64,000 bases of DNA, taken from contig CALWPF010000006.1 of NCBI GenBank assembly GCA_944383355.1, positions 429 to 64,428 on the forward strand, read 5' to 3'. How positions within the stretch are numbered: position 1 is the stretch's first letter; each line of letters opens with the position of its first letter. The translations under genes were made by a program, and so were the position numbers. The DNA is from an uncultured Clostridia bacterium (GTDB lineage: Bacteria; Bacillota; Clostridia; Christensenellales; UBA1242). The notes under the pieces were generated by a model. The model did no database searches. It was not told where the DNA came from and saw nothing but the letters and a program-made list of their open reading frames with translations. This document shows positions 1 to 64,000 of this stretch, one piece after another.

Positions 1-1
1 T

Positions 2-484
2 TCTCACAGTGCCTTCAATGTCGACCCCTCCGGCGCTGGCAGCGATCTCAGCAATGTACTCAGTGCCCTAGCCGTGCGTCCTGCGCTTCACTTAAATCTT
101 AGTGCGTTGTCTACAGTTGTGAGTGGCGGAGAAGAAGGAAGTGGGGTAGAAGTAACTATAAATGGTGTCCCAGATGGTAGTGCGACTATAGTGGATACTA
201 CGCAATATAATGTAAGTGTATTGGACAGCAATGGGGCAATAGTTTATAGTAGGACATTTGACTCTGGTGCTACCAACAATACTGTTACAACAGTATCTCT
301 GCAAGAGGGGGCTACTTACACACTACTAGCGCAAGTACCAGCAGGATATGCAACTTTTGTAACGATATCTGGGCAGACATATTATGCAAAAGTAATTAAC
401 TTTGTAGCCCAGAGTGATTTGGTTATAGGTGTAGAGGCAAGACTCCGATCACAAGGCTGGTTTGATGATGTTACTATATATTGA
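2..484 (+). CDS. 3' end of a surface-protein paralog, 5'-truncated by the window edge. Same C-terminal module as the 1011..2609 product.
   Basis: The frame is open from base 2 (SHSAFNVDPSGAG..ALAVRPALHLNLSALS..) to TGA at 482-484. It aligns with the C-terminal ~160 aa of the next gene at a constant 2125-bp offset. Confidence 0.8.
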   Translation, partial: SHSAFNVDPSGAGSDLSNVLSALAVRPALHLNLSALSTVVSGGEEGSGVEVTINGVPDGSATIVDTTQYNVSVLDSNGAIVYSRTFDSGATNNTVTTVSLQEGATYTLLAQVPAGYATFVTISGQTYYAKVINFVAQSDLVIGVEARLRSQGWFDDVTIY

Positions 485-572
485 TAATGAGGAAAAAATT
501 AATTCTGGATATAATTTAATTTTTGCTCTCGTAAGGCAATAAAGCCTTAATGTTTATTATGGATAAAATTAT

Positions 573-604
573 AAAAAGGTCGCAATAAATAATTAGACCT
601 TTTT
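573..604 (+). terminator. Rho-independent (bidirectional-type) terminator hairpin, copy A
   Basis: aaaaaggtc (573-581), 14-nt loop gcaataaataatta (582-595), gaccttttt (596-604). An A-tract lies 5' and a T-tract 3'. Confidence 0.7.
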
Positions 605-963
605 ATTTTTATATTAGTTTTTGTTAATTTGAATTTATGTAATTTTTATATAAATATTATTTATCAGTACAAATATTGTTAGAGTACTTTTTAGCCTAAG
701 GGGAGCATTGTAAAAATTATTTTTTAATAAAATCATATTGCAAAATATTGGTAATATTTTATCACAATTATTTGCATAATTATTTATACTTTTTTGTGTC
801 ATCAAAATTTGGGTATTATTAATAAAAAAAGTAACTTACTACTTTTATGAAGGTTATTTACCGTTTACTGTACTAGTTTTTTTAATAGTCTAACTGTTTT
901 AGTTTTTTTGTTTTGTAAAATTAATTAAGTAAGATATCCAACAATTTGTTATTTGATTTTTGT

Positions 964-993
964 TTGACTATTATTCATTTGATGTGGTAAACT
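964..993 (+). promoter_or_regulatory. Candidate sigma-A promoter with extended -10 for the 1011..2609 gene
   Basis: TTGACT at 964-969, an 18-nt spacer, then TGgTAAACT with the -10 hexamer at 988-993. It lies about 20-35 nt upstream of the start codon. Confidence 0.35.
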
Positions 994-1010
994 AAAATTA
1001 ATAAAAGATA

Positions 1011-2609
1011 GTGGAGGAGTATGGAGTGAAAGGTAGCCCAATAGTTGTAACAAGATTGTTTGTTATCATACTTAGTTTTGTTATCGCTTGTACAAGCGGA
1101 CTGGGTGTCGGTCTATTGTATAGTGGTTATAGTGCTCTCAATGCATTGTCTACTAGTACAGATACTAGCACCTATGTCAAGGTAGACGAGCTCTGGGATA
1201 GTGAGGCAAAGGCCATGAGTGGAGACAATGTGAGTAAATTGCTGAGTTATCTATCTAGCGATGGCACAATAGATGGGGTACAGGCTAGTACACCACAGAC
1301 TGCGACAGATATCCGAGGCTATACATATGGAGGCAAGTCAGCAGAGCAAAGTGTAGTAGTGCGCTTGGGTGGACTAGACTGGATAGTTACATATATATCT
1401 ACTGCTGGAGATGACAAGATAGCTACACTTTGGCTGAGCAATTGTATCCAAGATGCCTTTGTTGGGCGTAGCCAGACAGAGGGAGAAAAGTATGGTTATG
1501 TAACCACTAGCGTAGGCACAGGGTTGTACAGTGACTGGTCATATGATTGGTATAGTAGTACAGTAGGTACATATCCTAGTAATATGTACAGTACCAGTTA
1601 TATTAGAGTAGTCACACTCAATAACGGGGGACAATATGCTACTAGCAACTCTGCATTGTCTAGCAAGCAGAGTAAGATTAGTAGTAGCGTATTTGCAGAG
1701 TTTACTATAGATAGTACAAGCTCTGTAGGAGATTTTGATGCACTTACAGATTATATAGTGACACCAAATCAAGTGAGTTGGCAGACAGGCAGACAAGATT
1801 CAAAGAATCTGATAAGTTGGAGTTATTATATGAATAACGAATCAACTACCTTGGGTGGAGATTATAGTAGCACATATGATTATTCTAGCAAGAGTCATTA
1901 TTCAGAGTGGGGTAGTGATTATCTGTGGTTACCTAGTCTGACAGAGATGGGATACAACAATACAAATGGCTTGTGGGAGGTAAGTATAGAGGAGAGGAAA
2001 AACTACGATGGTAACTACGATGGTAGTACTACGACAGTATCTAGTAGCGTATCACCTGGTTCAAATAATACATCTTCAACTCATACCTACGCCTATTCGT
2101 GGTCGCGCTCCGCTTACGACTCTCTTTCGAACTATGCATACTCTGTCAACCCCTCCGGCGCTAACGACCTTGACTACGGTGTTCACAATGCGCTAGCCGT
2201 GCGTCCTGCGCTTCACTTAAATCTTAGTGCGTTGTCTACAAGTGCCAGTGGTGGTGGAGACGAGAGTGGGGTAGAGGTAACAATAAATGGTGTACCAGAT
2301 GGTAGTGCGACTATAGTGGATACTACGCAATATAATGTAAGTGTATTGGACAGCAGTGGGGCAATAGTCTATAGCAGTACATTTGACTCTGGTGCTACCA
2401 ACAATACTGTTACAACAGTATCTCTGCAAGATGGGTCTACTTACACACTACTAGCGCAAGTACCAGCAGGATATGCGACTTTTGTAACGATATCTGGACA
2501 GACATATTATGCAAAGGTAATTAATTTTGTAGCCCAGAGTGATTTGGTTATAGGTGTAGAGGCAAGACTCCGATCACAAGGCTGGTTTGATGATGTTACC
2601 ATGTATTAA
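1011..2609 (+). CDS. Membrane-anchored, Ser/Thr/Tyr-rich surface protein with a DUF6273-like core and a C-terminal beta-sandwich-like module
   Basis: 532-aa ORF. GTG at 1026, 7 nt after GGAGGAG (1013-1019), is the more likely start. An N-terminal TM helix (LFVIILSFVIACTSGLGVGLLY) is present. The motifs LWLPS..W.RS....AVRPALHLNL recall the DUF6273-type domain; this family assignment is from memory only. Confidence 0.75.
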   Translation: MEEYGVKGSPIVVTRLFVIILSFVIACTSGLGVGLLYSGYSALNALSTSTDTSTYVKVDELWDSEAKAMSGDNVSKLLSYLSSDGTIDGVQASTPQTATDIRGYTYGGKSAEQSVVVRLGGLDWIVTYISTAGDDKIATLWLSNCIQDAFVGRSQTEGEKYGYVTTSVGTGLYSDWSYDWYSSTVGTYPSNMYSTSYIRVVTLNNGGQYATSNSALSSKQSKISSSVFAEFTIDSTSSVGDFDALTDYIVTPNQVSWQTGRQDSKNLISWSYYMNNESTTLGGDYSSTYDYSSKSHYSEWGSDYLWLPSLTEMGYNNTNGLWEVSIEERKNYDGNYDGSTTTVSSSVSPGSNNTSSTHTYAYSWSRSAYDSLSNYAYSVNPSGANDLDYGVHNALAVRPALHLNLSALSTSASGGGDESGVEVTINGVPDGSATIVDTTQYNVSVLDSSGAIVYSSTFDSGATNNTVTTVSLQDGSTYTLLAQVPAGYATFVTISGQTYYAKVINFVAQSDLVIGVEARLRSQGWFDDVTMY

Positions 2610-2795
2610 TAATCAGGAAAAAAATTAATTCTTATTATAATTAATTTTTGCTCTCGTAAGGCAATAAAGCCTTAATGTTTATTATGGATAAAATTATAAA
2701 AAGGTCTAATTATTTATTGCGACCTTTTTATTTTTATATTAGTTTTTGTTAATTTGAATTTATGTAATTTTTATATAAATATTATTTATTAGTAC
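2126..2795. repeat. Tandem direct repeat, copy B. Pairs with 1..670. Degenerate homology continues to about 2935.
   Basis: Same landmarks as copy A at +2125 bp. The downstream conserved blocks ttggtaatatttta(t/a)cacaattatt and tcaaaattt are also shared. Confidence 0.85.
2698..2729 (+). terminator. Rho-independent terminator hairpin, copy B. The loop is inverted relative to copy A.
   Basis: aaaaaggtc (2698-2706), loop taattatttattgc (2707-2720), gaccttttt (2721-2729). The loop is the exact reverse complement of the copy A loop. Confidence 0.7.
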
Positions 2796-3061
2796 TAGTG
2801 GGGGCGGTGCTTTTTTTAGTGTGAAGAAGAATTGTAAAAATAGTTTGATAAAATTATATCAATATGATGTTGGTAATATTTTAACACAATTATTATACTT
2901 TTTGTGCCGTCAAAATTTAGAATATTATTTAAAGTAATAATTCCTCTTTACATTGTGGTGGCTATAGGGTATGATAGATATCATATTAATGAAATAGCAT
3001 AATTATATCAATGCAAATAGTCGGTATTTGATGTAGCGTATGATAAATCGGGGAGTAGGAT

Positions 3062-3934
3062 ATGCGTTGTAATATTTGCCCTAGGCAATGTAGTATTGAT
3101 AGAGTAGATGGTATAGGTTATTGTGGTATGACAAACAATCTCAAAGTGGCAAAGGTAGGGCGCTTTGATTGGGAGGAGCCTATTATCAGTGGGACTAGAG
3201 GTAGTGGGGCTATTTTTTTTAGTGGTTGCAACTTGAGGTGTAGTTTTTGTCAAAATTATCAAATCAGTAGTGAGGGATTTGGCAAGATAATATCTGTGGA
3301 AAGACTAGCACAGATTTTTTGTGAATTGGAAAATCTGGGTGTACACAATATTAATTTAGTCAGCCCTACCCAGTTTACTGAGCAAATTATCCAGGCGTTA
3401 GATATTTATAAACCCAATATACCTGTTGTATGGAATAGTAACGGTTATGAGAATGTAGATACACTAAAAAAATTAAGAAAATACATAGATATCTTTTTGG
3501 TTGATTGTAAATTTGCAAATGCTGAATTGTCTAATAGATTTTGCCATGCGGTTGACTACCCGGAGGTCAATAAAAAATGTATTTTAGAGATGCTTGAGCA
3601 ACAGCCAGTATTAAAATATAGTAGTGATAGTACCTTGAGCAAAGGCGTTATTATAAGGCACCTAGTGATGCCTAATTGCACAAAAGATAGCAAGTTGATT
3701 TTGGATTATTTGATTAATATAAAGGATAGAGATTATTATCTCAGCCTAATGGGGCAATACACTCCATATTATCTCGCACGCAATGATGAGATGATCAATA
3801 GGAAGTTACGCCCACTGGAGTACAAGGCTGTTATAAGTTATGTCCAAAAATTAGGTTTTGAAAAGGTTTTTATCCAAGACCTAACTAGCGCTACCGAGGA
3901 TTATATACCCAATTGGGATTTGAGTGGTGTTTAG
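3062..3934 (+). CDS. Radical SAM protein, PflX-like (pyruvate formate-lyase activase family)
   Basis: MRCNICPRQC..GYCG N-terminal Cys cluster. GSGAIFFSGCNLRCSFCQN contains the CxxxCxxC radical-SAM motif. 290 aa. Confidence 0.8.
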   Translation: MRCNICPRQCSIDRVDGIGYCGMTNNLKVAKVGRFDWEEPIISGTRGSGAIFFSGCNLRCSFCQNYQISSEGFGKIISVERLAQIFCELENLGVHNINLVSPTQFTEQIIQALDIYKPNIPVVWNSNGYENVDTLKKLRKYIDIFLVDCKFANAELSNRFCHAVDYPEVNKKCILEMLEQQPVLKYSSDSTLSKGVIIRHLVMPNCTKDSKLILDYLINIKDRDYYLSLMGQYTPYYLARNDEMINRKLRPLEYKAVISYVQKLGFEKVFIQDLTSATEDYIPNWDLSGV

Positions 3935-3951
3935 GATAAAAAAGTTTTGGT

Positions 3952-3980
3952 AATGACTTGGGATAGTCATTCTGCTTTTT
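3952..3980 (+). terminator. Weak terminator-like hairpin
   Basis: aatgact (3952-3958), tgggat, agtcatt (3965-3971), then ctgcttttt. Confidence 0.35.
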
Positions 3981-4149
3981 GGTGGTTGTATAAATTTTGA
4001 GTATTTAATAGTTTAATCACAAACCGCTTTTGGTATTGGGCTGGGACTAAAAACTCATTTAAATATTAATTTTATTACTTATAAATTTGATTGATTTTTG
4101 TATACAAAATAGTAATTTGTGTAATTCACAAAAAAGTGTAATTTAACTC

Positions 4150-4178
4150 TTGACAATAAAAAACATTCTGTTATATAT
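4150..4178 (+). promoter_or_regulatory. Candidate sigma-A promoter of the marR-ABC operon
   Basis: TTGACA at 4150-4155, a 16-17 nt spacer, then TATATA/ATATAT at 4172-4178. The track's TTG start at 4150 is the -35 box itself. Confidence 0.5.
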
Positions 4179-4179
4179 T

Positions 4180-4193
4180 GTTAGCATACTAAC
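4180..4193. promoter_or_regulatory. Inverted repeat at the predicted transcription start; candidate MarR operator
   Basis: GTTAG-CATA-CTAAC immediately downstream of the -10 element. Confidence 0.3.
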
Positions 4194-4218
4194 TAAATCT
4201 AAATTGGTGGAATACAAT

Positions 4219-4677
4219 ATGTCACAGGTGAATTACAATAGTTTGGATAGTGAATTGCGCAAATTAGTGATATTAATCAAGCGTAATTATGATAATTTTC
4301 ATAGGCAATACTTTAGTGATTTGACCCGCTTGCAAGGAGAGGTGCTACTCATCATTACTCATGCCTCTAGTGATGTTTATCAACGGGATATAGAGCAAAA
4401 ACTGTGTATTAGGCGCTCAACTGCAACTCAACTGTTATCCACGATGGAGCGCAAGGGTTTGATTACTAGAGAAAATGTGGAGCAAGATGCTAGACTAAAA
4501 AAATTGGTAGTGACAGATAAATCTCGTGCGTTATTGGATATGATGCACAAGACTGCCAAAGATGTGGGTAAAAAATTGATAGATGGTATCAATGCCAATG
4601 AATTACAGCAATTTTTAGAGATATTACATAAAATGCAGGACAATATGTCGCATCAGATTGTTTTTGACACCATTTAG
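4219..4677 (+). CDS. MarR-family transcriptional regulator
   Basis: ATG at 4219 follows GGTGGA. The winged-HTH region QRDIEQKLCIRRSTATQLLSTMERKGLITRE..DARLKKLVVT is typical of MarR. The track ORF 4150..4677 is over-extended at its 5' end. Confidence 0.8.
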   Translation: MSQVNYNSLDSELRKLVILIKRNYDNFHRQYFSDLTRLQGEVLLIITHASSDVYQRDIEQKLCIRRSTATQLLSTMERKGLITRENVEQDARLKKLVVTDKSRALLDMMHKTAKDVGKKLIDGINANELQQFLEILHKMQDNMSHQIVFDTI

Positions 4678-4758
4678 CAAACTTTTATGAGAAATACATA
4701 ATTATTTAGCACTTTTATACAAAAGACAACATAAAATTAACTTATTACGAGGTAAATC

Positions 4759-6513
4759 ATGAACTTTTTGCAATATTTCAAGACAAGAGAATGGATATTT
4801 ACAGCAATGATAATAGTGTTGATAGTAGGTCAAGTTTGGTTGGATTTGAAGTTGCCAAATTATATGACTAAGATTACACAATTGGTGGAGATGGGTGTAG
4901 ATAACACTACTGATATATGGATTGCTGGTGGCAAGATGCTTGCTTGTGCTCTAGGTAGTGCTGTAATGGCGGTAATCGTAGGCTATTGCTGTGCAAAATT
5001 GGCAGCTACAGTTGCTCAGCGTATGCGTGCTGATGTGTTTGACAAGGTGCAGTCATTTGGCATGAATGAAATTAAAAAATTTAGTGTACCTAGCCTAATT
5101 ACTCGTAGTACCAATGATATTACTCAAATTCAGCTCACTGTTGCTATGGGATTGCAGGTAATAGTCAAGGCGCCAGTAATGGCTATATGGGCAATAGTGA
5201 CGATATTGGGTAAGAGCTGGGAATGGTCCTTGGCTACTGCTGTTGCGGTAATAGTGCTGATGTTACTCATAGCGTTTATAGTTATTTTTGCCCTGCCTCG
5301 CTTCCGTAAGATTCAGACTCTTACTGATAATGTCAACCGTGTCACTAGAGAGAATTTGACTGGGCTCAGGGTCGTGAGAGCATACAATGCAGAGGCCTTT
5401 GAGAGTAAAAAGTTTGAAAAAGCCAATCAAGAATTGACTGGTACAAACTTGGTAGTAAATAGATTGATGGCGATACTCAGTCCTGGTATGCAGTTGATGG
5501 TGAGTGGATTATCCCTAGCAATATACTGGATAGGTGCATATCTAATTAATGCTGCAGATGTTGCTAATAGGTTAGTATTATTCAGCGATATGGTAGTATT
5601 TATGAGTTACTCCATGTTGATAGTAATGTCTTTTGTAATGCTAACTATGATATTCATAATGTTACCTAGGGCTGTAGTATCTGCAAAGCGTATTGGGGAG
5701 GTGCTCAATACAAAGCCTAGCATTATAGACGGCAAGGGTGATGTTGCACCTACTGAGCAGGGTACTGTAGAATTTAAAAACGTTAGCTTTAAGTACCCTA
5801 ATGCAGATGAATATGTCTTGAAAGATATTAGTTTTAAGGTCAACAAGGGTGATACTGTAGCATTTATCGGTTCAACGGGTAGTGGAAAGTCTACATTAAT
5901 CAATCTAGTACCACGCTTTTATGATGTGACAGATGGCGAGGTGTTGGTAGATGGTGTCAATGTCAAATATTATAAACAAGCAGATTTATTAAACAAGATA
6001 GGTTATGTATCTCAAAAGGCAGTATTATTTAGCGGTACCGTTCGCTCGAATATTTGTTATGGAGATAATAGTAAACCTGAGCCAACTGATGATGAGATAA
6101 ATAATGCTCTGAGTATCAGTCAAGCCTCGTTTGTAAGTAAAATGCCAGATGGTTTGGATAGTCATATTGCGCAGGGTGGTACCAATGTCAGTGGTGGTCA
6201 AAAACAACGTCTCAGCATCGCAAGAGCTATAGCACGCAAGCCAGAGATATGCATATTTGATGATTCATTCTCTGCATTGGACTATAGGACAGATAAGAAA
6301 TTGCGTGATGCCCTACGCAAAAAGAACAAAGGCGTTACTAATTTAATCGTGGCACAGCGTATAGGTACAATAAAAGATGCTGATACCATAGTAGTATTGG
6401 ATAATGGTACTATGGCAGGCTGTGGTAAGCATGAGGACTTGCTAAAAAATTGTAAAGTATACAAAGAGATAGCGTTATCACAATTGACAGAGGAGGAGTT
6501 GGGCAATGAGTAA
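4759..6513 (+). CDS. ABC exporter subunit A (TMD-NBD half transporter) with a degenerate ATPase site
   Basis: Walker A GSTGSGKST and signature VSGGQKQR are present. Walker B reads ICIFDDSFSALD with no catalytic Glu. The H-loop reads VAQR, Gln in place of His. Confidence 0.9.
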   Translation: MNFLQYFKTREWIFTAMIIVLIVGQVWLDLKLPNYMTKITQLVEMGVDNTTDIWIAGGKMLACALGSAVMAVIVGYCCAKLAATVAQRMRADVFDKVQSFGMNEIKKFSVPSLITRSTNDITQIQLTVAMGLQVIVKAPVMAIWAIVTILGKSWEWSLATAVAVIVLMLLIAFIVIFALPRFRKIQTLTDNVNRVTRENLTGLRVVRAYNAEAFESKKFEKANQELTGTNLVVNRLMAILSPGMQLMVSGLSLAIYWIGAYLINAADVANRLVLFSDMVVFMSYSMLIVMSFVMLTMIFIMLPRAVVSAKRIGEVLNTKPSIIDGKGDVAPTEQGTVEFKNVSFKYPNADEYVLKDISFKVNKGDTVAFIGSTGSGKSTLINLVPRFYDVTDGEVLVDGVNVKYYKQADLLNKIGYVSQKAVLFSGTVRSNICYGDNSKPEPTDDEINNALSISQASFVSKMPDGLDSHIAQGGTNVSGGQKQRLSIARAIARKPEICIFDDSFSALDYRTDKKLRDALRKKNKGVTNLIVAQRIGTIKDADTIVVLDNGTMAGCGKHEDLLKNCKVYKEIALSQLTEEELGNE

Positions 6514-8332
6514 TAATAGTAAATCACAGACTGCTCCTCGTAGGGCTATGGGTGGAGTGAGAGCAGTGGAAAAACCAAAGAATTTTAAACACGCCATGGC
6601 TAGATTATTTGGCTTTTGCAAGCCGCATGCGGTATGGATAATTATAGCAGTACTGTGCTCTGCCTTGGGGGCGGTGTGCTCGCTAATAGGTCCAAACAAG
6701 ATTAGTGAGTTAACCGATGTTATTAGTGCTGCCATTGGCGGTGGCAATGTGGATATGGGTGCTGTCACTGAGATTGGTATATTTTTACTGTGTATTTATG
6801 GTATAGGTTTGATCTTGAACTATGCCGAGGGTTACATCATGGCAACAGTTACACAGAGAATATCCAAGCGTATGCGTACCAGTATATCTGATAAAATTAA
6901 CAAATTGCCACTAAGTTATTTGGATAGGACCACATATGGCGATGTGTTGAGTAGGGTAACCAATGATGTGGATACTATTGGGCAAACATTAAACAACAGT
7001 ATTGCATCACTAGTAGGAGCTATTACACTATTTGTAGGTGCCTTAATTATGATGTTTGTCACTAACTGGATAATGGCTTTATCTGGTATTGCCGCTACCA
7101 TGTTGGGTTTCATAATAATGGCAATTATTATGGCAAAATCACAAAAGTACTTTATTCAACAACAAAATAGCCTAGGTGAGTTAAATGGTCATGTTGAGGA
7201 AATTTATACTGGACATACCGTAGTCAAGGCATATAACGGTGAGCGCAAGGCAAAAGAGCAGTTTGACCAAATTAATAACAAACTGTATACCAGTGCATGG
7301 AAATCACAATTTTTATCTGGTATGATGATGCCATTGATGAATTTTATAGGTAACTTTGGCTATGTGGTAGTATGTGTAGTGGGTGCAGTGTTGGCAATCA
7401 ACAATATTATTTCATTTGGTGTTATAGTTGCATTTATGATTTATATTAGATTGTTTACGCAACCTTTATCACAAATAGCGCAGGCATTTACTAATTTGCA
7501 ATCTACTGCAGCAGCAACCGAGCGTGTGGTAGAGTTTTTGGACGAGACAGAGATGAGTGACGAAAGTGCAAAGACCAAAACATTGACAAATGTTCGTGGA
7601 GACGTGGAGTTTCGTCATGTTCGTTTTGGATACACTGAGGACAAGGATATTATTCATGACTTTAGTGCTACAGTCAAAGCTGGTCAAAAAGTAGCAATTG
7701 TAGGGCCTACTGGTGCGGGTAAAACCACAATAGTCAATCTACTCATGCGCTTTTATGACGTCAAGAGTGGAGAGATACTGATAGACGGCGTGCCTACCCA
7801 AGAGTTGACTAGGCAAAATGTTCACGACTTGTTTGGTATGGTGTTGCAGGATACATGGCTGTTTAATGGTACAATCAAGGATAATATTAGATACAGCAAG
7901 ACTGATGTGACTGATGAGCAGATACACAAGGCATGTGAGGCTGTTGGGCTAGACCACTTTATACGCACTCTGCCTGAGGGATATGATACTGTGCTAGATG
8001 ATAGCACTAGTGTGAGTGCTGGGCAAAAGCAGTTGCTCACTATTGCTAGGGCGATGGTACAAAATAGTCCTATGCTGATATTAGACGAGGCGACGAGCTC
8101 TGTTGATACTCGTACTGAGATATTGATACAACAGGCAATGGATAAATTGACCAAGGGTAGGACATCGTTTGTAATAGCACATAGGTTATCTACTATCAAA
8201 AATGCTGACATAATACTAGTTATGAAAGATGGGGATATAGTAGAGCAAGGTAATCATGAGCAATTATTGGCAAAAGGTGGATTTTATGCTGATTTGTACA
8301 ACAGTCAGTTTGAGCCTGAGGATACTGAATAA
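6506..8332 (+). CDS. ABC exporter subunit B (TMD-NBD half transporter) with a consensus ATPase site
   Basis: Overlaps subunit A by 8 nt. Walker A GPTGAGKTT, Walker B LILDEATSSVD and H-loop IAHR are canonical. The signature is atypical (VSAGQKQ). Confidence 0.9.
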   Translation: MSNNSKSQTAPRRAMGGVRAVEKPKNFKHAMARLFGFCKPHAVWIIIAVLCSALGAVCSLIGPNKISELTDVISAAIGGGNVDMGAVTEIGIFLLCIYGIGLILNYAEGYIMATVTQRISKRMRTSISDKINKLPLSYLDRTTYGDVLSRVTNDVDTIGQTLNNSIASLVGAITLFVGALIMMFVTNWIMALSGIAATMLGFIIMAIIMAKSQKYFIQQQNSLGELNGHVEEIYTGHTVVKAYNGERKAKEQFDQINNKLYTSAWKSQFLSGMMMPLMNFIGNFGYVVVCVVGAVLAINNIISFGVIVAFMIYIRLFTQPLSQIAQAFTNLQSTAAATERVVEFLDETEMSDESAKTKTLTNVRGDVEFRHVRFGYTEDKDIIHDFSATVKAGQKVAIVGPTGAGKTTIVNLLMRFYDVKSGEILIDGVPTQELTRQNVHDLFGMVLQDTWLFNGTIKDNIRYSKTDVTDEQIHKACEAVGLDHFIRTLPEGYDTVLDDSTSVSAGQKQLLTIARAMVQNSPMLILDEATSSVDTRTEILIQQAMDKLTKGRTSFVIAHRLSTIKNADIILVMKDGDIVEQGNHEQLLAKGGFYADLYNSQFEPEDTE

Positions 8333-8376
8333 AATACTTTATTATTAGATTTATTTTAGCATTTATAATATAATAA

Positions 8377-8406
8377 AATATAACAGATAATTACTGTTAT
8401 ATTTTT
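8377..8406 (+). terminator. Rho-independent terminator
   Basis: 10-bp stem aatataacag / ctgttatatt with a 7-nt loop, followed by tttc. Confidence 0.6.
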
Positions 8407-8555
8407 CTTTATTAAGAGCTCCTAGATTTTTTAATTATTTTTGCTATTTAAAATCAATAAAAATATAATCCATTTGAGGTTTGTTTTTATTTATAATTGT
8501 GTATTGCAAAAAAAGTTTTATTTTGATACAATACCTCCGAATGAGGAGTGAAAAT

Positions 8556-10883
8556 ATGCAAAATATAGAATTATTAGCACCTGCTGGCGATATGGACACT
8601 TTGCAAGTTGCGATTAATAATGGGGCAAATGCGGTCTATCTAGGTATGCAAAATTTTAATGCACGCCAAAAAGCGAAGAATTTTGACGCTAGTAATATAA
8701 AGGAGGCTGTAGATTACGCTCATTTGTTTGGTGCAAAGGTGTACTTGACCATAAATACACTTGTAAAAAATAGTGAGATAGATACTCTCATAGATACAGT
8801 TAAAAGTGCTGTAGAGGCAGGAGTAGATGGATATCTTGTACAAGATCTAGGTGTAGCATATATTTTACGAGAATGTTTCCCTAATATCGTGTTGCATGCT
8901 AGTACTCAGATGGGCATACACAATTTGCGTGGGGCAAAAGTTGCTGAGCGCATAGGTATACAGCGAATAGTGTTGTCTCGTGAGACTAAGTTAGATGACA
9001 TCATAGCAATTCATCAAAATACCAATCTAGAGATAGAGTATTTTGTGCAAGGTGCCTTGTGTGTGGCATTTAGTGGTAACTGTTATTTTAGTGCATTTGA
9101 GAATAATGACAGTGGCAATAGAGGTATGTGCAAGCAATTGTGTAGAATGCGTTATAGTGCAGGTACAGTAAAGGACGAATATTTATTATCCCCTGCAGAC
9201 CTGTGCCTCATCAAAAATCTTAAAAAATTGATAGATGCTGGTGTAGTTAGTTTTAAGATTGAGGGTAGGTTGCGTAGGGCAGGATATGTGGCACAGGCGG
9301 TTAGTAGTTATCGCAAGGCACTAGATACGCTTTGTAATAATGATAATTTTAATATTGATGATGAAATATTTAAATTGCGTAAGGTATTTAGTAGAGGTGA
9401 ATTTAATTACAATGCATACCTAGATAACGGTGCACCTAGTGGCATAATTAATAAAAAGGTCCAAAATCATTTGGGTATAAAAATTGGTAAAGTAAGGTCC
9501 ATTGAGCCATTCAAAACATTGTCAAGAGTAGTAATTAATAGTACTCACTCTTTACACGAGGGGGACGGATTAAAGTTTGTAGATAATGAGCGCCAAGTAG
9601 TTAGTCTAGGGGTAGGTAATGTGGACAACTTGGGTAACAACAATTATGCTATATATACCAAGCATCAGTTACAAGTAGGCTATGATGTATATTTGATTTT
9701 GGATTATGAGGCAGAACAAGAATTGATAGATACCCAGCGTCATATACCGGTAGATGTGGCGATTAATGCTAGCGTTGGTAAGCCTCTCTCATGTACCTTG
9801 GTCGCAAGTGATGTTAGTATTGATTATGTTACAGATTTTATTTGTGAAAAAGCAAAAACAGTACCAACAACTGCACAGGAATTAGCCAATCAATTTGGTA
9901 AAATGGGAGAGACTCATTTTGTTGCAAAAAATATTAATGTAATTAGTGATAATGTTTTTGTGCCAAAGTCAGTAATTAATAATATGCGTAGATGTGCTCT
10001 AGAGCAGTTAAAGGCACAGATTTTGGATAAAAACTATGCTCAAAAAGATGTAAAATTTATTCAAGATAAATTGCCAAATTTGCTTGACTTATGTAAGGAA
10101 TTAGAGCAAAATAAACGGACAATATATGAGCGAGTCTTGGTAGTAGATGAACGATTTGATACTAGTGTAATTACAAAGTTTGGCAAAAACTCTTTGTTAT
10201 GCCTTGCTCCAAGTAAATATAATGTAGATACCGTAGGAGAGTGGCTTGGCAAGGTAGGGACTAACATTGATGTAGCCATTAATTTACCTATAGTGGCAAA
10301 TGGTAAAGATTTGCAAGTCTTAGATGAGATTTTACAAAAATATCCTAGCCTCAAAATTGTGGCAAATAACCTATATGGTTTAGATTATGTGCCCCAGGGC
10401 AAGACAGTATTATTTGGAACGGGACTAAATGTATTTAATAATTATACTGTATACCATTTGTCTAAATTGGGTGTAAATAATGGAGTAGTGTCTATCGAGC
10501 AATGTCTTGATGATATTGCATTGACTCCAAATAATTTTGTGTATACCATAGGACAATTTGCTATGATGACTTTTTGTCATTGCCCGTATCAAACAGTTAG
10601 CGGTAGAGACTGTACAAAATGCGCCTTTGATAATAAATTGGCTTTGGTGGATAATTCAAAAGTCGCAATGCCAGTGCGAAGATATATTATTAGTCAATGT
10701 TATTTTGAATTACTGAATAGCAAAATAATTAATAATATCGGTTGGCACAAGTATTCTTGTTGGATTGATGTGCGGAATTTGTATGATTATATCGACGAGA
10801 TAGCAAGTGCATTAAATGCAAATAAAAAGGCTAAGATATTTCCTATAGAGACAATAGGCAAGATACAAAAATCAGTTAATTAA
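8556..10883 (+). CDS. U32-family protein, long form (peptidase U32 / RlhA-TrhP-UbiU-like) with a C-terminal extension
   Basis: ATG at 8556 follows GAGGAG. ELLAPAGD..AINNGANAVYLG is the family N-terminus. A Cys cluster CVAFSGNCYFS..GMCKQLCR is present. The track ORF 8481.. is over-extended at its 5' end. Confidence 0.8.
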   Translation: MQNIELLAPAGDMDTLQVAINNGANAVYLGMQNFNARQKAKNFDASNIKEAVDYAHLFGAKVYLTINTLVKNSEIDTLIDTVKSAVEAGVDGYLVQDLGVAYILRECFPNIVLHASTQMGIHNLRGAKVAERIGIQRIVLSRETKLDDIIAIHQNTNLEIEYFVQGALCVAFSGNCYFSAFENNDSGNRGMCKQLCRMRYSAGTVKDEYLLSPADLCLIKNLKKLIDAGVVSFKIEGRLRRAGYVAQAVSSYRKALDTLCNNDNFNIDDEIFKLRKVFSRGEFNYNAYLDNGAPSGIINKKVQNHLGIKIGKVRSIEPFKTLSRVVINSTHSLHEGDGLKFVDNERQVVSLGVGNVDNLGNNNYAIYTKHQLQVGYDVYLILDYEAEQELIDTQRHIPVDVAINASVGKPLSCTLVASDVSIDYVTDFICEKAKTVPTTAQELANQFGKMGETHFVAKNINVISDNVFVPKSVINNMRRCALEQLKAQILDKNYAQKDVKFIQDKLPNLLDLCKELEQNKRTIYERVLVVDERFDTSVITKFGKNSLLCLAPSKYNVDTVGEWLGKVGTNIDVAINLPIVANGKDLQVLDEILQKYPSLKIVANNLYGLDYVPQGKTVLFGTGLNVFNNYTVYHLSKLGVNNGVVSIEQCLDDIALTPNNFVYTIGQFAMMTFCHCPYQTVSGRDCTKCAFDNKLALVDNSKVAMPVRRYIISQCYFELLNSKIINNIGWHKYSCWIDVRNLYDYIDEIASALNANKKAKIFPIETIGKIQKSVN

Positions 10884-10896
10884 AAGTGAGAAAAAA

Positions 10897-13017
10897 TTGG
10901 AAAAATATACTTATTTTATAAAAAATATTGATTGTGCACATTGTGCAAGTGATGTTGAGAAACGAATTAGTAAGATTAACGGGCTAAATAATGTAAATTA
11001 CAATTTTGCATCTACTCGACTTACATTTGAGACAGAGCAAAAACCAGCTGAGTTTGAGTCCTTGATAACTAAGGCTATCAACAGTGTGGAGCCAGATGGT
11101 ACACTGGTACATATGAATGCACAAGCTAATATACCTACACCACCTAGTTTCAAATGGGATTTGATAATATTTTTGGTTGGTGCAGTGCTGGGTATCATAG
11201 CCTTTGTATTGGAGAAAACAGTTGAGATAGATTGGTTGATTATTACATTGTATTGCATCTCTGCTTGTGTGTTGATTTCAAAAACATTTATCAAGGCAAT
11301 GCAACAATTATTCCTCAGTAAAACTATAGCGGAAAGTATGCTAATAACTATTGCCGTGATTGGTTGTTTTGCACTAGCGGAGTACGAGGAAGGTTTGATG
11401 GTAATAGGGTTGTACTCTATAGGTAAAATGTTAGAGGCTAGGGCATTGTTTAGTAGCCGCAAAAGCATTCAAGGTTTAATGGAAATTCAGCCAGAATATG
11501 CAATCTTGATTGATGGCAGAGATGAGCATAGAGTTGCTCCAGCAGATGTCAAGATAGGGTCAATAATAATAGTGCGAGCAGGCGAGCGTGTTGCATTGGA
11601 CGGTACTATAATCAGTGGAGGCGCTACTATTAATTGTGCCCATTTGACTGGAGAAAGTTTGCCTAGCCATGTCAAAAAGGGTGATAAAATCACATCTGGC
11701 TCAGTAGTGACTGAGGGAATGATAGAGATTAGGACGGAGAGTGAATACAAAGATAGTACTGTAGCTCGCATTATGGGATTGATAGAGAATGCGACAGACA
11801 AAAAGAGTAAGACTGAGACCTTTGTCGCTCATTTTAGCAAATGGTATACCATAACAGTAATGGCTCTTGCGGTATTGGTGACTGTTATATGTCTAGCGTG
11901 TGGAGTATCTACAGCAGAGAGTATCAACAAAGGATTAATTTTCTTAGTAATATCTTGTCCTTGTGCATTTGCTATATCAGTACCTCTTGCATATTTTTCC
12001 GCAATTGGAAAGGCATCTAGGCGTGGTATCTTGATTAAGGGTAGCAATTATCTAGATGTAGCGACACACATAAAGAGAGTAGTCTTTGACAAGACTGGTA
12101 CACTCACTACTGGGCAATTTGGAGTGGAGCATATATTGGTATTGGACAATCACTATACCGAGCAAGATATATTAAAGTTGGCAGCTATGGGTGAGCAACA
12201 TTCTATTCACCCTATAGCAAAAGCTATAATACACAAGGCTCATGGTATTACTCTGGATAACATCACAGATTTTCGTGAAGATGCTGGGACTGGTGTCTAC
12301 TACAAATATAATGGTGATGATGTATTTGTAGGTAGGGATAAAGATGATAAGACCGAGAATACTACCTCGATATTTGTGCACATCAATGGCAAAGCTGTCG
12401 GAGAAATATTCTTGGCAGATGCGATTAAGGCGGGTTCCAAGCCTACCTGTGATTACCTAAAAAGTCAGGGAATTGCTGTTACCATGTTGAGCGGTGATGG
12501 AGCAAAAATTACAGAGAGAGTGGCAGGGCAACTGGGTATCAATGATTACAAGCATTCGATGTTGCCAGAGCAAAAATATGAGTGGCTAGAGAATGAAATT
12601 AAAAAAGATGCTGGATACATTAGTTTTGTGGGTGATGGCATCAATGATGCCCCATCACTCAGGCGTGCTGACTTAGGTGTCAGTATGGGTATGGCAGGTA
12701 GTCCAGTCACGGTAGAGGCGTCAGACATTGTCCTTGTAGATGATGAGCCAACAAAATTAGTAGATGTTATTAGGTTATCAAAATACACTCGTAGTGTAGT
12801 TATTCAAAATATTATTTTTGCTATAGTAACAAAAATCATTATTTTGGTGCTCGGTTCATTGGGTATAGCAGGTCTACTAGCTGCAGTGTTTGCAGACGTT
12901 GGTGTAACTTTGATTGCTATCCTCAGTAGTTTGCGTATACTCAAGTTTAATTTTGATAAATACCAAAAGCAATATATCATACAAGATAGGCAAGATATGT
13001 CACAACTATCACAGTAA
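10897..13017 (+). CDS. Heavy-metal P1B-type ATPase, Zn/Cd/Pb-type (CadA/ZntA-like)
   Basis: TTG start. N-terminal HMA-like domain with CAHC. Core motifs: TM CPC (SCPCAF), DKTGTLT, HP (SIHPIAKA), GDGINDAP. N(x)7K (NIIFAIVTK) and DVG motifs fit the P1B-2 subgroup. Confidence 0.85.
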   Translation: MEKYTYFIKNIDCAHCASDVEKRISKINGLNNVNYNFASTRLTFETEQKPAEFESLITKAINSVEPDGTLVHMNAQANIPTPPSFKWDLIIFLVGAVLGIIAFVLEKTVEIDWLIITLYCISACVLISKTFIKAMQQLFLSKTIAESMLITIAVIGCFALAEYEEGLMVIGLYSIGKMLEARALFSSRKSIQGLMEIQPEYAILIDGRDEHRVAPADVKIGSIIIVRAGERVALDGTIISGGATINCAHLTGESLPSHVKKGDKITSGSVVTEGMIEIRTESEYKDSTVARIMGLIENATDKKSKTETFVAHFSKWYTITVMALAVLVTVICLACGVSTAESINKGLIFLVISCPCAFAISVPLAYFSAIGKASRRGILIKGSNYLDVATHIKRVVFDKTGTLTTGQFGVEHILVLDNHYTEQDILKLAAMGEQHSIHPIAKAIIHKAHGITLDNITDFREDAGTGVYYKYNGDDVFVGRDKDDKTENTTSIFVHINGKAVGEIFLADAIKAGSKPTCDYLKSQGIAVTMLSGDGAKITERVAGQLGINDYKHSMLPEQKYEWLENEIKKDAGYISFVGDGINDAPSLRRADLGVSMGMAGSPVTVEASDIVLVDDEPTKLVDVIRLSKYTRSVVIQNIIFAIVTKIIILVLGSLGIAGLLAAVFADVGVTLIAILSSLRILKFNFDKYQKQYIIQDRQDMSQLSQ

Positions 13018-13043
13018 TATTTTAATTTTTGCAAAACAAAAAA

Positions 13044-13082
13044 GTTTTCCACAATTGTGTATAAAAGTGGAAAACTTTTTTT
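13044..13082. terminator. Bidirectional terminator between convergent genes
   Basis: gttttccac (13044-13052) and gtggaaaac (13067-13075), flanked by an A-run 5' and a T-run 3'. Confidence 0.7.
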
Positions 13083-13111
13083 ATAAATAAAATTTGAATA
13101 TTAACATTTAA

Positions 13112-13633
13112 TTAACGTCTAGGTGTAGGAATATCAAAGTTTGTTTTGTGTGCTTCTTCCCAACCGTTTTTAACGCTTACATTTGTGTCACTGGTTGAGT
13201 AACCTTGGAACACGTATTGGTTGTCAACATCAAATTCGGAGAAATGTGAGCGTACTAATAGGTGATTTTCATTCATGTATATCAATGCAAATGACTCAGG
13301 CGGTATTTTTGTCTGGCTAAATCCAGATTTCCTAGTGGTATCCGCTAGTAATGCATTGGATACGCTTGGGTCTAGGAATACTATTGTCATTTCTTGAGAT
13401 TTTGCGCCACCTTTGATTTTCTTATTCATCTTCCATAGTTCTAGTTCCAATTTTTCTTGTAAATTTTTGTTAAATTCATCTAATTGTTCATTTGACAACT
13501 TTACTGCATCATGTGGCATATCATTCCAAACCTTGATAGCAGTCTTCCAGTCATCAGCCAACCATTTACTAGCAATGCTCATGATTGTAGTTTCATTACT
13601 TAGTCTACTGTCTTTTACTGTCATAGTTTCCAC
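13112..13633 (-). CDS. Hypothetical protein (173 aa), no family recognised
   Basis: A clean ORF with GGAGGTGG upstream on the minus strand (ccacctc at 13629-13637). I recognise no motifs. Confidence 0.6.
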   Translation of the reverse strand: METMTVKDSRLSNETTIMSIASKWLADDWKTAIKVWNDMPHDAVKLSNEQLDEFNKNLQEKLELELWKMNKKIKGGAKSQEMTIVFLDPSVSNALLADTTRKSGFSQTKIPPESFALIYMNENHLLVRSHFSEFDVDNQYVFQGYSTSDTNVSVKNGWEEAHKTNFDIPTPRR

Positions 13634-13822
13634 CTCTTAATTTTATTGCAACTAGACACCTAATTGTTAGGAATTTTTTTAGAGATTATCATCTCATTTC
13701 ATCTTATTGCTCTCTCATTTTATCACAAAATATGGTTTTTGTCAATATTGGCTTTTTGTCGTGAACACTCTAAATATTGGTGTTATTTTATATAGTTTTA
13801 ATATTTATATGCTTGTTTTACT

Positions 13823-14755
13823 TTAGTTTGGTATCACTTTTGTCAAAAACTCGTCTAAAGCTTGTTGACATTCTTTTGTGCATTTGACAGTACTCAAGGC
13901 GTGCCCTGTATCTTTAGTAATCAACCGCATTTTTGGTCCAGCGTAATTATCATAGATATCTTGTGACATACTAAATGGGACAAAATCATCTTTGTCTCCG
14001 TGAATAATTAATGCAGGTATTTTTGCCTTTTTTATATTGTTGATAGGTGAGTCTATAGACATATCATAGTGGTGAAATGCTTTTGCATATCGTTTCGCAA
14101 TTTGGGTGGATAATTTGCCAGGTATTTTGAATGTTCGTTTTATTATGTGTCTTGATATATCCATAGGTGATGTATAGGAGCAATCAGCCACGATACCTAC
14201 TACATTGTTTGATAAATCAGGATTGCCAGAGCAGTTTAGTACTGTAGCGGCTCCCATTGACACTCCATCTAGTATAATTTTACTATTGTTTGTTCTTTTG
14301 GATAGCCATTTTGCCCATTCTATGGTGTCTTTGCTCTCTAGAGCTCCCAATGTGATATCTTTACCTTCGCTCTCACCATGTGCTCTCAGGTCAATGAGCA
14401 GTACATTGTACCCCTTTTTGTAGTAATAAGGTACGTCCATTAGTCTATAATATAGTCTCGCACAATAGCCGTGTACTATGATAACGGAGCGGTCACTATG
14501 TTGGTCATAAAATACCCCATGTAGTTTCAAATTGTCTACTGTAATATATTCATCACTGCGTGCCTTGTCTTTGAGATAATCTTCGGCCTCCTCTATTTTT
14601 GACTTTAATAGTTTCATTTCATCTGAAGACATTACAGCATTATCTTCGTTAAAACGTGGTTTGCGTAGTAAAATATTATATAGTATGATGCAAGACGTTA
14701 TATACAGTATTACAACTCCCAGTATAACTATTAATAAAATAAAATACCATTCCAT
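13823..14755 (-). CDS. Membrane-anchored alpha/beta hydrolase (serine hydrolase)
   Basis: N-terminal TM helix. HGY oxyanion region, nucleophile elbow GVSMGA, HGDKDDFVP and a C-terminal GHA supply the Ser-Asp-His triad. Confidence 0.8.
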   Translation of the reverse strand: MEWYFILLIVILGVVILYITSCIILYNILLRKPRFNEDNAVMSSDEMKLLKSKIEEAEDYLKDKARSDEYITVDNLKLHGVFYDQHSDRSVIIVHGYCARLYYRLMDVPYYYKKGYNVLLIDLRAHGESEGKDITLGALESKDTIEWAKWLSKRTNNSKIILDGVSMGAATVLNCSGNPDLSNNVVGIVADCSYTSPMDISRHIIKRTFKIPGKLSTQIAKRYAKAFHHYDMSIDSPINNIKKAKIPALIIHGDKDDFVPFSMSQDIYDNYAGPKMRLITKDTGHALSTVKCTKECQQALDEFLTKVIPN

Positions 14756-14882
14756 TTTTCACCTCTATCTATTATGTTAGCACAAATATAGTATAATGTC
14801 GATTAATTAATTTGTCTTTGATTGATTTTTTTGTGTTGATATAGTAAACTAATTGTCAATAATAATGCTGGGAGGTGTACCA

Positions 14883-15920
14883 ATGCCAAAAGTTAAATAC
14901 AAGTACAAATGGGTCATATTAGGAATGGCAGTAGTCAATCTGTTGGTTGTATTGGGTGTCCTTGTATTTCGCCTACCTAGTTATGTTCCTATACATCTTG
15001 ACAATACATTGACAGTTGATGCTATGGGGTCTTCGTGGGCGGTATTATTGCCTTTTGCTATAGTACCTATTATATTTTGCCTAGTGTCTATACTCAGCAA
15101 AGATAATTCACGAGATCCAAAGGTTCAGGCAAGCTATCGTACAAGAGATGTAGTACTAGCGGTATTTGACGTGATATTCATTTATTTTGGTTGGCTCATG
15201 ATAATAGTTGCTGATACAGGTGGACAACTAGAGCAGACTGTCAACCTTTCTCCTATGTTATTAATTATGCTACCAATAGGATTACTTGTGTATATTATTG
15301 CTGGTTATTTGCCTACGCTAGATGTAGAAAAATCTCGTGGAATTAGATTTAGTTGGACAGATGGTAATCCAAAAGTTTGGCAGAGGACACAGTGGGTTGC
15401 AACCATATCAGGAATAGTGGCAGGTGGATTGATATACTTTTTGTCAATTATTGGTAATTTTGTTGGAGTAGAGTTATTGGGATACATTGGTGCAATAATA
15501 TGCTTAATTGTATTGTGTCTTGTGGTGGTTTTGTATTCTTACCTTTATTACCAAAAAACAGTTGTATCACGTGAGAGTATCTCTCATGTAAATAGACGGC
15601 TAGAGATAGCGCAGACCAAGTTGGATAATTTAGATGCCGTGATAGACACGCAAGAAACTTTGGCGCAAGATGCTGATGACGCAAGTACTATAGCCAATAC
15701 TAGCACACAGTCTGTCAACACTTTGCCGACAGAGCAAGTAATAGATTCTAACGGTATAGCTAATGTGAGAGACACTGCTGATGTAGTAAAGGAGCAAAAG
15801 AAATTGGCAAAAAAATCTAATACAGCAAAAAAAATCAGTACTCCACAAAAAGCTACTAGCAAAACATCGGTAAAAACTATAACCAATACTAGTGCCAAGG
15901 TAAAAAAAGATAAAGAATAA
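14883..15920 (+). CDS. Polytopic membrane protein (DUF1648/SdpI-like) with a Lys/Thr/Ser-rich disordered tail
   Basis: ATG at 14883 follows GGGAGGTG. Several TM segments are present. The family call is tentative. The last ~110 aa are low-complexity. Confidence 0.6.
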   Translation: MPKVKYKYKWVILGMAVVNLLVVLGVLVFRLPSYVPIHLDNTLTVDAMGSSWAVLLPFAIVPIIFCLVSILSKDNSRDPKVQASYRTRDVVLAVFDVIFIYFGWLMIIVADTGGQLEQTVNLSPMLLIMLPIGLLVYIIAGYLPTLDVEKSRGIRFSWTDGNPKVWQRTQWVATISGIVAGGLIYFLSIIGNFVGVELLGYIGAIICLIVLCLVVVLYSYLYYQKTVVSRESISHVNRRLEIAQTKLDNLDAVIDTQETLAQDADDASTIANTSTQSVNTLPTEQVIDSNGIANVRDTADVVKEQKKLAKKSNTAKKISTPQKATSKTSVKTITNTSAKVKKDKE

Positions 15921-15927
15921 TCAAGTT

Positions 15928-15962
15928 AATAGAATAGCAATTGATGTTATTCTATTTTTTTA
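15928..15962 (+). terminator. Rho-independent terminator
   Basis: aatagaata / tattctatt stem followed by a T-run. Confidence 0.65.
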
Positions 15963-16045
15963 TCAATTATTTTGTAAAATTAAAATATTATTGTTTTGCA
16001 AAGTGAAATTTTGGTTAGTTAGCAATGTATTAGGTTATCACATAG

Positions 16046-16074
16046 TTGACTTTTGTAAGTTGCTATGTTAGACT
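16046..16074 (+). promoter_or_regulatory. Candidate promoter of valS
   Basis: TTGACT at 16046-16051, a 17-nt spacer, then TGtTAGACT (extended -10, hexamer at 16069-16074). Confidence 0.35.
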
Positions 16075-16167
16075 AATTGTTATACAATTGAGCATTTTTG
16101 TAGTGCTTTTTATAGGCTATTTACGGATTATTTGCCTAGTATTATGACTATATGAGGATAATTGATT

Positions 16168-18777
16168 ATGGAAAAAACTTATAACCCAAAAGATTTTGAA
16201 AAAAGAATTTATGATGAATGGTTGAGCAAGGGATATTTTGCTGGTAATCAGGATAGTACAGCGCCTAAATATTCTATTTTGATGCCACCTCCAAATATTA
16301 CTGGTAGATTGCATCTAGGGCATGCCATGAATAATACAGTATCTGATATTATGGCAAGGTTTAAACATCTGCAAGGTTATAATGTAGAGTATATGCCAGG
16401 GACAGATCATGCAGCTATTGCTACCGAGGCAAAAGTAGTAGATAAATTGGCAAAGCAAAATATTCGTAAGGAAGATTTGACTCGTGAGCAATTTGAGCAT
16501 GAGATACAAGATTGGTACAAGACATATGGTGGCTTTATCCTAGAGCAAATGCACGATCTAGGATTGATGGCTGACTGGGACAAGACCTGTTTTACTCGTG
16601 ATGATACTCGTAACAAGGCGGTTACTCATGCGTTTGTGGAATTATGGAAAAAAGGGCTTATTTACCGAGGGGAGCGTCTCACCAATTGGTGCCCGCATTG
16701 TAATACTGCCATTTCAGATATAGAGGTTGAATACAAGGATAATGAGTCAAAATTGTATCATATAAAATACTTTTTGGAGGGAAGTGCTACTGAATATTTG
16801 GTAGTGGCTACTACTCGGCCAGAGACTTTGTTTGGTGACCTTGCTGTAGCTGTCAATCCTAATGACAAGCGTTATACAAAATTTGTTGGCAAAAATGTAA
16901 TTTTGCCAATTGTAAATAAACCTATACCAGTAATCGCTGATGAATACGTAGATATGCAGTTTGGTACAGGGGCGCTAAAAGTTACTCCTAGTCATGATAT
17001 TAATGACTATAACCTTGGTAAAAAATACAACTTGGGTTACAATCAGGTTATCAACAAAAATGGTGAGTTAAATGAGAAATGTGCTCAATTCAAAGGGCTA
17101 AAAGGTATGGATGCTAGACAAAAAGTAGCACAATATTTGGCAGAGATAGGTAACTTATTAAAAGAGGAAGATTATCAAAATAAACTAGGTTGTTGTAGTA
17201 GATGTGGGACACCTGTTGAGAGTTTAATCACAGAGCAGTGGTTTGTAAAAATGGCGGATATAGCCAAAAAGACTAAGCAACATATAGATGCTGGTGAGGT
17301 AAATATTGTACCCGCGATGGCAAAAAAACGCCTATATGAATGGCTTGATAATATTCAAGATTGGTGTATCTCTAGGCAATTGTGGTCTGGACATCGTATT
17401 CCTGTGTACACCTGCAAAGATTGTGGCGAGGTATTTGCTGCAGAAGATGATGTAGTATGTCCAAAATGTGGAAGTCACAGAGTCACTCAGGACCCAGATG
17501 TACTGGATACATGGTTTAGTAGTGGTATTTGGCCTATATCTACATTGGGTTGGCCAGAGCGTACCAAAGCGCTAGAGGTTTACTATCCTTATGACCTAGT
17601 AGCAACTGGGTATGATATCATTACTTTTTGGATAGCGAGAATGCTCTTTATGTGTATTGAGTTTGAGGACAAAGTACCATTCCACAATGTAGTTATAACA
17701 GGACTTGTGCGTGATGCTCTGGGACGCAAGATGAGCAAAAATCTAGGCAATGGAGTAGATCCTCAAGAGGTGATAGATCAGATAGGTGCTGATGCTTTGC
17801 GTATGTCAGTTATATACGGATTATCTTTGGAGAATGATAGCCGTTTTGATGATTCCAAAACAGATTTGGCTCGAAAGTTTATTAACAAAATTTGGAACGC
17901 TAGCCGATTTGTAGAAATGAATATATCTGGTAAAGACATCTTACCTCTGGGCCAATGTAAATTACAGTTGGCAGACAAGTGGATATTGCACGAATTAAAT
18001 TATACTATTGGCCGGGTTACAAAGTTTTTGGATACTTTTGATGTAGGGCTTGCGTTGAGTGAATTGTATGATTTTACATGGTCAAAATTCTGTGATTATT
18101 ACATAGAATTTAGCAAACCAAATATGCAGAGTGATGACAAGGCTATAGTAGATACTACTGCATCGGTATTGCATTTTGTATTAACTAATATTCTAAAGAT
18201 GTTACACCCATTTATACCGTTCGTGACGGAGGAGATACATACCAATATTTATGGTAGTAGTATTATGGAGGCTGATTGGCCTACTACTAATGATGCTTGG
18301 GTAGCAAATAAAGAATGTGAGCAAATGTTGTCTATTATGGAGTTGACTCGTGCTATTCGTGCCGTTCGCACTGAATACAAGTGTGATCCCAAAAAGACTT
18401 TGACAGCCAAGATGTTGGTGCGTGGTACTAGGGATAATTTGAATGAAAATATCGTTTATATTCAAAAATTGACAAATACTGCTATAACTGTCGTGGATGC
18501 TGAGTCAAATAATGCGCAGGATATGCTGATTACTACACCATTTTATTTGTTGTACTTAGATGTCAGTGAACTTGTAGATGTTGATGAGGAGCGAGCAAGA
18601 ATCCAAAAAGAATTAGATAAGATAAATGCAGAGATTGTTAGATTGGAGTCATTACTAGCAAATGCAGGATTTTTGGCTAAGGCCCCAACTCAAGTAGTAG
18701 AAAAATACAAGCACGAATTAGCAGATTATCAAGATAAACTGCATACTCTTGCAAAAGACTTAAAAAAGTTGAATTAA
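16168..18777 (+). CDS. valS: Valine--tRNA ligase
   Basis: PPPNITGRLHLGH (HIGH motif), KMSKNLGN (KMSKS motif) and a C-terminal coiled coil. ATG at 16168 follows GAGGA. Confidence 0.95.
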   Translation: MEKTYNPKDFEKRIYDEWLSKGYFAGNQDSTAPKYSILMPPPNITGRLHLGHAMNNTVSDIMARFKHLQGYNVEYMPGTDHAAIATEAKVVDKLAKQNIRKEDLTREQFEHEIQDWYKTYGGFILEQMHDLGLMADWDKTCFTRDDTRNKAVTHAFVELWKKGLIYRGERLTNWCPHCNTAISDIEVEYKDNESKLYHIKYFLEGSATEYLVVATTRPETLFGDLAVAVNPNDKRYTKFVGKNVILPIVNKPIPVIADEYVDMQFGTGALKVTPSHDINDYNLGKKYNLGYNQVINKNGELNEKCAQFKGLKGMDARQKVAQYLAEIGNLLKEEDYQNKLGCCSRCGTPVESLITEQWFVKMADIAKKTKQHIDAGEVNIVPAMAKKRLYEWLDNIQDWCISRQLWSGHRIPVYTCKDCGEVFAAEDDVVCPKCGSHRVTQDPDVLDTWFSSGIWPISTLGWPERTKALEVYYPYDLVATGYDIITFWIARMLFMCIEFEDKVPFHNVVITGLVRDALGRKMSKNLGNGVDPQEVIDQIGADALRMSVIYGLSLENDSRFDDSKTDLARKFINKIWNASRFVEMNISGKDILPLGQCKLQLADKWILHELNYTIGRVTKFLDTFDVGLALSELYDFTWSKFCDYYIEFSKPNMQSDDKAIVDTTASVLHFVLTNILKMLHPFIPFVTEEIHTNIYGSSIMEADWPTTNDAWVANKECEQMLSIMELTRAIRAVRTEYKCDPKKTLTAKMLVRGTRDNLNENIVYIQKLTNTAITVVDAESNNAQDMLITTPFYLLYLDVSELVDVDEERARIQKELDKINAEIVRLESLLANAGFLAKAPTQVVEKYKHELADYQDKLHTLAKDLKKLN

Positions 18778-18783
18778 AAAAAT

Positions 18784-18812
18784 AAATAGTCCTATTTTGG
18801 GGCTATTTTTTA
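18784..18812 (+). terminator. Rho-independent terminator
   Basis: aaatagtcc / gggctattt stem with one G-U pair on the + strand transcript, followed by a T-run. Confidence 0.55.
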
Positions 18813-18858
18813 TGTTTTTTAATAAATATAAATTTTTTTGATTAATTTTTATATAACA

Positions 18859-20079
18859 TTATTTTATAGTTAGTTGTGGGATAAATGTAGCTGTAGCTTC
18901 ATCGGATTTTTGAGTGTAATGTGCTACTATATCCTCAGGGCTATCCTGTATAACATGGATTACATATTCGTCTTGAGGTTGCTTTTCTTTCATCTTGTGC
19001 CACAGTATTGATTTGTCATGTTTATCCAATTTTTCTTGTTTGATTTCTTGGTAAGTTTTCTTTTCCTTTTTTACATTAGGAGATATAGTAGTTGATTTTT
19101 TGTCTGTGCTATTTGAGTTACTGTTATTTTTATCTACTTGCCTCAGCAATAGACATGAATGTTCTTCATTAGAGCAGTGTAATTCAAATTCATTTATTAA
19201 CTCATTAAAACTGTGTATATCTTCTATTGGAGTTTTAATTCTTTGCGTTACAGTTTTTTGAACAGTTTTACGGTGATGAGCTAACATCTTTGTGCCATAT
19301 TCCATACGCTCAACACTACACCCGCTTGCAGTAGGTGTAATCTTGTAATGGTGACACTCTCTCAATACTCTAAAAAATGTATCAATTATCATATCTTTTG
19401 ATAGCATTTCACCATTTTTACCAAAACTATAGTTGATTTCATGTTTTTGGACTCCGCCACGGTGACGGTGTATGGCGAGGTCTTTTATATTTTCTACCTC
19501 AGGGGCATATTCGGGATAACTATGTGCTGCCTTTGCTGAGTAATATGTAGTAGCCTGATTTATTGATATTGGTACTTTACTATCCGGTGTATAGTTTATT
19601 ACAAAATAATAATCTTTATTTAATGCAAAAAATGGTATATCCAAAAATTGTGTATAAATTAGTTTAGTATTGGTGGGTGGGATATATCCACTATGAGCGC
19701 TGTTACGGAATTTTGATGTTTCTCTATTGATGTCCAGTGGCATATCGTAATAAATTTCGTTTGCACAAGTTATAGCAATCTGTATTGATGTTTTGTCTTG
19801 GACATCTTTGCCTATTGATAGTGACAAGTCGCTATCAAACATACCTTCTTTGCATTTTAATTGTATTGGTATGACTAGTGTAGTGTCTTGCTCATCACTG
19901 TACTGCACATCAACGCTTTGCATATCACTTATTTTTGTGAATGCATTACAAAAAATCTTATTTTGTGCCATGTGTGCCATTGCATCTATGAGTAATTGTT
20001 GTTGAGTTTTGTTTAAATGTGGTGAGACTAAGTTTTGTAATGTAGATTGATTTTGGACAAAATTGGATAGAGGCGGCAT
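18859..20079 (-). CDS. Hypothetical protein (406 aa), no family recognised
   Basis: A long clean ORF with GGAGGG upstream on the minus strand. His-rich stretches (HRHRGG, AHHRK) and a Lys/Glu-rich C-terminal third. Confidence 0.6.
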   Translation of the reverse strand: MPPLSNFVQNQSTLQNLVSPHLNKTQQQLLIDAMAHMAQNKIFCNAFTKISDMQSVDVQYSDEQDTTLVIPIQLKCKEGMFDSDLSLSIGKDVQDKTSIQIAITCANEIYYDMPLDINRETSKFRNSAHSGYIPPTNTKLIYTQFLDIPFFALNKDYYFVINYTPDSKVPISINQATTYYSAKAAHSYPEYAPEVENIKDLAIHRHRGGVQKHEINYSFGKNGEMLSKDMIIDTFFRVLRECHHYKITPTASGCSVERMEYGTKMLAHHRKTVQKTVTQRIKTPIEDIHSFNELINEFELHCSNEEHSCLLLRQVDKNNSNSNSTDKKSTTISPNVKKEKKTYQEIKQEKLDKHDKSILWHKMKEKQPQDEYVIHVIQDSPEDIVAHYTQKSDEATATFIPQLTIK

Positions 20080-20183
20080 AATATCCCTCCAAAACTTTTT
20101 CTAGACATATTATACCACAAAAAAGCATATTGTGCAATATCCGTAGCTCGATTTAGTGATTATTCTAAATAAGGTATTGTGGA

Positions 20184-20191
20184 CATACAAT
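20184..20191 (+). promoter_or_regulatory. Sigma-E-like -10 element upstream of yqfC
   Basis: CATACAAT lies 24 nt upstream of the yqfC ATG and matches the sigma-E -10 consensus as I recall it (CATACAnT). No convincing -35 was found. Confidence 0.3.
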
Positions 20192-20214
20192 ACTATATAA
20201 ATGGGGGCTAGCCT

Positions 20215-20484
20215 ATGTTTTTGAATGAATTAAGCCAAAAGTTAAGTATGCAAATTGATGATATATTGGGAGGCTTTAGAGTAACCAATGTAAACAATAA
20301 GGCTGTAATAATAGATGCAAAAGCGGTAATTGATATATATAATTCATGCAAAATCGTGTTGTCTGTCAAGCGACATAAGATTTTTGTATATGGCAATAAC
20401 ATGACCATAGTCGATTATGGTGCAGGGCAGACAGTGATAAAGGGGAATATAATTTGCATTAGTGATAGAGAGGTGAATTTGTGA
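20215..20484 (+). CDS. yqfC: Sporulation protein YqfC (YabP/YqfC family)
   Basis: 89 aa with the family-like pattern (..VYGNNMTIVDYG..VIKGNIICI). Its stop overlaps the start of the yqfD homolog (GTGA). Confidence 0.7.
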   Translation: MFLNELSQKLSMQIDDILGGFRVTNVNNKAVIIDAKAVIDIYNSCKIVLSVKRHKIFVYGNNMTIVDYGAGQTVIKGNIICISDREVNL

Positions 20485-21608
20485 AATTTGGTCTAGGGAG
20501 AGCACATATAAAGGTCGAAGGCGTTAACCTAGTAAGGTTATTAAATAATCTCAAAGCTCAAGGTATCGTAATATCAAAAATTATTAGGCAAGAATCCAAT
20601 TGTGTAGAGATGCAAATACCATACGAATACCTACCTCATTTGATTGCTAAATGTAGGGAATTGTGTTATACTACCACTATACTTTCTATCCCTTGGTATG
20701 TTAGATTGTATAGGTGTATATTTTCACATATAGGAATGGTATCTGGTGTTTTTGTGGCGAGTATTGTTATAGCAATATGTGGTCAACTATGTTTGGGTAT
20801 CTCGGTACAATGCAGTGATAAAGAGCTTGAGGATAGTATCCAACAATATTTGAGTGCAGATGCTGTACTATGGCATGCAAAGTCTAATATAGATTGTGTC
20901 AGTATAGAGCAGGAGTTGCTTGATGAGTTTGAGGAAATTAGCCTATTGGATATATCTTTTCGTGGAGTTTATATGATAGTCAATACCACACTTGCTACAC
21001 CACCAATTGATACTGAGGTCGATGAGGGCGGTGCTATTCTAGCAAAGGCTGATGGTGTAGTCACTAGGATACACTTGGTATCTGGCACTGCTGAGGTCAA
21101 GGTCGGTGATGTGGTGACTGAGGGGCAGGTGCTCATATCCAATTACTATATTGATAGGCTGGGTGAGCGTGTTGAGTGCGAGGCTGAGGGGACTGTATAT
21201 GCCACTAAATGGTACTCGGCTACAGTAGACTTTGCTATCAACACTATAGAATATACTCGTACCGGAGAATGCTTGGTAGAGACCAGTTTGAGCTTTTTGG
21301 GTAAAGAGATACCTCTAGGCGTGCCTGTTGATTTACCACAACATTATGATGTTGAGGTAGTTAAACAACCTTTTGGAGAAACCGCATTACCTGTATATGT
21401 AATTTTTACACAATATTATCCTACTACTGCAGTGGAGGTTACTAGAGATTTTGAGTCACAGCGTGAGGCACTGATTTATGAGGCAAAGGAGTTGGCGCTC
21501 TCTCAATGTGACGAGTCTATGGTAGTAGACCAAAAACATACTATTAGCCTAGTAGGCGGAGTGTACTTTGTGACATACTATTTGAGTGTGGATAGACAAA
21601 TTTCTTAG
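20481..21608 (+). CDS. yqfD: Sporulation protein YqfD
   Basis: GTG start. N-terminus HIKVEGVNLVRLLNNLKAQGIVI, a central TM helix, then a beta-rich C-terminal half, as in YqfD. Confidence 0.75.
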   Translation: MKFGLGRAHIKVEGVNLVRLLNNLKAQGIVISKIIRQESNCVEMQIPYEYLPHLIAKCRELCYTTTILSIPWYVRLYRCIFSHIGMVSGVFVASIVIAICGQLCLGISVQCSDKELEDSIQQYLSADAVLWHAKSNIDCVSIEQELLDEFEEISLLDISFRGVYMIVNTTLATPPIDTEVDEGGAILAKADGVVTRIHLVSGTAEVKVGDVVTEGQVLISNYYIDRLGERVECEAEGTVYATKWYSATVDFAINTIEYTRTGECLVETSLSFLGKEIPLGVPVDLPQHYDVEVVKQPFGETALPVYVIFTQYYPTTAVEVTRDFESQREALIYEAKELALSQCDESMVVDQKHTISLVGGVYFVTYYLSVDRQIS

Positions 21609-21634
21609 TTAATCAGGAGAAAAGAGTAATTTTT

Positions 21635-22135
21635 ATGCAAGTATTATTGACAAATAAGACTGATGCAGTATTGCCAAATGCAAAAGTGCTGACAAAAGTG
21701 GCAAAGTTTATATTAAAAGAGCAAGGTCAACCTACCCGTCATATTTCTGTTGGCGTTTTTTATGTAGATGAGGCGGAGATACAAAAGATAAACAAGGAGT
21801 ACCGTAACCTTGACAAACCAACTGATGTAATTTCGTTTCGCTTGTTAAATAATCCAGAATTCAAAAAAATAAACAAAAAGAATTTTGCATTAGATTATGA
21901 CAAGGATAATCATACTATTTATATTGGTGAGATATTTATTTGCGAGAGTGTAGCTAGTGCTCAGGCAAAAGAATGGCAACATAGTCAATATCGTGAGGTA
22001 GTGGAGTTGTTTTGTCATGGAATGTTGCATTTGCTAGGGTATGATCACGAAGAGGAGCAAGATATGCTAGTGATGCGTGAGCATGAGCAAATAATCTGTG
22101 AGCACCTTGATAAAATGTTAAAAAATGTCAAGTAG
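21635..22135 (+). CDS. ybeY: rRNA maturation endoribonuclease YbeY
   Basis: HGMLHLLGYDH zinc motif. 166 aa. Confidence 0.9.
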   Translation: MQVLLTNKTDAVLPNAKVLTKVAKFILKEQGQPTRHISVGVFYVDEAEIQKINKEYRNLDKPTDVISFRLLNNPEFKKINKKNFALDYDKDNHTIYIGEIFICESVASAQAKEWQHSQYREVVELFCHGMLHLLGYDHEEEQDMLVMREHEQIICEHLDKMLKNVK

Positions 22136-22189
22136 TACAATAATCATGGCATTAATCTACAATTTATTTACAAGGGGTAAGTATTGTCT

Positions 22190-22579
22190 ATGGATAAAAG
22201 TGTGGTAGACAAGTTGGTAGAAAAAGCAAAAAAATTTTCTGAGTACGCATACTGTCCGTACTCGGATATACCCATTGGAGCGTGCGTTTTGACACAAAAT
22301 GGTATGCTTTTTGGTGGTTGTAATATAGAAAATGTTTGCCTAAATGGTAGTCTGGGAGCAATAGAGGTGGCAGTGAGCAAGGCTGTTAGCGAGGGGTGTT
22401 ACAATATCATGGCAGTGGCAGTGTATAGCGACAATATGCTACCTTTTCCAACTGGGGCAGAGAGGCAAATTTTGCGTGAGTTTAGCAGTAAGGCACAGGT
22501 TATCATAGCGAATGGCAAGGGGGACTATGAGGAGTTGAGTATGCAAGAATTGTTGCCATTTAACCGTGAAAAAGAATAG
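22190..22579 (+). CDS. Cytidine deaminase homolog lacking the zinc ligands and catalytic Glu (probable pseudoenzyme)
   Basis: Aligns along its full length with homotetrameric Cdd (AYCPYS, GGCNIEN, SKAVSEG, ELLP). It reads GAIE where CAER is expected and PTGAERQ where PCGACRQ is expected. TTG at 22184 is an alternative start. Confidence 0.75.
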   Translation: MDKSVVDKLVEKAKKFSEYAYCPYSDIPIGACVLTQNGMLFGGCNIENVCLNGSLGAIEVAVSKAVSEGCYNIMAVAVYSDNMLPFPTGAERQILREFSSKAQVIIANGKGDYEELSMQELLPFNREKE

Positions 22580-22607
22580 ACTTTTGTATACTAGGGGGGT
22601 AAAAATT

Positions 22608-23498
22608 ATGGCATTTAGGTCGGGCTTTGTAGCTGTTGTTGGCAAGCCTAATGTGGGTAAATCAACTCTAGTCAATGCTTTGCTTGGACATAAAGTGTCT
22701 ATAGTATCTCCAAAGGCACAGACAACCCGTAACAATATAATGGGGGTGCTCAATGGCGATGATTATCAAATTGTTTTTATTGATACACCAGGTATACACA
22801 AGGCAAAAAACAACCTAGACAAGTATATGCAAAAAAGCATTGATACAGCTACTAGTGATATCAATTTAATGCTGTATGTGTTAGATGGATCACGAGATTT
22901 TGATGCTGCTGACTTGAATACTTTGCAAAAATATTGTAATGCTGAGTACCCAGTGATAGCGGTAGTAAACAAAATTGATACAGGTAATTTTGAGAGCATA
23001 TACCCAAGAATAGCAAAATTAAATGATATAAAAGGGCTAAAAGATGTGTATGCAGTATCAGCAAAAGATGGCAAAAATTTGTCCATGTTGCTAGAGGCTA
23101 TTTTGCCTTTTATGACAGATAACATAAAGTACTTTCCTGATGATGAAAGGACAGACAAAGGGATAGAGTTTGTACTAGCAGAGATTATTAGGGAAAAAAC
23201 TCTGTGGCTATTAGATGATGAGATACCTCACGGTATTGGCGTGCGTATTGACCTGGTAGAGGACAAGCCACACACAGCAGTGATACATGCAACAATGTTT
23301 TGTGAAAAAGATTCACACAAAAATATTATTATTGGCAACAAAGGGAGTATGTTGTCTCGTATAGGTACCGAGAGTAGGAATGCAATGCAAAAGGTGCTAA
23401 ATAAGCCTGTATACCTAGATATATTTGTAAAAGTCAAACCAAATTGGCGAGACCGTGAGGGCGTGATGAGTGATTTGGGTTATCATTCTAGTGAGTGA
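22608..23498 (+). CDS. era: GTPase Era
   Basis: GKPNVGKST (G1), DTPG (G3), NKID (G4) and a C-terminal KH domain. ATG at 22608 follows GGGGGG. The track start at 22566 is over-extended. Confidence 0.95.
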   Translation: MAFRSGFVAVVGKPNVGKSTLVNALLGHKVSIVSPKAQTTRNNIMGVLNGDDYQIVFIDTPGIHKAKNNLDKYMQKSIDTATSDINLMLYVLDGSRDFDAADLNTLQKYCNAEYPVIAVVNKIDTGNFESIYPRIAKLNDIKGLKDVYAVSAKDGKNLSMLLEAILPFMTDNIKYFPDDERTDKGIEFVLAEIIREKTLWLLDDEIPHGIGVRIDLVEDKPHTAVIHATMFCEKDSHKNIIIGNKGSMLSRIGTESRNAMQKVLNKPVYLDIFVKVKPNWRDREGVMSDLGYHSSE

Positions 23499-23562
23499 GT
23501 AATATACAAATAAATACATATTTTTGTCGAAATACTACACAATATCATAGAGGTGTGGTATT

Positions 23563-23739
23563 ATGAAAAAAGATAAAAAGTTAAAGCAACAATTGTGGCA
23601 ACAAAAGTTATCTAATCTCGCTTGGAAAAATTTTTGCGAGTCAGGTGAGATAGGCGCATATTTGTTTTACAAGGAAGTGAGCAAAGGACAAGACAATGCA
23701 AGAGAGTATTTTGAAAGGGATAGTACTGAGGGCGATTGA
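23563..23739 (+). CDS. yqzL: YqzL-family small protein (58 aa, below the track cut-off)
   Basis: ATG follows GAGGTG. W..F..SGEIGAYLFYKE matches the YqzL signature. It sits between era and recO as in B. subtilis. Its 3' end overlaps recO by 44 nt. Confidence 0.6.
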   Translation: MKKDKKLKQQLWQQKLSNLAWKNFCESGEIGAYLFYKEVSKGQDNAREYFERDSTEGD

Positions 23740-24421
23740 TTGGAGTGAAAAAGATAAAATATTAACCGTATTTACTCTAGAGCAGGGCAAGGTTTCCATA
23801 GCACTTAAGGGGGTGCGTCAGCAAAAATCAAAGTTAAAATTTGCATCGCAACCGTTGTGTTTTGCTGAGTTCAGTGTAGTGGGTAGCGGTGATATTTTGC
23901 GTTGTACCAATGCTATGGAGCTGGGGAGTTTCTTTGATATTACTAATGACTATGATAGGATTGTGTATGCTAGTGCAATGCTTGAGATGATAGATAGCAC
24001 TACATTGGTTTATGAGAGTAATGCTCCGTTGTTTTTGTGCCTAGCCAAGTCTCTCCAAGCACTGTGTGATAATAACATTGCTGGCAACGCTGTGTTGGCT
24101 AAATTTGTTTTATTCTTGCTCTATAATGCGGGATATGGACTCAACCTTGTTCATTGCAAGGTTTGTGGTGCTAAGTATGATGGAGGTGCTAGCCTAGACC
24201 TCAATACAGGTCAATTAAATTGTCTGCTATGCGGAGATAGTGACAACAAATTGCTGTTGAGTCCACAAGTGTTGCAGAGCTTATCATTACTGGATAGGTT
24301 GGATATCGATGAATTGGGTAAATACAAAGTGCCTAGTGGTGTAGTTGAAGAGATATTGCATATATTAATAACTGATTTTAGTTATAGATTCAATAAGAGG
24401 TTAAAAAGTATCAAGTTTTGA
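23696..24421 (+). CDS. recO: DNA repair protein RecO
   Basis: N-terminal OB-fold region (GIVLRAIDWSEKDKILTVFT) and a zinc-finger CKVCG..CLLCG. Confidence 0.9.
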   Translation: MQESILKGIVLRAIDWSEKDKILTVFTLEQGKVSIALKGVRQQKSKLKFASQPLCFAEFSVVGSGDILRCTNAMELGSFFDITNDYDRIVYASAMLEMIDSTTLVYESNAPLFLCLAKSLQALCDNNIAGNAVLAKFVLFLLYNAGYGLNLVHCKVCGAKYDGGASLDLNTGQLNCLLCGDSDNKLLLSPQVLQSLSLLDRLDIDELGKYKVPSGVVEEILHILITDFSYRFNKRLKSIKF

Positions 24422-24581
24422 TGCTTTTTGTTTTGTACTAAGGTATATTATTTAGGTTATAATAAACAGTGTGTTCAAATTTGAGAAAATTTGTAAAAAA
24501 TATCAAAATAAAAAAAGGATTTTTGGACAAACTTTGCGAATAATACAATTACTAATACTTTTTGGATAAATTTGGAGTAAA

Positions 24582-26501
24582 ATGGCAAAGTTGATTTTTT
24601 CTCCTGAGTGGCTTGATGAATTAAAGTCTAGATGTAGCATTGTAGATGTAATATCACGTTATGTACCACTAAAGAGGAGCAGTAGAGATTATGTAGGGGT
24701 ATGTCCTTTTCACAACGAAAAGACTCCTTCTTTTATGGTAAACGAGGCGGGGCAGTATTACCATTGTTTTGGGTGCAAGGAGTCAGGTGATGTTATCAAA
24801 TTTGTCCAAAAGTATGAAAACATCTCGTTTTATGAGGCTGTCCAAAAACTGGCAGAATCTGCAAATATGCCATTACCTGCTATAGATGATGATAGCGCAA
24901 AGATGATTAGGCAAAAAAAGGCGGAACGGGATCAGATTATTAGACTTTTGCGTGATTGTGCAAAGTATTATTTTGACAATCTATTTACAAATCACCCCCA
25001 AGCCCAATCTGCTAAGGCATATTTGGACAAGCGTGGTATCACTAGACAGAGTATAATTCGGTTTGGTATTGGCTGTAGCCTAGATTTTGAGTCAGTTATC
25101 AACCATTTGAGTAAATTAGGCTATAGTATGGACCTAATGCGAAAGGCTGGGGTGGTATCAGAATCAAATGGCAGGGTATTTGATGCATATGGCAAGCGTC
25201 TAATTTTCCCTCTAATAAACACTGAAGGCGAGGTTTTGGGATTTAGTGGTAGGTTGCTAGAGAATAGAGATTTAGCAAAATACAAAAACACTACTCAAAC
25301 GCCCGTGTTTAACAAATCTGAGGTGGTATTTGCTATTAATCTACTCAAGAAACAACGTGATGTCGAACGCCGTGAGCATGCGACAGCGTATAACGGTCTA
25401 GATTATGTGATAGTGGTAGAGGGCCAAATTGATGTCATATCTATGCATCAGTATGGATTTACAAATACTGTAGCTTGCTTGGGGACAGCACTGACACCAA
25501 TGCATGCACGCAAGATGAAACAATTTAGTGACAATATTGTACTGCTAATGGACGGTGATGAGGCTGGACGCAAGGCGGCTTTGCGAAGTATTGATACATT
25601 GAGAGCTAGTGGATTGAATGTAAGAGTGGTGACAATACCAGACAATCATGACCCTGATGAGTATCTAAAATTGTATGGGGCTGATGCTATGCGTGCATTA
25701 CTGCAAGATTATACTGAGGGTATTGATTACAAGATAAAGGTATTGGCACAAAAGTATGATTTATCATCTAATGCGGATAATTCAAAATTTATACACGAGG
25801 CATTGGTGGTCATCAAAATGCTAAACGAAGAGGCTGAGCAAGATGTGTATTTGAAATTGGTCCAGCAGTATGCAAGTGTGCCTATTGAGGTTTTGAGAGC
25901 AGATTTGCAAAAAATAGATACTGAAAAAGAAAAGCCTTATTATGAGCGCAATGTGGAAGACAAGCCAAAGGCGGTACCAAGTGCGCCTAAAGATGCATAT
26001 ACTTTGGCGGATCAGTTTGTACTGGCTAGCCTATTGTTTCAAAAGCCATATGCCAATCTAAACGATTGTAAAGAAATGGAGTTTGTAGGTAATTTTGCGC
26101 CAGTTTTTGATTATATATTGGAGGCTCGGCGTAGTGGCGGAGTAGCAAGTATTAGCGGTATGTATAGCAGGTTTGATATCGATAATGAGCCCATAGAGGT
26201 AAGAGAATTGATAAATTATACCTTTGCACCCGATCCGCTACCTGAGTATTATTATAAATCTTGTATTCTCAAAAATATTCAAAATAAATATATTCGAGAA
26301 CGGGATAGGTTGGAGACAGAATGCAGTACAGTAACGGATAAAGCACAGCGTGACAAAATACTAGGTAGAATATTTGAATTATCCAACGATATAAAAGATG
26401 TCATTGCACAACAACAAAAGTTGTCTATGGAGCATACGGTCAAGTTGAATGACTTGAAAGCACAAAATATCAAATTTAAAAAACAAAAGTCAGAGGAGTA
26501 A
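24582..26501 (+). CDS. dnaG: DNA primase
   Basis: CHC2 zinc finger [16 protein letters not shown]. Toprim region [15 protein letters not shown]. Confidence 0.95.
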
Positions 26502-26505
26502 TATT

Positions 26506-27561
26506 TTGGAAATATTAGAAGAGGTAGAGAAGATTAAAGAAGTAGCCCAGAAAAAAGGCTATATCAACAAAGAAGATATTTATGGTCGTTTGTTAAAATC
26601 AGATGCCACAGCAGAGCAAATTGAGGAATTGATGAATTCCTTGAGAGAGCAGGGTGTCACCATAAAGGAAGATGAGGAAGACATTGAGGAAGATAATGCT
26701 TTGCTTGAGAATTTGATAAACCAAGCAAATATTAATGACCCTGTCAAAATGTACTTTAAGGATATAGGCAAGGTAAATCTCTTGACTCCTGAGGAGGAGG
26801 TCGAGCTAGGCAAGCGTATGATGGCTGGTGATGCTAGTGCCAAGCAAAAGTTAGTTGAGGCAAATTTGCGACTAGTTGTCAGTATCGCAAAACGCTATTT
26901 GGGTAAGACCAGTATGAGTTTTAGTGACCTAATCCAAGAGGGTAATATGGGTCTAATAAAGGCGGTAGAGCGTTTTGATTATAGGCGAGGCTTTCACTTT
27001 AGTACCTATGGTACATGGTGGATTAGGCAGGCTATCAGTAGAGCAATAGCAGACCAGGCTAGGACTATTCGTATACCTGTACATATGGTGGAGACAATCA
27101 ATAAATTATCCAGGGTATCTAGGCAACTGTGGCAGTCATTGGGCAGAGAGCCTACAGATAGTGAGATAGCAGAAAAAATGGGTATTAGTGAGGAGCGCAT
27201 TAGCGAGATTAGGCGTATATCTTTGGAACCTACTAGTCTAGAGACTCCTACTGGCGAAGAGGGAGATAGTCAGTTTTATGATTTTGTTGAGGACGAGAGC
27301 GCAAAATCGCCTGCTGATGCTGTTGTGCAAACAATACTCAAGGAGCAATTGTTGGCGGTGGTAGATACTCTTACCCCTCGTGAGCAAAAGGTTATTCGCT
27401 TGCGCTATGGACTAGATGATGCTCACCCTAGGACACTAGAGGAAGTGGGTAAGGAATTTAATGTTACTCGAGAGCGTATTAGACAAATTGAGGCAAAGGC
27501 ACTCAAAAAGTTGCGTAACCCTAGTAGGAGTAAAAAGTTGAGGGATTTTGTAGATGATTAG
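26506..27561 (+). CDS. sigA: Primary RNA polymerase sigma factor (sigma-A/RpoD)
   Basis: TTG start. Region 2 ([29 protein letters not shown]) and region 4 ([21 protein letters not shown]). Confidence 0.95.
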
Positions 27562-28219
27562 AGATTATTCTAGGCTGGCAGAGATTGTATCTTTGGCAGA
27601 GCGTAGCAAGGTTACAGTAGATGTTGGTTGCGACCATGGTTTTGTTACTGAGTATTTGTTGCGAAATCAAATAGCCGACAAGGTAATTGCTACTGATATT
27701 AGTGAAAAATGTTTAGCAAAGACAAAAAAGTTATTAGAAAAAAAAGAATTGTCAAGCAAGGCTGATTTTTTGCAATGCGATGGCTTGAGTCAAGTACATG
27801 ACAAGGATATTGATCAGATAATTATTGCTGGCATGGGTGGTGGCACCATTGTATCCATATTGGATAATATGAGTGAGGACTGCAAAAGCGCTAGGTTAAT
27901 CTTGCAACCAATGAACGAGTTGCGAGATGTGCGTCTTGCTTTGTGTAGGTTGGGGTACAAAATCACTCGTGATTTGATTGTGCGTGATGAAGATAAATAT
28001 TACCACATCTTGGTCGCAAGTATTGGCACTCAGGAGTTGACTGAGACTCAAATATATTGTGGTGCTGTTGCCGCAGATTATGCTAGTCAAGATTATCAGG
28101 ACTGGTTGGCTTATACTATACAGAGTATGCAAAATATTGTAAAAGATATGCCAGAGAATAATGAACGTAGAGCAAAGTTTTTGCGGGCTATTGACATACT
28201 CAAGAGCGTAAAAAATTAA
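27554..28219 (+). CDS. trmK: tRNA (adenine22-N1)-methyltransferase TrmK
   Basis: [11 protein letters not shown] motif followed by IAGMGG. Overlaps sigA by 8 nt, the same position as yqfN in B. subtilis. Confidence 0.8.
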
Positions 28220-28236
28220 AGGAGTAGGATACTATA

Positions 28237-28938
28237 ATGTTAGATAATATATTGGAATATCAGAGGAAAGATGCACAGTTGGTTGCTATTGAAAAAGAGA
28301 TAGCCTCTAGCCCTGCAAAAAAGATGGTCAATCAAATGGTAGACTATGTAAAGAGTGCTCAGCAAAAATTGGTGCAAATTGAGAAAAATGCTAGCGTTTT
28401 GATTGTAGAGTTTGAAGAGTTAAAAAATCAATTTGATGAGTCCATCAAGGCAGTAGAAAGTTTAACTAGACAAAAGCTAGATGATCAGACTGAGGCAGAG
28501 TTAAAAGAACAGGCAAGTACAGCCACAAAAGAAAACGCTAAGATATTGAATATTGAAAAAAATATTACTAATTTATCAAAAAAGATAAATGCTACATTAA
28601 AAGATTTTGAAAAGACAAAAGAGCAAGGTAATATGGCAAAACGCAAGTATGAGCAAGGTTTGCAACAGTATAATGATTTTGTTAAAAGTAGACAGGCTCA
28701 GGTCACAAAACTACAAAAAGAATTAGCTGAGTTGGAGAAAAAAGTAGAGCCAAAGATGTTGGCAAAGTATAAAGAGTTGCGTAGTGATAAAAAATTTCCA
28801 ATTTTTGTTCCTCTAATGGGACATTCATGTGGAGCTTGCTCTATGCAGTTGCCTAGTGCAAAGTATGATAGGCTAAAGGCAAATGGTATGCTGGAGTGCG
28901 AGAATTGCCACAGAGTGATATATTTAAAAGACAAATAA
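28237..28938 (+). CDS. Coiled-coil protein with a C-terminal C4 zinc ribbon (COG1579/DUF164-like)
   Basis: A long heptad-rich region followed by CGACSMQL..CENCHRVIY. Confidence 0.7.
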   Translation: MLDNILEYQRKDAQLVAIEKEIASSPAKKMVNQMVDYVKSAQQKLVQIEKNASVLIVEFEELKNQFDESIKAVESLTRQKLDDQTEAELKEQASTATKENAKILNIEKNITNLSKKINATLKDFEKTKEQGNMAKRKYEQGLQQYNDFVKSRQAQVTKLQKELAELEKKVEPKMLAKYKELRSDKKFPIFVPLMGHSCGACSMQLPSAKYDRLKANGMLECENCHRVIYLKDK

Positions 28939-28942
28939 TGAT

Positions 28943-28967
28943 AAGAGGCCTCCAGAGGCCTTTTTTT
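28943..28967 (+). terminator. Rho-independent terminator
   Basis: GC-rich aggcc / ggcct stem followed by ttttttt. Confidence 0.7.
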
Positions 28968-29137
28968 GACATCAATTTACAATGCGTTTTATTTTGAATA
29001 ATATATCAAATCGGTAGATATTATAGAGTTTTTAGTTTAATATTGTTGATTGGTTGAGTATAATTTTTCATTTAGTATGTACCTAATACTCAATCATTTT
29101 TTTGTCTATTTTTTGTTTTGTGCGAATACACTACAGT

Positions 29138-30754
29138 ATGGGCAAAATATTGAAATTTAACAACAACCTAGATTATTACCTAAAATTATATGATACACGT
29201 AAAATTGATAATGATTTGTTGGGGGCATTAGATGCTGCGAGGTCTGCATTGACTCACGCAAAAACTCGTATAGATAGAGAGGCAATTAATTTACTATTAG
29301 GACAGGTTTACTATGATATGGGACTTTTTTCTCTATCTTGCGAGTATTATTTTCGTGCGATCAAGACTCCTTTTTCTCGTGCGGGGGCATATTTTGGCAT
29401 AGGAAGAAGTCTAGTAATGATGGATAAATTGTTGCTTGCATTGGAGTATTTTGATGCAGTTTTGGCATGGGATTACAAAGATGAATTTACAGATGCTGTG
29501 CTAGAGTGGTCCGAGGTCATAAAAAATAAACTCAAAAAAGCAGAGTCTACTAATTTAAATAAAAAAATCAAAACAAATATCGCAGGTATATTTAGAATAA
29601 AAAAATATAATGAGGCAGAGAGTTATTTATCTCAATTGGTTGAATTGTACCCTAATGACCCAGATTACAACATATTACTCGTACAGTGCTATTTTTATCA
29701 AAAAAAATTTGATGATGCTAGGAGAGTCTTGTTTGATATCTTGAGACTATTCCCAGAGAATATAAATGCTCTAGTGATGTCATGTCAACTTTGCATTTAC
29801 GTAGAGGATTATAGTAGTTTAGATGAATATTTGCATCTGTTATCCAAATTGGAGATTACAGAGCAGGGGCAAATGTTGTCAATAGGCAATATTTATTTTA
29901 ATCTTGGTAGATACAATATCGCATCACAATATTTTGAGCAAGCGTTGAGCAATAATGAATACAAACCAAAGCTGTTACTATACATAGCTATTTGCTATTA
30001 TAATCAAGGAGATTATGAAAATTCATTGTTTTATGTTGCTCGTGCTCGCTGGATAGATTTTGAGAGCCCTACATTGGTTCAATTTTACAATTTATTTCGT
30101 GAGCAACAGTATTCAGAGCATTTGGGATTGAGTGACAGATTACCTGATGCTGTAGTGGCTCAAAAATATGAACTCGTCAAATCATATCTCGAAAATGAAA
30201 ATTTTGGACAGGAGTTTTTGCGTTCAAATACTATGCTAGATGATTTGGAATGGTCGCTAACATTGAGTGAATTTGAGATAAATCAACTGTTAAGTATGCG
30301 TCTGACATCTATAAAGCACAAAAAAGCTATCAATATGGTATCAAAAATATTATTATCCACTAGACCAACTATCAAACAAAAATTTTTGTTTACAAAATAT
30401 GCCTTGCAATCAGGTAATTACAAGTATATAGATTTGACAGCTAATTACAAGTTTCGTAGCTTTAGTACCAAAATGCAAAAAGCATTATTCAACAACGAGT
30501 TGGTAAGAAATGCAATAAGTAGTGCTCGAGCATATGTTGAATGTTATGCCACGGGCGTAGATATATTGAGCGAGTTGCACGAATTATCTAGAGCAGTCAT
30601 TCGCAAAGGAAATGATATTAAGATAGATGAGAACACTTTGGCATGTGCTTATTTTTACCAAAAAAGTCAAGTTTTGTTTGATGCATGCATATATTTTGGG
30701 GTAGATGTTGGTACAGTCAATCTTGTGTTGAGAGAGCTGGGTATAAATAATTAG
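29138..30754 (+). CDS. TPR-repeat protein
   Basis: Repeated A..Y/F..A helical-pair motifs (LGQVYYDMGLFSLSCEYYFRAI, IGNIYFNLGRYNIASQYFEQAL, AICYYNQGDYENSLFY). The start is ambiguous: ATG at 29138 has no clear SD, and the track TTG at 29102 is possible. Confidence 0.65.
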   Translation: MGKILKFNNNLDYYLKLYDTRKIDNDLLGALDAARSALTHAKTRIDREAINLLLGQVYYDMGLFSLSCEYYFRAIKTPFSRAGAYFGIGRSLVMMDKLLLALEYFDAVLAWDYKDEFTDAVLEWSEVIKNKLKKAESTNLNKKIKTNIAGIFRIKKYNEAESYLSQLVELYPNDPDYNILLVQCYFYQKKFDDARRVLFDILRLFPENINALVMSCQLCIYVEDYSSLDEYLHLLSKLEITEQGQMLSIGNIYFNLGRYNIASQYFEQALSNNEYKPKLLLYIAICYYNQGDYENSLFYVARARWIDFESPTLVQFYNLFREQQYSEHLGLSDRLPDAVVAQKYELVKSYLENENFGQEFLRSNTMLDDLEWSLTLSEFEINQLLSMRLTSIKHKKAINMVSKILLSTRPTIKQKFLFTKYALQSGNYKYIDLTANYKFRSFSTKMQKALFNNELVRNAISSARAYVECYATGVDILSELHELSRAVIRKGNDIKIDENTLACAYFYQKSQVLFDACIYFGVDVGTVNLVLRELGINN

Positions 30755-30763
30755 GTGTAGTTA

Positions 30764-31840
30764 ATGAAAGATATAAAAGAAATTTTGTTAGTGGGTGGTA
30801 TGATATTTGGTTCTATTGCTGGAGCAGGCTTTGCCTCTGGCAAAGAGGTATGGTTTTATTTTGCCCAATTTGGCTGGATATGCTATCCGTTAATAATTGT
30901 TACAGGAATTCTGTTTTTTTTGGTTGCATTTGTGTGCTTGGAATTCGGTAAAAAATTTGCTATATATTCAGTACAAGATATGAATTCGTTATTATTTAAA
31001 AAAGCTAGTTTTTGGGCTGAGTTATTGTTTGCTATGAGTAATTTGGTGCTCCTAGCATCTATGTTTGCTGGGGCAGATAGTTTATTAGGAATCAATTTTG
31101 ATAATGTATACCGATTGGGCGGAGTGATAACTGCGGTACTGACTGTCATAGTAGTATGGCTTGGGTTTGATAAAATCGTCAAGGTAAACTGTATAATTGT
31201 GCCAGCTATGATAATCGTAGTGGCACTAACATTCTTTTATTGTATGGCTGGAATGCCGGCTATCTCTTTGCCAGTAGTTACTGATGATTGGAATGTTTTA
31301 TTTGCTATACTAAATTGCTTGACTTTTGTATCTAGTAATATTTATTTTGCTGGTTTTATATTTGCAAAACTTGGTAAGGCACATAGCACTCGTACCAATT
31401 TATTGGGTAGTATGTTGGGAGCAATATTTATGGTAATATGCGTGCTGGGTATGGTGACTACTATTTATCTCAACCCATATTCTAGTATGAGTGATATGCC
31501 ATTAATATATATTGCTACTGAGGTATCTAGTGTTTTTGGTGTCATTACACAGGTGGTAGTGTGGCTGGGTATATTCACAACTGCAGTTACCCTATTGTAT
31601 GCTATCGGTAATTGGCTCAGAGAATATTTTGGACACTATCATTTGGTTACAATCATAGCTAGTATTTTGGCATTAGGTCTAGCAGGTATGGGATTCAGTA
31701 ATATTATTAATTATTTTTATCCTTTACTAGGTGGATTAGGGGCAATATTCGTAATAATAATGTGCATTGCCACATATCGTAATCCAAAGAAAAAATTAAA
31801 AGATGTGGAGCAGGGAAATATTAGGAGGCTGTCAGGGTGA
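30764..31840 (+). CDS. Polytopic membrane protein, YkvI-like (transporter superfamily)
   Basis: About 10 TM helices. The N-terminus [18 protein letters not shown] resembles the YkvI family. Confidence 0.6.
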
Positions 31841-32529
31841 GTAAAATTAATAATATGTCTATTGATTGGAATAAAAAATATTTAAAAAATAAAATTTATT
31901 TAGACAAAAAAATTAAGATAGATATTAGTACAAAAATATTTCCAAATAACTTCATAATTGGTAGCACAAAAATAGGAATTAATTGTATTTTTTTACCTAA
32001 TAATTTTTTGCAGAATTGTACTATAAAAAATAACGTCACTATTCACAATAGTGTATTGTCAGATTGTGAGGTTGGTGTAGGTTGTAAAATAGGGGTTTTT
32101 AGTCATTTGCGTGATGGAGTAAAGCTAGGTAAAAATTGCAAAATTGGAAACTTTTGTGAAATCAAAAATAGTACACTAGGTGATGGTTGTAAAATGAGTC
32201 ATTTGGCATATGTTGGCGATAGTGAAATTGGCAAAAACTGTAATATAGGTTGCGGGGTTGTTTTTGCTAATTATGATGGTACAAAAAAACAAAAAATAAT
32301 TGTGGGCGATAATGTATTTATAGGTAGTAACAGTATTTTGATTGCTCCACTTAATATTGCAGACGGTACATATATATGTGCTGGTAGTGTGGTCACAGAA
32401 AATACTAATGTTAATGATTTTGTAATTGGTAGAGTTAAGGCAGTGCACAAGGCAAATAAGGCAATAGGTAGGTATTGTCCAACTGACCATCAAAATCAAA
32501 AATCACAAAACGAGTGCATAGTATCCTAA
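31837..32529 (+). CDS. GlmU C-terminal-domain homolog: left-handed beta-helix acetyltransferase only
   Basis: Hexapeptide repeats. [69 protein letters not shown] matches the GlmU acetyltransferase core. There is no nucleotidyltransferase domain. The GTG start overlaps the upstream stop (GTGA); ATG at 31855 is an alternative. Confidence 0.7.
32514..32525 (+). repeat. GTGCATAGTAT(C) motif, occurrence 1
   Basis: Exact 12-mer shared with 32579-32590. It lies in the last codons of the 31837..32529 gene. Confidence 0.9.
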
Positions 32530-32578
32530 AAAACTATATAAAATCACAAAAAAATGCGACATTGTTATGTATTTTGAT

Positions 32579-32590
32579 GTGCATAGTATC
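32579..32590 (+). repeat. GTGCATAGTAT(C) motif, occurrence 2, inside an inverted repeat
   Basis: TTTTGAT-gtgcatagt-ATCAAAA spans 32572-32594, 21 nt upstream of ATG 32612. Confidence 0.9.
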
Positions 32591-32611
32591 AAAAATATGA
32601 GGGGTAGTATT

Positions 32612-33610
32612 ATGAATAATGCTGTAATTTTAGCTGCGGGGAAAAGTAGCAGAATGGGAATGGGGATAAATAAGGTATTGTTAAATTGCGCAGGTGTACC
32701 AATTTTAAAGTACCATCTTGATGCCTTGCGTGCTAGCAAAATAGATAAGATTATCGTAGTGCTCGGGTACCAGGGTGACCAAGTCAAAAAATTGCTAAAT
32801 AAGGATATAAATATAGTCTATCAAAATAAGTGTTGTGGAACAGGTGATGCTGTGATGACTGCAATACCCCAATTGTCAGGAGATGATTATACTATTATCA
32901 TAAATGGTGATGGACCATTTTTGAGTGCAGAGCAGTTGAATAAATTGTTGGAAGAGGCTCAAAAATATGATTTTTTATTGCTTACCCAAGTGATAAAAAG
33001 TAGTAATAAATTTGGCAGAATTTTGCGAGATAAAAATAATAAAATATTAAAAATTATTGAGGCAAGTGATGCTACAAAAAATCAATTAAAAATTGAAGAA
33101 TGTAATAGTGGTGTATATGTTATAAAAACAAAGATTTTGTGTGAATATATTAAGAAAATAAAAGCCGAAAATAATCAATGTGAATATTATTTTACTGATA
33201 TATTAGAATTGTTGGTGAATGATAATAAAAATATAGGTAGTTTTTCTTTTGATGAAGGTGATTTTTTGAACAGTGTTAATACACTAACTGAATTTAGTGA
33301 AATGGAAAGCGTGGTTAGGTATAAAATAAATAGTGATTTACTTTCACATAATATTTGGATACATGATGTGCGTAATACCTATATAGATAAACAATGTAGA
33401 CTAGAGCCAATGTGCGAGATTTATGCTAACACACATATATTAGGTGAATCAGTAATAGGTGAGCGTACCAAAATATTACCTAACTGTTATATAAAAAATT
33501 GTAAAATAGGTAGAGATTGCTTGATTGATGTGAATTGTGTGCTTGAGGGAATAAATTTGGAGGATAACACAATTTTATCTCCAAATACCAAAATGATTTG
33601 TGTAAAATAA
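32612..33610 (+). CDS. GlmU N-terminal-domain homolog: sugar-1-phosphate nucleotidyltransferase plus a truncated beta-helix
   Basis: ATG follows GAGGGG. ILAAGKSSRMG, NKVLLNCAGVPIL, CCGTGDAV and IINGDGPF match the GlmU uridylyltransferase domain. The C-terminus has only the first beta-helix turns and no NYDG acetyltransferase core. Confidence 0.7.
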   Translation: MNNAVILAAGKSSRMGMGINKVLLNCAGVPILKYHLDALRASKIDKIIVVLGYQGDQVKKLLNKDINIVYQNKCCGTGDAVMTAIPQLSGDDYTIIINGDGPFLSAEQLNKLLEEAQKYDFLLLTQVIKSSNKFGRILRDKNNKILKIIEASDATKNQLKIEECNSGVYVIKTKILCEYIKKIKAENNQCEYYFTDILELLVNDNKNIGSFSFDEGDFLNSVNTLTEFSEMESVVRYKINSDLLSHNIWIHDVRNTYIDKQCRLEPMCEIYANTHILGESVIGERTKILPNCYIKNCKIGRDCLIDVNCVLEGINLEDNTILSPNTKMICVK

Positions 33611-33635
33611 AAATGTGGTAGTTTAACCACATTTT
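33610..33635. terminator. Bidirectional terminator between convergent genes
   Basis: aaaatgtggt / accacatttt 10-bp stem with a 6-nt loop. It abuts both stop codons. Confidence 0.7.
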
Positions 33636-33937
33636 TACCTATTTTGTATTAGTTGATTTACTTCCTTTTCTCCCTCGGCAAGGAATTTGGCCTCGTCGGG
33701 AGATAGTTTAATCAGTAGTGTTAGTAATTCTCCAACGTGCACTCTTTCTTCGTTGCGTATATCAGTCCAGACTCTTTTTGCCAATTCATTATCTGTCATG
33801 CGTATGTGTTCATCATACTGAATTATTGCCTCCATTTCCCCCATAATGTCTCTGCGTACAGCATCTACCAATTGTGAGTCGTTTAGTTTACCTTGTAATG
33901 AAACATTTCTTGAGAATCCCTCATTGCTTCTATCCAT
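33635..33937 (-). CDS. Small ferritin-like protein of the encapsulated-ferritin (EncFtn) type
   Basis: 100 aa. GEMEAIIQYDEH....DIRNEERVHVGELL matches the EncFtn E..E/EExxH di-iron motif layout as I recall it. No Gly-rich C-terminal targeting peptide. Confidence 0.55.
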   Translation of the reverse strand: MDRSNEGFSRNVSLQGKLNDSQLVDAVRRDIMGEMEAIIQYDEHIRMTDNELAKRVWTDIRNEERVHVGELLTLLIKLSPDEAKFLAEGEKEVNQLIQNR

Positions 33938-34100
33938 ATTTACTCCTTAAAGATTTTATTTATTGATAGGTATAATTATATATGCACATATTTGATATTA
34001 GGTGTTATATATTATTTAGTCTGGTTTTTGCACTAGATATTGACAAAATTCTTGTTATTTAGTAAACTGGTACGGTAAATAGTAAAAGGGAGGTTCGGCT

Positions 34101-34427
34101 ATGGCTGATGGAGAGGGGATAGGTAGTGTTTTATCAAAGATTTTTGATGTGATCAACAAAATCTGTGCTTTTATCCTGGTAATAGTTTATGTATTGTTTG
34201 CTATCAATGCAAACTGGGAATTTATCACTAATGAGACTGTTCTTGAGATAATTGGTTATATTATGCATTATGGTCCGCTAGTAATTGTGTCTTTGGTATG
34301 TATTGAGTTCGCTATCAAGCGCAATATTGCATTGCAAATTATAGTATATTTGTTATTGGCTGTTATGATAATATTCCAGTTCTTACCTGGTACATGGGAC
34401 CAAATTGTTGGAAGCATCAAAGGTTAA
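34101..34427 (+). CDS. Small membrane protein (3 TM), hypothetical
   Basis: ATG follows GGGAGG. Three hydrophobic segments. Confidence 0.6.
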   Translation: MADGEGIGSVLSKIFDVINKICAFILVIVYVLFAINANWEFITNETVLEIIGYIMHYGPLVIVSLVCIEFAIKRNIALQIIVYLLLAVMIIFQFLPGTWDQIVGSIKG

Positions 34428-34445
34428 TTAATATGTTAACAAAAG

Positions 34446-34473
34446 TGATATAGGTCGTCTATATCATTTTTTT
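34446..34473 (+). terminator. Rho-independent terminator
   Basis: tgatatag / ctatatca stem followed by ttttttt. Confidence 0.65.
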
Positions 34474-34718
34474 ATTATAATATACATATAATAGCGAAAC
34501 TACAGCACATATGTATGATGGGTTTATTTGTTACATTTCTCTTACTCAAATCTGTTGTTTTATATGCCTTCTTGATAATAATTTTAGTGCTATTTTAGTA
34601 TGTTTCTTTTGGTTAATAGTTTTTGACTGATTTTATTGATTTTAATATTAGTGTTTAGATTATTTGACTTTAAGTGCGTAGTATTGTAAAATGTTGCTAT
34701 AATATTTTGGAGGTGAAT

Positions 34719-35579
34719 ATGAGCGTATTTTTTACTGATAGTAATAGTGAATTGTGGTATACCGTAGTAGATGAGCTCGGTATTAAATATATTAGTATGC
34801 CTTATGCTTTTGGTGATCAAGAGAGCGGATATGACTTGGGGCGCACTCATGATTTTAAGACATTTTATTCGAGAATTCGTGCAGGAGAGATACCTAGCAC
34901 TATGGCACTCAACCCACAAAACTATATAGACATTTTTGAGCCTATATTGGCTAGTGGGCAGGACATATTGTATGTAACATTTAGTAGTGGTATGAGTAGT
35001 ACGTTCCAGTTTATGCAACAGGCTATTGATGAGCTAAAGCAAAAATACCCAGAGCGTTCTATCAAATATGTAGATACACTTAATATATCACTAGGTGCTG
35101 GATTGATAGCATATGAGGCTGCTAAGTTGCACAATCAAGGCGCAAGTGATGATGAAGTGATAGAGTTTGTAAAAAAATTTCGTAACAAGGTGGATATATA
35201 TTTTACTGCGAATGATCTAATGTACCTCAAACGTGGTGGTAGGATATCTGCAACTAGTGCTATTTTTGGTACAGCGCTAGGCATCAAACCAATTTTATCA
35301 GTTAGTGCTGGGGGTAAAGTTGTTGCGGTAGGAAAGGTTGTTGGCCGTAAAAAAGCGATACAGACCTTGTTGGACAAACTGATAACAGAGGGAGAGAGTG
35401 TGGCTGATTATCCAATAGGCATATTGCATGCAGATTGCGAGGCTGATGCCAAATATTTGGAGTCAAAGGTTCGTGAGATTGTAGGTAAAGATGCTACTAT
35501 TTGGGTCCAACCAGTAGGCCCTACGGTAGGTACTCACTGTGGTCCTGATACATTGGGGTTAGTTTTCCATAAAAAATAA
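34719..35579 (+). CDS. DegV-family fatty-acid-binding protein
   Basis: ATG follows GGAGGTG, with TGcTATAAT upstream. FFTDSNSELW..STMALNPQ..LSSGMSSTF..YLKRGGRIS are DegV hallmarks. The track start at 34674 is over-extended. Confidence 0.85.
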   Translation: MSVFFTDSNSELWYTVVDELGIKYISMPYAFGDQESGYDLGRTHDFKTFYSRIRAGEIPSTMALNPQNYIDIFEPILASGQDILYVTFSSGMSSTFQFMQQAIDELKQKYPERSIKYVDTLNISLGAGLIAYEAAKLHNQGASDDEVIEFVKKFRNKVDIYFTANDLMYLKRGGRISATSAIFGTALGIKPILSVSAGGKVVAVGKVVGRKKAIQTLLDKLITEGESVADYPIGILHADCEADAKYLESKVREIVGKDATIWVQPVGPTVGTHCGPDTLGLVFHKK

Positions 35580-35590
35580 TATCTAAGTTA

Positions 35591-35636
35591 ACACTACTTG
35601 TTGGGATTGTGGCAATCTCATTAAGTGGTGTTTTTT
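35591..35636 (+). terminator. Long stem-loop terminator
   Basis: acactactt / aagtggtgt outer stem with one G-U pair, gattg / caatc inner stem, followed by tttttt. Confidence 0.55.
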
Positions 35637-35751
35637 GTTAAATAGATACAAAAAAAAATTACAATTGCAAATATTATTTGATATTGTTTGACCGCTATGA
35701 ATAAAAGTGTTAAAATTATACAAATTATAAAAAAGGAGTGTGTGTTTTGTT

Positions 35752-36243
35752 ATGGCAAAGTCAAAGAAGAATAATAATTCCATAATCTGGGCCATAGTCA
35801 GTATAGTAATGGCAGGTCTAATGATAGGCTCATTCTTTATGCCTGTAATTGCTACTAGCATAGGTACTGGATTGGGAGGTGGAGCGAGCACTACTAGTAC
35901 TATATCATGTTTGGACATTATACAAAATACCGATGTTTACGATGACACTAGGATAGCTATTGGTGTAATGGGCTTGATAGTAATGATATTGGGCTGTTTG
36001 TTGGCACTTGGTTCAATAGTTTCATTGTTTATGAAGAGTAAAGGCTTGAATATGGCAAATATTTTATTTGCAGTACTTGCTTTCTTGTTGGCAGTGGTAG
36101 CCTTGATCCTTACATTTACATTGAATGAGTCTGGTGGTTTTGGAGATATTGTTACAGGTTCTGTTAGTACTAGTTGGGCCATGATTGTAGCAACTATTGC
36201 TGGTTTGATCGCATGTGTTTCAACTATGATGAATCGTAAATAG
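35752..36243 (+). CDS. Membrane protein (4 TM), hypothetical
   Basis: MAKSKKNNN followed by four hydrophobic helices. The start is ambiguous (GTG at 35740 or ATG at 35752). Confidence 0.6.
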   Translation: MAKSKKNNNSIIWAIVSIVMAGLMIGSFFMPVIATSIGTGLGGGASTTSTISCLDIIQNTDVYDDTRIAIGVMGLIVMILGCLLALGSIVSLFMKSKGLNMANILFAVLAFLLAVVALILTFTLNESGGFGDIVTGSVSTSWAMIVATIAGLIACVSTMMNRK

Positions 36244-36263
36244 ATTAATTTAAAATACTAATA

Positions 36264-36290
36264 AAAAATACTGGGACTCCAGTATTTTTT
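36264..36290. terminator. Bidirectional terminator between convergent genes
   Basis: aaaaatactgg / ccagtattttt with a 4-nt loop. Confidence 0.7.
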
Positions 36291-36312
36291 ATTTATACAA
36301 AAATTTCCTAAA

Positions 36313-36693
36313 TTAGATGATATGGAAACCTAGTTTTAGTATTAGGTAAACAATATTTACAATAATACCTAAAAAAGCTAGTATGATGCCACAGTTTGCC
36401 CAACTCATACCTTTTTGTGTGGCATCTTTTTTCATTTGTACTCTAGCCACAAAACAAAAGTACAAGGATATTATTGAGATAATACCAGCAAAATTAATAT
36501 AAGACCAACTGAGTACTAAGGCAACTAGAGATACAATAAATCCAAGAATTGCATTGCCATTGTATCTCTTTTTACCGCTGGTGATAATAGGGTACTCTTT
36601 GGTAGAATATTCTCCATCTCTTTTTTCGATAGGTTGTGTAGTGATAGGTGGAGGGGTATCTTTCTTTGACTTTCCCCAATCTAATCCAAACAT
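36313..36693 (-). CDS. Small membrane protein (DUF4190-like), hypothetical
   Basis: ATG at 36693 follows GGGAGGTG on the minus strand. A Pro/Thr-rich N-terminus is followed by TM helices. The family call is tentative. Confidence 0.55.
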   Translation of the reverse strand: MFGLDWGKSKKDTPPPITTQPIEKRDGEYSTKEYPIITSGKKRYNGNAILGFIVSLVALVLSWSYINFAGIISIISLYFCFVARVQMKKDATQKGMSWANCGIILAFLGIIVNIVYLILKLGFHII

Positions 36694-36948
36694 ACTGCAC
36701 CTCCCAATCATTTTTGTTAATTTTAACAATTTTGATAGGATTTGTCAATATTTGGAATGCGTTCAAACCTATGTAAATTATTTTTACTTTATTGATAAAT
36801 CTTACAAAAAAGATATGTGTGTATTACAAATTAGTTGCCAATTTTGTATAAAAATGATATAATCAAAATAAGAATAAATTAGCAGGCTATTTCCTTTTTT
36901 AGTCATATCTTGTGAATTTTATTCCCAGTTCACAAGGAGGTTTACACT

Positions 36949-37128
36949 ATGGAAGACAAGACATTGGTTTGCAAAGATTGCGGAAAAGAGTTTGTTTGGA
37001 CTGTTGGCGAGCAAGAATTTTTCCAAAAGATGCAATTTGAGCATGAGCCATTACGTTGCCCTGAGTGTCGTAAGGCACGCAGAGCATCTAGAGATGCCAA
37101 TGCACAAAACAGCAATACTGGTGAATAG
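36949..37128 (+). CDS. Zinc-ribbon small protein (59 aa, below the track cut-off)
   Basis: ATG follows AAGGAGG. CKDCGKEF..EQEFF..RCPECR gives CxxC..CxxC. A terminator follows. Confidence 0.7.
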   Translation: MEDKTLVCKDCGKEFVWTVGEQEFFQKMQFEHEPLRCPECRKARRASRDANAQNSNTGE

Positions 37129-37146
37129 TAATTTTATCAGATTTTG

Positions 37147-37170
37147 GGTGGGTGATTTGCCTACCTTTTT
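37147..37170 (+). terminator. Rho-independent terminator of the zinc-ribbon gene
   Basis: ggtggg / cctacc stem with one G-U pair on the + strand transcript, followed by ttttt. Confidence 0.5.
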
Positions 37171-37173
37171 GTT

Positions 37174-37947
37174 TTATATACAGCAAATGACTACCACCCC
37201 AAGTATTATCAAGTATGGCACAAAATACCAAAGGTTAATTTTCCTTATTATCTTTTGCATCAACAATAGTCCAAGCCATGCTGTGATAAATGCTGATATA
37301 CAAGCAACTAATATGGAGTACCACTCAACTTGTATAGGGGTAGTCCACACATCACTAAATATCAATTCATAAACTAGACTGGCTAGTATAATTGGTATGC
37401 TCATTAAAAAGCTAAAGTCAAGAGCGGATTGTCTCTCTGTCCCTGCTACCAAACCTACTGCTAGCGTTGTACCGCTACGACTGAGACCAGGGAATACTGC
37501 AAACGCTTGTCCTATTCCCATTAGTAGGGTGTTTTTGTAATTTAACATAGACGGTACAGTGTATTTTTTTGTTACTAACTGCGCTATACTCAACATTACT
37601 GCAGTAACTAAAAATCCTATACCTACCAATGTGGTATTGCTCATATAGTCGGTAAATAATGGTCCTAAGATTAGTACAAAGATTACTGCTGGTAATGTCG
37701 CAACAACTAGGTATTTGTTCATTTGGCAAAATGGGTGAGTTATCAAATAAAATATTTGTTTACGATAAAAATATATCACAGCCAGCAATGTAGATATGTG
37801 TAGCAAAATATTTAGAAAAGTGTAGTCTATACTAATATCAAAAATTGCCTCAAGAATTACCAAATGCCCACTAGATGATACCGGCAAAAACTCAGTAAAT
37901 CCTTGGACTATCCCCAATACTACTGCTAGCCAAAATAACATAAACAA
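37174..37947 (-). CDS. uppP: Undecaprenyl-diphosphate phosphatase
   Basis: GFTEFLPVSSSGHL and PGLSRSG motifs. Polytopic, 257 aa. Confidence 0.95.
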   Translation of the reverse strand: MFMLFWLAVVLGIVQGFTEFLPVSSSGHLVILEAIFDISIDYTFLNILLHISTLLAVIYFYRKQIFYLITHPFCQMNKYLVVATLPAVIFVLILGPLFTDYMSNTTLVGIGFLVTAVMLSIAQLVTKKYTVPSMLNYKNTLLMGIGQAFAVFPGLSRSGTTLAVGLVAGTERQSALDFSFLMSIPIILASLVYELIFSDVWTTPIQVEWYSILVACISAFITAWLGLLLMQKIIRKINLWYFVPYLIILGVVVICCI

Positions 37948-38047
37948 TACCTACTGTTTTTTTAATTAGTATATGGTTTATTATGATTTTTTATGTTTTT
38001 ATTGCAAAATATGGCTAACACTTTGGCATTATCAATATAGTATTCTA

Positions 38048-38076
38048 TTGACTATTGTTGTAGTATTTGTTATAAT
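38048..38076 (+). promoter_or_regulatory. Near-consensus sigma-A promoter upstream of glyQS
   Basis: TTGACT at 38048-38053, a 17-nt spacer, then TATAAT at 38071-38076. Confidence 0.55.
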
Positions 38077-38172
38077 TTTTTCATTAAACCTTTGTTTGCT
38101 AATGTGGTTATTGGCAGTATAATTACCATATTATTAAATGTTGGGTACTAGTATAATTTTTGAGGTAAATAA

Positions 38173-39576
38173 ATGAGTAAGATAACTATGCAAGATTTAG
38201 TTTCGTTATGTAAAAATCGTGGTTTTATATATGCAGATAGTGAGATTTATGGTGGGTTGTCCAATAGTTGGGACTATGGTCCACTCGGTGTTGAGCTAAA
38301 GAATAATATTAAAAAGGCTTGGTGGCGCAGGTTTATCCAGCAAGAGCCCAATAATGTGGGGCTAGATAGTGCCATTATTATGAATCCAAGAGTCTGGGAG
38401 GCTAGTGGGCATTTGTCTGGTTTTAGTGACCCTTTGATGGATTGCCGTAATTGTAAGTCTCGTCACAGAGCTGACAAATTGATAGAGGAATGGATAGTAA
38501 AGCAACAAGACAATGGTAGTACTGAGGAGTATCCTAGTGCTGAGGCGATGAGTGATGAGGAGAGCCAAGCATTTATAAGAGAGCACAATATTACTTGCCC
38601 AAATTGTGGTAAATGTGATTTTACCCCAATTCGTAAGTTTAATTTAATGTTTAAGACATTTATAGGTGTGACAGAAGATGCAAAGGGTACTGTTTACTTG
38701 CGTCCAGAGACCTGTGCGGGTATATTTACCAATTTCAAAAATGTGCTGCGTTCTACTAGGGGTAAGTTGCCACTAGGTATTGGACAGATAGGTAAAGCTT
38801 TTCGTAATGAAATAACTCCAGGGAATTTTATATTTAGGACTAGGGAATTTGAGCAAATGGAGCTAGAGTTCTTTTGTAATCCTAGTGAGGGTATGGATTG
38901 GTTTAAAAAATACCGTACTGCATGTATGGAATTTGCAAAATATTTGGGACTATCTGACAAAAATTTGCGTTTTCGTGACCATAGTCCAGAGGAATTGGTA
39001 TTTTATTCTGCTGGTACCACAGATATTGAGTACAAATATCCATTTGGCTGGAGCGAATTGTGGGGGATAGCCTATCGTACTGATTATGACTTGTCTAGGC
39101 ATTCAGAGTTTAGTGGCGAAGATATGACATATACTGATCCATTTACTCAAGAGCAGTATATTCCACATGTAGTAGAGCCTAGTGTCGGTGTGGATAGAAT
39201 GTTGTTGGCTATTTTGTGTGATGCATATAGGGTGGAAAAAATCGGTGATGGCGATGAGCGTGTGGTTATGGGCTTTAAAAAATCCTTGGCTCCTATCAAA
39301 TGCGCAGTGTTGCCATTGAGCAAAAAATTGGAAGACATTGCATCTAATGTATATGGAGAATTAAGTAAAAATTGGCGTGTTGAGTATGATACCACTGGCT
39401 CCATAGGAAAGCGCTACAGACGCCAAGACGAGATAGGTACGCCTTACTGCATTACTATAGATTTTGATACTGAGAATGATAAATCTGTAACAATACGAGA
39501 TCGTGACACTATGCAACAGGTGCGTGTCAAGATTGATGATTTGGACGCATGGTTGCATGAGCATATTTATGATTAA
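38173..39576 (+). CDS. glyQS: Glycine--tRNA ligase (homodimeric class II, GlyQS type)
   Basis: [30 protein letters not shown], class II motifs FRNEITP and GVDR, and a C-terminal anticodon-binding domain. Confidence 0.95.
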
Positions 39577-39706
39577 AAATATTAATATTTGACAAACTAG
39601 ATGTTGGGCAACAATATGTCAATTACCTTTTAAAAAGTTGACTTTTGGCATAATTTATGCAAAAATTAATCAGTACAATGTGTACAAATGTGTATAGGAG
39701 GGTGTT

Positions 39707-40573
39707 ATGAAAATAAAAATAACATCAGATACCGGTTGTGATTTGACTAAAGATTTGATACAAAAATATAATATAGGTTTGTTACCTATTCCAATTTTTT
39801 TGGGTGATAAAGAGGGGCGAGATGGTATAGATGTGCACTTGCCTGACTTGTATGAGTACATCGCACAGACAGGGCAGTTACCTAGGACAGCATCTTGTAA
39901 TCCTGCTGAGATTGAGGATTTTTTCCGTGAACAACTCAATAGTGATGGTGGATATGATGCTCTGATACATTTCTCCTTGTCTAGTGGTATAAGTAGCCTT
40001 TGTCAAAACGCAATGACTGCTAGCGGTGAGTTTGACAACAAGGTATATGTGGTGGATTCTTTGTCTTTGTCTACAGGTGTAGGTTTGCAGATCTTGCGAG
40101 CATGTGAGTTAGCAAAGCAAGGTTTGACTGCTGCAAAGATATTTGAGGATATAATGGCACAGAGGAAATTGGTACAAACTAGTTTCATTATAGACAAACT
40201 CAAGATGTTGTATAAGGGTGGTCGTTGTTCTGCGCTCGCTCTTTTGGGAGCAAATCTATTGAATATAAAACCTAGTATAATTATGAAAGATGGTAAGCTT
40301 GGGGTTGGTAAAAAATTCCGTGGAAAATATCTAAATTGTGTACTAGAGTATGTAGACTATATCATGGAGACCAATCCTAATTATGACCGCTCTAGAGTAT
40401 TTATTACTCATACCGATATGGACGATGGTATAGTAGAGGCTGTACATGAGCGGATAAAAGACAAGTTTGATGAGATTTTGGAGACGAGTGCTGGTTGCAC
40501 TATAGCTACACATTGTGGTAAAAATACTATAGGTATATTGTTTTATAACAAGCCAACTCCAGATGCTGAATAA
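39707..40573 (+). CDS. DegV-family fatty-acid-binding protein (second copy)
   Basis: ITSDTGCDL..TASCNP..LSSGISS..YKGGRCS. Confidence 0.85.
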   Translation: MKIKITSDTGCDLTKDLIQKYNIGLLPIPIFLGDKEGRDGIDVHLPDLYEYIAQTGQLPRTASCNPAEIEDFFREQLNSDGGYDALIHFSLSSGISSLCQNAMTASGEFDNKVYVVDSLSLSTGVGLQILRACELAKQGLTAAKIFEDIMAQRKLVQTSFIIDKLKMLYKGGRCSALALLGANLLNIKPSIIMKDGKLGVGKKFRGKYLNCVLEYVDYIMETNPNYDRSRVFITHTDMDDGIVEAVHERIKDKFDEILETSAGCTIATHCGKNTIGILFYNKPTPDAE

Positions 40574-40584
40574 TCGTATTTTAT

Positions 40585-40614
40585 AAAAAAGTCTAACAGT
40601 GTTAGGCTTTTTTA
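40585..40614 (+). terminator. Rho-independent terminator
   Basis: aagtctaac / gttaggctt stem with one G-U pair, followed by a T-run. Confidence 0.65.
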
Positions 40615-40912
40615 TTTTTTATAAAATAATCTTGTTTGTTACCGATTATTTTAATTAATTAAATTCGTGATATTTGTTATAATATTTTGTATAAAACATT
40701 CAAAAGTTTTGTACCGTTTTATTGAATTTGAGCAGTAAGATAATCATAGTGAACATTGGCAATAAATTTTATTATTTGTGTCATAATTTAAATAATAAAT
40801 TAAATAATATTAAACATTTTAGCAAGTCCTGGAATATATCTAATATTGACAATTTTTTTGGTGTGTGTTACAATATCAACATACTTAAAAAAATAAAAAG
40901 GAAACGATTATT

Positions 40913-41446
40913 ATGGCGGATATAGAGAGCAGATTTTGGGAAACAAAGGCTAATACTGAGAAAGAGGTGGATAACTTTAAACGCTTTGCGGATATGATGA
41001 AAGATGAGTTGCTGAGATATGTTGATCGTATTCGTTTTAGTGCTGAGTCTGAGCAGGATTTGGCAGAAAGAGCAGGGATACCTGCAGAAAAAATGAGTTA
41101 TATAGCACGAGAAATGCAGGATAACCCTGATTTTGACCTTGGCTCATATTTGTTGGCTCAAAAAATAGATATAGCAGTAAGACAAATAGATACAGGGGAG
41201 GTTGTTGATGTTGTACAAACTCAACAGGTACCAGAATCACAAGAGCAAGGTGTAGAGATAGTGGATACTGTCAAAGACAAGCAAAAGAAAAAATCAACTA
41301 CAAAAGTTTTTACCATTGTTGATGGAGACATAGATGATAGAGATGGGCAAAAAATCAAATTGCGCACTTTTGTCTACGCAACAGATAATGGTACTGTTAG
41401 TATAGGTGAGCCTCCTATCGGTGAGAATACTTTTTCTCCTAAATAA
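40913..41446 (+). CDS. Hypothetical protein with a possible XRE-like HTH
   Basis: SEQDLAERAGIPAEKMSYIAREMQ resembles an HTH. The rest is acidic or Lys-rich. Weak call. Confidence 0.5.
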   Translation: MADIESRFWETKANTEKEVDNFKRFADMMKDELLRYVDRIRFSAESEQDLAERAGIPAEKMSYIAREMQDNPDFDLGSYLLAQKIDIAVRQIDTGEVVDVVQTQQVPESQEQGVEIVDTVKDKQKKKSTTKVFTIVDGDIDDRDGQKIKLRTFVYATDNGTVSIGEPPIGENTFSPK

Positions 41447-41454
41447 AAATTTTT

Positions 41455-41481
41455 ATAGTGCTGTTGTAGCACTATTTTTTA
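41455..41481. terminator. Bidirectional terminator between convergent genes
   Basis: atagtgct / agcactat stem, flanked by A/T runs. Confidence 0.65.
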
Positions 41482-41533
41482 TTAATATTAACTTAATTAT
41501 TTTATTGATAATCGTATTGCATTTTTATGTTAA

Positions 41534-41842
41534 TTAATATTCTAACATTTGACCTATAAAAAGAGATTTAATATTATTATCCTTTATTAATTTTTCTGCG
41601 GAGATTTTTAATTTTTTGGATATGCTCTCTATGGTATCCAATGGTTGTACAATATATATGTTTTTATTGCAGTGGGACATATACAATATACAACCCGCAT
41701 AAAGTTCACTAAAGTATGGGTTATCTGCAAAAATTCTCTGTGTAGTTGTCCCAAATTTTTTGCAAATACTCTCCATTGTGTCGCCATCTTTTACTCTATA
41801 CAACATATTTTCTGTAATAGGCTTATTAATTATTTCGATCAT
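41534..41842 (-). CDS. Tandem LysM-domain protein
   Basis: Two LysM-like units (YRVKDGDTMESICKKFG and YIVQPLDTIESISKKLK). Confidence 0.7.
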   Translation of the reverse strand: MIEIINKPITENMLYRVKDGDTMESICKKFGTTTQRIFADNPYFSELYAGCILYMSHCNKNIYIVQPLDTIESISKKLKISAEKLIKDNNIKSLFIGQMLEY

Positions 41843-41937
41843 ACTTTATTATATGTTTTAATTTTTTGTATTAGCATATTTAATCAAAAAAATTCTATTT
41901 TGCGACTTTTGTCAATACAATACTATTATTAGGTGGT

Positions 41938-43476
41938 GTGAGATTGGCAAAGTCATTATTTAAAGCAGTAGTACTGGTAGCATTCTTTAGTATACTCACC
42001 CGATTACTTGGTTTTTTATTTAGAATTTATTTATCAAGAGAATTGGGGGCTGAGTTACTGGGTGTCTATCATGTTGCATTCAGTATTTTTATGGTTTTTG
42101 TGGTCTTGGTATCCAGCGGTATACCGCTGGCTGTTTCAAAATTAACTGCTGTATATCGAGTAAAAAATGACAAAAAAGCTGAGGCATCTATCACCACATC
42201 TGCATTGATTGTTGGATTGGCTGTAGCTATCTTTATTTGTGCTATTATTTTGATTTTTCAAAATTCAATCGGTGCTCTATTTACGGATAATAGGACAATT
42301 TTGATAATTATCACATTATTACCAGCTATTGTGGCTAGCGCTGTTTATTCTGCCTTTCGTGGGGCGCTATGGGGGACACAAAATTATTTTAGTGTTTGCT
42401 GGACTGAGTTGGCTGAGCAGATTGTGCGTATAATAGCATTTTTTGTACTGGCTAGTACTATATTTGACGCTACTCAAGGTGCTATCACTGCTGGTGTGGC
42501 TATGTCAGTTGCTTGCGTAGCGTCGGCTATTCTTGTGATGGTGGCATATTTTGCTGACAAGCGAAAACTTGCGAGCCCTAGAGGTTTTTATAAGCCATTA
42601 CTAAGGAGTGCAATGCCGGTTACTGGGGTCCGTGCTGCAAGTAGTCTAATACAACCTCTGATAGCGGTATTATTTCCGTTGATGATGGTATTCCATGGTT
42701 TTACAAATGAGCAAGCTATGAGTTTGTATGGTATAGCTATGGGAATGACTTTCCCTTTGTTATTTTTACCATCTACAGTTGTTGGAGCACTGAGTTTTGC
42801 ACTTATACCTGAGTTATCCACAGCATTAGCCAAAAATCAACAAGATTTGGTAAAAGAACGCATAAAATCCAGTTTGCTATTTTCTACATTAGTCTCTGCT
42901 CTGTTTATACCATTTTTTATGGGGGCAGGTGAGGGCATAGGCGTATTTTTGTATGATAATGCAACTAGTGGAGTGTATTTGTCTAGAGCAGCATGGGTAA
43001 TGATACCTTTGGGCTTATCCAATATCACTAGTAGTATATTGAATAGTTATAATCTTGAGGTTCGTTCTTTTATACACAATGTAATTGGTGGTGTGGCGCT
43101 AATACTCTGTGTAGTCTGTTTGTCTGGTGTGTTGGGGGTAGATAGTCTAATTTGGGGATTTGGGATATGTATGTTGCTGACTACTGGGCTCAATTTGTGG
43201 TTAATAAAGAGGCATACTGGTTTTAATCTGGGATTGACTCGCTCTACAATTATGATGTTGCTATTTATTATACCTAGCACATTATTGTGTCATTTTACTT
43301 ATAACCTTTGTATTGCAATTTTTAATTACTTCTTTACTCTTTGTGTATGTGGTATAGTATCTATAGCTAGTTTCTTATTGCTATGTTGGGTATTTAAGAT
43401 TGTGGATATATCCTTCTTTTTACAAAAATTTGTACCCAATCGACAAAAAGCACAACATTTTGCACATAAAAAGTAA
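41938..43476 (+). CDS. MOP-superfamily flippase (SpoVB/MurJ-type)
   Basis: GTG start. About 14 TM helices. The N-terminus ILTRLLGFLFRIYLSRELGAELLGVYHVAFSI is typical of SpoVB-like proteins. Confidence 0.75.
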   Translation: MRLAKSLFKAVVLVAFFSILTRLLGFLFRIYLSRELGAELLGVYHVAFSIFMVFVVLVSSGIPLAVSKLTAVYRVKNDKKAEASITTSALIVGLAVAIFICAIILIFQNSIGALFTDNRTILIIITLLPAIVASAVYSAFRGALWGTQNYFSVCWTELAEQIVRIIAFFVLASTIFDATQGAITAGVAMSVACVASAILVMVAYFADKRKLASPRGFYKPLLRSAMPVTGVRAASSLIQPLIAVLFPLMMVFHGFTNEQAMSLYGIAMGMTFPLLFLPSTVVGALSFALIPELSTALAKNQQDLVKERIKSSLLFSTLVSALFIPFFMGAGEGIGVFLYDNATSGVYLSRAAWVMIPLGLSNITSSILNSYNLEVRSFIHNVIGGVALILCVVCLSGVLGVDSLIWGFGICMLLTTGLNLWLIKRHTGFNLGLTRSTIMMLLFIIPSTLLCHFTYNLCIAIFNYFFTLCVCGIVSIASFLLLCWVFKIVDISFFLQKFVPNRQKAQHFAHKK

Positions 43477-43482
43477 ACTTTT

Positions 43483-44217
43483 ATGCAATCTATCAATATG
43501 TTGATAATTGTTTTTAGAGTTTTATTAATTTATATTATAGTACTTTTTTATTTACGAATCATGGGCAAACGCCAATTAGGTGAATTGCAACCTTTTGAGT
43601 TGGTGATTACATTATTGATAGCTGATATAGTAGCTCTGCCCATGACGCAAAATAGTATGCCAGTGTTGTTTGGTTTAGTTCCACTGACAACTTTAGTTTT
43701 GGCACATTTTACTTTATCATTAATCACACGCAAAAGTATTTCTTTTCGTCGTGTGGTAAATGGTAAACCTGTAGTGGTTATATCTCCCAATGGTATACAA
43801 TTTGATGCTCTCAAATCACTCAATATGAATATGGACGATCTTATGGAGGGGTTACGCAGTTGTAATTATTACAAAATAGAAGATGTCGAGTATGCAATAG
43901 TAGAGACAAATGGTGCCATAAATGTTATACCAAAGTCAGAGTCAAGTGCTGTAGTCAATCAAGATATGGGCATCAAATTGCCCCCAGCATCTTTGCCACT
44001 CAATTTGATAGTGGCAGGCAAGGTTATTGGTGAAAATTTACAAACATCTGATTTGAGTTTGGGGAAAATAAAAGAGATATTAAAAGCACAGGGAATTAAT
44101 CAAATACGAGAGGTCTTGTTGCTTACCTTGGACACTAATGGCAAGTGTTATATACAGGAATTTAACATGCAAGGTAAAACCTTTAATATTGAATACAATG
44201 GAGAAGGTAGGTGGTAA
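43483..44217 (+). CDS. DUF421 (YetF-family) membrane protein
   Basis: RIMGKRQLGELQPFELVITLLIADI is the family signature. Confidence 0.75.
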   Translation: MQSINMLIIVFRVLLIYIIVLFYLRIMGKRQLGELQPFELVITLLIADIVALPMTQNSMPVLFGLVPLTTLVLAHFTLSLITRKSISFRRVVNGKPVVVISPNGIQFDALKSLNMNMDDLMEGLRSCNYYKIEDVEYAIVETNGAINVIPKSESSAVVNQDMGIKLPPASLPLNLIVAGKVIGENLQTSDLSLGKIKEILKAQGINQIREVLLLTLDTNGKCYIQEFNMQGKTFNIEYNGEGRW

Positions 44218-44218
44218 A

Positions 44219-44602
44219 ATGAAGTGGAGAATATTAATCTTGGTAGGTTTATTTTTGCTACTAACGGGCACAGTTATTTGGCAACAAATCTATACTGATA
44301 CCACAATGAATACCGTGATAGAAAAAGCGCAAGTACTTAGTGATAATCTAATGCGAGGAGAGGTGGACGATGCTCCTACCCAGGCAAAGGAAATGTTAGA
44401 CTATTGGCACACTAGAGAGGTAATAGTTAGTCTTTTTGTAGACTATAGAGATATTGAGCAGATTGGAAGACAAGCTGACTATGTCTTAGCTTATGTCGAG
44501 AGTGGAGATTGGGAACTAGCTAGAGTTGAGTGTGAGCAATTGTTGCATGTTACTCAAACCTTTGCCAATATAGTTAGCTTGGATTGGCAAAATATAATTT
44601 AG
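44219..44602 (+). CDS. DUF4363-like small membrane-anchored protein
   Basis: ATG at 44219 follows GGTAGGTGG, one base after the upstream stop. N-terminal TM followed by a helical domain. The track start at 44138 is over-extended. Confidence 0.6.
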   Translation: MKWRILILVGLFLLLTGTVIWQQIYTDTTMNTVIEKAQVLSDNLMRGEVDDAPTQAKEMLDYWHTREVIVSLFVDYRDIEQIGRQADYVLAYVESGDWELARVECEQLLHVTQTFANIVSLDWQNII

Positions 44603-44615
44603 TTCAATATCGAAT

Positions 44616-44626
44616 GTGCATAGTAT
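44616..44626 (+). repeat. GTGCATAGTAT motif, occurrence 3
   Basis: Exact 11-mer in the intergenic region about 145 nt upstream of spoVT. It is followed by the palindrome TATGCATA. Confidence 0.9.
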
Positions 44627-44769
44627 GCATATTTGATACTATTTTTTAATTAATTAAATAATTATTTATTAAAAAGTATATTTTTATTATTTATAGTTAA
44701 TATAAAATTAATATTACTTAATATTACGCAAGTACAAGTATATAATTTATAATAAATGCAAAAGGTAGT

Positions 44770-45315
44770 ATGATGCAGATAGCTAAAGGTATGCTACGGA
44801 GAGTAGATGAATTGGGTAGGGTGGTAATACCAAAAGAAATTCGTGGAGCATTAAAAATAGAATGCGGTAGCTTGCTTGAATTCTTTGTTTCTCCTGATGG
44901 TACAATACAATTACAAAAATATCAAAAATTAAATGAGGTAAATGATTTTGCTAATATTTGTGCAAAAACTTTTGCCAATATTTATCAATGTAAAATATTA
45001 GTTATAGACACAGAAAAAATATTGGCAGTAGGTAATTTATCACATAAAAAATATTGTAATAAAAAAGTGCCATCAATAATACTTGATGAAATATTTAATA
45101 AAAAATCTAACACTATAAATAGTGAAATGCTTCCTAAATTGTTTAATGAAGAAGATGGTGGTCTAAGACAAGGAAATATTGCAGATATTTTTCTCATTAA
45201 TAGTAATGGTGATGTATATGGTGCTGTAATAATTATTGATGATAGTACACAAAAAAATGTGATGCATGGTATTGGGAAATTTGTTGCGAATATATTAGCA
45301 GAGTATTTACAATAG
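44770..45315 (+). CDS. spoVT: Stage V sporulation protein T (AbrB-type N-terminal domain plus GAF-like C-terminal domain)
   Basis: RRVDELGRVVIPKEIR is the SpoVT/AbrB swapped-hairpin motif. The length (181 aa) fits SpoVT rather than AbrB. Confidence 0.8.
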   Translation: MMQIAKGMLRRVDELGRVVIPKEIRGALKIECGSLLEFFVSPDGTIQLQKYQKLNEVNDFANICAKTFANIYQCKILVIDTEKILAVGNLSHKKYCNKKVPSIILDEIFNKKSNTINSEMLPKLFNEEDGGLRQGNIADIFLINSNGDVYGAVIIIDDSTQKNVMHGIGKFVANILAEYLQ

Positions 45316-45410
45316 TATCTGGTATTAATCTACTATTGCTATTTTAATTAACAATGGTTTACATTGGGCTAATGGCGACATATAGTTTTTGCGTTGCGAG
45401 ACAAAAAATG

Positions 45411-45421
45411 GTGCATAGTAT
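45411..45421 (+). repeat. GTGCATAGTAT motif, occurrence 4
   Basis: Exact 11-mer about 96 nt downstream of the spoVT stop, flanked by an A6 run 5' and a T6 run 3'. Confidence 0.9.
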
Positions 45422-46038
45422 ATGTTTTTTGATGTTTTTGTGACAAAAATTTGTGACTTTATATTGTTTTTTTGATGTTTTGCCCTATTATATACGAGAT
45501 TATACTTTTTATGAGTAACACAAATAGGTAAGGCTGGAATTTTAAATTTTTGATAATGAATTATTAAACTTTTGCAGTTGTTTAATTTTATAGTTATGCA
45601 CTATATAATACGTACTATAAACAAGTAGTTTCCAAATGGTTATTTTATGACAGTTTTTTATTTTTGTGTGGAATGTATGTGTACCACAGTAAATTAGTAT
45701 TGTTGCTGTTTAATACTTTATTTAAATATTAATAAATTAAATCACTAGTTTTTAAATTATTTATTAATAGTGTTTTACTTTCCGTAAAGCAAGGTTGATT
45801 ATATTAGCAACATTAGTATATTTTTTATTCTTTTTATTAGTATATTTTTTCTGATTTTGTTTTTAATGATATTCCATAATACCTAGGATATAAAGTGGCA
45901 AAATTATTTATAAACTTTGTTGAATTATATAACTAAAGGCGACTCAAATTCTAAAATACATATTGAAATTGTTTATTTATAAAATTAATTAATATTTTTA
46001 TAGTTATTTAATTCGCAATATTTTTTGATAAATGTAAA

Positions 46039-46070
46039 CAAAAAAGCCGACCTCAATTGTCGACTTTTTA
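46039..46070 (-). terminator. Rho-independent terminator of the 46074..46457 gene
   Basis: On the minus strand, agtcgac / gtcggct pairs perfectly with one G-U pair and is followed by a T-run. On the plus strand the same stem has a C-A mismatch. Confidence 0.65.
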
Positions 46071-46073
46071 TTA

Positions 46074-46457
46074 TTACATTTGCATCTCGCCGTATTGCAA
46101 GCCCCTTGCTTTCCTCTCGTCCTCTACTAGGTCCATTATCAAATTGCGTACTTTCTCGGGATCTTTGACTCTCACTAGTTTTACTACTTGGCTAGACGCA
46201 TCTTTGCAGTGTACAGTGACTGTACCTGTTCCCCAAAACTTGTTACTGAATGATGAAAATATTGTTATATCATCAACACGGAACAAATTAACCTCCTCAA
46301 TATGCGAGGTAAACAAACCAGTGTCCTCGATTAACTTTATCCACTTGCCAGGCTTTTGTACTACATAGTATCTTGTAAACGATAGAGGTAGACCACACCA
46401 TCTCTTGCGGTCTTTCCATATTATTTTTGTTCCTGGCCCAAAATCTTTTGCTGCCAT
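46074..46457 (-). CDS. Bacterial PH (bPH)-domain protein
   Basis: LPLSFTRYYV....VDDITIFSSFSNKFWGTGTVTVH..VKDPEKV resembles the bPH_2-type fold signature. Confidence 0.6.
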   Translation of the reverse strand: MAAKDFGPGTKIIWKDRKRWCGLPLSFTRYYVVQKPGKWIKLIEDTGLFTSHIEEVNLFRVDDITIFSSFSNKFWGTGTVTVHCKDASSQVVKLVRVKDPEKVRNLIMDLVEDERKARGLQYGEMQM

Positions 46458-46603
46458 ATTTACACCTCGTTATCATTTTTTTGTCTTAACAACTACGCTA
46501 AGTTTAGCATATCAATTGTCAAAAGTAAATAATTTTGTCAAAATTTAATAATAATTGTGATGAAGTATTTTGGGATAGTTTATTGTATGTTATTATGGTA
46601 ATT

Positions 46604-47113
46604 TTATTTATTATCAACTATTTCCATCAAATTAGGATAAAGCTCTTGTACTTTTTTTGCATCTTTTAAATAAATATATCCTAATTCTATTTTCCCCCCA
46701 TTTTTAAGGAAAATATGAATTTTTGTCACGCCACCATCAGCTAAATCGCCCATATACATCGTGATTAGATATTTCCATTTAAACGCATAAAATTTCATAC
46801 TCTGTATGTCTGAAATTGGGATCTCGGTTCTTTCTTTATTTTTTATAACAGTTATTTTATTTTCTTCAAAAATAAATTGGGGTCGAGGTTTAATTATTAA
46901 AACGAGCAAAACTGTCAAAAATAACAAAAATATTATTCCAAACACAATTAATTCAGCTTTTCGCTCTAATAAGCCGTTGAAATCTATTATTAATCCTACA
47001 GTAAAAATCAATATAAAAATAGATAATGTTATTACTAGAGTATAAATATATAATTTCCTATTTGATTTCAACTCAATCATGAAAACTCCACTTATTGTTG
47101 TTTTGTTATGCAA
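46604..47113 (-). CDS. Two-TM membrane protein with a PH-like C-terminal domain, hypothetical
   Basis: Very AT-rich ORF with two hydrophobic helices and then a beta-rich tail. Met12 at 47080 is an alternative start. Confidence 0.5.
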   Translation of the reverse strand: MHNKTTISGVFMIELKSNRKLYIYTLVITLSIFILIFTVGLIIDFNGLLERKAELIVFGIIFLLFLTVLLVLIIKPRPQFIFEENKITVIKNKERTEIPISDIQSMKFYAFKWKYLITMYMGDLADGGVTKIHIFLKNGGKIELGYIYLKDAKKVQELYPNLMEIVDNK

Positions 47114-47360
47114 TTTTAATGTATGTTAATAGACTCCATAATGAACTTTTTAAAATGAAGTTGCTATAAAAGTTTCTTGTGGTTTCTGTTAATAGTTTCG
47201 CTTTTATTGCCAAACTGGACTTTGTATATGAGTTAATGCTTTTGGCAAATTATTGGCAGCAACTCTATCCATTAAAAATCTCAAATACAATAAAGAGCTT
47301 ATAATTGTGAATGCAAAACAAATTATGTTACCAAACTAAATCGTTTTTATCTTAAATTGA

Positions 47361-47813
47361 TTAGTCACTAACTATACAAACAGTGCCGTCTGCTTTTATT
47401 TGCAATTTGTCACCTGTTTTCACAGTATTCAAAAAGTCATCGCCCAATTTGTCAATTGCTATTATTGGACTTTCTTCCCATATGTGTGCTAGTATTACGC
47501 CACTAAGAGCTAGAGAATCTATCTCTTGACTAAACAATAATGCGCTAGGGTTGATGCCCATTTGACATATTGTTTGTATCACCAATCCTCCTGTGGTTGA
47601 GCCAATGGTGATGGGGAGACATAATATTTTGCCAGTCAATACTTTACCGTAAACATCTGGATTGTTTTGGTCACTACCTATTATTTGCTTTGCGTTTTTT
47701 AAGGCACTTTTTTGGAAAGTTGCCAGTGTATTTAGACCTTGGTGGCTGACTACCGCTTCACCTGTCAGATCTCCGCCTGCTATGACTCTGCCTTTAAAAG
47801 TATTCTTTTGCAT
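47361..47813 (-). CDS. Aconitase X small (swivel, DUF126) subunit
   Basis: ATG at 47813 lies 2 nt after the large-subunit stop, and AAGGAGGGG lies inside the upstream gene's last codons. G.A.GEAVVS....F is DUF126-like. Confidence 0.75.
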   Translation of the reverse strand: MQKNTFKGRVIAGGDLTGEAVVSHQGLNTLATFQKSALKNAKQIIGSDQNNPDVYGKVLTGKILCLPITIGSTTGGLVIQTICQMGINPSALLFSQEIDSLALSGVILAHIWEESPIIAIDKLGDDFLNTVKTGDKLQIKADGTVCIVSD

Positions 47814-47815
47814 AA

Positions 47816-49096
47816 CTATTTCCCCTCCTTTTTGCCACATAAAATATCAACTATTTCGGCATCTTGATAATATCTAGCGCCTGAATAAGTGCGCAACTTG
47901 TTGCTATTGGTAATTATAGGTTTTTTACCAGCTATGGGATTGTTTGTGTACATTAGTGGGCAGATACTACTAATCTTTGCTCCAGTGTCTATTAATTGTT
48001 GATATTCATGTTTTTTCTGGAACGCCTGCAGCACTGCAGGTGATGTGGTAAAAATTGTGCGAATAGCCAATTTTTTCTTGTTATTTTCTTGTAAAGCAAC
48101 GGTTAGTCGGTGTGTCCAGTCTACTAATTGTTCTAAAGATAGGTGTGGACAACCAATAAAGCAAAGAGTTGGTTTGGCGTTTTGATTTTTCCATAAAACT
48201 GGGTAATTGTTGTATACATTTTGTAGATATTCATCAGTAATATCTAAATGTTTTGGGCTAGTTTTTATGATAGCTGTGCCTTTTTGTATTGCCTCTGGGG
48301 TTAGATTTTGCACATGGAATAGACCTACCGCGCCGTTGCTGGCAGATGCTGCTCCCATATCTTTAAGATAGGCGCAAGTTTTTGCATCTAGCTCTTTGCC
48401 GAGGAATTTATCCAAGCCTTTGATAAATGGCACGCCATCTCCGACTGCCATACCTATAGCGCTACCTAATACTTGTGCCTCAGGTAGAGTAGTGGTTTTG
48501 ATATTTACTACCCAATTTGCCTCTCTGTTTTCGTCTAGCAATAGCCCAAACTCTGGTACTTTACCTATTATATTACCAAATAAGTCTATCATACCACTAT
48601 TGCGGTTACATCGAGCACCTAGTACGGAGTTTGCATATACTACGGCGCTACTTTCTGCCCAAGACAATATATCGCCCATCTTTGGAGTATTGCCCACCTC
48701 AGGTAGATAACATGTACAAGTAAAATCACTGGGCTTGCGTAGTCCTACTTTTTGCAATTGCTCCTCATATCTTTTTTGTTGTCCATACATTATTTTGCTA
48801 AAGACTAATTTATTCAAAACATTGCATTTTACATTTTTGTAATCAATTGGTCTAGGGTCAGCTGTAAATTGCCATTTGGATTTGATACCTGCATCAATAA
48901 TTTCGTCCATGATTCTAAATAATGGTTTAATCAAACTGATACCAAATGATGTTACTAGGTGTCCCTCATGTGTTACGGGTACTAGCCGTTTCGCCCCCGC
49001 CATATCTCCAAACATTACTAGAGTTTTCATGATTTTTGCCATGGTTTCGCCTTGGCTACCATTGAGTATTTCTTTTTCCTCCGTTGTGAGTTTCAT
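47816..49096 (-). CDS. Aconitase X large (catalytic, DUF521) subunit
   Basis: LTTEEKEILNG..GE..AKIMK..V..GD..GA..LVPVT..H is a typical DUF521 N-terminus. 426 aa. Confidence 0.75.
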   Translation of the reverse strand: MKLTTEEKEILNGSQGETMAKIMKTLVMFGDMAGAKRLVPVTHEGHLVTSFGISLIKPLFRIMDEIIDAGIKSKWQFTADPRPIDYKNVKCNVLNKLVFSKIMYGQQKRYEEQLQKVGLRKPSDFTCTCYLPEVGNTPKMGDILSWAESSAVVYANSVLGARCNRNSGMIDLFGNIIGKVPEFGLLLDENREANWVVNIKTTTLPEAQVLGSAIGMAVGDGVPFIKGLDKFLGKELDAKTCAYLKDMGAASASNGAVGLFHVQNLTPEAIQKGTAIIKTSPKHLDITDEYLQNVYNNYPVLWKNQNAKPTLCFIGCPHLSLEQLVDWTHRLTVALQENNKKKLAIRTIFTTSPAVLQAFQKKHEYQQLIDTGAKISSICPLMYTNNPIAGKKPIITNSNKLRTYSGARYYQDAEIVDILCGKKEGK

Positions 49097-49476
49097 ACCT
49101 TTCTCCTTTTTGAGTTGATGTGGGGATTATACACATAAATTGCTGACAAAATACGGCTGTGATTAATAAATGCAAAAAATATAAAAAACTTGTCGCATAA
49201 GAGCTAATATTCCCCCATTTTTCGACAATAAAATTATAACTAAAAAATAATTAAAATACAATCAATTTGATGTTTATTTTGACACTTTTTTCAAAATTAT
49301 TTATTGTGTAGAATGGATATTATTTTTTGTGCTTTTAATAGTTATTTTTTGTTATATTTATTTGACTTTTTGTAGATATATTTACTACAATAAATATTGT
49401 AGTATTATGGCGTTTTTTGTAAATAAAAAATAGCAATGAACGCAAACTATTTTTAGTAAGGTTGTAGGAGTAAGAT

Positions 49477-49542
49477 ATGAGGAAAAGTTGGGGGATAATA
49501 TCGTTAGTATTTTGTGCTTGTTTATTGTGTTTTGCTGGCTGT
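49477..49542 (+). other. Lipoprotein signal peptide with a lipobox-like FAGC (Cys22)
   Basis: MRKSWGIISLVFCACLLCFAG|C: a basic N-terminus, a hydrophobic core, then A-G-C. Confidence 0.65.
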
Positions 49543-52500
49543 GGTAATATTTATGCTAATATGAAAATTACTACCAATTGTGATGACAATTTGATGGAGA
49601 TAGTAATCAATACTGATGACCCAGAGAGTTACAGCACATCTTTTGAGGCCACATTGACAGGTTATTCTGCTGGCATGAATACTGGCGTTGATGTGATTTT
49701 TAGCCCTACTGGAGTTGCTACTTACTCGGTTTTGAGCGAGGCCGATGGTGTGAGTAGAATACAGGTGACAGCTATAGCAGACAATCTCAGTACTGCTGGG
49801 GCTACTACCACCATGACCGTGGTTTCAAGAGAAAATAGTAGTATTCGTTCTGACCCTATTACTCTCAATGTTGTTTTGCCAGTAACGGGCATTACTGCTA
49901 GCAGTGCTACACCTAGCCTGATGGTAGGTAGTAGTATGACACTGCAGACAGATAATCTTATCAACTTTATTCCTTCTGCGACAACCCAACGAGATGTTTC
50001 GTATCAAATAGCTCCTGGTTATGAATTGGCTGGAGTATCTGTTGACGGCAATGTTATAACTGCAAATGATACAGCTAGTACAGGTATAGTCAAGATCATT
50101 GCTACGTCGAGTACAATTATGCCTGAGATGACGCAAGAGCAGATAGACGCACTCACCTGTGAGATTAATTTGATGGTATATAACCCTATTACAGGTGATG
50201 ATATTTCACTTGTAGATGTAAATGGCAATGATATAGATGCCTTTACTATGGCTACTGCATCTGATGAGATTAATAGTAGTACATTTAGGATAGAGGTAGA
50301 TACAGGTAATCTTGAGTACAGGGTAAATGCCTCAATTCAAAATGCTAGGATTGCATACGCAGAGCCTAGCGATGATGACCCTAGTAGGTATACCTTAAAT
50401 GCTTTTGAGATAGGTGAGACAAATCTCGATGTGTCCGTCATATTGTATGACCCCGAGACTGGGAGAGATTATTTGAATATTCACCGTTATGTATTTGTCG
50501 AGGTTATACAGATTGCCTACTCAGTGCAATTTACTACTGCTAGTATTACTACGCCAACAGACCAGAGTATAGAGATAAATGTTTTAGAGCAGTCTGCTAC
50601 TACTAGAGGTACTGAGGTGCATGTCAATATTGAGCCAGAGGGGGCTCAAAATAGGCAATATTCTATATCAGTACATGAGATTGATGGTGAAACTGAGAAC
50701 TTGCAGAGTAGATTGCCTAGTATACTCGTATACCATTATGTCAATGGTGTGCGAGAATTGGTTACATTGGAGGAGCAGGCTGGAGATATTAGCGAGGCAC
50801 TGCTCAATAACGATACATCATTCTATGTTTGCTTTACAGGTGATGGTGTAAAAGAGTATTTTACACTGGCTGTCAGTGCCAATTCAACAGACCCTAATAT
50901 TCCAAGTGTTGTAAATTATGTAAAATGTAATATTAGGGCAGGGGTAACCTCTATCTCGGCTGCCGTTAATGGTAACAATGTAGAGGGCGCTATATATATG
51001 GGTTTATTAGATGGACAAAATGAATTGCCATTGACTATAAACTATTCCACAACTGGTGGAGTGTCCGTCGGAACACAGATTTTTAATATCGTATTTGATG
51101 ATGACGGCGATGGTGAATTTGATGATAATGGTTTGGTAACTGCTGAGCGTACTAGTGAATTTAATATATTCACATTGCGAGCGCAAAAAGAGGGTACTAC
51201 TACTATGCGTATTACCTCAAACGAAAATGAAAATGGTATTTATAGAGATTATCTCATTCACATTTTGGTAGAACCTACTGAGTTAAATTTTGATGTCGAT
51301 ACCACAGTAGCAATTAGCCAAGGAGGCAAAATCGCTTCTGCTGAATACAACAGGATAGAGAGTGATGTGGAGGCTGATGACTTTGGACTCAGGAATATGT
51401 ATCTAACACTCAATACCGAGTTGGCACTAGGGCTATTTGCGACCCCTGCCAATAGTACCATTACTGATTTGGTCATTACATCTAGTGATTCACATACGGT
51501 TAGTGTAGATGGCAACAAGATAAGAGCTGTTGGCGTTAATATTACGACACCTACCTATATTACAGCCACATATACATATTGGCAATATCACGAGATTTAT
51601 GGTTGGCAGATGATGGACGGTGTACGAGAGTTTACTGTTTATGTATTTGTACCTATCAAAAACTTTACATGGGCAGGTAGTGGTGAGATAGATACCAACT
51701 TGTTCTTGTATGATTCTACTGCTCTGTCATATGACAGGAGCAGTGCGGGTACCGCTACTGTCACAGCGACAGTGCAGTCTACTGGTACAAACTATGCTAC
51801 ATATCAGACTATACATTGGCAAAATACAGATGGCACCACTTTTTATGATACTGATTATCTGACTATTACTCCTAGATCAGATGGTAGGAGTTTTGATGTA
51901 ACTGCTCGATTAAAAGATGGCGAGACTAGCGCCTCTACTACATTTTATCTAGTGTTGATGGAACCAGGGGCAGTATATACACTGAGTTGTACAGTGCACA
52001 TTACCAAGCCTCAATTGGTTACTAGTATCACCTCGGATACTGGCACGGACGGCATATACCTAGAATATGGTGGACTTAGCCAGCGTGATAACGCTAGTTT
52101 TGCGGTGGAGACCAATCCGTTAAATGCCTATGACTCAAGAGTTGCATACTTTATAGCAAATGCTGAGAATGTTAATGGAGTAATACAAAAGACTGGTAAT
52201 TGGTACTCAGAGAGGGCTACAGCACTTGGGTTAAACATTTCCTTGGCTAATAATGTGGTTAGGGCTCTAGGTAGTGGCTATGCTATCATTAGGGTAGTTC
52301 CATATGATAATATTCATGTCAATTTAGATGCATTTAACCCAGATGAATTAGGCGAGGGCAATACATATTTGGATATAATAGTCACCATAGCTAATGGTGA
52401 TGACAACAATCCATTCCAATTGTACAATGCAGATGATTTGTTGGCACTCAGCCGTACTGCCAATACTATCAGTTTGTCAAAGACTTATGTATTGATGCAG

Positions 52501-55500
52501 ACTATAGATATGACTGGTCGCACTTGGACTCCTATTGGTAGCGGTACCGCTGATGGATTTACTGGTAAATTTGTCAGCAATGGTTACTTTAATAACACAG
52601 ATATTATGTACTCAATTATAGGTTTATCATTGAGTGCTAGTAGTAATGATGATGGTTATTACTCTGGATTATTTGCAAAACTTACTGGTGCAACAGTAGG
52701 CGGTATACAAATACGTGCTAGCCAGGCTAACTTTGACATGACAGGCGCTAGCAGTGGTGTGGCTGGGTATTTTGGCTTGTTAGCGGGTGAGATTGTAAAT
52801 TCTAGTGTCAAAGATGTGAGTGTATCAATGCAAAACAACGTTAGTTTGTTGCAAGTGAGTGCCGGCACTGGTAATAATACTGTTTACTTTGGTGGTTTGG
52901 CTGGATACATAACAGGTGGTGCTAGTGATAGTTTGCAGGATATTAGCGTAGACCTAAATGTCAATGTCGACTCTAGTGACCAAAGTATACTGTATGTTGG
53001 TGGATTGGTTGGTTATCTTGGGCAAACATTGAGTACAACAAAGTCAAGTAGCGTCAATTTGACATTAGCATCAAATGGCACATTTAATAACGCAAATTTG
53101 ACCAATTCAAATATTGGAGGTGTTGCTGGTTACCTTGCTAGTGGCAACCAATTGATAGGTTATTATTCTAGCGGAACTATCACTACACTTGCTCTAGATA
53201 ATGTAGGTGGCTTGGTAGGGTACAATGCTGGTATAATTAATTCTAGCGAAACTTCTATGAGGTTGTATGCGCGCAACAATGTTGGAGGAATTGTTGGATA
53301 CAATATAGGTAATCTAGTAGAATGTGTAGTTGAGAGTTATGATAGTGAGACCTTGCCTGCCGAAAATATTTACGCTGTGCGTGGAGTTAGCAATGTAGGT
53401 GGATTGATAGGATTTAGTGCGGGTGGTAATGTGAGGTATTCTTACTTGTTGAGTTATATCCGTACTACCAACAGGACGATGGCTAATCCTCGATTGCCGA
53501 CTATTGTTGATCAGACAGGTAGCTTTTATGGAGATATCATAGGTAATAGTAATGTAGGTGGATTGATAGGTTACAATAGGAATACCACTGTGACAAATAG
53601 CTTTAACAAAGCTCAGATTAGTATATATAGCGAGACAGGCTCTGGCTTTGGCGGTGGACTATTTGGATATATGGAGGCTATTGAGAGCTTTGAGGTTAGC
53701 AATAGTTTTGCAAATAGTGTAATATTGGCGGGTGCATACAACGAGAGCGCAAACAAAGTTGGCGAAATTGCTGGTAATGTTGTAGCAAACAATACTATTA
53801 ATATGTACAATGTTTACGCTAGAGTGCAGATTGACAGATTTGATGAGAATTTTGAGTACAAATATCTATTACAACAGGCATATGGTAATACTAGTGGATC
53901 CTTGAGCACAAATAATGTTTATTATTATGGTACGACTGGTACAGGCGCTGTTGATTCGTTGGATAAATTCCATAATGATAGTAGCACTGGTGGAGCATTG
54001 ACCAATTTGCCTGCTGGCTCAATCTCAGGGGGCTCATATGGTGATAATGTTTATTGGATAAATATTGCTGACACCATAGGCTACAATGATGATGCACTTA
54101 TTTTGGTAAATAGTGACAAAAATGGTATGCTGTACAAGCAAACCATTCAAGAGATACAGATAGACCAAATAAAGACAGAGGACGCAAGCGCTCAAGATAG
54201 CGTATTGCCTACCTACTTTAGTTTTAGCAATGGATTAGTTATAAATCTTGACAATTTGTGGGATAGTGCTACTCAGTCGTATCGTTCGCTCGCTATAAAT
54301 GATTTACTGAGTCTGGTAGTTGCGCCAATTATTGTCAACGAAGACGGTGTAGAGGACCCTAGTCTATGGCAACTAAATGTCTTGTCTAGTGATGCATCAA
54401 TAATGACAGTTTACAAGCCAAATCGTAGTCTGGAGGGGGCTACACTGACGTTTGCATCTACTGGAGTAGTGGTATTGACCATACAGTCAATGCAAGATTT
54501 GAATGCTCGTGCGAGCGTAGAGATAAATGTTATTGCTGGACTAAACTCATTTGATTTGCAAAATAATGCTGGACAGAGTGTTGCAAATACTATTGTGAAC
54601 GTTAAAAAGACTAATTCTGTTAATTTAACACCAGTAGTTGGGCAAAGTACCAATTTGATTAATGATGTTGCTGTAATGTATAGCATTGATAAAGATTTTG
54701 AACAGTTCTTTAACCTCAATGGTTATGCATGGAGTGATGCTGGAGCAATTAATTTACCAGTTAGGAATACTACACACTCTATTCGTGGAGTAGAGTCTAC
54801 CCTAGAGGATACAATTACTGTGACTGCCACACCTTATGTGACCGTGATATTTGGGGGTTTGCAAACTAGGTTATATCTCAATGGTGAGGGTATTGGCGCT
54901 ACAGGTAGAGTAGCAAAAGATTTGAGGCAAAATTTTGAGGTCAGAGTATACAATGGTCTAACGGCAGCTAATCTGGATACATCTTCTGTAGAATTGTATT
55001 CTAGTGATAGTTATACTCTGGACTTGGATTTTATCAGTGATTTGCCTGAATCTGTTGTCTGTGAGCTTGTAGGTGATGACTACGAAACAATGTTGGCAAA
55101 CGGCTACATATCTACATACAAAGATAGTGACAATAATAGATTCCAGTTTTACTTTGAAATACCAGAGGACGGTGGGTCTATTAGTAATATAGCAGATTCC
55201 AATAGGTATCTAGAGTCAGATTTGGTGTACAATTTTACCATAAATCTAATAGATTCAGAGATTAATGAGACATACCGCTCGTATGATGTGTGCGTTACAT
55301 TTAAACCAACACCAGTTTCTCATATTACTACAAGATTTTATCAAAATGGTGAGAGTGGTATAGAGGCTGATGATGTGCCAAATAATGAGATTACACCAGG
55401 TCGTCGAGCAATAATGATAGTCAATGTTAGTGATTATTTTGCTTATTACGATTATATAGAGGTTAGCAGTACTAGAGACCCTGTTACTGGTGATACAGTG

Positions 55501-58500
55501 AGTCTTACCCAAGTGGTTGACACTGGTAGGAGCGACGGTAACGAGTCTAGGTTCCAGACCATATACGGTGGGTCTCAACAGATAGATGGCAAGTTGATGG
55601 CTATGCCAGTAACGCAACAAACTTTTGACGACCAGGGCAATTTAGTAAGTAGTGTATATCAAGATGGTATTATATATATCTCTGCGATTATTGGTAGTGA
55701 TGTGCCAGAGGGGACAGTATTTACATTGACTCTGCGTGCTATCAAAGAGGGGGCTACCAGTGAGCCTTGTACTGCATTAGTTACATTGACATCTTGTTTT
55801 GCTCCTCGTGTGACCTTGTCTGCAGTTAATAACAATTACGACCAGATTTTGGTAGCAAAGGGTACTGTACTAGAGCTCAATATGTCTGGTATAGTACAAA
55901 ATACAGAGGTAAATATTACAGCTGACTACTATGGTACTGCTGATGACTATGGCAATATTAACGATGAGCAGACTATTTGTAGATTTATAGATAATGGACA
56001 GGGTTATACTAATGTATTTACATATATGACAGGAGAGCGAGAGACAGTACAGACCAATGTTCGTTTTTATGTTGGTATGGCAGCTGCCCCTACTCGAGGA
56101 GTTATTACTCTTACTGTTAGGTTGACGACAATACTTGAGGACAATGTTCGCTCTGAGAGCGTATTCGCTGAATACCGGATATATGTTGTAGACTATTTGG
56201 TAGACAATATCTATATGGAAGGCATTGGTGACAATAATACATTTGTAATCAATCCTACTAGTTATACTATATTCCGTATGGCTTGGGATTTGCGTGAGCA
56301 AGATAGTGATGTATTTGAGACCTATATCAATACTGAGAACAATGTACAATACACAAATAACTTTTCATCATGTAGGCAGACTATCATTGCCAAGGCTGAC
56401 CAAGATTTGCTTTTATTAAATTCAAAGGGTGCTACAGGAATAGGTGACAGTATATGGAGCGTGTATACCAATGGAGCTTATGCATCTATAGGGGCAGGAT
56501 ATTCAGGTAATGGATTTACTCTAGAGCCACAAGAGATAGATGGCAGGACATATTTTTGTGCCAAAGGTATTAGGATAACAACTGGTATCTCTATGAGGGC
56601 GGACTTGTTTACTAAATATGTGTGGGATTCTAATAATACTGTAGGTTGTTGGCAAATGAGCACCAATGAGCAAGATGCTAGAGAGACTTTGGTAATGGCT
56701 GAGCGTGTATATAACTTTACTATGAATGTAGAGAATAGTTCTACTGATGATTCGCCTTATAGTGTGGCTACAGCACAAGATTTGAGAGATATGCAGGCGG
56801 GAGCGGCGTACATGCTGACTGCTGATATAGACTTGTACAACTGGGCGCCTCTAGATACAGCTATACAATCTCTTGACGGTAACGGATACACAATTACTAT
56901 TCATTCCTTTGCAGTGAGTGCTATGTCTGGCTCCACTACTACCAATATCGGTTTGTTTGGTACCTTGCCTCAAGGGACAGTGTTAAAGAATTTAATTATA
57001 GATGCCTCGTATCTAGCGTTTGTTGATGCTCGTAACTTTGCCACTGTAAACTTTGGAATAATCGCAGGTACCAACAACGGTGTTGTCTACAATAGTGATG
57101 TAATTGTTACTGCAAACGAGGCAACATGGTATGCAATGAATGCTGATGCTATCAATACAAATTTATCTTTTGTACCACAATTTGGGCGAGATGTATTCAA
57201 TAGCTGGTTGGGTACTAATGAGGGCGGTATGCAAACAGGAAAAGCTACCACTATAGTATTGACTAGCAGTACTGTGTCAAATAATAGTGTTACCTCATAC
57301 ATAGGTGGTCTAGTAGGATACAATAGCACTACTGGTAGTGTGACAAATTCTAGAGTTGGTAGTCTTGAGAGAGTTGGTTACCTAAATTATAATGCTCAAG
57401 GTGTCCAGGTTACTGGTGAGCAGGGTAGTCAAGGATTGAATATTATGGCAAGTGGCAATGTGGCAGGTTTGGCTGGTTACAATGCTGGTGTGGTATCTGC
57501 TAGTTACTATGCTAATGGTTACATTGTGAATTCACAAAATAACGCACAGAATACTCGTACTGCAGGATTGGTTGCAGAGCAGGTAAGTACAGGTAGGATT
57601 AATACATCTTATGTTGCAGGTGTCAAGACTGCTCAGACCAAAGACGTTTTGCGCTTTACTGATGGTGGTATTATGTCATACGGTACAGTAGGTGGCTTAG
57701 TACACACCAATGCAGGTTTTGTAGAAAATTGTTACACAAATATTCCATTGCTGAGTTCCAATGGAATTGGAGGCTTTGTATACCAAAACAGTGGTGAGAT
57801 TTACAAATCTGTCTCTTTGTCGACAATTCGTGAAAATAGGCGTACTAGTGGTAATTTTGTAGGAATTGATGCAAACATTGATGTACAAAATACTGGTACA
57901 ATATCTCAATGTTACTACTTGTATCAAGATAATGTCATTATGAATTCTGATGAGCCGGCTACTGCGTTGACAGCAGAGGAATTTACTGATGTAGATGGTA
58001 AATATTTGCAAGGTTTTGCATTTGGTATAGATACATATGGTCAAGACGCTGTGGCTAATGTGACTTGGGAATTGACAAGTTATACCGATGGTAACAATAG
58101 TTATGTTATACCAAACCTAGTAGAGGCTGATAATATTACTACCTCATATAGAGGTGAGTTGGCAGGAGCCAGTGCAGATGCATTTACTCGTCCAGCATCT
58201 TGTCAATTGGGTAGTGAGGTAAATCCTATAATTATTAGTAGTGTTGCTGATTTTAATAGGATATTCAATCAAAATGTTGGCTCGGGCAGTAATTATGACA
58301 ACAAATACTATAGAATTGTTAGTGATATAGACTTTGATGGCGGTAGTCCAGCATACTCAATGAGAAGAGAATTCAAGGGGTATATCCAAGGTAATGGTAT
58401 GCGTATTAGTGGCTTGAATGTAGTTTACCAAACATCAACTGGTGATATGGGTAACATTGGATTGTTTGCAATGATTACTGGAGGAGTTGTTGCAAATTTG

Positions 58501-61500
58501 GAGTTGCAACTTGACAATGAGATTAGTGCGGGGCTAACCAACAGGGTAGGTGCATTGGCTGGTACTATTGGTGATGATACCGTGGATAGCAATGGTGAGT
58601 ACGACCTGACTGTGGTGGAAAATATCCGTGTCAGCGGTATGCCAAACACGACTGGGGCCATGGTACAGGGCTTGAATATGGTAGGTGGATTGGCTGGTTT
58701 TGTATGTGGTAGGACTATAATTCAAAATATTGAGTCTACTATATCTGTATATGCTACTTACCAGACCCCTAGCAACGCAAAAATTTCGTATTATGAGGGT
58801 CAAAGTTCCTCTGGTCTGGTTAGCGAAATGTCTTATGCAGGTGGAATAATCGGTGTAGTATCATTGATTGATGGTATCACTGATGTAAATTATGATGAGA
58901 ATCCTACTATAAAGGGACTCACGGTGAGTCAAGGCGTAGATATTTTGGCTGAGACTAGTGGTGGTGTGATAGGTTCATTATCAACTGGAGCTATTACACG
59001 AAGCGTATTTGAGGTAGATGCTGCATACACTCCTCGTATTCGTGCATCAAACTTTGCTGGTGGATTGGTTGGCGAAAATAGAGGCACTATACTGGAGAGT
59101 TGGGTATCTCAAGAGATGAATGCGCAAATAGCTAGTGACCGTAGCATTACTAGTGCTAGCAATGCTCAAGACTATTTAGGCTATACTGGTCTATTCCAAA
59201 ATGATGAGGAAGTTATTGCAATAGGTGGTCTAGTGGGACTAAATAGAGGCGGTACTATTAGGAATAGTTACTCAAGAGAGGCTGTACTATCAGACAATGC
59301 GTTGATTGCAGGTGGTTTAATCGGTGTTGCTGTACCATATTTTGATAGCAGTAGTGCTGATTATGCTTACTTGACAGATTTGGTAATAGATAGGGAGCAG
59401 ATATTTGACTGGCAATTTAATACTCAAGTGACGTACAATAGTGATACAGAGGTTGTTAATGCATACAACTCATACGCTGGTACAATTGCTCAGGCTTATA
59501 CTACCAGTCCTGTATTTGCCACGACTGCGACTGGTGGTGCAATAGGCTTGCTCGCTGGCTCGTTTATCAGTAGTGGAGCAGATTTATCACCAGATATAAT
59601 GGCTATTAATAATTATCCAGAGACTGATCGTTATAGCACAACCACAAACATTACAGATGATAGCAGTTATGTGGGTGGATTGGTAGGTTATATCAATATG
59701 AATCTACAGATGGCAGAGGGAGTATCTGGTGTGCCTACTATAGCAGTATTTGTGAGTGGTGCATCGACTGAGGTAATATATTCCGATGCTAGTATTTATA
59801 TAGCAAATGGTATAGTGGATAATGATATTGGACATATTCAACAGAGTTATGGCGGATATTCTTCATTATCCCAGATCAATACTGTCCTGTCTCTCAACTA
59901 CATAAATGTTGCAACAGATTCATCTATAAATTGTTTTGACGGTCTGATGCAAGTAGGCGATGTGTGGGCTGTAGATATTGAGCGAACAAATACTATATTC
60001 CCAGTACTAGCCTACGGCGAGGAGAGGACTGAGATAGAGATTAGTACTGCTGATGAGTTGTTTGAGGCATTGTTGGGCGGTGCTAGTGCGTCATACTACA
60101 AGGTAGTAAGAGATATTGTAATTGATGATGTCACATGGTATAGATATGTAGGTACAAAAGGCACTTTGGCTGGTAGTACTGATACCTATATCAATGGGCA
60201 GTTGTACGGTGCTGTGCCTGATGGAGAGGACACTCGCTCTGCGACAATAACATTGCAAATTTCGCAAACCAATGGTAACTTGGATAGATTCAACTCATTA
60301 TTTGGCTATACTAGAAACTTTACAGTAATGGATATGGATTTTGTCTTTAAATTTGTAGATGGTAATACTTACAACAATTATACAGCTACAGACAAGGCGA
60401 ACTTTGCATTATTAGTTGCTAGTGGTACCAATACAACATTTAGGAATATTAGTATCACTAGTCGAGACCAAGATGATAATGTAGCACCTCTCAATATTAC
60501 ATTAAATAATGTTACTAATTATGGTACTTTTGTTGCAGTAGGCGAGAGTTGCTCATTTAACAAAGTTACTACCAATGTAGCATTGACGGTAAATAATACG
60601 ACAGTATCAGATGAGGCAAGCATAGGTGGCTTGTTTGGAAGTGTAGCGAATAGTGTGAGAGTCGCTGGTGCAGTCGAGGTAGAGGTAGACTTTGATACCA
60701 ACTCAAGCGCTGGCGTGATAAATGTTGGTGCAATAGGTGGATACGCTAGAGATGCTTTCTCAGTTGAGTTGATTAGTACTGGTCTAGATAATGGTAACAT
60801 TTGGGGTGATATTGCAGTAACTGCTGGTAATACCGCATATGTAGGAGGTATGATTGGTAAAAATGGAGGTAATGGATATAGCAAGATATCTGCTGTGGTA
60901 TCCAATGCCAACATAGATGTTACACTCAACTCAGGTGTTAGCGAGGCATACGCTGGTGGACTAATGGGATACATGCTAGACACTAATGCTAGCGATAGTG
61001 CTAACTATGGTAGCATATCTCTATCAAAGAATGCAGACAGTGGAGTATTTTATGTCGGTGGTATTTCTGGTAGGATAGAGAATACTGGTACTCTACTAAC
61101 TCTAGTAAATCTCATCAATGGTAGATTGGTGAGCGGTATGACAAACTATGGAGATATAACTGTAGATATCGGTACCGGAGTTGTCTATGCAGGTGGTATA
61201 TTTGGCCAAGCAAAATATATAATGAATACAACACCATCAGGTACTACTAGGAATGTATTTACTGGACTTGCATCGATGGGTGATATTAATGTTGACAGCC
61301 AAGGTACTGTTTATGCAGGTGGTTTATTTGGTTATCTAGCACAGGCGTTTGGCAGTACTGAAGTTTGTAATAATACCTGCCTACGAGTAGCATCTAGCGT
61401 TAGTCTGTCTAATATAGCTGTACAAAATGCTACTACAATGTATGTAGGTGGTTTGGCTGGTTACAATGGAATGGCTATCTATAGCAGTTTAGCCAATGCA

Positions 61501-64000
61501 AAAGTGACTGCTACAAGTACACAGGCGAATGTTGCTTATGTTGGTGGTGCTATAGGTAATCAATGTTGTTATTTGAGTGGTTCTGTAGTGCTGAGTACTG
61601 TTATGTTGAGTGCTAATATGGGTTATGAGACTGTTAATATGGGTGCAATATCCGGTACTAATGGTACTTATGGTAGGATAATATCCGTTTATTATGTTCC
61701 AGAATTGGTTGGAATTTATGATAATAATGGAATTATCATTAGTTTAGTAGACTTAGATGATTGGCAAAATACTATGACTGGACTATCTACTGAGATATGG
61801 ATGCAATCTATAGTTCCTGATGGGACAAATAGCAACTATACCTTTATGTATCCTAGTGAGGTGCGCAATAGTATTGATGCTAACGATGCTCGTATGTATA
61901 TACTGCATTTGAGTACAGATGATATGTCGATAATATGGGATAGTCAATTTGCTAATGCTGATTATGCTGATGCAACATTGATGTTAGATTTTGATACAGT
62001 AGATGTTAGTCAGTTTGATAACAATGTTGATTTAAATAATATCCGTAGATTGATAGGTAAGACTACAGGTACTAGTATCAATGTAAATCAAAATAATCAA
62101 GCTATCACAGTTAGCAATGCTAGCGGTAATTGTGCTGTGTTTGACTCAATTAGTCTAGGAGTATTGGTATCCAATATAAATATTAATGCACCTACGATTA
62201 ATATAGAATCTGCTAGAACAAACGCAAATATAGCAATATTTGTCGCAGAAAACCACGGTAGTTTATTTAACTGTAGTGCAGGACAAATACCTTTGGCTAG
62301 TAATAATGTACCTACACTTGCTGAGTTTGCAAATAATTTGACAGAATCAACTGGTTACAACTATGGTAATGCTAACATTAGATATACTGCGAATGTGCTG
62401 TATCCGACTAACTCTTATGTTACTGACGATCAGAGTACATTGGTTTACAAGGGCACAAACAGAGTAAATATCGCTGGATTGTGTGCTACTAACTATGGTA
62501 ATATTGCTGGTAGCTATACCTATGTAGATATAGTTGTAGGGAGTAATTCATCATCAAATGTTGGTGAGTTGGTAGCGGACTCAAGCAATAGTCTTATTAG
62601 CAACAGTTTTGCAATGGGTAGGATAACTTATGCTGGTCAAGCATCTGGAGATACTGTTGGAGGACTGGTAGGTAATGCTACCAATACTAGGATTAGTACT
62701 AGCATAGCAAATGTTAACATATACCTTAGTGCTAATACAGATAGTAGTAATATCTCAAACATAGGTCTAGGTATAGGTCGCATGAGTAATAGTGTAATGA
62801 GGGGAGTTATCGTAAATAGTGATATCTCTATGGCTCATGACTTGACAAAGTTTAATACTAATTATGACCTGGCACTTACTACATATTCCTCATTGGATAC
62901 CAATACAGGTAGGAATATGGGTATGAGTGCAACAAATACTAACACAAACAGTTTATTTAGTAATAGCGTGTCTGGATACAATTTTGATTTTATAAATATA
63001 TGGGCACAAGATTACACGACTAATTATGGTATACCTTATCTGCGTGGTATGAATATGACAGTGGGTAATACTGGTAATGGGCGTACTGCTAATCCTTTCC
63101 AGATTTTTGAGGGTATACAGTTTACACGGTTAGCTGAGACAGACGGTATTATAGCTGTATTGTCTAGAGATATAGTGTATATTGGTAAAGACTATACTAC
63201 TAGCTCGGATATTCGTAGTAGGCTAGATGGTAGAGGTCACTCTATATATGTGGTTCGCTATAATACCTTTACAGTCAAGGCTACACCAGATCCAGATGAT
63301 AATACTTATATTACATATATTGGATTATTCCATAATTTGACTAGCAGTGCAGAGGTTAGGAATGTAGCAATAGTTGGTGCATATCAGACCTATGATATGA
63401 GTGGCAATATTGTGTTTGGTGCTCTCGCTGGTACAAGTAGTGCTAGGTTAGCTAATGTAGCTGTAGCTGGTGTAGCGACTAGTGCTGGCTCTGGAGTGCA
63501 ATTTAGCAATGCATCAAGTGAGTCTAGTATGGGTGGTATTGTCGGTATCAATAATAATACCACAATATCTCAGAGTTGGGCTGATCTGGATATAATTGTG
63601 AACAATGGCTCTGTAGGAGGTCTCATAGGTACACAGAATAGTAGTAGAGATGGTGATATTAATTTATCAAAAGTATTTACGCTATCTACCTTGTCATCAA
63701 GTGGTCCTGTGGGAGCATTCATTGGTAATACCGTGAATAGTGCTGGTTCTGGCAGTATAAGAATCACTAACAGTTATTATCACGAGTTTGTGGCTAATCC
63801 TACCTCATTTACCACAACACAATTTGTTGGTGGAGGAAATATGTCGGCAACCTTGTCAAATACATATTTTGTGTATTCTAGCGGTTCGTTATTGAGAATA
63901 GCTCTAGTTATGGCTGATGGCTCTACCAATGATATGTTGGCAACTGATGCAAGAGCACAAAGTCAATTATTTGGTGAGGGCGTTAGCGACACTTGGGAAA
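49477..64000 (+). CDS. Giant surface lipoprotein (more than 4,841 aa, 3'-truncated by the window end) with Ig-like regions and reiterated GLUG-like beta-helix modules
   Basis: ATG at 49477 lies 7 nt after AGGAG. Every printed sequence line from 49501 onward starts on a codon boundary of this frame, and I met no TAA, TAG or TGA when translating through to base 64000. All other ORFs listed in this interval are short and out of frame or antisense. Confidence 0.9.
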   Translation, partial: MRKSWGIISLVFCACLLCFAGCGNIYANMKITTNCDDNLMEIVINTDDPESYSTSFEATLTGYSAGMNTGVDVIFSPTGVATYSVLSEADGVSRIQVTAIADNLSTAGATTTMTVVSRENSSIRSDPITLNVVLPVTGITASSATPSLMVGSSMTLQTDNLINFIPSATTQRDVSYQIAPGYELAGVSVDGNVITANDTASTGIVKIIATSSTIMPEMTQEQIDALTCEINLMVYNPITGDDISLVDVNGNDIDAFTMATASDEINSSTFRIEVDTGNLEYRVNASIQNARIAYAEPSDDDPSRYTLNAFEIGETNLDVSVILYDPETGRDYLNIHRYVFVEVIQIAYSVQFTTASITTPTDQSIEINVLEQSATTRGTEVHVNIEPEGAQNRQYSISVHEIDGETENLQSRLPSILVYHYVNGVRELVTLEEQAGDISEALLNNDTSFYVCFTGDGVKEYFTLAVSANSTDPNIPSVVNYVKCNIRAGVTSISAAVNGNNVEGAIYMGLLDGQNELPLTINYSTTGGVSVGTQIFNIVFDDDGDGEFDDNGLVTAERTSEFNIFTLRAQKEGTTTMRITSNENENGIYRDYLIHILVEPTELNFDVDTTVAISQGGKIASAEYNRIESDVEADDFGLRNMYLTLNTELALGLFATPANSTITDLVITSSDSHTVSVDGNKIRAVGVNITTPTYITATYTYWQYHEIYGWQMMDGVREFTVYVFVPIKNFTWAGSGEIDTNLFLYDSTALSYDRSSAGTATVTATVQSTGTNYATYQTIHWQNTDGTTFYDTDYLTITPRSDGRSFDVTARLKDGETSASTTFYLVLMEPGAVYTLSCTVHITKPQLVTSITSDTGTDGIYLEYGGLSQRDNASFAVETNPLNAYDSRVAYFIANAENVNGVIQKTGNWYSERATALGLNISLANNVVRALGSGYAIIRVVPYDNIHVNLDAFNPDELGEGNTYLDIIVTIANGDDNNPFQLYNADDLLALSRTANTISLSKTYVLMQTIDMTGRTWTPIGSGTADGFTGKFVSNGYFNNTDIMYSIIGLSLSASSNDDGYYSGLFAKLTGATVGGIQIRASQANFDMTGASSGVAGYFGLLAGEIVNSSVKDVSVSMQNNVSLLQVSAGTGNNTVYFGGLAGYITGGASDSLQDISVDLNVNVDSSDQSILYVGGLVGYLGQTLSTTKSSSVNLTLASNGTFNNANLTNSNIGGVAGYLASGNQLIGYYSSGTITTLALDNVGGLVGYNAGIINSSETSMRLYARNNVGGIVGYNIGNLVECVVESYDSETLPAENIYAVRGVSNVGGLIGFSAGGNVRYSYLLSYIRTTNRTMANPRLPTIVDQTGSFYGDIIGNSNVGGLIGYNRNTTVTNSFNKAQISIYSETGSGFGGGLFGYMEAIESFEVSNSFANSVILAGAYNESANKVGEIAGNVVANNTINMYNVYARVQIDRFDENFEYKYLLQQAYGNTSGSLSTNNVYYYGTTGTGAVDSLDKFHNDSSTGGALTNLPAGSISGGSYGDNVYWINIADTIGYNDDALILVNSDKNGMLYKQTIQEIQIDQIKTEDASAQDSVLPTYFSFSNGLVINLDNLWDSATQSYRSLAINDLLSLVVAPIIVNEDGVEDPSLWQLNVLSSDASIMTVYKPNRSLEGATLTFASTGVVVLTIQSMQDLNARASVEINVIAGLNSFDLQNNAGQSVANTIVNVKKTNSVNLTPVVGQSTNLINDVAVMYSIDKDFEQFFNLNGYAWSDAGAINLPVRNTTHSIRGVESTLEDTITVTATPYVTVIFGGLQTRLYLNGEGIGATGRVAKDLRQNFEVRVYNGLTAANLDTSSVELYSSDSYTLDLDFISDLPESVVCELVGDDYETMLANGYISTYKDSDNNRFQFYFEIPEDGGSISNIADSNRYLESDLVYNFTINLIDSEINETYRSYDVCVTFKPTPVSHITTRFYQNGESGIEADDVPNNEITPGRRAIMIVNVSDYFAYYDYIEVSSTRDPVTGDTVSLTQVVDTGRSDGNESRFQTIYGGSQQIDGKLMAMPVTQQTFDDQGNLVSSVYQDGIIYISAIIGSDVPEGTVFTLTLRAIKEGATSEPCTALVTLTSCFAPRVTLSAVNNNYDQILVAKGTVLELNMSGIVQNTEVNITADYYGTADDYGNINDEQTICRFIDNGQGYTNVFTYMTGERETVQTNVRFYVGMAAAPTRGVITLTVRLTTILEDNVRSESVFAEYRIYVVDYLVDNIYMEGIGDNNTFVINPTSYTIFRMAWDLREQDSDVFETYINTENNVQYTNNFSSCRQTIIAKADQDLLLLNSKGATGIGDSIWSVYTNGAYASIGAGYSGNGFTLEPQEIDGRTYFCAKGIRITTGISMRADLFTKYVWDSNNTVGCWQMSTNEQDARETLVMAERVYNFTMNVENSSTDDSPYSVATAQDLRDMQAGAAYMLTADIDLYNWAPLDTAIQSLDGNGYTITIHSFAVSAMSGSTTTNIGLFGTLPQGTVLKNLIIDASYLAFVDARNFATVNFGIIAGTNNGVVYNSDVIVTANEATWYAMNADAINTNLSFVPQFGRDVFNSWLGTNEGGMQTGKATTIVLTSSTVSNNSVTSYIGGLVGYNSTTGSVTNSRVGSLERVGYLNYNAQGVQVTGEQGSQGLNIMASGNVAGLAGYNAGVVSASYYANGYIVNSQNNAQNTRTAGLVAEQVSTGRINTSYVAGVKTAQTKDVLRFTDGGIMSYGTVGGLVHTNAGFVENCYTNIPLLSSNGIGGFVYQNSGEIYKSVSLSTIRENRRTSGNFVGIDANIDVQNTGTISQCYYLYQDNVIMNSDEPATALTAEEFTDVDGKYLQGFAFGIDTYGQDAVANVTWELTSYTDGNNSYVIPNLVEADNITTSYRGELAGASADAFTRPASCQLGSEVNPIIISSVADFNRIFNQNVGSGSNYDNKYYRIVSDIDFDGGSPAYSMRREFKGYIQGNGMRISGLNVVYQTSTGDMGNIGLFAMITGGVVANLELQLDNEISAGLTNRVGALAGTIGDDTVDSNGEYDLTVVENIRVSGMPNTTGAMVQGLNMVGGLAGFVCGRTIIQNIESTISVYATYQTPSNAKISYYEGQSSSGLVSEMSYAGGIIGVVSLIDGITDVNYDENPTIKGLTVSQGVDILAETSGGVIGSLSTGAITRSVFEVDAAYTPRIRASNFAGGLVGENRGTILESWVSQEMNAQIASDRSITSASNAQDYLGYTGLFQNDEEVIAIGGLVGLNRGGTIRNSYSREAVLSDNALIAGGLIGVAVPYFDSSSADYAYLTDLVIDREQIFDWQFNTQVTYNSDTEVVNAYNSYAGTIAQAYTTSPVFATTATGGAIGLLAGSFISSGADLSPDIMAINNYPETDRYSTTTNITDDSSYVGGLVGYINMNLQMAEGVSGVPTIAVFVSGASTEVIYSDASIYIANGIVDNDIGHIQQSYGGYSSLSQINTVLSLNYINVATDSSINCFDGLMQVGDVWAVDIERTNTIFPVLAYGEERTEIEISTADELFEALLGGASASYYKVVRDIVIDDVTWYRYVGTKGTLAGSTDTYINGQLYGAVPDGEDTRSATITLQISQTNGNLDRFNSLFGYTRNFTVMDMDFVFKFVDGNTYNNYTATDKANFALLVASGTNTTFRNISITSRDQDDNVAPLNITLNNVTNYGTFVAVGESCSFNKVTTNVALTVNNTTVSDEASIGGLFGSVANSVRVAGAVEVEVDFDTNSSAGVINVGAIGGYARDAFSVELISTGLDNGNIWGDIAVTAGNTAYVGGMIGKNGGNGYSKISAVVSNANIDVTLNSGVSEAYAGGLMGYMLDTNASDSANYGSISLSKNADSGVFYVGGISGRIENTGTLLTLVNLINGRLVSGMTNYGDITVDIGTGVVYAGGIFGQAKYIMNTTPSGTTRNVFTGLASMGDINVDSQGTVYAGGLFGYLAQAFGSTEVCNNTCLRVASSVSLSNIAVQNATTMYVGGLAGYNGMAIYSSLANAKVTATSTQANVAYVGGAIGNQCCYLSGSVVLSTVMLSANMGYETVNMGAISGTNGTYGRIISVYYVPELVGIYDNNGIIISLVDLDDWQNTMTGLSTEIWMQSIVPDGTNSNYTFMYPSEVRNSIDANDARMYILHLSTDDMSIIWDSQFANADYADATLMLDFDTVDVSQFDNNVDLNNIRRLIGKTTGTSINVNQNNQAITVSNASGNCAVFDSISLGVLVSNININAPTINIESARTNANIAIFVAENHGSLFNCSAGQIPLASNNVPTLAEFANNLTESTGYNYGNANIRYTANVLYPTNSYVTDDQSTLVYKGTNRVNIAGLCATNYGNIAGSYTYVDIVVGSNSSSNVGELVADSSNSLISNSFAMGRITYAGQASGDTVGGLVGNATNTRISTSIANVNIYLSANTDSSNISNIGLGIGRMSNSVMRGVIVNSDISMAHDLTKFNTNYDLALTTYSSLDTNTGRNMGMSATNTNTNSLFSNSVSGYNFDFINIWAQDYTTNYGIPYLRGMNMTVGNTGNGRTANPFQIFEGIQFTRLAETDGIIAVLSRDIVYIGKDYTTSSDIRSRLDGRGHSIYVVRYNTFTVKATPDPDDNTYITYIGLFHNLTSSAEVRNVAIVGAYQTYDMSGNIVFGALAGTSSARLANVAVAGVATSAGSGVQFSNASSESSMGGIVGINNNTTISQSWADLDIIVNNGSVGGLIGTQNSSRDGDINLSKVFTLSTLSSSGPVGAFIGNTVNSAGSGSIRITNSYYHEFVANPTSFTTTQFVGGGNMSATLSNTYFVYSSGSLLRIALVMADGSTNDMLATDARAQSQLFGEGVSDTWE
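49879..50112 (+). other. Big_2-like Ig domain within the giant protein
   Basis: PVTGITASSATPSLMVGSSMTLQTDNL..PSATTQRDVSYQIAP....VSVDGNVITANDTASTGIVKIIATS follows the bacterial Ig-like group 2 pattern. Confidence 0.6.

What the first reader, a model, noticed from the sequence alone, without database searches (positions are those of the whole stretch)
22190..22579. Cytidine deaminase homolog in its conserved locus that has lost all three zinc ligands and the catalytic glutamate
The ORF between ybeY and era aligns end to end with the homotetrameric cytidine deaminase of Bacillus subtilis as I recall that sequence.
- Conserved blocks: AY.PYS, G.CNIEN, KAVSEG, ELLP.
- Where Cdd has C-A-E-R (Zn ligand Cys53, catalytic Glu55), this protein has G-A-I-E (codons 22355-22366).
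- Where Cdd has P-C-G-A-C-R-Q (Zn ligands Cys86 and Cys89), it has P-T-G-A-E-R-Q (codons 22448-22468).
The frame is intact and the gene sits in an operon-like context. It therefore looks like a retained pseudoenzyme, or a protein with a new non-deaminase role, rather than a decaying pseudogene.
Basis: partly seen in the sequence, partly recalled or inferred. Interest (0 to 1): 0.6.

Follow-up and report, generated by a model that had tools for sequence, protein, structure and literature searches.

The report
Dead cytidine deaminase kept beside YbeY
A gut Clostridia bacterium keeps, under very strong selection, a copy of the enzyme cytidine deaminase that has lost every residue needed for catalysis, always next to the ribosome-maturation gene ybeY; this suggests the protein fold has a second, non-enzymatic job that has not been described.

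Summary
ORF 22190-22579 (129 aa) is an end-to-end homolog of homotetrameric cytidine deaminase (Cdd). Its AlphaFold model has pLDDT 91.5 and TM 0.9 to mouse and human CDA. All three zinc ligands and the catalytic Glu are replaced: C-A-E-R becomes G-A-I-E, and P-C-G-A-C becomes P-T-G-A-E.

It is not decaying. It belongs to a monophyletic clade of about 36 sequence clusters from uncultured Clostridia, and all of them lack the catalytic set. Across strains in four chicken-gut metagenomes the gene shows 12 synonymous and 0 non-synonymous changes (era 11/8). Between species it changes less than ybeY, era or recO.

It is the positional ortholog of cdd in the ybeY-(dgkA)-cdd-era operon. In 13 of 13 family loci it directly follows ybeY, often with overlapping stop and start codons, even where era has moved away.

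In other Clostridia, YbeY and a live Cdd are fused into one protein (over 100 clusters).

Best reading (about 0.45): a non-catalytic Cdd-fold partner of YbeY. Rivals are a ligand sensor, a new enzyme, or a regulator of a second Cdd.

No description was found in the searched literature.

The parts
22190..22579 (+). Zn-less, Glu-less cytidine-deaminase-fold gene (129 aa, P0001), positional ortholog of cdd
   Evidence: - ORF and translation.
- Family and PDB matches.
- AF2 model pLDDT 91.5, pTM 0.84.
- Foldseek TM 0.87-0.91 to CDA structures.
- 12 synonymous / 0 non-synonymous strain variants.
22355..22366 (+). G56-A57-I58-E59, replacing C-A-E-R. The first zinc ligand, the catalytic Glu and the thiolate-neutralising Arg are lost. 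E59 is conserved in 83% of the clade.
22448..22468 (+). P87-T88-G89-A90-E91-R92-Q93, replacing P-C-G-A-C-R-Q. The second and third zinc ligands are lost. E91 is present in 67% of the clade.
22319..22333 (+). C44-N45-I46-E47-N48. It retains the Asn and Glu that contact the ribose in canonical Cdd (N42/E44 of B. subtilis). N45 is kept in 94% and E47 in 100% of the dead clade.
   Evidence: The role of N42/E44 comes from established knowledge of CDA structures and was not tested here.
22173..22177 (+). Shine-Dalgarno-like AGGGG, 12 nt upstream of ATG 22190
   Evidence: Read directly from the sequence.
21635..22135 (+). ybeY (166 aa, H-x3-H-x5-H motif intact), immediately upstream. It is adjacent to the dead cdd in all 13 family loci.
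22608..23498 (+). era (GTPase plus KH domain). The likely start is ATG 22608, after a GGGGGG Shine-Dalgarno at 22594-22599. An in-frame GTG lies upstream at 22566.
   Evidence: No terminator-like site lies between ybeY, the dead cdd and era on the + strand.
20215..21608 (+). yqfC/yabP-like (20215-20484) and yqfD (20481-21608) sporulation genes, at the upstream end of the conserved block
23563..24421 (+). yqzL-like small ORF (23563-23739) and recO (23696-24421), at the downstream end of the conserved block

Best explanation
The gene descends from the cdd gene that sits before era in the ybeY-(dgkA)-cdd-era-recO operon of Bacillota.

**Shown**
- It keeps the complete tetrameric-CDA fold.
- It has lost the three zinc ligands, the catalytic Glu, the Arg that neutralises the zinc thiolates, and the aromatic residues that clamp the pyrimidine ring (F24, Y48', F125'). 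It therefore cannot deaminate cytidine.
- It is nevertheless under purifying selection at least as strong as that on era and ybeY.

**Inferred**
- The selected function is non-catalytic and tied to YbeY, the 16S rRNA 3'-end endoribonuclease.
- The protein is made in fixed proportion with YbeY through translational coupling.
- It serves as an oligomeric partner or adaptor, probably a tetramer, for YbeY.
- It may still hold a ribose-containing ligand through the retained Asn45/Glu47. A carboxylate-rich network (E59 with E91, or with D88 or E56 in relatives) fills the former zinc site.
- In other Clostridia the same association is made permanent by fusing YbeY to a still-active Cdd. This suggests that the canonical enzyme has the same second job.
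For: **Loss of the catalytic set**
- Searches show the substitutions.
- The AF2 model is confident and matches CDA structures.

**Selection**
- Strain variants: CDL 12 syn / 0 non-syn, era 11/8, ybeY 5/1.
- Between species (window vs L089), dN is 0.13 for CDL, 0.18 for ybeY, 0.22 for era, 0.30 for recO and 0.44 for yqfD, with dS saturated.
- Lineages with a live Cdd have Cdd identity close to Era identity. In the dead clade the identity is equal to or above that of Era.

**Positional orthology**
- A live cdd sits directly before era in many Bacillota, Thermotogota and Atribacterota loci.

**Link to YbeY**
- ybeY is directly upstream in all 13 family loci.
- Stop and start codons abut or overlap in L007, L091, L093, L094 and L012.
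- The ybeY adjacency is kept where era is gone, in L011 and L094.

**Fusion evidence**
- 8 of 10 long hits are YbeY+CDA proteins.
- More than 100 fusion clusters were found, all with an intact C-E-C-C signature.
- The fusions occur in many independent assemblies, inside the phoH-pgpH-[ybeY::cdd]-era operon.
- They fall in several separate places of the tree.
- The AF2 model of a fusion has pLDDT 91.7 and pTM 0.82, higher than expected for two domains that tumble freely.
Against: - No physical interaction was tested.
- Every YbeY-Cdd fusion found has a live deaminase domain. No YbeY::dead-CDA fusion turned up, even with a concatenated query. The fusion may therefore reflect a link that needs catalysis.
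- Adjacency to ybeY could simply be inherited operon order after loss of dgkA.
- In S. aureus, Cdd did not bind Era in two-hybrid or split-luciferase assays. YbeY-Cdd was not reported as tested (PMC6738653).
- The dead clade is acidic (median pI 4.8), so direct RNA binding is unlikely.
- pTM alone, without the PAE matrix, is weak evidence for a fixed interface.
Confidence: 0.45

Rival explanations
1. It is a stand-alone ligand-binding pseudoenzyme. The remodelled pocket still binds a ribonucleoside-like or ribose-containing small molecule, using Asn45/Glu47 and the new carboxylates. The protein acts as a sensor, buffer or carrier independent of YbeY. Its place in the operon is only historical.
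For: - N45 and E47 are kept in 94-100% of the dead clade, while the truly inert second domains of two-domain CDAs often lose the Asn.
- The neighbouring Zn-less clade is fused to periplasmic solute-binding proteins and keeps the aromatic cage, as expected for a binding module.
Against: - The base-stacking residues F24, Y48' and F125' are all lost in the stand-alone clade, so the canonical binding mode is gone.
- This reading does not explain the invariant, often overlapping ybeY junction, or the YbeY-Cdd fusions.
Confidence: 0.2
2. It is a neo-enzyme. The pair of carboxylates that replaces the zinc site (E59 with E91, D88 or E56) supports a different chemistry on a ribosyl substrate. Examples would be a hard-metal-dependent hydrolysis, or a glycosidase- or transferase-type reaction.
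For: - An acidic residue at position 59 is present in nearly all members.
- A second acidic residue sits at one of the three former ligand positions in most subclades.
- Selection is very strict.
Against: - The second carboxylate moves between positions 56, 88 and 91, and is absent in the P0021/P0023 subclade. That is unusual for a catalytic residue.
- E91 is only 67% conserved.
- No precedent is known to me for such chemistry in the CDA fold.
Confidence: 0.12
3. It is a non-catalytic subunit that co-assembles with an active Cdd encoded elsewhere in the genome. The result would be a heterotetramer like the pseudo-tetramer of E. coli-type CDA, and the dead subunit would tune or inhibit the enzyme.
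For: - T-CDA active sites are built across subunits, and E. coli-type CDA carries a 'broken' second domain (established knowledge; PF08211 hit).
- Some Clostridia have cdd away from era (L024, L031, L035), so a second copy is conceivable.
- An unchecked first-reader note from another genome describes a live and a dead cdd in tandem.
Against: - The residues that a neighbouring subunit donates to the partner's site (Y48, F125) are lost.
- No second Cdd homolog lies in the 64-kb window or in the 10-kb flanks of related loci.
- Whole-genome search was impossible.
Confidence: 0.1
4. It is a pseudogene in slow decay, or a functionless remnant kept only because it lies inside an essential operon.
For: All catalytic residues are lost.
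Against: - The frame is intact in about 36 clusters down to about 45% identity.
- All 12 strain variants are synonymous third-position changes.
- dN is lower than in the essential neighbours.
- Many non-catalytic positions are more than 90% conserved.
Confidence: 0.02
5. It is still an active cytidine deaminase that uses other residues as zinc ligands, for example the conserved Cys22, Cys32 and Cys44.
For: - C22, C32 and C44 are conserved in the clade at 89%, 72% and 100%.
- NCBIfam NF004064 scores above its cutoff (87.6 vs 74), so pipelines name the protein 'cytidine deaminase' (P0004).
Against: - There is no Glu at the proton-shuttle position and no His anywhere in the protein.
- C22 and C44 equivalents also occur in human CDA, where they are not ligands (alignment).
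- TIGR01354 scores below its cutoff (91.8 vs 113.65).
- The pyrimidine-stacking residues are lost.
Confidence: 0.02

Closest known systems
Homotetrameric cytidine deaminase Cdd (B. subtilis 1JTK, human 1MQ0, mouse 1ZAB; TIGR01354, EC 3.5.4.5)
   Same: - Same length, fold and secondary-structure order.
- 37-42% identity; TM 0.87-0.91.
- Same operon slot before era.
- Retained AYxPYS, GCNIEN, KAVSEG, RQ and ELLP blocks.
   Different: - All three zinc ligands are replaced, as are the catalytic Glu, the Arg beside it and the three aromatic base contacts.
- It scores below the TIGR01354 cutoff.
C-terminal 'broken active site' domain of two-domain (E. coli-type, plant) cytidine deaminases (PF08211)
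   Same: It is a CDA-fold unit without zinc ligands that is kept for a non-catalytic role. PF08211 is the slightly better Pfam hit (36 bits).
   Different: - Those domains are covalently joined to an active domain and cluster elsewhere in the tree.
- This protein is a free-standing single domain derived from the tetrameric branch.
YbeY-Cdd fusion proteins of Clostridia (e.g. P0088, P0182, P0216; JGI name 'homotetrameric cytidine deaminase/rRNA maturation RNase YbeY')
   Same: Same gene order (YbeY then CDA), same operon and same bacterial class. They point to a YbeY-Cdd association.
   Different: In the fusions the deaminase domain is intact (115 of 115) and covalently linked. Here the two proteins are separate and the CDA is dead.
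Zn-less CDA-like domain fused to SBP_bac_3 solute-binding proteins (Methanothrix, Syntrophaceae, Armatimonadota; L013, L014, L050, L070, L082)
   Same: - It shares loss of the zinc ligands and the Glu, and a P-T-x-x-E-R-Q motif.
- It is the neighbour of the stand-alone clade in the tree (support 86-93).
   Different: - It is secreted and fused.
- It keeps the aromatic cage (Y24, Y48, F125).
- It has Lys instead of Glu at position 59.
Catalytically dead deaminase subunits that work as partners (ADAT3/Tad3 with ADAT2; N-terminal domains of double-domain APOBEC3s)
   Same: This is a resemblance in working principle only: a deaminase fold retained as a non-catalytic partner. It rests on established knowledge and was not tested here.
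   Different: - Those belong to a different division of the superfamily (helix-4 division, per PMC3239186).
- They partner with an active paralog and keep the zinc site.

Membership tests
Homotetrameric cytidine deaminase (TIGR01354 / EC 3.5.4.5) | End-to-end sequence and fold homology to T-CDA | tested here: met
   - phmmer E 2.3e-25 to 1MQ0 over residues 6-124.
- Foldseek TM 0.87-0.91.
Homotetrameric cytidine deaminase (TIGR01354 / EC 3.5.4.5) | Zinc ligands: C/H in the C/H-A-E motif and both Cys of P-C-x-x-C | tested here: not met
   G56, T88 and E91 occupy these positions. The whole clade lacks the ligands.
Homotetrameric cytidine deaminase (TIGR01354 / EC 3.5.4.5) | Catalytic proton-shuttle Glu (E55 in B. 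subtilis) | tested here: not met
   I58 sits here; relatives have V, I, M or G.
Homotetrameric cytidine deaminase (TIGR01354 / EC 3.5.4.5) | Pyrimidine-ring contacts F24, Y48' and F125' | tested here: not met
   F24 becomes I/V/T, Y48 becomes L, and F125 becomes R or a variable residue.
Homotetrameric cytidine deaminase (TIGR01354 / EC 3.5.4.5) | Ribose contacts N42 and E44 | tested here: met
   N45 is kept in 94% and E47 in 100% of the clade.
Homotetrameric cytidine deaminase (TIGR01354 / EC 3.5.4.5) | Score at or above the curated equivalog cutoff | tested here: inconclusive
   - TIGR01354: 91.8, below 113.65.
- NF009076: 80.9, below 216.
- NF004064: 87.6, above 74.
The last result explains the public 'cytidine deaminase' label.
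Homotetrameric cytidine deaminase (TIGR01354 / EC 3.5.4.5) | Homotetramer; zinc content; deaminase activity | not testable with these tools
   This needs the protein itself or a multimer prediction with coordinates.
Positional ortholog of cdd in the ybeY-(dgkA)-cdd-era operon | Located directly upstream of era and downstream of ybeY, on the same strand | tested here: met
   - Window.
- Family loci.
- Live cdd in the same slot in other Bacillota, Thermotogota and Atribacterota.
Two-domain (E. coli-type) CDA, C-terminal inactive domain (PF08211) | Covalently follows an active N-terminal CDA domain | tested here: not met
   It is a single-domain 129-aa protein. Inactive domains of two-domain proteins cluster elsewhere.
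Pseudoenzyme (general definition) | Homolog of an enzyme that lacks the catalytic residues but is maintained by purifying selection | tested here: met
YbeY-associated Cdd module (proposed here) | Physical complex with YbeY | not testable with these tools
   The evidence is only indirect:
- adjacency in 13 of 13 loci;
- overlapping stop and start codons;
- natural fusions;
- fusion model pTM 0.82.

The most novel reading that the evidence does not exclude
The Cdd fold is a genuine, so far unrecognised subunit or adaptor of the YbeY 16S-rRNA-maturation machinery in Bacillota. Canonical Cdd would moonlight in this role, which would explain why cdd has always sat in the ybeY/era operon and why YbeY-Cdd fusions are common in Clostridia. 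The dead clade would be the natural separation-of-function mutant, in which only the ribosome-related role survives.
Probability: 0.25. Interest if true: 0.75.

Novelty: new variant of a known kind. Interest (0 to 1): 0.6.

Why it matters
1. Public pipelines label these proteins 'cytidine deaminase' (NF004064 scores above its cutoff). Metabolic reconstructions of these gut and rumen Clostridia therefore wrongly credit them with pyrimidine salvage.
2. A catalytically dead Cdd that evolves more slowly than Era is a natural experiment. It shows that the fold has a selectable function other than deamination.
3. Together with the abundant and apparently unstudied YbeY-Cdd fusion proteins, this gives a testable answer to an old puzzle: why cdd is embedded in the ybeY-era ribosome-biogenesis operon of Firmicutes.
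4. The neighbouring Zn-less clade fused to solute-binding proteins shows that the dead CDA fold has been reused as a module more than once.

Tried and rejected
- **Whole-genome search for a second cdd.** Only the window and flanks of up to 10 kb of related loci could be checked, and they hold none.
- **Classical dN/dS.** dS is saturated (pS 0.65-0.91) in every interspecies pair. I used relative dN and within-species variants instead.
- **PF26947 'CDL' tag.** I first took it for a marker of the dead family. It also tags live YbeY-Cdd fusions and animal CDAs, so I dropped it.
- **High-scoring two-domain hits.** I considered that these hits in the representative search meant kinship with broken C-terminal domains. 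Their scores are sums over two domains, and they cluster elsewhere.
- **YbeY::dead-CDA fusions.** A concatenated query found none.
- **Literature.** Searches for a described dead bacterial Cdd or a YbeY-Cdd fusion found nothing relevant. Iyer et al. 2011 list inactive CDA domains only in eukaryotic or two-domain proteins.
- **RNA-binding role.** This is unlikely because the clade is acidic.
- **Window context.** There are no Rfam hits in the window. None of the 26 window ORFs scanned with Pfam is a pyrimidine-salvage gene, and tblastn finds no second Cdd homolog in the 64 kb.
- **Model coordinates.** These are not exported, so distances among E59, E91 and T88, or among C22, C32 and C44, could not be measured.

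Full report
**1. The observation**

The ORF runs from ATG 22190 to TAG 22579 on the + strand and encodes 129 aa. An AGGGG Shine-Dalgarno lies 12 nt upstream. Orthologs start with the same MDK/MEK, so the TTG at 22184 is not the start.

Sequence and fold evidence:
- Pfam gives PF00383 (33.9 bits) and PF08211 (36 bits).
- NCBIfam gives the tetrameric cytidine deaminase equivalogs. TIGR01354 scores 91.8 bits, below its 113.65 cutoff. NF004064 scores 87.6 bits, above its cutoff of 74.
- phmmer against PDB aligns residues 6-124 without register problems to human CDA (1MQ0, E 2.3e-25), mouse CDA (1ZAB) and B. subtilis Cdd (1JTK/1UX0/1UX1).
- In these alignments C-A-E-R is G56-A57-I58-E59 (22355-22366), and P-C-G-A-C-R-Q is P87-T88-G89-A90-E91-R92-Q93 (22448-22468).
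- The protein has no histidine at all.
- An AlphaFold2 model built on 19 family sequences is confident (pLDDT 91.5, pTM 0.84). It superposes on CDA crystal structures with TM 0.87-0.91 and rmsd 1.3-1.4 Å.

The flanking genes are ybeY and era. Further out lie yqfC, yqfD, yqzL, recO and dnaG.

**2. It is a family, not an accident**

The 90%-clustered protein database holds 20 clusters at 47-99% identity. All of them lack the catalytic set. A profile search of 1.84 billion representatives adds more divergent members (P0022, P0023, P0026-30, P0033, P0035-39).

I classified 294 CDA-type domains at the four catalytic positions. The signature C/H-E-C-C appears in 203. The remainder fall into a few groups.

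In trees the stand-alone Zn-less proteins form one clade:
- 36 rows, FastTree support 99.
- 28 rows, IQ-TREE SH-aLRT 94.

Named members come from uncultured Clostridia and Christensenellaceae MAGs (L009-L012). The window's own organism recurs in many chicken-gut metagenomes.

**3. It is under strong purifying selection**

Interspecies synonymous sites are saturated (pS 0.65-0.91), so a ratio cannot be computed. dN for this gene is, however, the lowest or nearly the lowest of the operon. For window vs L089 the values are:

| gene | dN |
|---|---|
| dead cdd | 0.13 |
| ybeY | 0.18 |
| era | 0.22 |
| recO | 0.30 |
| yqfD | 0.44 |

The same pattern holds in other pairs.

I laid contigs from four independent metagenome runs on the region. 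Strain differences are:

| gene | synonymous | non-synonymous |
|---|---|---|
| dead cdd | 12 (11 sites, all third positions) | 0 |
| era | 11 | 8 |
| ybeY | 5 | 1 |

If about three quarters of random changes are non-synonymous, twelve synonymous in a row has a chance of the order of 1e-7. That is my own arithmetic, and the variants are partly linked.

In lineages with a live Cdd, Cdd is about as conserved as Era. In the dead clade it is as conserved or more so. Simple decay is excluded.

**4. What is kept and what is lost**

Kept in both live and dead proteins:
- the structural core: AY-PYS, G30, G43, A57, A61, K64-A65, S67-E68-G69, P87, G89, R92-Q93, E97-F98, P123;
- Asn45 and Glu47, which correspond to N42 and E44 that hold the ribose hydroxyls in canonical enzymes (established knowledge).

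Lost in the dead clade:
- C53, E55, C86 and C89;
- R56, now Glu in 83% of members;
- F24, Y48 and F125, which form the pyrimidine cage, partly donated by neighbouring subunits.

Position 59 is acidic in nearly all members. A second acidic residue sits at one of the three former ligand positions (91, 88 or 56) in most subclades. I read this as a carboxylate or polar network, or possibly a hard-cation site, that replaces the Cys3-Zn cluster.

**5. Genomic context**

A live cdd lies directly before era, usually with dgkA between ybeY and cdd, in many Bacillota and also in Thermotogota and Atribacterota. The dead gene is therefore the positional ortholog of cdd.

In the dead clade dgkA is absent from the block, and ybeY directly precedes the gene in all 13 distinct loci examined: window, L001, L004, L006, L007, L009, L010, L011, L012, L089, L091, L093 and L094.

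The junction is tight:
- 4-nt overlap in L007;
- 1-nt overlap in L093;
- 14-nt overlap in L094;
- no gap in L091.

In L011 and L094 era is no longer downstream, but ybeY is still adjacent. No terminator-like site separates ybeY, the dead cdd and era in the window.

**6. An unexpected lead: YbeY-Cdd fusions**

Among the long hits of the representative search, 8 of 10 are YbeY (N-terminal) plus CDA (C-terminal) proteins.

Searching with one of them returned more than 100 fusion clusters of 290-310 aa from Lachnospira, Eubacteriales, Succiniclasticum and other Clostridia MAGs. JGI names one 'homotetrameric cytidine deaminase/rRNA maturation RNase YbeY'.

Properties of the fusions:
- All 115 examined have an intact C-E-C-C signature.
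- The gene occurs in many independent assemblies within yqfD-phoH-pgpH-[ybeY::cdd]-era.
- Fusion CDA domains fall in several places in the tree.
- An AF2 model of one fusion has pLDDT 91.7 and pTM 0.82, with only the 12-residue linker uncertain. This suggests a fixed interdomain arrangement.

I found no paper on this fusion. No fusion with a dead CDA domain was found.

**7. Interpretation**

Shown:
- the protein cannot be a cytidine deaminase;
- it is a selected, folded protein;
- it descends from the operon's cdd;
- it is invariably coupled to ybeY.

Inferred: the retained function is a non-catalytic one performed together with YbeY. I rate this at about 0.45.

The rivals, detailed in their own sections, are:
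- a ligand-binding sensor independent of YbeY (0.2);
- a new carboxylate-based enzyme (0.12);
- a regulatory subunit of a heterotetramer with a second, active Cdd (0.1);
- decay (0.02);
- residual deaminase activity (0.02).

The heterotetramer rival could not be tested properly. Only the window and short flanks could be searched, and they hold no second cdd.

**8. Comparison with what is known**

Iyer et al. 2011 (PMC3239186) list inactive CDD/CDA-type domains only in eukaryotic or two-domain proteins. The bacterial stand-alone dead clade is not mentioned there.

In S. aureus, Cdd did not bind Era, and transposons were not recovered in cdd. YbeY-Cdd was not reported as tested (PMC6738653).

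Other first-reader notes in this scan independently flagged the same kind of gene in other genomes. These are leads, not evidence.

I file the finding as a new variant of a known kind: a pseudoenzyme derived from tetrameric Cdd. It fails the defining catalytic features of the family and should not be annotated as cytidine deaminase.

Noticed in passing
L050:3176-4369, L070:3221-4378, L082:3251-4393, L014:3173-4378, L013:943-1545 (also P0063, P0101, P0120, P0383): Secreted proteins of Methanothrix/Methanotrichaceae, Armatimonadota and Syntrophaceae join a family-3 solute-binding domain (SBP_bac_3) to a C-terminal Zn-less CDA-like domain (S-A-L-K-V-A ... A-P-T-G-D-E-R-Q). This domain keeps the aromatic nucleoside cage. 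It is the tree neighbour of the stand-alone dead clade.
   Followed up: partly
P0088, P0182, P0216 and over 100 other clusters; loci L096:5001-5915, L098:5001-5891: YbeY-Cdd fusion proteins (about 295-306 aa, live deaminase domain) are abundant in Clostridia and sit in the phoH-pgpH-ybeY::cdd-era operon. I found no paper describing them.
   Followed up: partly
P0356 (442 aa), P0361 (444 aa): YbeY-Era fusion proteins exist in Clostridiales MAGs (YbeY plus GTPase plus KH domains in one chain). This fits the known YbeY-Era partnership.
   Followed up: no
P0045 (166 aa), P0085: A separate small clade of Zn-less CDA-like proteins carries an N-terminal signal-peptide-like segment (T/G-A-A/E-E ... 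P-T-G-P-D-R-Q). It nests among live Oscillospiraceae Cdd sequences, which suggests an independent loss.
   Followed up: no
window 20481-22135: Compared with the B. subtilis yqf region and with L098, the window's block lacks phoH/ybeZ, pgpH (7TM-HD) and dgkA between yqfD, ybeY and the cdd slot. ybeY follows yqfD directly.
   Followed up: partly
window 49477-64000 (+): A giant ORF of more than 4,800 aa runs off the end of the window. Related loci (L001, L002) also carry 4,000-4,900-aa genes nearby (one with a faint Flg_new_2 hit). It is probably a huge surface protein.
   Followed up: no
window 18859-20079 (-): A 406-aa ORF lies divergent from the yqfC-yqfD-ybeY block and has no Pfam hit at E<=0.01. 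An ORF of similar size without Pfam hits occupies the same place in L089 and L091.
   Followed up: no
window 22594-22599: One metagenome strain (run X6) has a 1-nt deletion in the G6 run that forms the era Shine-Dalgarno. The site is intergenic and has no effect on reading frames.
   Followed up: no
window 1-64000: No Rfam family reaches its gathering score anywhere in the 64 kb, so no tRNA, rRNA or riboswitch is detected.
   Followed up: no
L094:3137-3640: In this divergent family locus a TadA-like deaminase gene (PF00383 / MafB19-deam hits, 167 aa) lies directly upstream of ybeY and the dead cdd, and era is absent downstream.
   Followed up: no

Follow-up and report, generated by a model that had tools for sequence, protein, structure and literature searches.

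Can the two activities of GlmU, which is treated as a universal, essential and bifunctional bacterial enzyme and as an antibiotic target, reside on two separate proteins, and if so, how was the fused enzyme taken apart? The question is raised by two neighbouring genes in a 64,000-nucleotide stretch of DNA (the window) from a small-genome gut Clostridia bacterium, whose assembly consists of 35 contigs, is 93% complete and is apparently metagenome-assembled. A preliminary description of the window had read these genes as GlmU functions divided between two ORFs in swapped order. Both ORFs were found at the positions it gave and carry the sequence motifs it quoted, and the division into a C-terminal half followed by an N-terminal half is borne out by profile searches, PDB matches and placement in trees.

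The upstream gene, ORF1 (31837..32529, forward strand; 230 aa), starts with a GTG at 31837, has an AGGAGG 7 nt upstream of it, and overlaps the stop of the preceding membrane-protein gene by 4 nt. It corresponds to approximately residues 250-456 of GlmU, the left-handed beta-helix (LbH) acetyltransferase domain, matching positions 255-445 of the glmU profile TIGR01173 with 211.5 bits and spanning columns 260-451 of our own GlmU HMM. Its matches to GlmU structures in the PDB reach 2e-42 and include the engineered C-terminal domain constructs 3TWD and 4AA7. The mapped acetyltransferase active-site residues are kept (R333, E349, K351, H363, Y366, N377, N386, K392, S405, A423 and R440), those binding GlcN-1-P and acetyl-CoA are intact, and the catalytic residues are all conserved among seven paired acetyltransferase (AT) proteins. 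We therefore annotate ORF1 as a predicted stand-alone GlcN-1-P N-acetyltransferase; most likely it would act as an LbH homotrimer and use acetyl-CoA to acetylate glucosamine-1-phosphate. In length and starting point it belongs to the stand-alone LbH acetyltransferases of its family (approximately 200-230 aa, beginning near GlmU position 250-280), for which 1918 homologues were found, the best 120 being mostly 200-220 aa long. Such a gene is present in 63 of the 81 family genomes that made up our census. In the tree, ORF1 nests among these proteins, within the GlmU clade of the order, and judging from this placement the AT gene is a vertical descendant of the order's glmU, namely its C-terminal half.

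The downstream gene, ORF2 (32612..33610, forward strand; 332 aa), starts with an ATG at 32612 that has a GAGGGG 7 nt upstream; an alternative start at 32567 (347 aa) was rejected, since no ribosome-binding site precedes it and the longer product shows homology only from residue 17 onward. ORF2 matches TIGR01173 positions 2-328 with 262.7 bits and columns 4-333 of our HMM, covering the uridylyltransferase domain, the helical arm and the first LbH turns, approximately four to five in number. The protein stops just short of the R333 position, the alignment ending at SPNTKM opposite GPFAHL, and it aligns end to end with 1FWY. An AF2 model (pLDDT 93.4) superposes on 1G97 with a TMq of 0.91 and on 1FWY_B with a TMt of 0.87 over 324 columns. 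Residues G14, R18, K25, Q76, G81, T82, D105, G140, E154, N169, E195, T199 and N227 (E. coli numbering) of the uridylyltransferase active site are kept in ORF2 and in seven other paired nucleotidyltransferase (NT) proteins, eight in all; these proteins are only 33-50% identical, yet their catalytic residues are all conserved. ORF2 departs from the canonical signature at G16S, T17S, P24N and Y103N, which gives LAAGKSSRMGMGINK and INGDGP, and the best Pfam match of its residues 4-120 is the MobA-like NTP_transf_3 family; altered kinetics or specificity are conceivable from these sequence features. The gene is a predicted stand-alone GlcNAc-1-P uridylyltransferase, which would convert the released GlcNAc-1-P and UTP into UDP-GlcNAc.

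By its architecture ORF2 falls into a class resembling the engineered GlmU-Tr331 (nucleotidyltransferase, helical arm and first LbH turns, ending before R333). The natural class measures approximately 310-360 aa, and 62 of the best 150 representative clusters have lengths of 300-365 aa. By analogy with the engineered protein, the short LbH stub of ORF2 probably serves only to hold the protein in a trimer. The predicted trimer and activities are based on homology to 1FWY and 2OI6 and on Pompeo 2001 (J Biol Chem 276:3833), as cited elsewhere. Mapping domain boundaries onto GlmU thus agreed with the proposed division, and a regrouping with another hexapeptide or nucleotidyltransferase family occurred for neither ORF. 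Early LbH turns are present in both, as had been claimed, and the HMM columns that the two ORFs cover overlap; the shared turns are 26% identical between ORF1 and ORF2, and 27-39% identical between either of them and canonical GlmU.

A search for a canonical glmU elsewhere, which the preliminary description had called for, returned no full-length match above the TIGR01173 cut-off of 366.85 bits in a profile search of the whole 93%-complete genome. ORF2 is the sole match to the NTP_transferase family PF00483 in this genome (G000), which also has no match to NagU-type PF01704 and none to CofD/GlmR. GlmR/YvcK was ruled out as a hidden uridyltransferase, given that CofD-family matches are absent across 41 family genomes, and NagU was ruled out as the source of the uridylyltransferase step because neither G000 nor 79 of 81 relatives have it. 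With 35 contigs and 93% completeness, a gene may be missing from the assembly. Since glmS (641 bits), a glmM homologue and murA (485 bits) were found, the UDP-GlcNAc pathway is needed, and only working ORF1 and ORF2 would make it complete. When named genomes, a set without kin of the window, were scanned with the ORF2 alignment, the matches were all distant canonical GlmU genes of other phyla.

The two genes are embedded in a conserved block. It begins with a gene for a TPR-repeat protein (29102..30754, forward strand; Pfam TPR families), whose true start probably lies a little downstream of the TTG, and continues with a polytopic membrane protein of 358 aa (30764..31840, forward strand; the stop and the ORF1 start share 4 nt) that has no Pfam or NCBIfam match. 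Orthologues of the TPR gene precede the membrane-AT-NT genes in L024, L025, L080/L081 and L106, and the gene just before AT is an orthologue of the membrane protein in L024 (590 bits), G001 (L051) and G065 (L052); uncharacterised genes of 353-367 aa take this position in L080, L106 and L107. Downstream of ORF2 lies a small convergent ORF of 100 aa (33635..33937, reverse strand), with a weak EncFtn-like match (PF22277, 17 bits, below the cut-off). Its orthologue follows the NT gene in L024/L025, and in L080, L106 and L107 a convergent ORF of 102-105 aa stands at this place.

At least seven lineages show this order of TPR protein, membrane protein, AT and NT. The AT-NT neighbourhood was found again in G001, G065, L024/L025, L080/L081, L106 and L107/L108, with a spacing that ranges from an 8-nt overlap to approximately 220 nt. 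A terminator-like hairpin directly follows ORF2 (33608..33637, forward strand) and is common to the convergent gene; two weaker ones with 6-7 bp stems lie inside the membrane-protein gene (30832-30850 and 31045-31059), and none was found between ORF1 and ORF2, the three matches comparing with 1.8 expected by chance. This layout suggests that the four-gene block is probably co-transcribed and closed by the terminator.

The preliminary description had also singled out a duplicated block at the junction and a higher A+T content of the pair, and both observations hold. The repeat is real, AAAATCACAAAA lying about 1 nt from where it had been placed: a first copy of AAAATCACAAAA (32499..32510, forward strand) inside the 3' end of ORF1 is followed after 3 nt by GTGCATAGTATC (32514..32525, forward strand), which encodes the ...ECIVS end of ORF1, and a second, intergenic AAAATCACAAAA (32540..32551, forward strand) is followed after 27 nt by a second GTGCATAGTATC (32579..32590, forward strand). 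The latter ends 21 nt before the ORF2 ATG and is a candidate regulatory site, so that an extra control site just upstream of ORF2 is possible. As a recombination scar, on the other hand, the repeat was rejected. The 12-mer AAAATCACAAAA occurs seven times in the genome and the 11-mer GTGCATAGTAT 18 times, dispersed, against approximately 0.9 expected; at the AT/NT junction of L024, the nearest relative lineage, the 11-mer word appears as an inverted pair, and it also lies inside the NT coding sequence of G001. The pair is likewise more A+T-rich by both GC and GC3, although modestly so. Against 678 ORFs of at least 200 aa (mean GC 0.361, sd 0.036), ORF1 and ORF2 have GC contents of 0.293 and 0.300, in the 5th-6th percentile, and GC3 values of 0.199 and 0.240 against 0.299 (sd 0.047). 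This is no mark of foreign origin, because ORF1, which is vertically inherited, is as A+T-rich as ORF2, and horizontal transfer was rejected as a reading of the composition.

A third GlmU-derived gene in the same genome bears on how the pair arose. This gene, here called N', consists of a dead N-domain, the arm and an LbH stub, and occupies the ancestral glmU site, in the order tadA-N'-pth-mfd where the ancestral order is tadA-glmU-pth-mfd. It is found in approximately 68 of the 81 family genomes, including genomes without any acetyltransferase. In a tree of the mid-region, N' groups with the N' and fused N'-AT proteins of the family and not with ORF2, which rules out ORF2 as a recent duplicate of N'. 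In several relatives AT follows N', in the canonical order, and where the two stand side by side in this way both carry HMM columns of approximately 260-334.

The paired NT proteins form one clade (support 99/97), distinct from N' and from the order's canonical GlmU and seen in 3 of the 81 family genomes. A one-residue insertion at HMM column 314 is common to ORF2-type proteins and absent from N' and canonical GlmU. ORF2 falls outside the order's canonical GlmU clade on long branches, and joining the two is not rejected (AU test p = 0.18). Stand-alone N-domain genes also occur in other families of the order (L095 and L096), in salvage clusters with GHMP kinases; considered as kin of ORF2, they do not group with it.

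Across the 81 family genomes, nucleotidyltransferases of four types were counted: ORF2-type in 3, GalU-like in 43, a third type (MAAGMGSRFGG) in 14 and NagU-like in 2, the last being the only two with PF01704 and both without AT. The four types never co-occur, a raw count uncorrected for phylogeny, and ten AT-bearing relatives have none of them at the thresholds used. In G002, a member of the same genus, a GalU-like gene at 3634-4512 of L098 lies in an operon with AT and glmM; the third type is represented by a gene at 2591-3487 of L103. The uridylyltransferase step may have been replaced several times in the family by unrelated enzymes, with the AT half living on as a free gene. We tentatively consider, while leaning somewhat against it, that GlmU has been taken apart family-wide, with N' a pseudoenzyme retained for a new, selected non-catalytic role and those GalU-like proteins whose genes lie in operons with AT and glmM now acting as GlcNAc-1-P uridylyltransferases. 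If so, N' could sense or regulate the flux of amino-sugar or cell-wall precursors, by analogy with GMPPA, an inactive protein that regulates GMPPB.

We give a probability of roughly 78% to the reading that ORF1 and ORF2 together replace bifunctional GlmU in an old and selected arrangement rather than one of recent date, with AT inherited vertically, N' at the old site and ORF2 from a separate lineage. What is shown directly are the domain boundaries, the conserved residues, the fold, the synteny, the gene census and the placement in trees. The order of events that we infer is as follows. The C-terminal half of the order's glmU would have become free-standing within the family and left the tadA-glmU-pth-mfd site, where N' was retained as a folded, catalytically dead N-half. 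ORF2 would come from a different, fast-evolving GlmU-type lineage, either as an ancient paralogue in which uridylyltransferase activity survived its loss from the ancestral copy, or as a transferred gene of the GlmU-Tr type. An ancient duplication with reciprocal loss of function is possible, in keeping with the AU test.

Taken literally, the origin proposed in the preliminary description would mean two tandem, full-length glmU copies at this very site, of which the upstream one lost its 5' half and the downstream one its 3' end, with the repeat read as the scar. The overlapping LbH turns speak for it, the N' and AT neighbours document that an LbH segment was indeed duplicated in the family, and the data do not reject a vertical origin of ORF2 from the glmU of the order. 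We nevertheless regard the tandem-copy model as unlikely and did not retain its claim of exactly two remaining pieces: there is a third piece, N', which still sits at the ancestral site whereas the window site is not ancestral, and the stand-alone AT is widespread and older than the pair. ORF2 belongs to a separate clade with its own column-314 insertion, the turns of the two ORFs are no closer to each other than to canonical GlmU, and the supposed scar is a dispersed genomic word.

Alternatively, the pair, although derived from GlmU, might have ceased to supply the cell wall with UDP-GlcNAc and serve another N-acetylhexosamine or UDP-sugar route tied to the TPR and membrane proteins, with UDP-GlcNAc supplied by an unrecognised enzyme or by salvage. 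The altered signature loop of ORF2 (GKSSRM, INGDGP), the constant linkage of the pair to genes for a TPR protein and an uncharacterised membrane protein, the position of both genes in the lowest 5-6% of GC, and the occurrence elsewhere of GlmU-Tr-like proteins in sugar-salvage clusters with GHMP and ROK kinases would all fit. Set against these, the sugar- and uracil-contacting residues of GlmU are all kept (Q76, G81, T82, E154, N169, T199 and N227), the substrate-binding residues of ORF1 are intact, and ORF2 is the only sugar-1-phosphate nucleotidyltransferase found beside glmS, glmM and murA; we judge this route improbable. An assembly error, a frameshift or decaying fragments of a single glmU could be suspected in an A+T-rich pair from a 35-contig draft. 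This explanation is effectively refuted by a comparison of gene order in relatives, in which AT-then-NT recurs in at least eight independent assemblies from four sources. Moreover, both frames are open and have ribosome-binding sites, and a frameshift cannot yield a reversed domain order; since the block recurs in at least seven lineages with NT identities of 33-50% and conserved catalytic residues, it is neither an artefact nor decay.

On the reading that ORF1 and ORF2 replace GlmU, the lineage represents a natural, conserved case of both activities on separate proteins, with boundaries as in the truncations made by biochemists. It provides natural reference points for how autonomous the domains are, what the LbH stub contributes to trimerisation and how substrate passes between unfused enzymes. 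Standard pipelines call such genes hypothetical or leave the pathway incomplete, from which GlcNAc auxotrophy would be wrongly predicted for abundant uncultured gut Clostridia. Recent evidence that UDP-GlcNAc is commonly made by alternative routes is extended by the dead N' and by replacement enzymes that exclude one another.

Compared with bifunctional GlmU of E. coli, S. pneumoniae and B. subtilis (TIGR01173; EC 2.3.1.157 and 2.7.7.23), the pair has the same domains, active-site residues and fold, but consists of two polypeptides in C-then-N order with early LbH turns in both, and ORF1 (211.5 bits) and ORF2 (262.7 bits) each score below the 366.85 bits set for the equivalog, a single polypeptide of approximately 450 aa that carries both domains. 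Engineered GlmU-Tr331 and a C-terminal fragment are each active alone, and trimerisation is required only for the acetyltransferase, according to Pompeo 2001 as cited in PMC4358021 and PMC10087520. ORF2 matches GlmU-Tr331 (PDB 1FWY/1FXJ) end to end, with the same end point before R333, and ORF1 matches the C-terminal domain constructs (3TWD/4AA7); unlike these constructs, ORF1 and ORF2 occur naturally and are conserved across several lineages, and apparently no other gene of the cell supplies the two activities.

Split GlmU halves are already on record, from 2015 and 2026. GlmU_Cc of Capnocytophaga and other Bacteroidetes is a monofunctional uridyltransferase (Renzi et al. 2015, PMC4358021), whose hosts have no acetyltransferase and depend on scavenged GlcNAc (PMC4358021). 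Likened to ORF2 by description only, it is also a stand-alone GlcNAc-1-P uridyltransferase for the second GlmU step, whereas the window retains an acetyltransferase, encoded by a gene of its own that adjoins the uridyltransferase gene. Fong et al. 2026 (bioRxiv 10.64898/2026.06.23.733835), in a survey limited to genomes with eukaryote-like NagU, described truncated GlmU halves in NagU-bearing species, among which Wujia chipingensis encodes both separately. Those species are likewise bacteria, including Clostridia, without full-length GlmU and with truncated domains encoded separately; by contrast, the genome of the window has no NagU, its halves are adjacent and reversed within a conserved block, and a dead N' is retained.

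The acetyltransferase and uridylyltransferase halves of GlmU are encoded in this genome by separate genes in reversed order, confirming the preliminary description, and both open reading frames were found where it had placed them. ORF1, the stand-alone acetyltransferase (AT), lies at 31837-32529 on the plus strand and encodes 230 aa from a GTG start, which has AGGAGG 7 nt upstream and a 4-nt overlap with the stop of the membrane-protein gene before it. ORF2, the uridylyltransferase (NT), is preferably read on the same strand from the ATG at 32612 to 33610 (332 aa), with GAGGGG 7 nt upstream. A longer ORF2 from 32567 was rejected, as it lacks a ribosome-binding site and homology starts only at its residue 17. 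Against the glmU equivalog model TIGR01173 (NCBIfam), ORF1 covers positions 255-445 (211.5 bits) and ORF2 positions 2-328 (262.7 bits); neither reaches the cut-off of 366.85 bits because each is only part of a GlmU protein. Pfam assignments agree: both ORFs contain hexapeptide repeats, which in ORF2 accompany an NTP_transferase domain. In our own HMM, built from 110 full-length GlmU sequences, ORF1 occupies columns 260-451 and ORF2 columns 4-333, so that about 70 columns of early left-handed beta-helix (LbH) turns are present in both proteins, as had been proposed. The reported AT-richness also holds, to a moderate extent: GC is 0.293 in ORF1 and 0.300 in ORF2, against 0.361 ± 0.036 for 678 long ORFs of the genome (5th-6th percentile).

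Both proteins appear equipped for catalysis. Residue-by-residue alignment to solved GlmU structures (E. coli numbering) showed that ORF1 retains R333, E349, K351, H363, Y366, N377, N386, K392, S405, A423 and R440, and that ORF2 retains G14, K15, R18, K25, Q76, G81, T82, D105, G140, E154, N169, E195, T199 and N227, with the substitutions G16S, T17S, P24N and Y103N. The listed catalytic residues recur without exception in the eight ORF2-type proteins and the seven partner acetyltransferases collected, and identity among the ORF2-type proteins is only 33-50%. AlphaFold2 models ORF2 with confidence (pLDDT 93.4, pTM 0.88), and the model superposes on S. pneumoniae GlmU with bound UDP-GlcNAc (1G97) at TMq 0.91 and 1.8 Å rmsd. 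Its match to the engineered truncation GlmU-Tr331 (1FWY_B) runs end to end (TMt 0.87), and ORF1 matches the engineered C-terminal-domain constructs 3TWD and 4AA7 (PDB). According to Pompeo et al. (2001), as relayed in PMC4358021 and PMC10087520, truncated GlmU halves are each active alone and trimerisation is needed only for the acetyltransferase. The prediction that ORF1 and ORF2 together perform the last two steps to UDP-GlcNAc is well supported.

The gene content of the window's genome (1.23 Mb, 35 contigs, 93% complete) bears on the same point. A search of these contigs for a canonical full-length glmU, the check proposed in the preliminary description, found none, nor any NagU-type UDPGP protein or CofD/GlmR protein, and ORF2 is the genome's sole match to PF00483 (NTP_transferase). 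The genome encodes glmS (641 bits), a glmM homologue and murA (485 bits); therefore the route from fructose-6-P through GlcN-6-P, GlcN-1-P and GlcNAc-1-P to UDP-GlcNAc is needed, and it is complete only if its last two steps come from ORF1 and ORF2.

Each candidate enzyme for the uridylyl step was scored in one set of 81 genomes of the family. ORF2-type genes occur in 3 of them, a divergent GalU-like gene of ~290 aa (it scores 244 bits on TIGR01099, where the cut-off is 326.8) in 43, a third nucleotidyltransferase of ~300 aa with the N-terminus MAAGMGSRFGG in 14, and a NagU-like gene in 2. No genome carries two of these types; for the GalU-like and third types alone, the lack of any shared genome has p ~5e-6 by a simple hypergeometric calculation that ignores phylogeny. 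Ten AT-bearing genomes have none of the four at the thresholds used. In G002, from the window's genus, the GalU-like gene shares an operon with AT and glmM (L098, contig C6, 3634-6395), and in the relatives G022 (L094, contig C3, 2934-4515) and G089 it directly follows AT. This arrangement suggests that a GalU-like enzyme may have taken over GlcNAc-1-P uridylylation in relatives without an ORF2-type gene. The distribution is consistent with the GlmU N-domain having been displaced repeatedly by non-orthologous enzymes, and indirectly supports ORF2 as the genome's GlcNAc-1-P uridylyltransferase. The third nucleotidyltransferase (MDLVIMAAGMGSRFGGLKQ..., loci L099-L105, e.g. L103 2591-3487, minus strand) scores only 44 bits on PF00483. 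In other Clostridia lineages, loci L026/L027, L095 and L096 place GlmU-derived N-only or Tr-like nucleotidyltransferases beside GHMP-family sugar kinases and a ROK kinase or phosphomutase, and are probable hexosamine salvage modules.

The pair belongs to a conserved block comprising a TPR protein, a membrane protein of ~360 aa, AT (~200 aa), NT (~330 aa) and a small convergent ORF. The block recurs in G001, which belongs to the window's genus; in G065, of another genus; in two JGI metagenome contigs (NT 50%, AT 71% identical); in Logan contigs with the homologue P0061 (35%, AT and NT overlapping by 8 nt); in an ENA contig with P0242 (40%); and in Logan contigs with P0244 (40%). The TPR gene is present wherever the fetched stretch is long enough to include it; the small convergent ORF was seen in the metagenome lineages. 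An assembly artefact or decaying glmU fragments are ruled out by the matching neighbourhood in these other assemblies, and the AT-then-NT order is old and stable. In the window, the TPR gene (29102-30754) and the gene for a 358-aa polytopic membrane protein (30764-31840) lie directly upstream of AT-NT, as they do wherever the fetched stretch reaches; the membrane protein has no Pfam or NCBIfam match. A terminator-like hairpin stands directly 3' of ORF2 (33608-33637), and the stretch from ORF1 to ORF2 has none. The membrane-protein gene contains two weaker matches, at 30832-30850 and 31045-31059, whose stems are 6-7 bp, making three matches seen against 1.8 expected by chance. The hairpin placement and the 4 nt that ORF1 shares with the gene before it suggest a putative single transcription unit. 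The G001 orthologue of ORF2 (L051, contig C32) has no ATG, GTG or TTG ahead of its LAGGNSSRM motif and likely starts at an ATA codon 6 nt after GGAGG.

The repeat noted at the ORF1/ORF2 junction is real. Its 11-mer, GTGCATAGTAT, has 18 genomic copies against ~0.9 expected, mostly intergenic and often paired with a nearby copy in direct or inverted orientation; those in the window lie at 32514-32524, 32579-32589, 44616 and 45411. L024, from the nearest lineage with the pair, has an inverted pair at its own AT/NT junction (about 3875-3945), and the NT coding sequence of G001 (L051) contains four copies, read as V-H-S or E-C-I-V. These genome-wide, junction and in-gene copies led us to reject a rearrangement scar. 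We regard GTGCATAGTAT as a DNA word under selection in this group; it may be an operator, or else an uptake or recombination signal. Since one copy lies 21 nt before the ORF2 start, it is a candidate control site.

The ancestral location of glmU is occupied by another gene. Other families of the order have canonical glmU, in most cases with pth after it and then mfd if the fetched stretch extends that far. The window's family has tadA-N'-AT-pth-mfd, or tadA-N'-pth-mfd with AT elsewhere, and N' and AT are fused in some genomes. N' (~260-280 aa) has neither the LAAGKGTRM nor the QxxxLGTG motif, and it matches GlmU only from ~195 to 335, which corresponds to the last part of the NTase domain together with the helical arm and the initial LbH turns. 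The copy in the window's genome, a catalytically dead, GlmU-Tr-like protein of 275 aa in which DtPL, RGY and the LbH stub are preserved, lies outside the window, between tadA and pth-mfd (contig C5, 41522-42349; L003 1102-1929). Its AlphaFold2 model is confident (pLDDT 88), and among the best PDB matches there are only GlmU structures, the top ones at TMq 0.70-0.76, including the Tr331 entries 1FXJ and 1FWY. N' is found in ~68 of the 81 sampled family genomes, including genomes without AT; it is a candidate pseudoenzyme with its own function. The genome thus holds three GlmU-derived genes, and the ancestral N-half is N', not ORF2.

Phylogenetic analysis bears on where the halves came from. In the tree of columns 280-452, the free-standing ATs of the family, with ORF1 nested among them, group together with canonical GlmU of the order at moderate support (SH-aLRT 83-94). 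Over columns 4-245, all ORF2-type proteins form one long-branched clade (99/97) outside the order's canonical clade (99/93); an AU test did not reject a tree holding the two together (p = 0.18), and therefore both ancient vertical descent and horizontal acquisition of ORF2 are possible. The tree of columns 221-334 joins N' with the fused N'-AT proteins of the family in one clade (94), separate from the ORF2 clade (93). At column 314, ORF2-type proteins have one inserted residue in common, which is absent from N' and canonical GlmU. In the common LbH turns, ORF1 and ORF2 are 26% identical, against 33-39% (ORF1) and 27-36% (ORF2) with canonical GlmU. All truncated N-halves end at the same point just before R333, whether ORF2-type, N' or the unrelated GlmU-Tr-like P0053 and P0062; this boundary seems to reflect structure and not common history. 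GlmU-Tr-like proteins are common, with 300-365 aa in 62 of the 150 best representative clusters. The proposal that two tandem glmU copies gave rise to the pair, the first losing its 5' half and the second its 3' end, is thus only partly supported: vertical descent of ORF2 is compatible with the AU test, but N' at the ancestral site and the separate ORF2 clade speak against it.

A split GlmU as such is already known. Monofunctional GlmU-type uridyltransferases have been described in Bacteroidetes (Renzi et al. 2015, PMC4358021), and species encoding truncated forms of each GlmU domain separately have been reported among NagU-bearing genomes (Fong et al. 2026, preprint). What is new here is a reversed AT-NT pair conserved within a fixed gene block in NagU-less Clostridia, the LbH turns kept by both proteins, the retention of a dead N' paralogue, and the mutual exclusivity of the replacement enzymes.

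Follow-up and report, generated by a model that had tools for sequence, protein, structure and literature searches.

The last 14.5 kb of the window (the whole 64,000-nucleotide stretch of DNA analysed here) is blank in the accompanying ORF track, which raises the question of whether this region is one giant gene and, if so, what its product would do. A first-pass annotation, made from the letters alone, had read it as a giant lipoprotein gene of the GLUG-motif, beta-helical kind, a reading that turned out to be largely right, if imprecise.

A single reading frame that continues beyond the window

Programmatic translation of positions 49477-63999 (+) gave a single open frame of 4,841 codons without a stop, as had been concluded from the earlier codon-by-codon translation. 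The proposed start, an ATG at 49477 with AGGAG upstream, was likewise found at the locus (6 nt spacer), and an in-frame TAA at 49471-49473 makes this ATG the first possible start. The frame is missing from the ORF track for the reason already presumed, namely the want of a stop inside the window, since ORFs leaving the window are unlisted. The claim of more than 4,841 codons holds in that the gene does extend past the window, but only ~30 codons are missing, given that the full product is called as 4,871 aa in four independent metagenome assemblies (L001-L004, the contigs long enough).

Copies of the locus were found by exact look-up of the adjacent aconitase-X gene in six independent assemblies from different samples. 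Four copies were identical to the window across the available 5.7-9.6 kb, while L002 and L004 carried 68-72 substitutions in 9,618 nt (0.7% diverged), with no indels and no stops. The codon changes in these two copies were 52-56 synonymous versus 16 non-synonymous; this synonymous excess, together with the lack of indels and stops, shows that the giant gene is real and under purifying selection.

The alternative that the frame is an artefact, produced by chimeric or collapsed assembly or left open by chance in a decaying pseudogene, is vanishingly improbable and effectively refuted already. What can be said for it is that the data come from metagenomes only and that the 3' part of the gene is unmatched among 185,579 GTDB representative genomes: neither an exact search with 81 nt of the window tail nor a protein-guided scan of the GTDB r232 representatives with aa ~4342-4841 gave a match, so that the source species is apparently absent from these representatives for the region of the gene. 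The same sequence was nevertheless obtained in all six assemblies, the substitution pattern is that of selection, a stop-free 14.5 kb at 39% GC is beyond chance, and nine co-linear homologues have the same length. Collapse of repeats was considered specifically and rejected, as Tandem Repeats Finder detected no tandem DNA repeats in the gene and self-BLAST of the protein gave weak similarity only (28-42% between GLUG blocks). Misassembly, which the first-pass annotation had named as a possible refutation, is thus excluded for practical purposes, and its view of a single giant gene is borne out by the frame, the assemblies and the homologues alike.

A small family of co-linear giant proteins

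An exhaustive phmmer search with aa 1401-2600 against 1.84 billion representatives produced 38 matches, nine of which were co-linear giants of 4,811-5,324 aa. The closest orthologue (P0102) was 52.8% identical across 4,687 aligned positions and the eight other giants 27-32% identical across ~4,400 positions; homology runs from end to end, with the best conservation at aa 2400-2800 and 3000-3300. All of the giants derive from Clostridia/Bacillota metagenomes or MAGs, the contig of the closest orthologue from a municipal-landfill metagenome (PMC9723747). Two have NCBI records, MBQ9786250.1 (Clostridia bacterium) and MCL2540140.1 (Bacillota bacterium), labelled 'Ig-like domain-containing protein' and nothing more. 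Proteins of the family are very acidic (net charge -158 to -266). The window protein shares their co-linear homology, their size (~4,800-5,300 aa) and their N-terminal lipobox, the C-terminal cap being seen in the relatives only.

No match was obtained for aa 4001-4841 or for aa 1-900 in word-indexed searches; the index returned proteins of <=1,034 aa only, and never the protein's own copies. The description 'orphan' was rejected, as this index is confined to <=1,034 aa and the exhaustive search gave nine giant relatives. Outside the giant family, identity to any protein is <=35% and is limited to the modules. The family is small and previously undescribed, with a fixed architecture of ~5,000 residues, and amounts to nine 50%-identity clusters among the 1.84 billion representatives.

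Module map and N-terminal lipobox

In order, the chain consists of a lipobox (Cys22), Ig-array A, beta-helix module M1, Ig-array B and beta-helix modules M2-M6, with beta-helix modules accounting for ~63% of its length and Ig-like arrays for ~37%. The features of the locus, all on the + strand, are as follows.

49100..49476, +, divergent intergenic region with promoter-like sites and RBS (AGGAG); sequence inspection
49477..49542, +, predicted signal peptide II and lipobox, aa 1-22, MRKSWGIISLVFCACLLCFAG followed by Cys; G+LPPv2 match
49543..52383, +, putative Ig-like array A, aa 23-969, ~nine beta-sandwich domains; co-linear Big_2 in relatives
52384..54156, +, predicted beta-helix M1, aa 970-1560; Pfam GLUG, HHalign to M2-M6 97-99.6%
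54157..56721, +, modelled Ig-like array B, aa 1561-2415, ~eight beta-sandwich domains; AF2, Foldseek
56722..58221, +, modelled beta-helix M2, aa 2416-2915; family conservation, AF2 model, Foldseek
58222..60021, +, modelled beta-helix M3, aa 2916-3515; self-profile, AF2 model, Foldseek, HHalign
60022..61866, +, predicted beta-helix M4, aa 3516-4130, ~9 GLUG-like units; self-profile, HHalign
61867..63081, +, predicted beta-helix M5, aa 4131-4535, degenerate, one clear GLUG unit; HHalign
63082..64000, +, predicted beta-helix M6, aa 4536-4841 and on, cut by the window ~30 codons before the stop; HHalign

The N-terminus of the protein is MRKSWGIISLVFCACLLCFAGC, and the lipoprotein-type signal that had been recognised in it was confirmed by a match to the G+LPPv2 pattern, the sole match among 51 window ORFs. 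Lipoprotein patterns of this kind, G+LPPv2 included, reportedly go back to Sutcliffe & Harrington 2002 and Rahman et al. 2008. A basic n-region, an h-region and a lipobox Cys within ~35 residues, the marks of a bacterial lipoprotein, are all present, and lipidation is predicted at Cys22. Apart from the signal peptide, the ~5,000 residues contain no TM-like segment. The N-terminal layout of two basic residues, a hydrophobic core and a lipobox recurs in 10/10 family members, with the lipobox Cys at position 22-25 in every case (P0105 counted from internal Met21), and a conserved G(D/N)xYAx(M/L)x(I/V) follows the lipobox in all ten.

Six homologous beta-helix modules with degenerate GLUG units

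Where long continuous tracts of motifs had been described, the beta-helix part of the protein was found to be composed of six discrete homologous modules. Each GLUG cluster is preceded by a module head of the form NPxxI...DL...YxL..DID...GxF.G...GNGxxI..L...GLF, and each module closes with a W...[YF]PxL tail. For profile-versus-profile comparison with HHalign, the family alignment was cut into eight regions. All 15 of the 15 pairs among M1-M6 were homologous (probability 93.7-99.6%, E 2e-7 to 6e-25), and most of these alignments start at the module start; comparisons involving either Ig region gave <=0.3% probability.

The modules differ in their state of preservation. In M1, 7 GLUG units (aa 1131-1381) come after an NPFQLYN...DID...GxF head. 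M2 is the best-conserved part of the family (0.40-0.48), and its head motif SLDGNG (aa 2465-2470) is invariant. M3 holds 8 GLUG units and has its tail motif, WAVDIERTNTIFPVL, at aa 3497. M4 gave the strongest match to M1 (99.6%, E=6e-25), the degenerate M5 was matched to M2 (99.2%) and M6 (99.4%), and M6, with the head NPFQIFEG...DGRGHSI, was matched to M1, M2 and M5 at 98-99.4%.

The number of GLUG motifs depends on how strictly they are defined. The motif (V/I/A)GG(L/I)(V/A/I)G(Y/F)N, said in the first-pass annotation to recur more than 30 times, was counted 5 times in its strict form. Five example motifs given there were each found where it had placed them; one of them, IGGLVGLN, does not fit that motif. 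The relaxed core GG[LIVFMA][VAILTSC]G occurred 23 times, versus 0.78 +/- 0.85 in 500 shuffles, and a profile derived from units of the protein itself identified ~29 of them, clustered at aa 1131-1381, 2602-2746, 3062-3421, 3709-4073, 4387-4415 and 4678-4737. 'About 30 degenerate units' is a fair description, far above chance.

The assignment to the GLUG class was upheld by an HMM search. In a chunked scan, Pfam GLUG (PF07581, gathering score 20.5 bits) matched aa 1001-1500 in six stretches with 46.5 bits (E=3.1e-12), and scored 19.0 and 18.9 bits, just below the cut-off, in aa 2501-3000 and 3001-3500. A Pfam scan of the whole protein returned 0 matches, where chunked scans recover GLUG; the blank is probably due to filtering of a long, compositionally biased sequence. 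Among generic GLUG proteins, 101 from many phyla could also be aligned with M1, over up to 90% of its length and at 24-35% identity. The tail signature W...[YF]P.[LV] was present in 83 of these 101 proteins and the head signature DGNG..I in 42, and their modules accompany surface-display domains (LPXTG, OmpA, T9SS tail, fn3, Big_2).

Structure prediction was run on M2-M3. The AF2 model of aa 2416-3515, built from 10 sequences, had pLDDT 67 and pTM 0.74, with regular stacked strands of 3-4 residues and a confident beta-solenoid across model residues 10-400; about one third of it, including the C-terminal ~150 residues, was of low confidence. In Foldseek, the best matches were the beta-helices of M26 IgA1-proteases (7uvl, 7uvk and 7jgj, probability up to 1.0), followed by Ag43, tailspikes, fucoidan and alginate lyases, GH110, pertactin, UpaB, SRRP and pectate lyase. 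All top matches were right-handed beta-helices, with marginal E-values (best 1.1e-3). The earlier description as beta-helical is thus supported, and the model predicts a right-handed parallel beta-helix (pectin-lyase-like) fold for M2-M3, a fold in which coils of ~22-30 residues, each with three short strands, stack into a solenoid. Through HHalign homology the same fold can be carried over to M1, M4, M5 and M6, for which it stays a prediction from sequence. No sequence relatives were found in the PDB with aa 970-1560 or with the family profile of M2-M3.

Ig-like arrays

An Ig-like stalk, making up more than one third of the protein, had been missed in the first reading. Array B, at aa 1561-2415, is Ig-like as modelled: the AF2 model of aa 1561-2420 (8-sequence family alignment) had pLDDT 76 and was nearly all-beta, with one long helix at aa ~2290-2316. 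Its Foldseek matches, at probability 1.0, were Nup210, titin I65-70, PrgB, complement MG domains, the S-layer proteins SbsC, Sap and SbsB, and cadherins; TM-scores were low, in line with the flexibility of such arrays. A PDB sequence search with aa 1561-2420 gave no match, and sequence relatives of the array were found within the giant family only.

Array A is probably Ig-like as well, judging from its relatives, and its count of ~nine domains is estimated from its length. In the co-linear region of relatives, Big_2 (PF02368, gathering score 22.8 bits) passes in P0108 (31.8 bits) and P0110 (25.2 bits), and T2SS-T3SS_pil_N scored 34 bits. Array A of the giant protein itself had no significant Pfam match and no PDB sequence match. 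A Big_2-like Ig domain had been proposed for this protein; an Ig-like fold is supported by the model of aa 1561-2415 and by Big_2 in the relatives, whereas Big_2 itself stayed below the cut-off here (11.3 bits, E=0.34), with no match in aa 1-970 at E<=0.01.

C-terminus and gene neighbourhood

In each of the nine complete relatives, a conserved 'W...PYLxxVTP' cap closes the chain but for a variable tail of 10-40 residues, and the last 60-120 residues contain no LPXTG, no hydrophobic stretch or TM helix and no wall-binding domain. Within the window the protein ends in '...SDTWE', which aligns with '...DVWD' of P0102; the latter runs on for 27 residues, CTGNAHIGQTTLPYLIGVTPLNCRDLG, which fits the ~30 missing here. 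The first-pass annotation had expected a C-terminal anchor still to be seen. With non-anchor ends in the relatives and in the aligned P0102 tail, none is expected: a C-terminal anchor is, from these alignments, almost certainly nonexistent, and the N-terminal lipid would be the sole attachment. A polymorphic toxin or CDI effector was rejected, as a variable toxin domain is lacking at the C-terminus and the relatives end 10-40 residues past the last beta-helix cap.

The window has a GC content of ~36% with strong positive GC skew. Its core genes are those for ValRS, DnaG primase, YqfD, GlyRS, DegV, a SpoVB-like flippase, YetF, SpoVT and aconitase X, and it contains no tRNAs and no Rfam families. 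The locus is part of the chromosome of a low-GC, spore-forming organism of Clostridia/Bacillota type and is without mobile-element or prophage character; a prophage tailspike or depolymerase was rejected on these core-chromosome surroundings.

The acnX gene is divergent from the giant gene, with a 380-nt spacer between them. Promoter-like sites in this intergenic region (49100..49476) are consensus matches only, 6 being found versus 3.9 expected. The downstream side was read in the locus of the P0102-type orthologue (L007) only, where a GC-rich, terminator-like hairpin with a T-run directly follows the stop codon, and convergent genes for signal peptidase I and inorganic pyrophosphatase lie beyond it. 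Taken together with the divergent acnX in the window, this suggests that the giant gene is monocistronic and lacks dedicated partner genes, and makes the partner genes anticipated in the earlier reading unlikely.

Proposed function and alternatives

To our knowledge, no function has been demonstrated for the GLUG module. The reading that we favour, by analogy and with a probability of roughly 0.6, is that of a membrane-tethered fibre for adhesion or polymer binding. The product, a very acidic secreted lipoprotein of ~4,871 residues (~0.5 MDa), would be exported by Sec, lipidated on Cys22 and cleaved by signal peptidase II, so that its N-terminus stays anchored on the outer side of the cytoplasmic membrane. 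Ig-array A (~945 aa) may then serve as a spacer through and past the cell wall, a picture that depends on whether the host is monoderm or diderm. The distal part, with one beta-helix module, a second Ig spacer (~855 aa) and five further beta-helix modules, would form a long fibre, whose GLUG-type right-handed beta-helices may recognise a ligand outside the cell (polysaccharides and the surfaces of other cells are the most plausible candidates) and so attach the cell to substrate, partners or biofilm. In gut microbes GLUG proteins have been proposed as adhesins (PMC9723798), and for the beta-solenoid giants of Apilactobacillus, binding to glycans or cells has been suggested (PMC12863079).

Against the adhesin reading, the same fold classes include enzymes (lyases, tailspike depolymerases), and M2-M3 are more strongly conserved than a simple spacer or adhesin should require; this may hint at catalysis or at a specific receptor role. 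An unlikely alternative, though one to be weighed seriously, is a membrane-tethered multi-enzyme, in which some or all of the six modules are polysaccharide lyases, hydrolases or depolymerases with a pectate-lyase-like fold, the Ig arrays are spacers, and extracellular polymers are degraded rather than merely bound. The Foldseek matches to fucoidan lyase, PL6 alginate lyases, GH110, chondroitinase B, pectate lyase and phage tailspike depolymerases fit such an enzyme, but the matches to lyases and hydrolases had a probability of <=0.35, and the only ones at probability 1.0 were to the non-catalytic beta-helix of IgA1-proteases. Invariant polar residues (D, R, Q, H) do stand amid the structural G/N columns of M2-M3, the most conserved modules, and the closest orthologue comes from a polymer-degrading landfill community. 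No catalytic Pfam or NCBIfam domain of CAZy type or peptidase type was found at any threshold, however (NCBIfam gave nothing meaningful), and no sequence relative was found in the PDB even for the family profile; elsewhere, GLUG modules are paired with separate catalytic domains, e.g. M26 (PMC4021314).

Less likely still is a structural part of the envelope, whether a scaffold of S-layer-like or wall-organising type or a protein of the spore surface or of an appendage. A housekeeping structural role would be in keeping with the fixed layout from end to end and with the one conserved locus, and the Ig-array model does match SbsC, SbsB and Sap, but these S-layer matches are no better than those to titin, cadherin and complement arrays, and Pfam found neither SLH nor CWB2 nor other wall-binding domains. 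S-layer proteins usually measure 40-200 kDa, are abundant and self-assemble, a profile in apparent contrast to that of the giant protein. Sporulation genes do lie nearby (spoVT, the spoVB-like flippase gene and yqfD), yet they belong to separate transcription units, and the flanking AcnX, GlyRS and DegV are unrelated housekeeping functions. A bolder reading, in which the six diverged, order-conserved modules are no redundant adhesive repeats but each have a distinct binding or catalytic specificity, forming a tethered, non-cellulosomal 'assembly line' for the capture and processing of complex polymers, with an unrecognised GLUG-fold active site in M2-M3, seems to us a long shot; if true, it would give the GLUG module its first biochemical role.

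Comparison with known systems and implications

The nearest likeness is to GLUG proteins and M26 IgA1 proteases (Zmp), with which the giant protein shares the GLUG motif, the beta-helix match and the head and tail signatures. M26 IgA1 proteases, however, have an M26 catalytic domain with HEXXH, and an IgA1-type protease was rejected on both counts: Pfam gave no match to Peptidase_M26, and HEXXH is absent from the window protein, with none conserved in the family. The giant has six modules per chain, where generic GLUG matches (<=1,034 aa) typically have one, and it has a predicted N-terminal lipid anchor in place of their LPXTG, OmpA or T9SS tail.

Giant1-5 of Apilactobacillus kunkeei, extracellular proteins of 3,000-8,000 aa (PMC12863079), resemble the present protein in being very large, elongated, acidic, extracellular, of Bacillota origin and known mainly from prediction, and in both cases beta-solenoids are read as glycan-binding or cell-binding tips on long stalks. 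No sequence homology to Giant1-5 was detected. The kunkeei giants have an SPI signal, a single N-terminal beta-solenoid, a stalk of imperfect repeats and a C-terminal SH3b-like/DUF5776 wall-binding end (PMC12863079), so that polarity is reversed here, with the predicted lipid at the N-terminus and the beta-helices toward the C-terminus; the stalks, too, are Ig-like arrays encoded by non-repetitive DNA, unlike the imperfect repeats of the kunkeei giants.

Fibrillar adhesins such as SRRP (L. reuteri binding region 5nxk), PrgB (8beg) and the MSCRAMM/Bap group are likewise built from a stalk plus a beta-solenoid, Ig-like domains or both, and SRRP and PrgB were among the structural matches of the giant-protein models. 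Adhesins of the SRRP/MSCRAMM/Bap type need a C-terminal LPXTG, and SRRPs additionally have serine-rich glycosylated repeats and accessory Sec; none of these is present here, as judged for LPXTG on the nine complete relatives and the P0102-aligned tail. The autotransporter passengers Ag43, pertactin and UpaB use a right-handed parallel beta-helix for adhesion or aggregation, as may be the case here, and Ag43 (4kh3) was the second-ranked structural match, although the Foldseek probability for autotransporters was <=0.35. Autotransporters belong to diderm Proteobacteria and carry a C-terminal outer-membrane beta-barrel; the giant protein has no barrel domain, and this identity was rejected. TIGR01414 gave a sub-threshold score of 15 bits in the Ig region.

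The protein's domain types are familiar, as is the general plan of a stalk plus beta-helix, and this is no new kind of system; nor are proteins of >=5,000 aa rare in databases (PMC11573180). What sets the family apart is a fixed, non-repetitive order of six modules, with a predicted N-terminal lipid on a protein of ~0.5 MDa, in a handful of uncultured Clostridia lineages. The N-terminal lipid with distal beta-helices would be an unusual polarity for a giant of Gram-positive type. Giant surface proteins routinely come out of metagenomes in fragments or not at all, and annotation passes over them; here both the ORF track and the whole-protein Pfam scan were blank. Six diverged GLUG copies in one chain offer useful material for working out the function of the module, and giant surface proteins determine the attachment of uncultured anaerobes to their substrates and partners.

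Detection and occurrence of the giant gene

When the giant predicted lipoprotein (window 49477-63999) was submitted to Pfam hmmscan as one piece, zero families were returned, while splitting it into 500-aa pieces recovered GLUG at E = 3e-12. All proteins returned by word-indexed homology search were ≤1,034 aa long, and the protein's own metagenomic copies were never among these results. Given the empty whole-protein scan and the length-limited homology results, standard pipelines would call this gene an unannotated orphan.

None of the 185,579 GTDB r232 species representatives matched the 81-nt window end or the last 500 aa at the giant protein's C-terminus. The locus was found again in several metagenome assemblies (ENA, Logan), and the host appears to be an uncultured lineage without a representative genome, at least for the window region.

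Neighbouring reading frames

On L007, the metagenome contig carrying the closest orthologue of the giant gene, a long open reading frame lies just downstream of that orthologue, flanked on both sides by signal-peptidase-like genes:

L007:11280-11963, minus strand, S26 signal-peptidase-I-like gene
L007:12895-17457, plus strand, 1,520-aa ORF
L007:17796-18710, plus strand, S26 signal-peptidase-I-like gene

Charged residues, Q, N and P abound in the low-complexity 1,520-aa product, which had no Pfam match. Four further ORFs were considered within the window itself:

1011-2609, plus strand, 532-aa ORF, core-gene region
18859-20079, minus strand, 406-aa ORF, core-gene region
47361-47840, minus strand, aconitase-X small (swivel) subunit, longest form
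47816-49096, minus strand, aconitase-X large subunit

Pfam searches of the 532-aa and 406-aa ORFs gave zero matches at E ≤ 1e-5. In its longest form the aconitase-X small-subunit ORF overlaps that of the large subunit by 25 nt; its start codon is ambiguous, since gene calls differ between assemblies (150 or 159 aa).

Signal peptide and Ig-array B

The lipobox cysteine, Cys22, is conserved across the family (the giant protein and nine co-linear relatives). Three extra signal-peptide cysteines, C13, C15 and C18, lie N-terminal to it (aa 13-22, window 49513-49542); as C15 also fits the PROSITE-type lipobox core, the cleavage site in the window species is slightly ambiguous.

Only one long α-helix (aa ~2290-2316, window ~56344-56424) was predicted in the otherwise all-β Ig-array B; a G..GG.W segment that is invariant in the family follows it. 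The helix may act as a hinge or interaction element.
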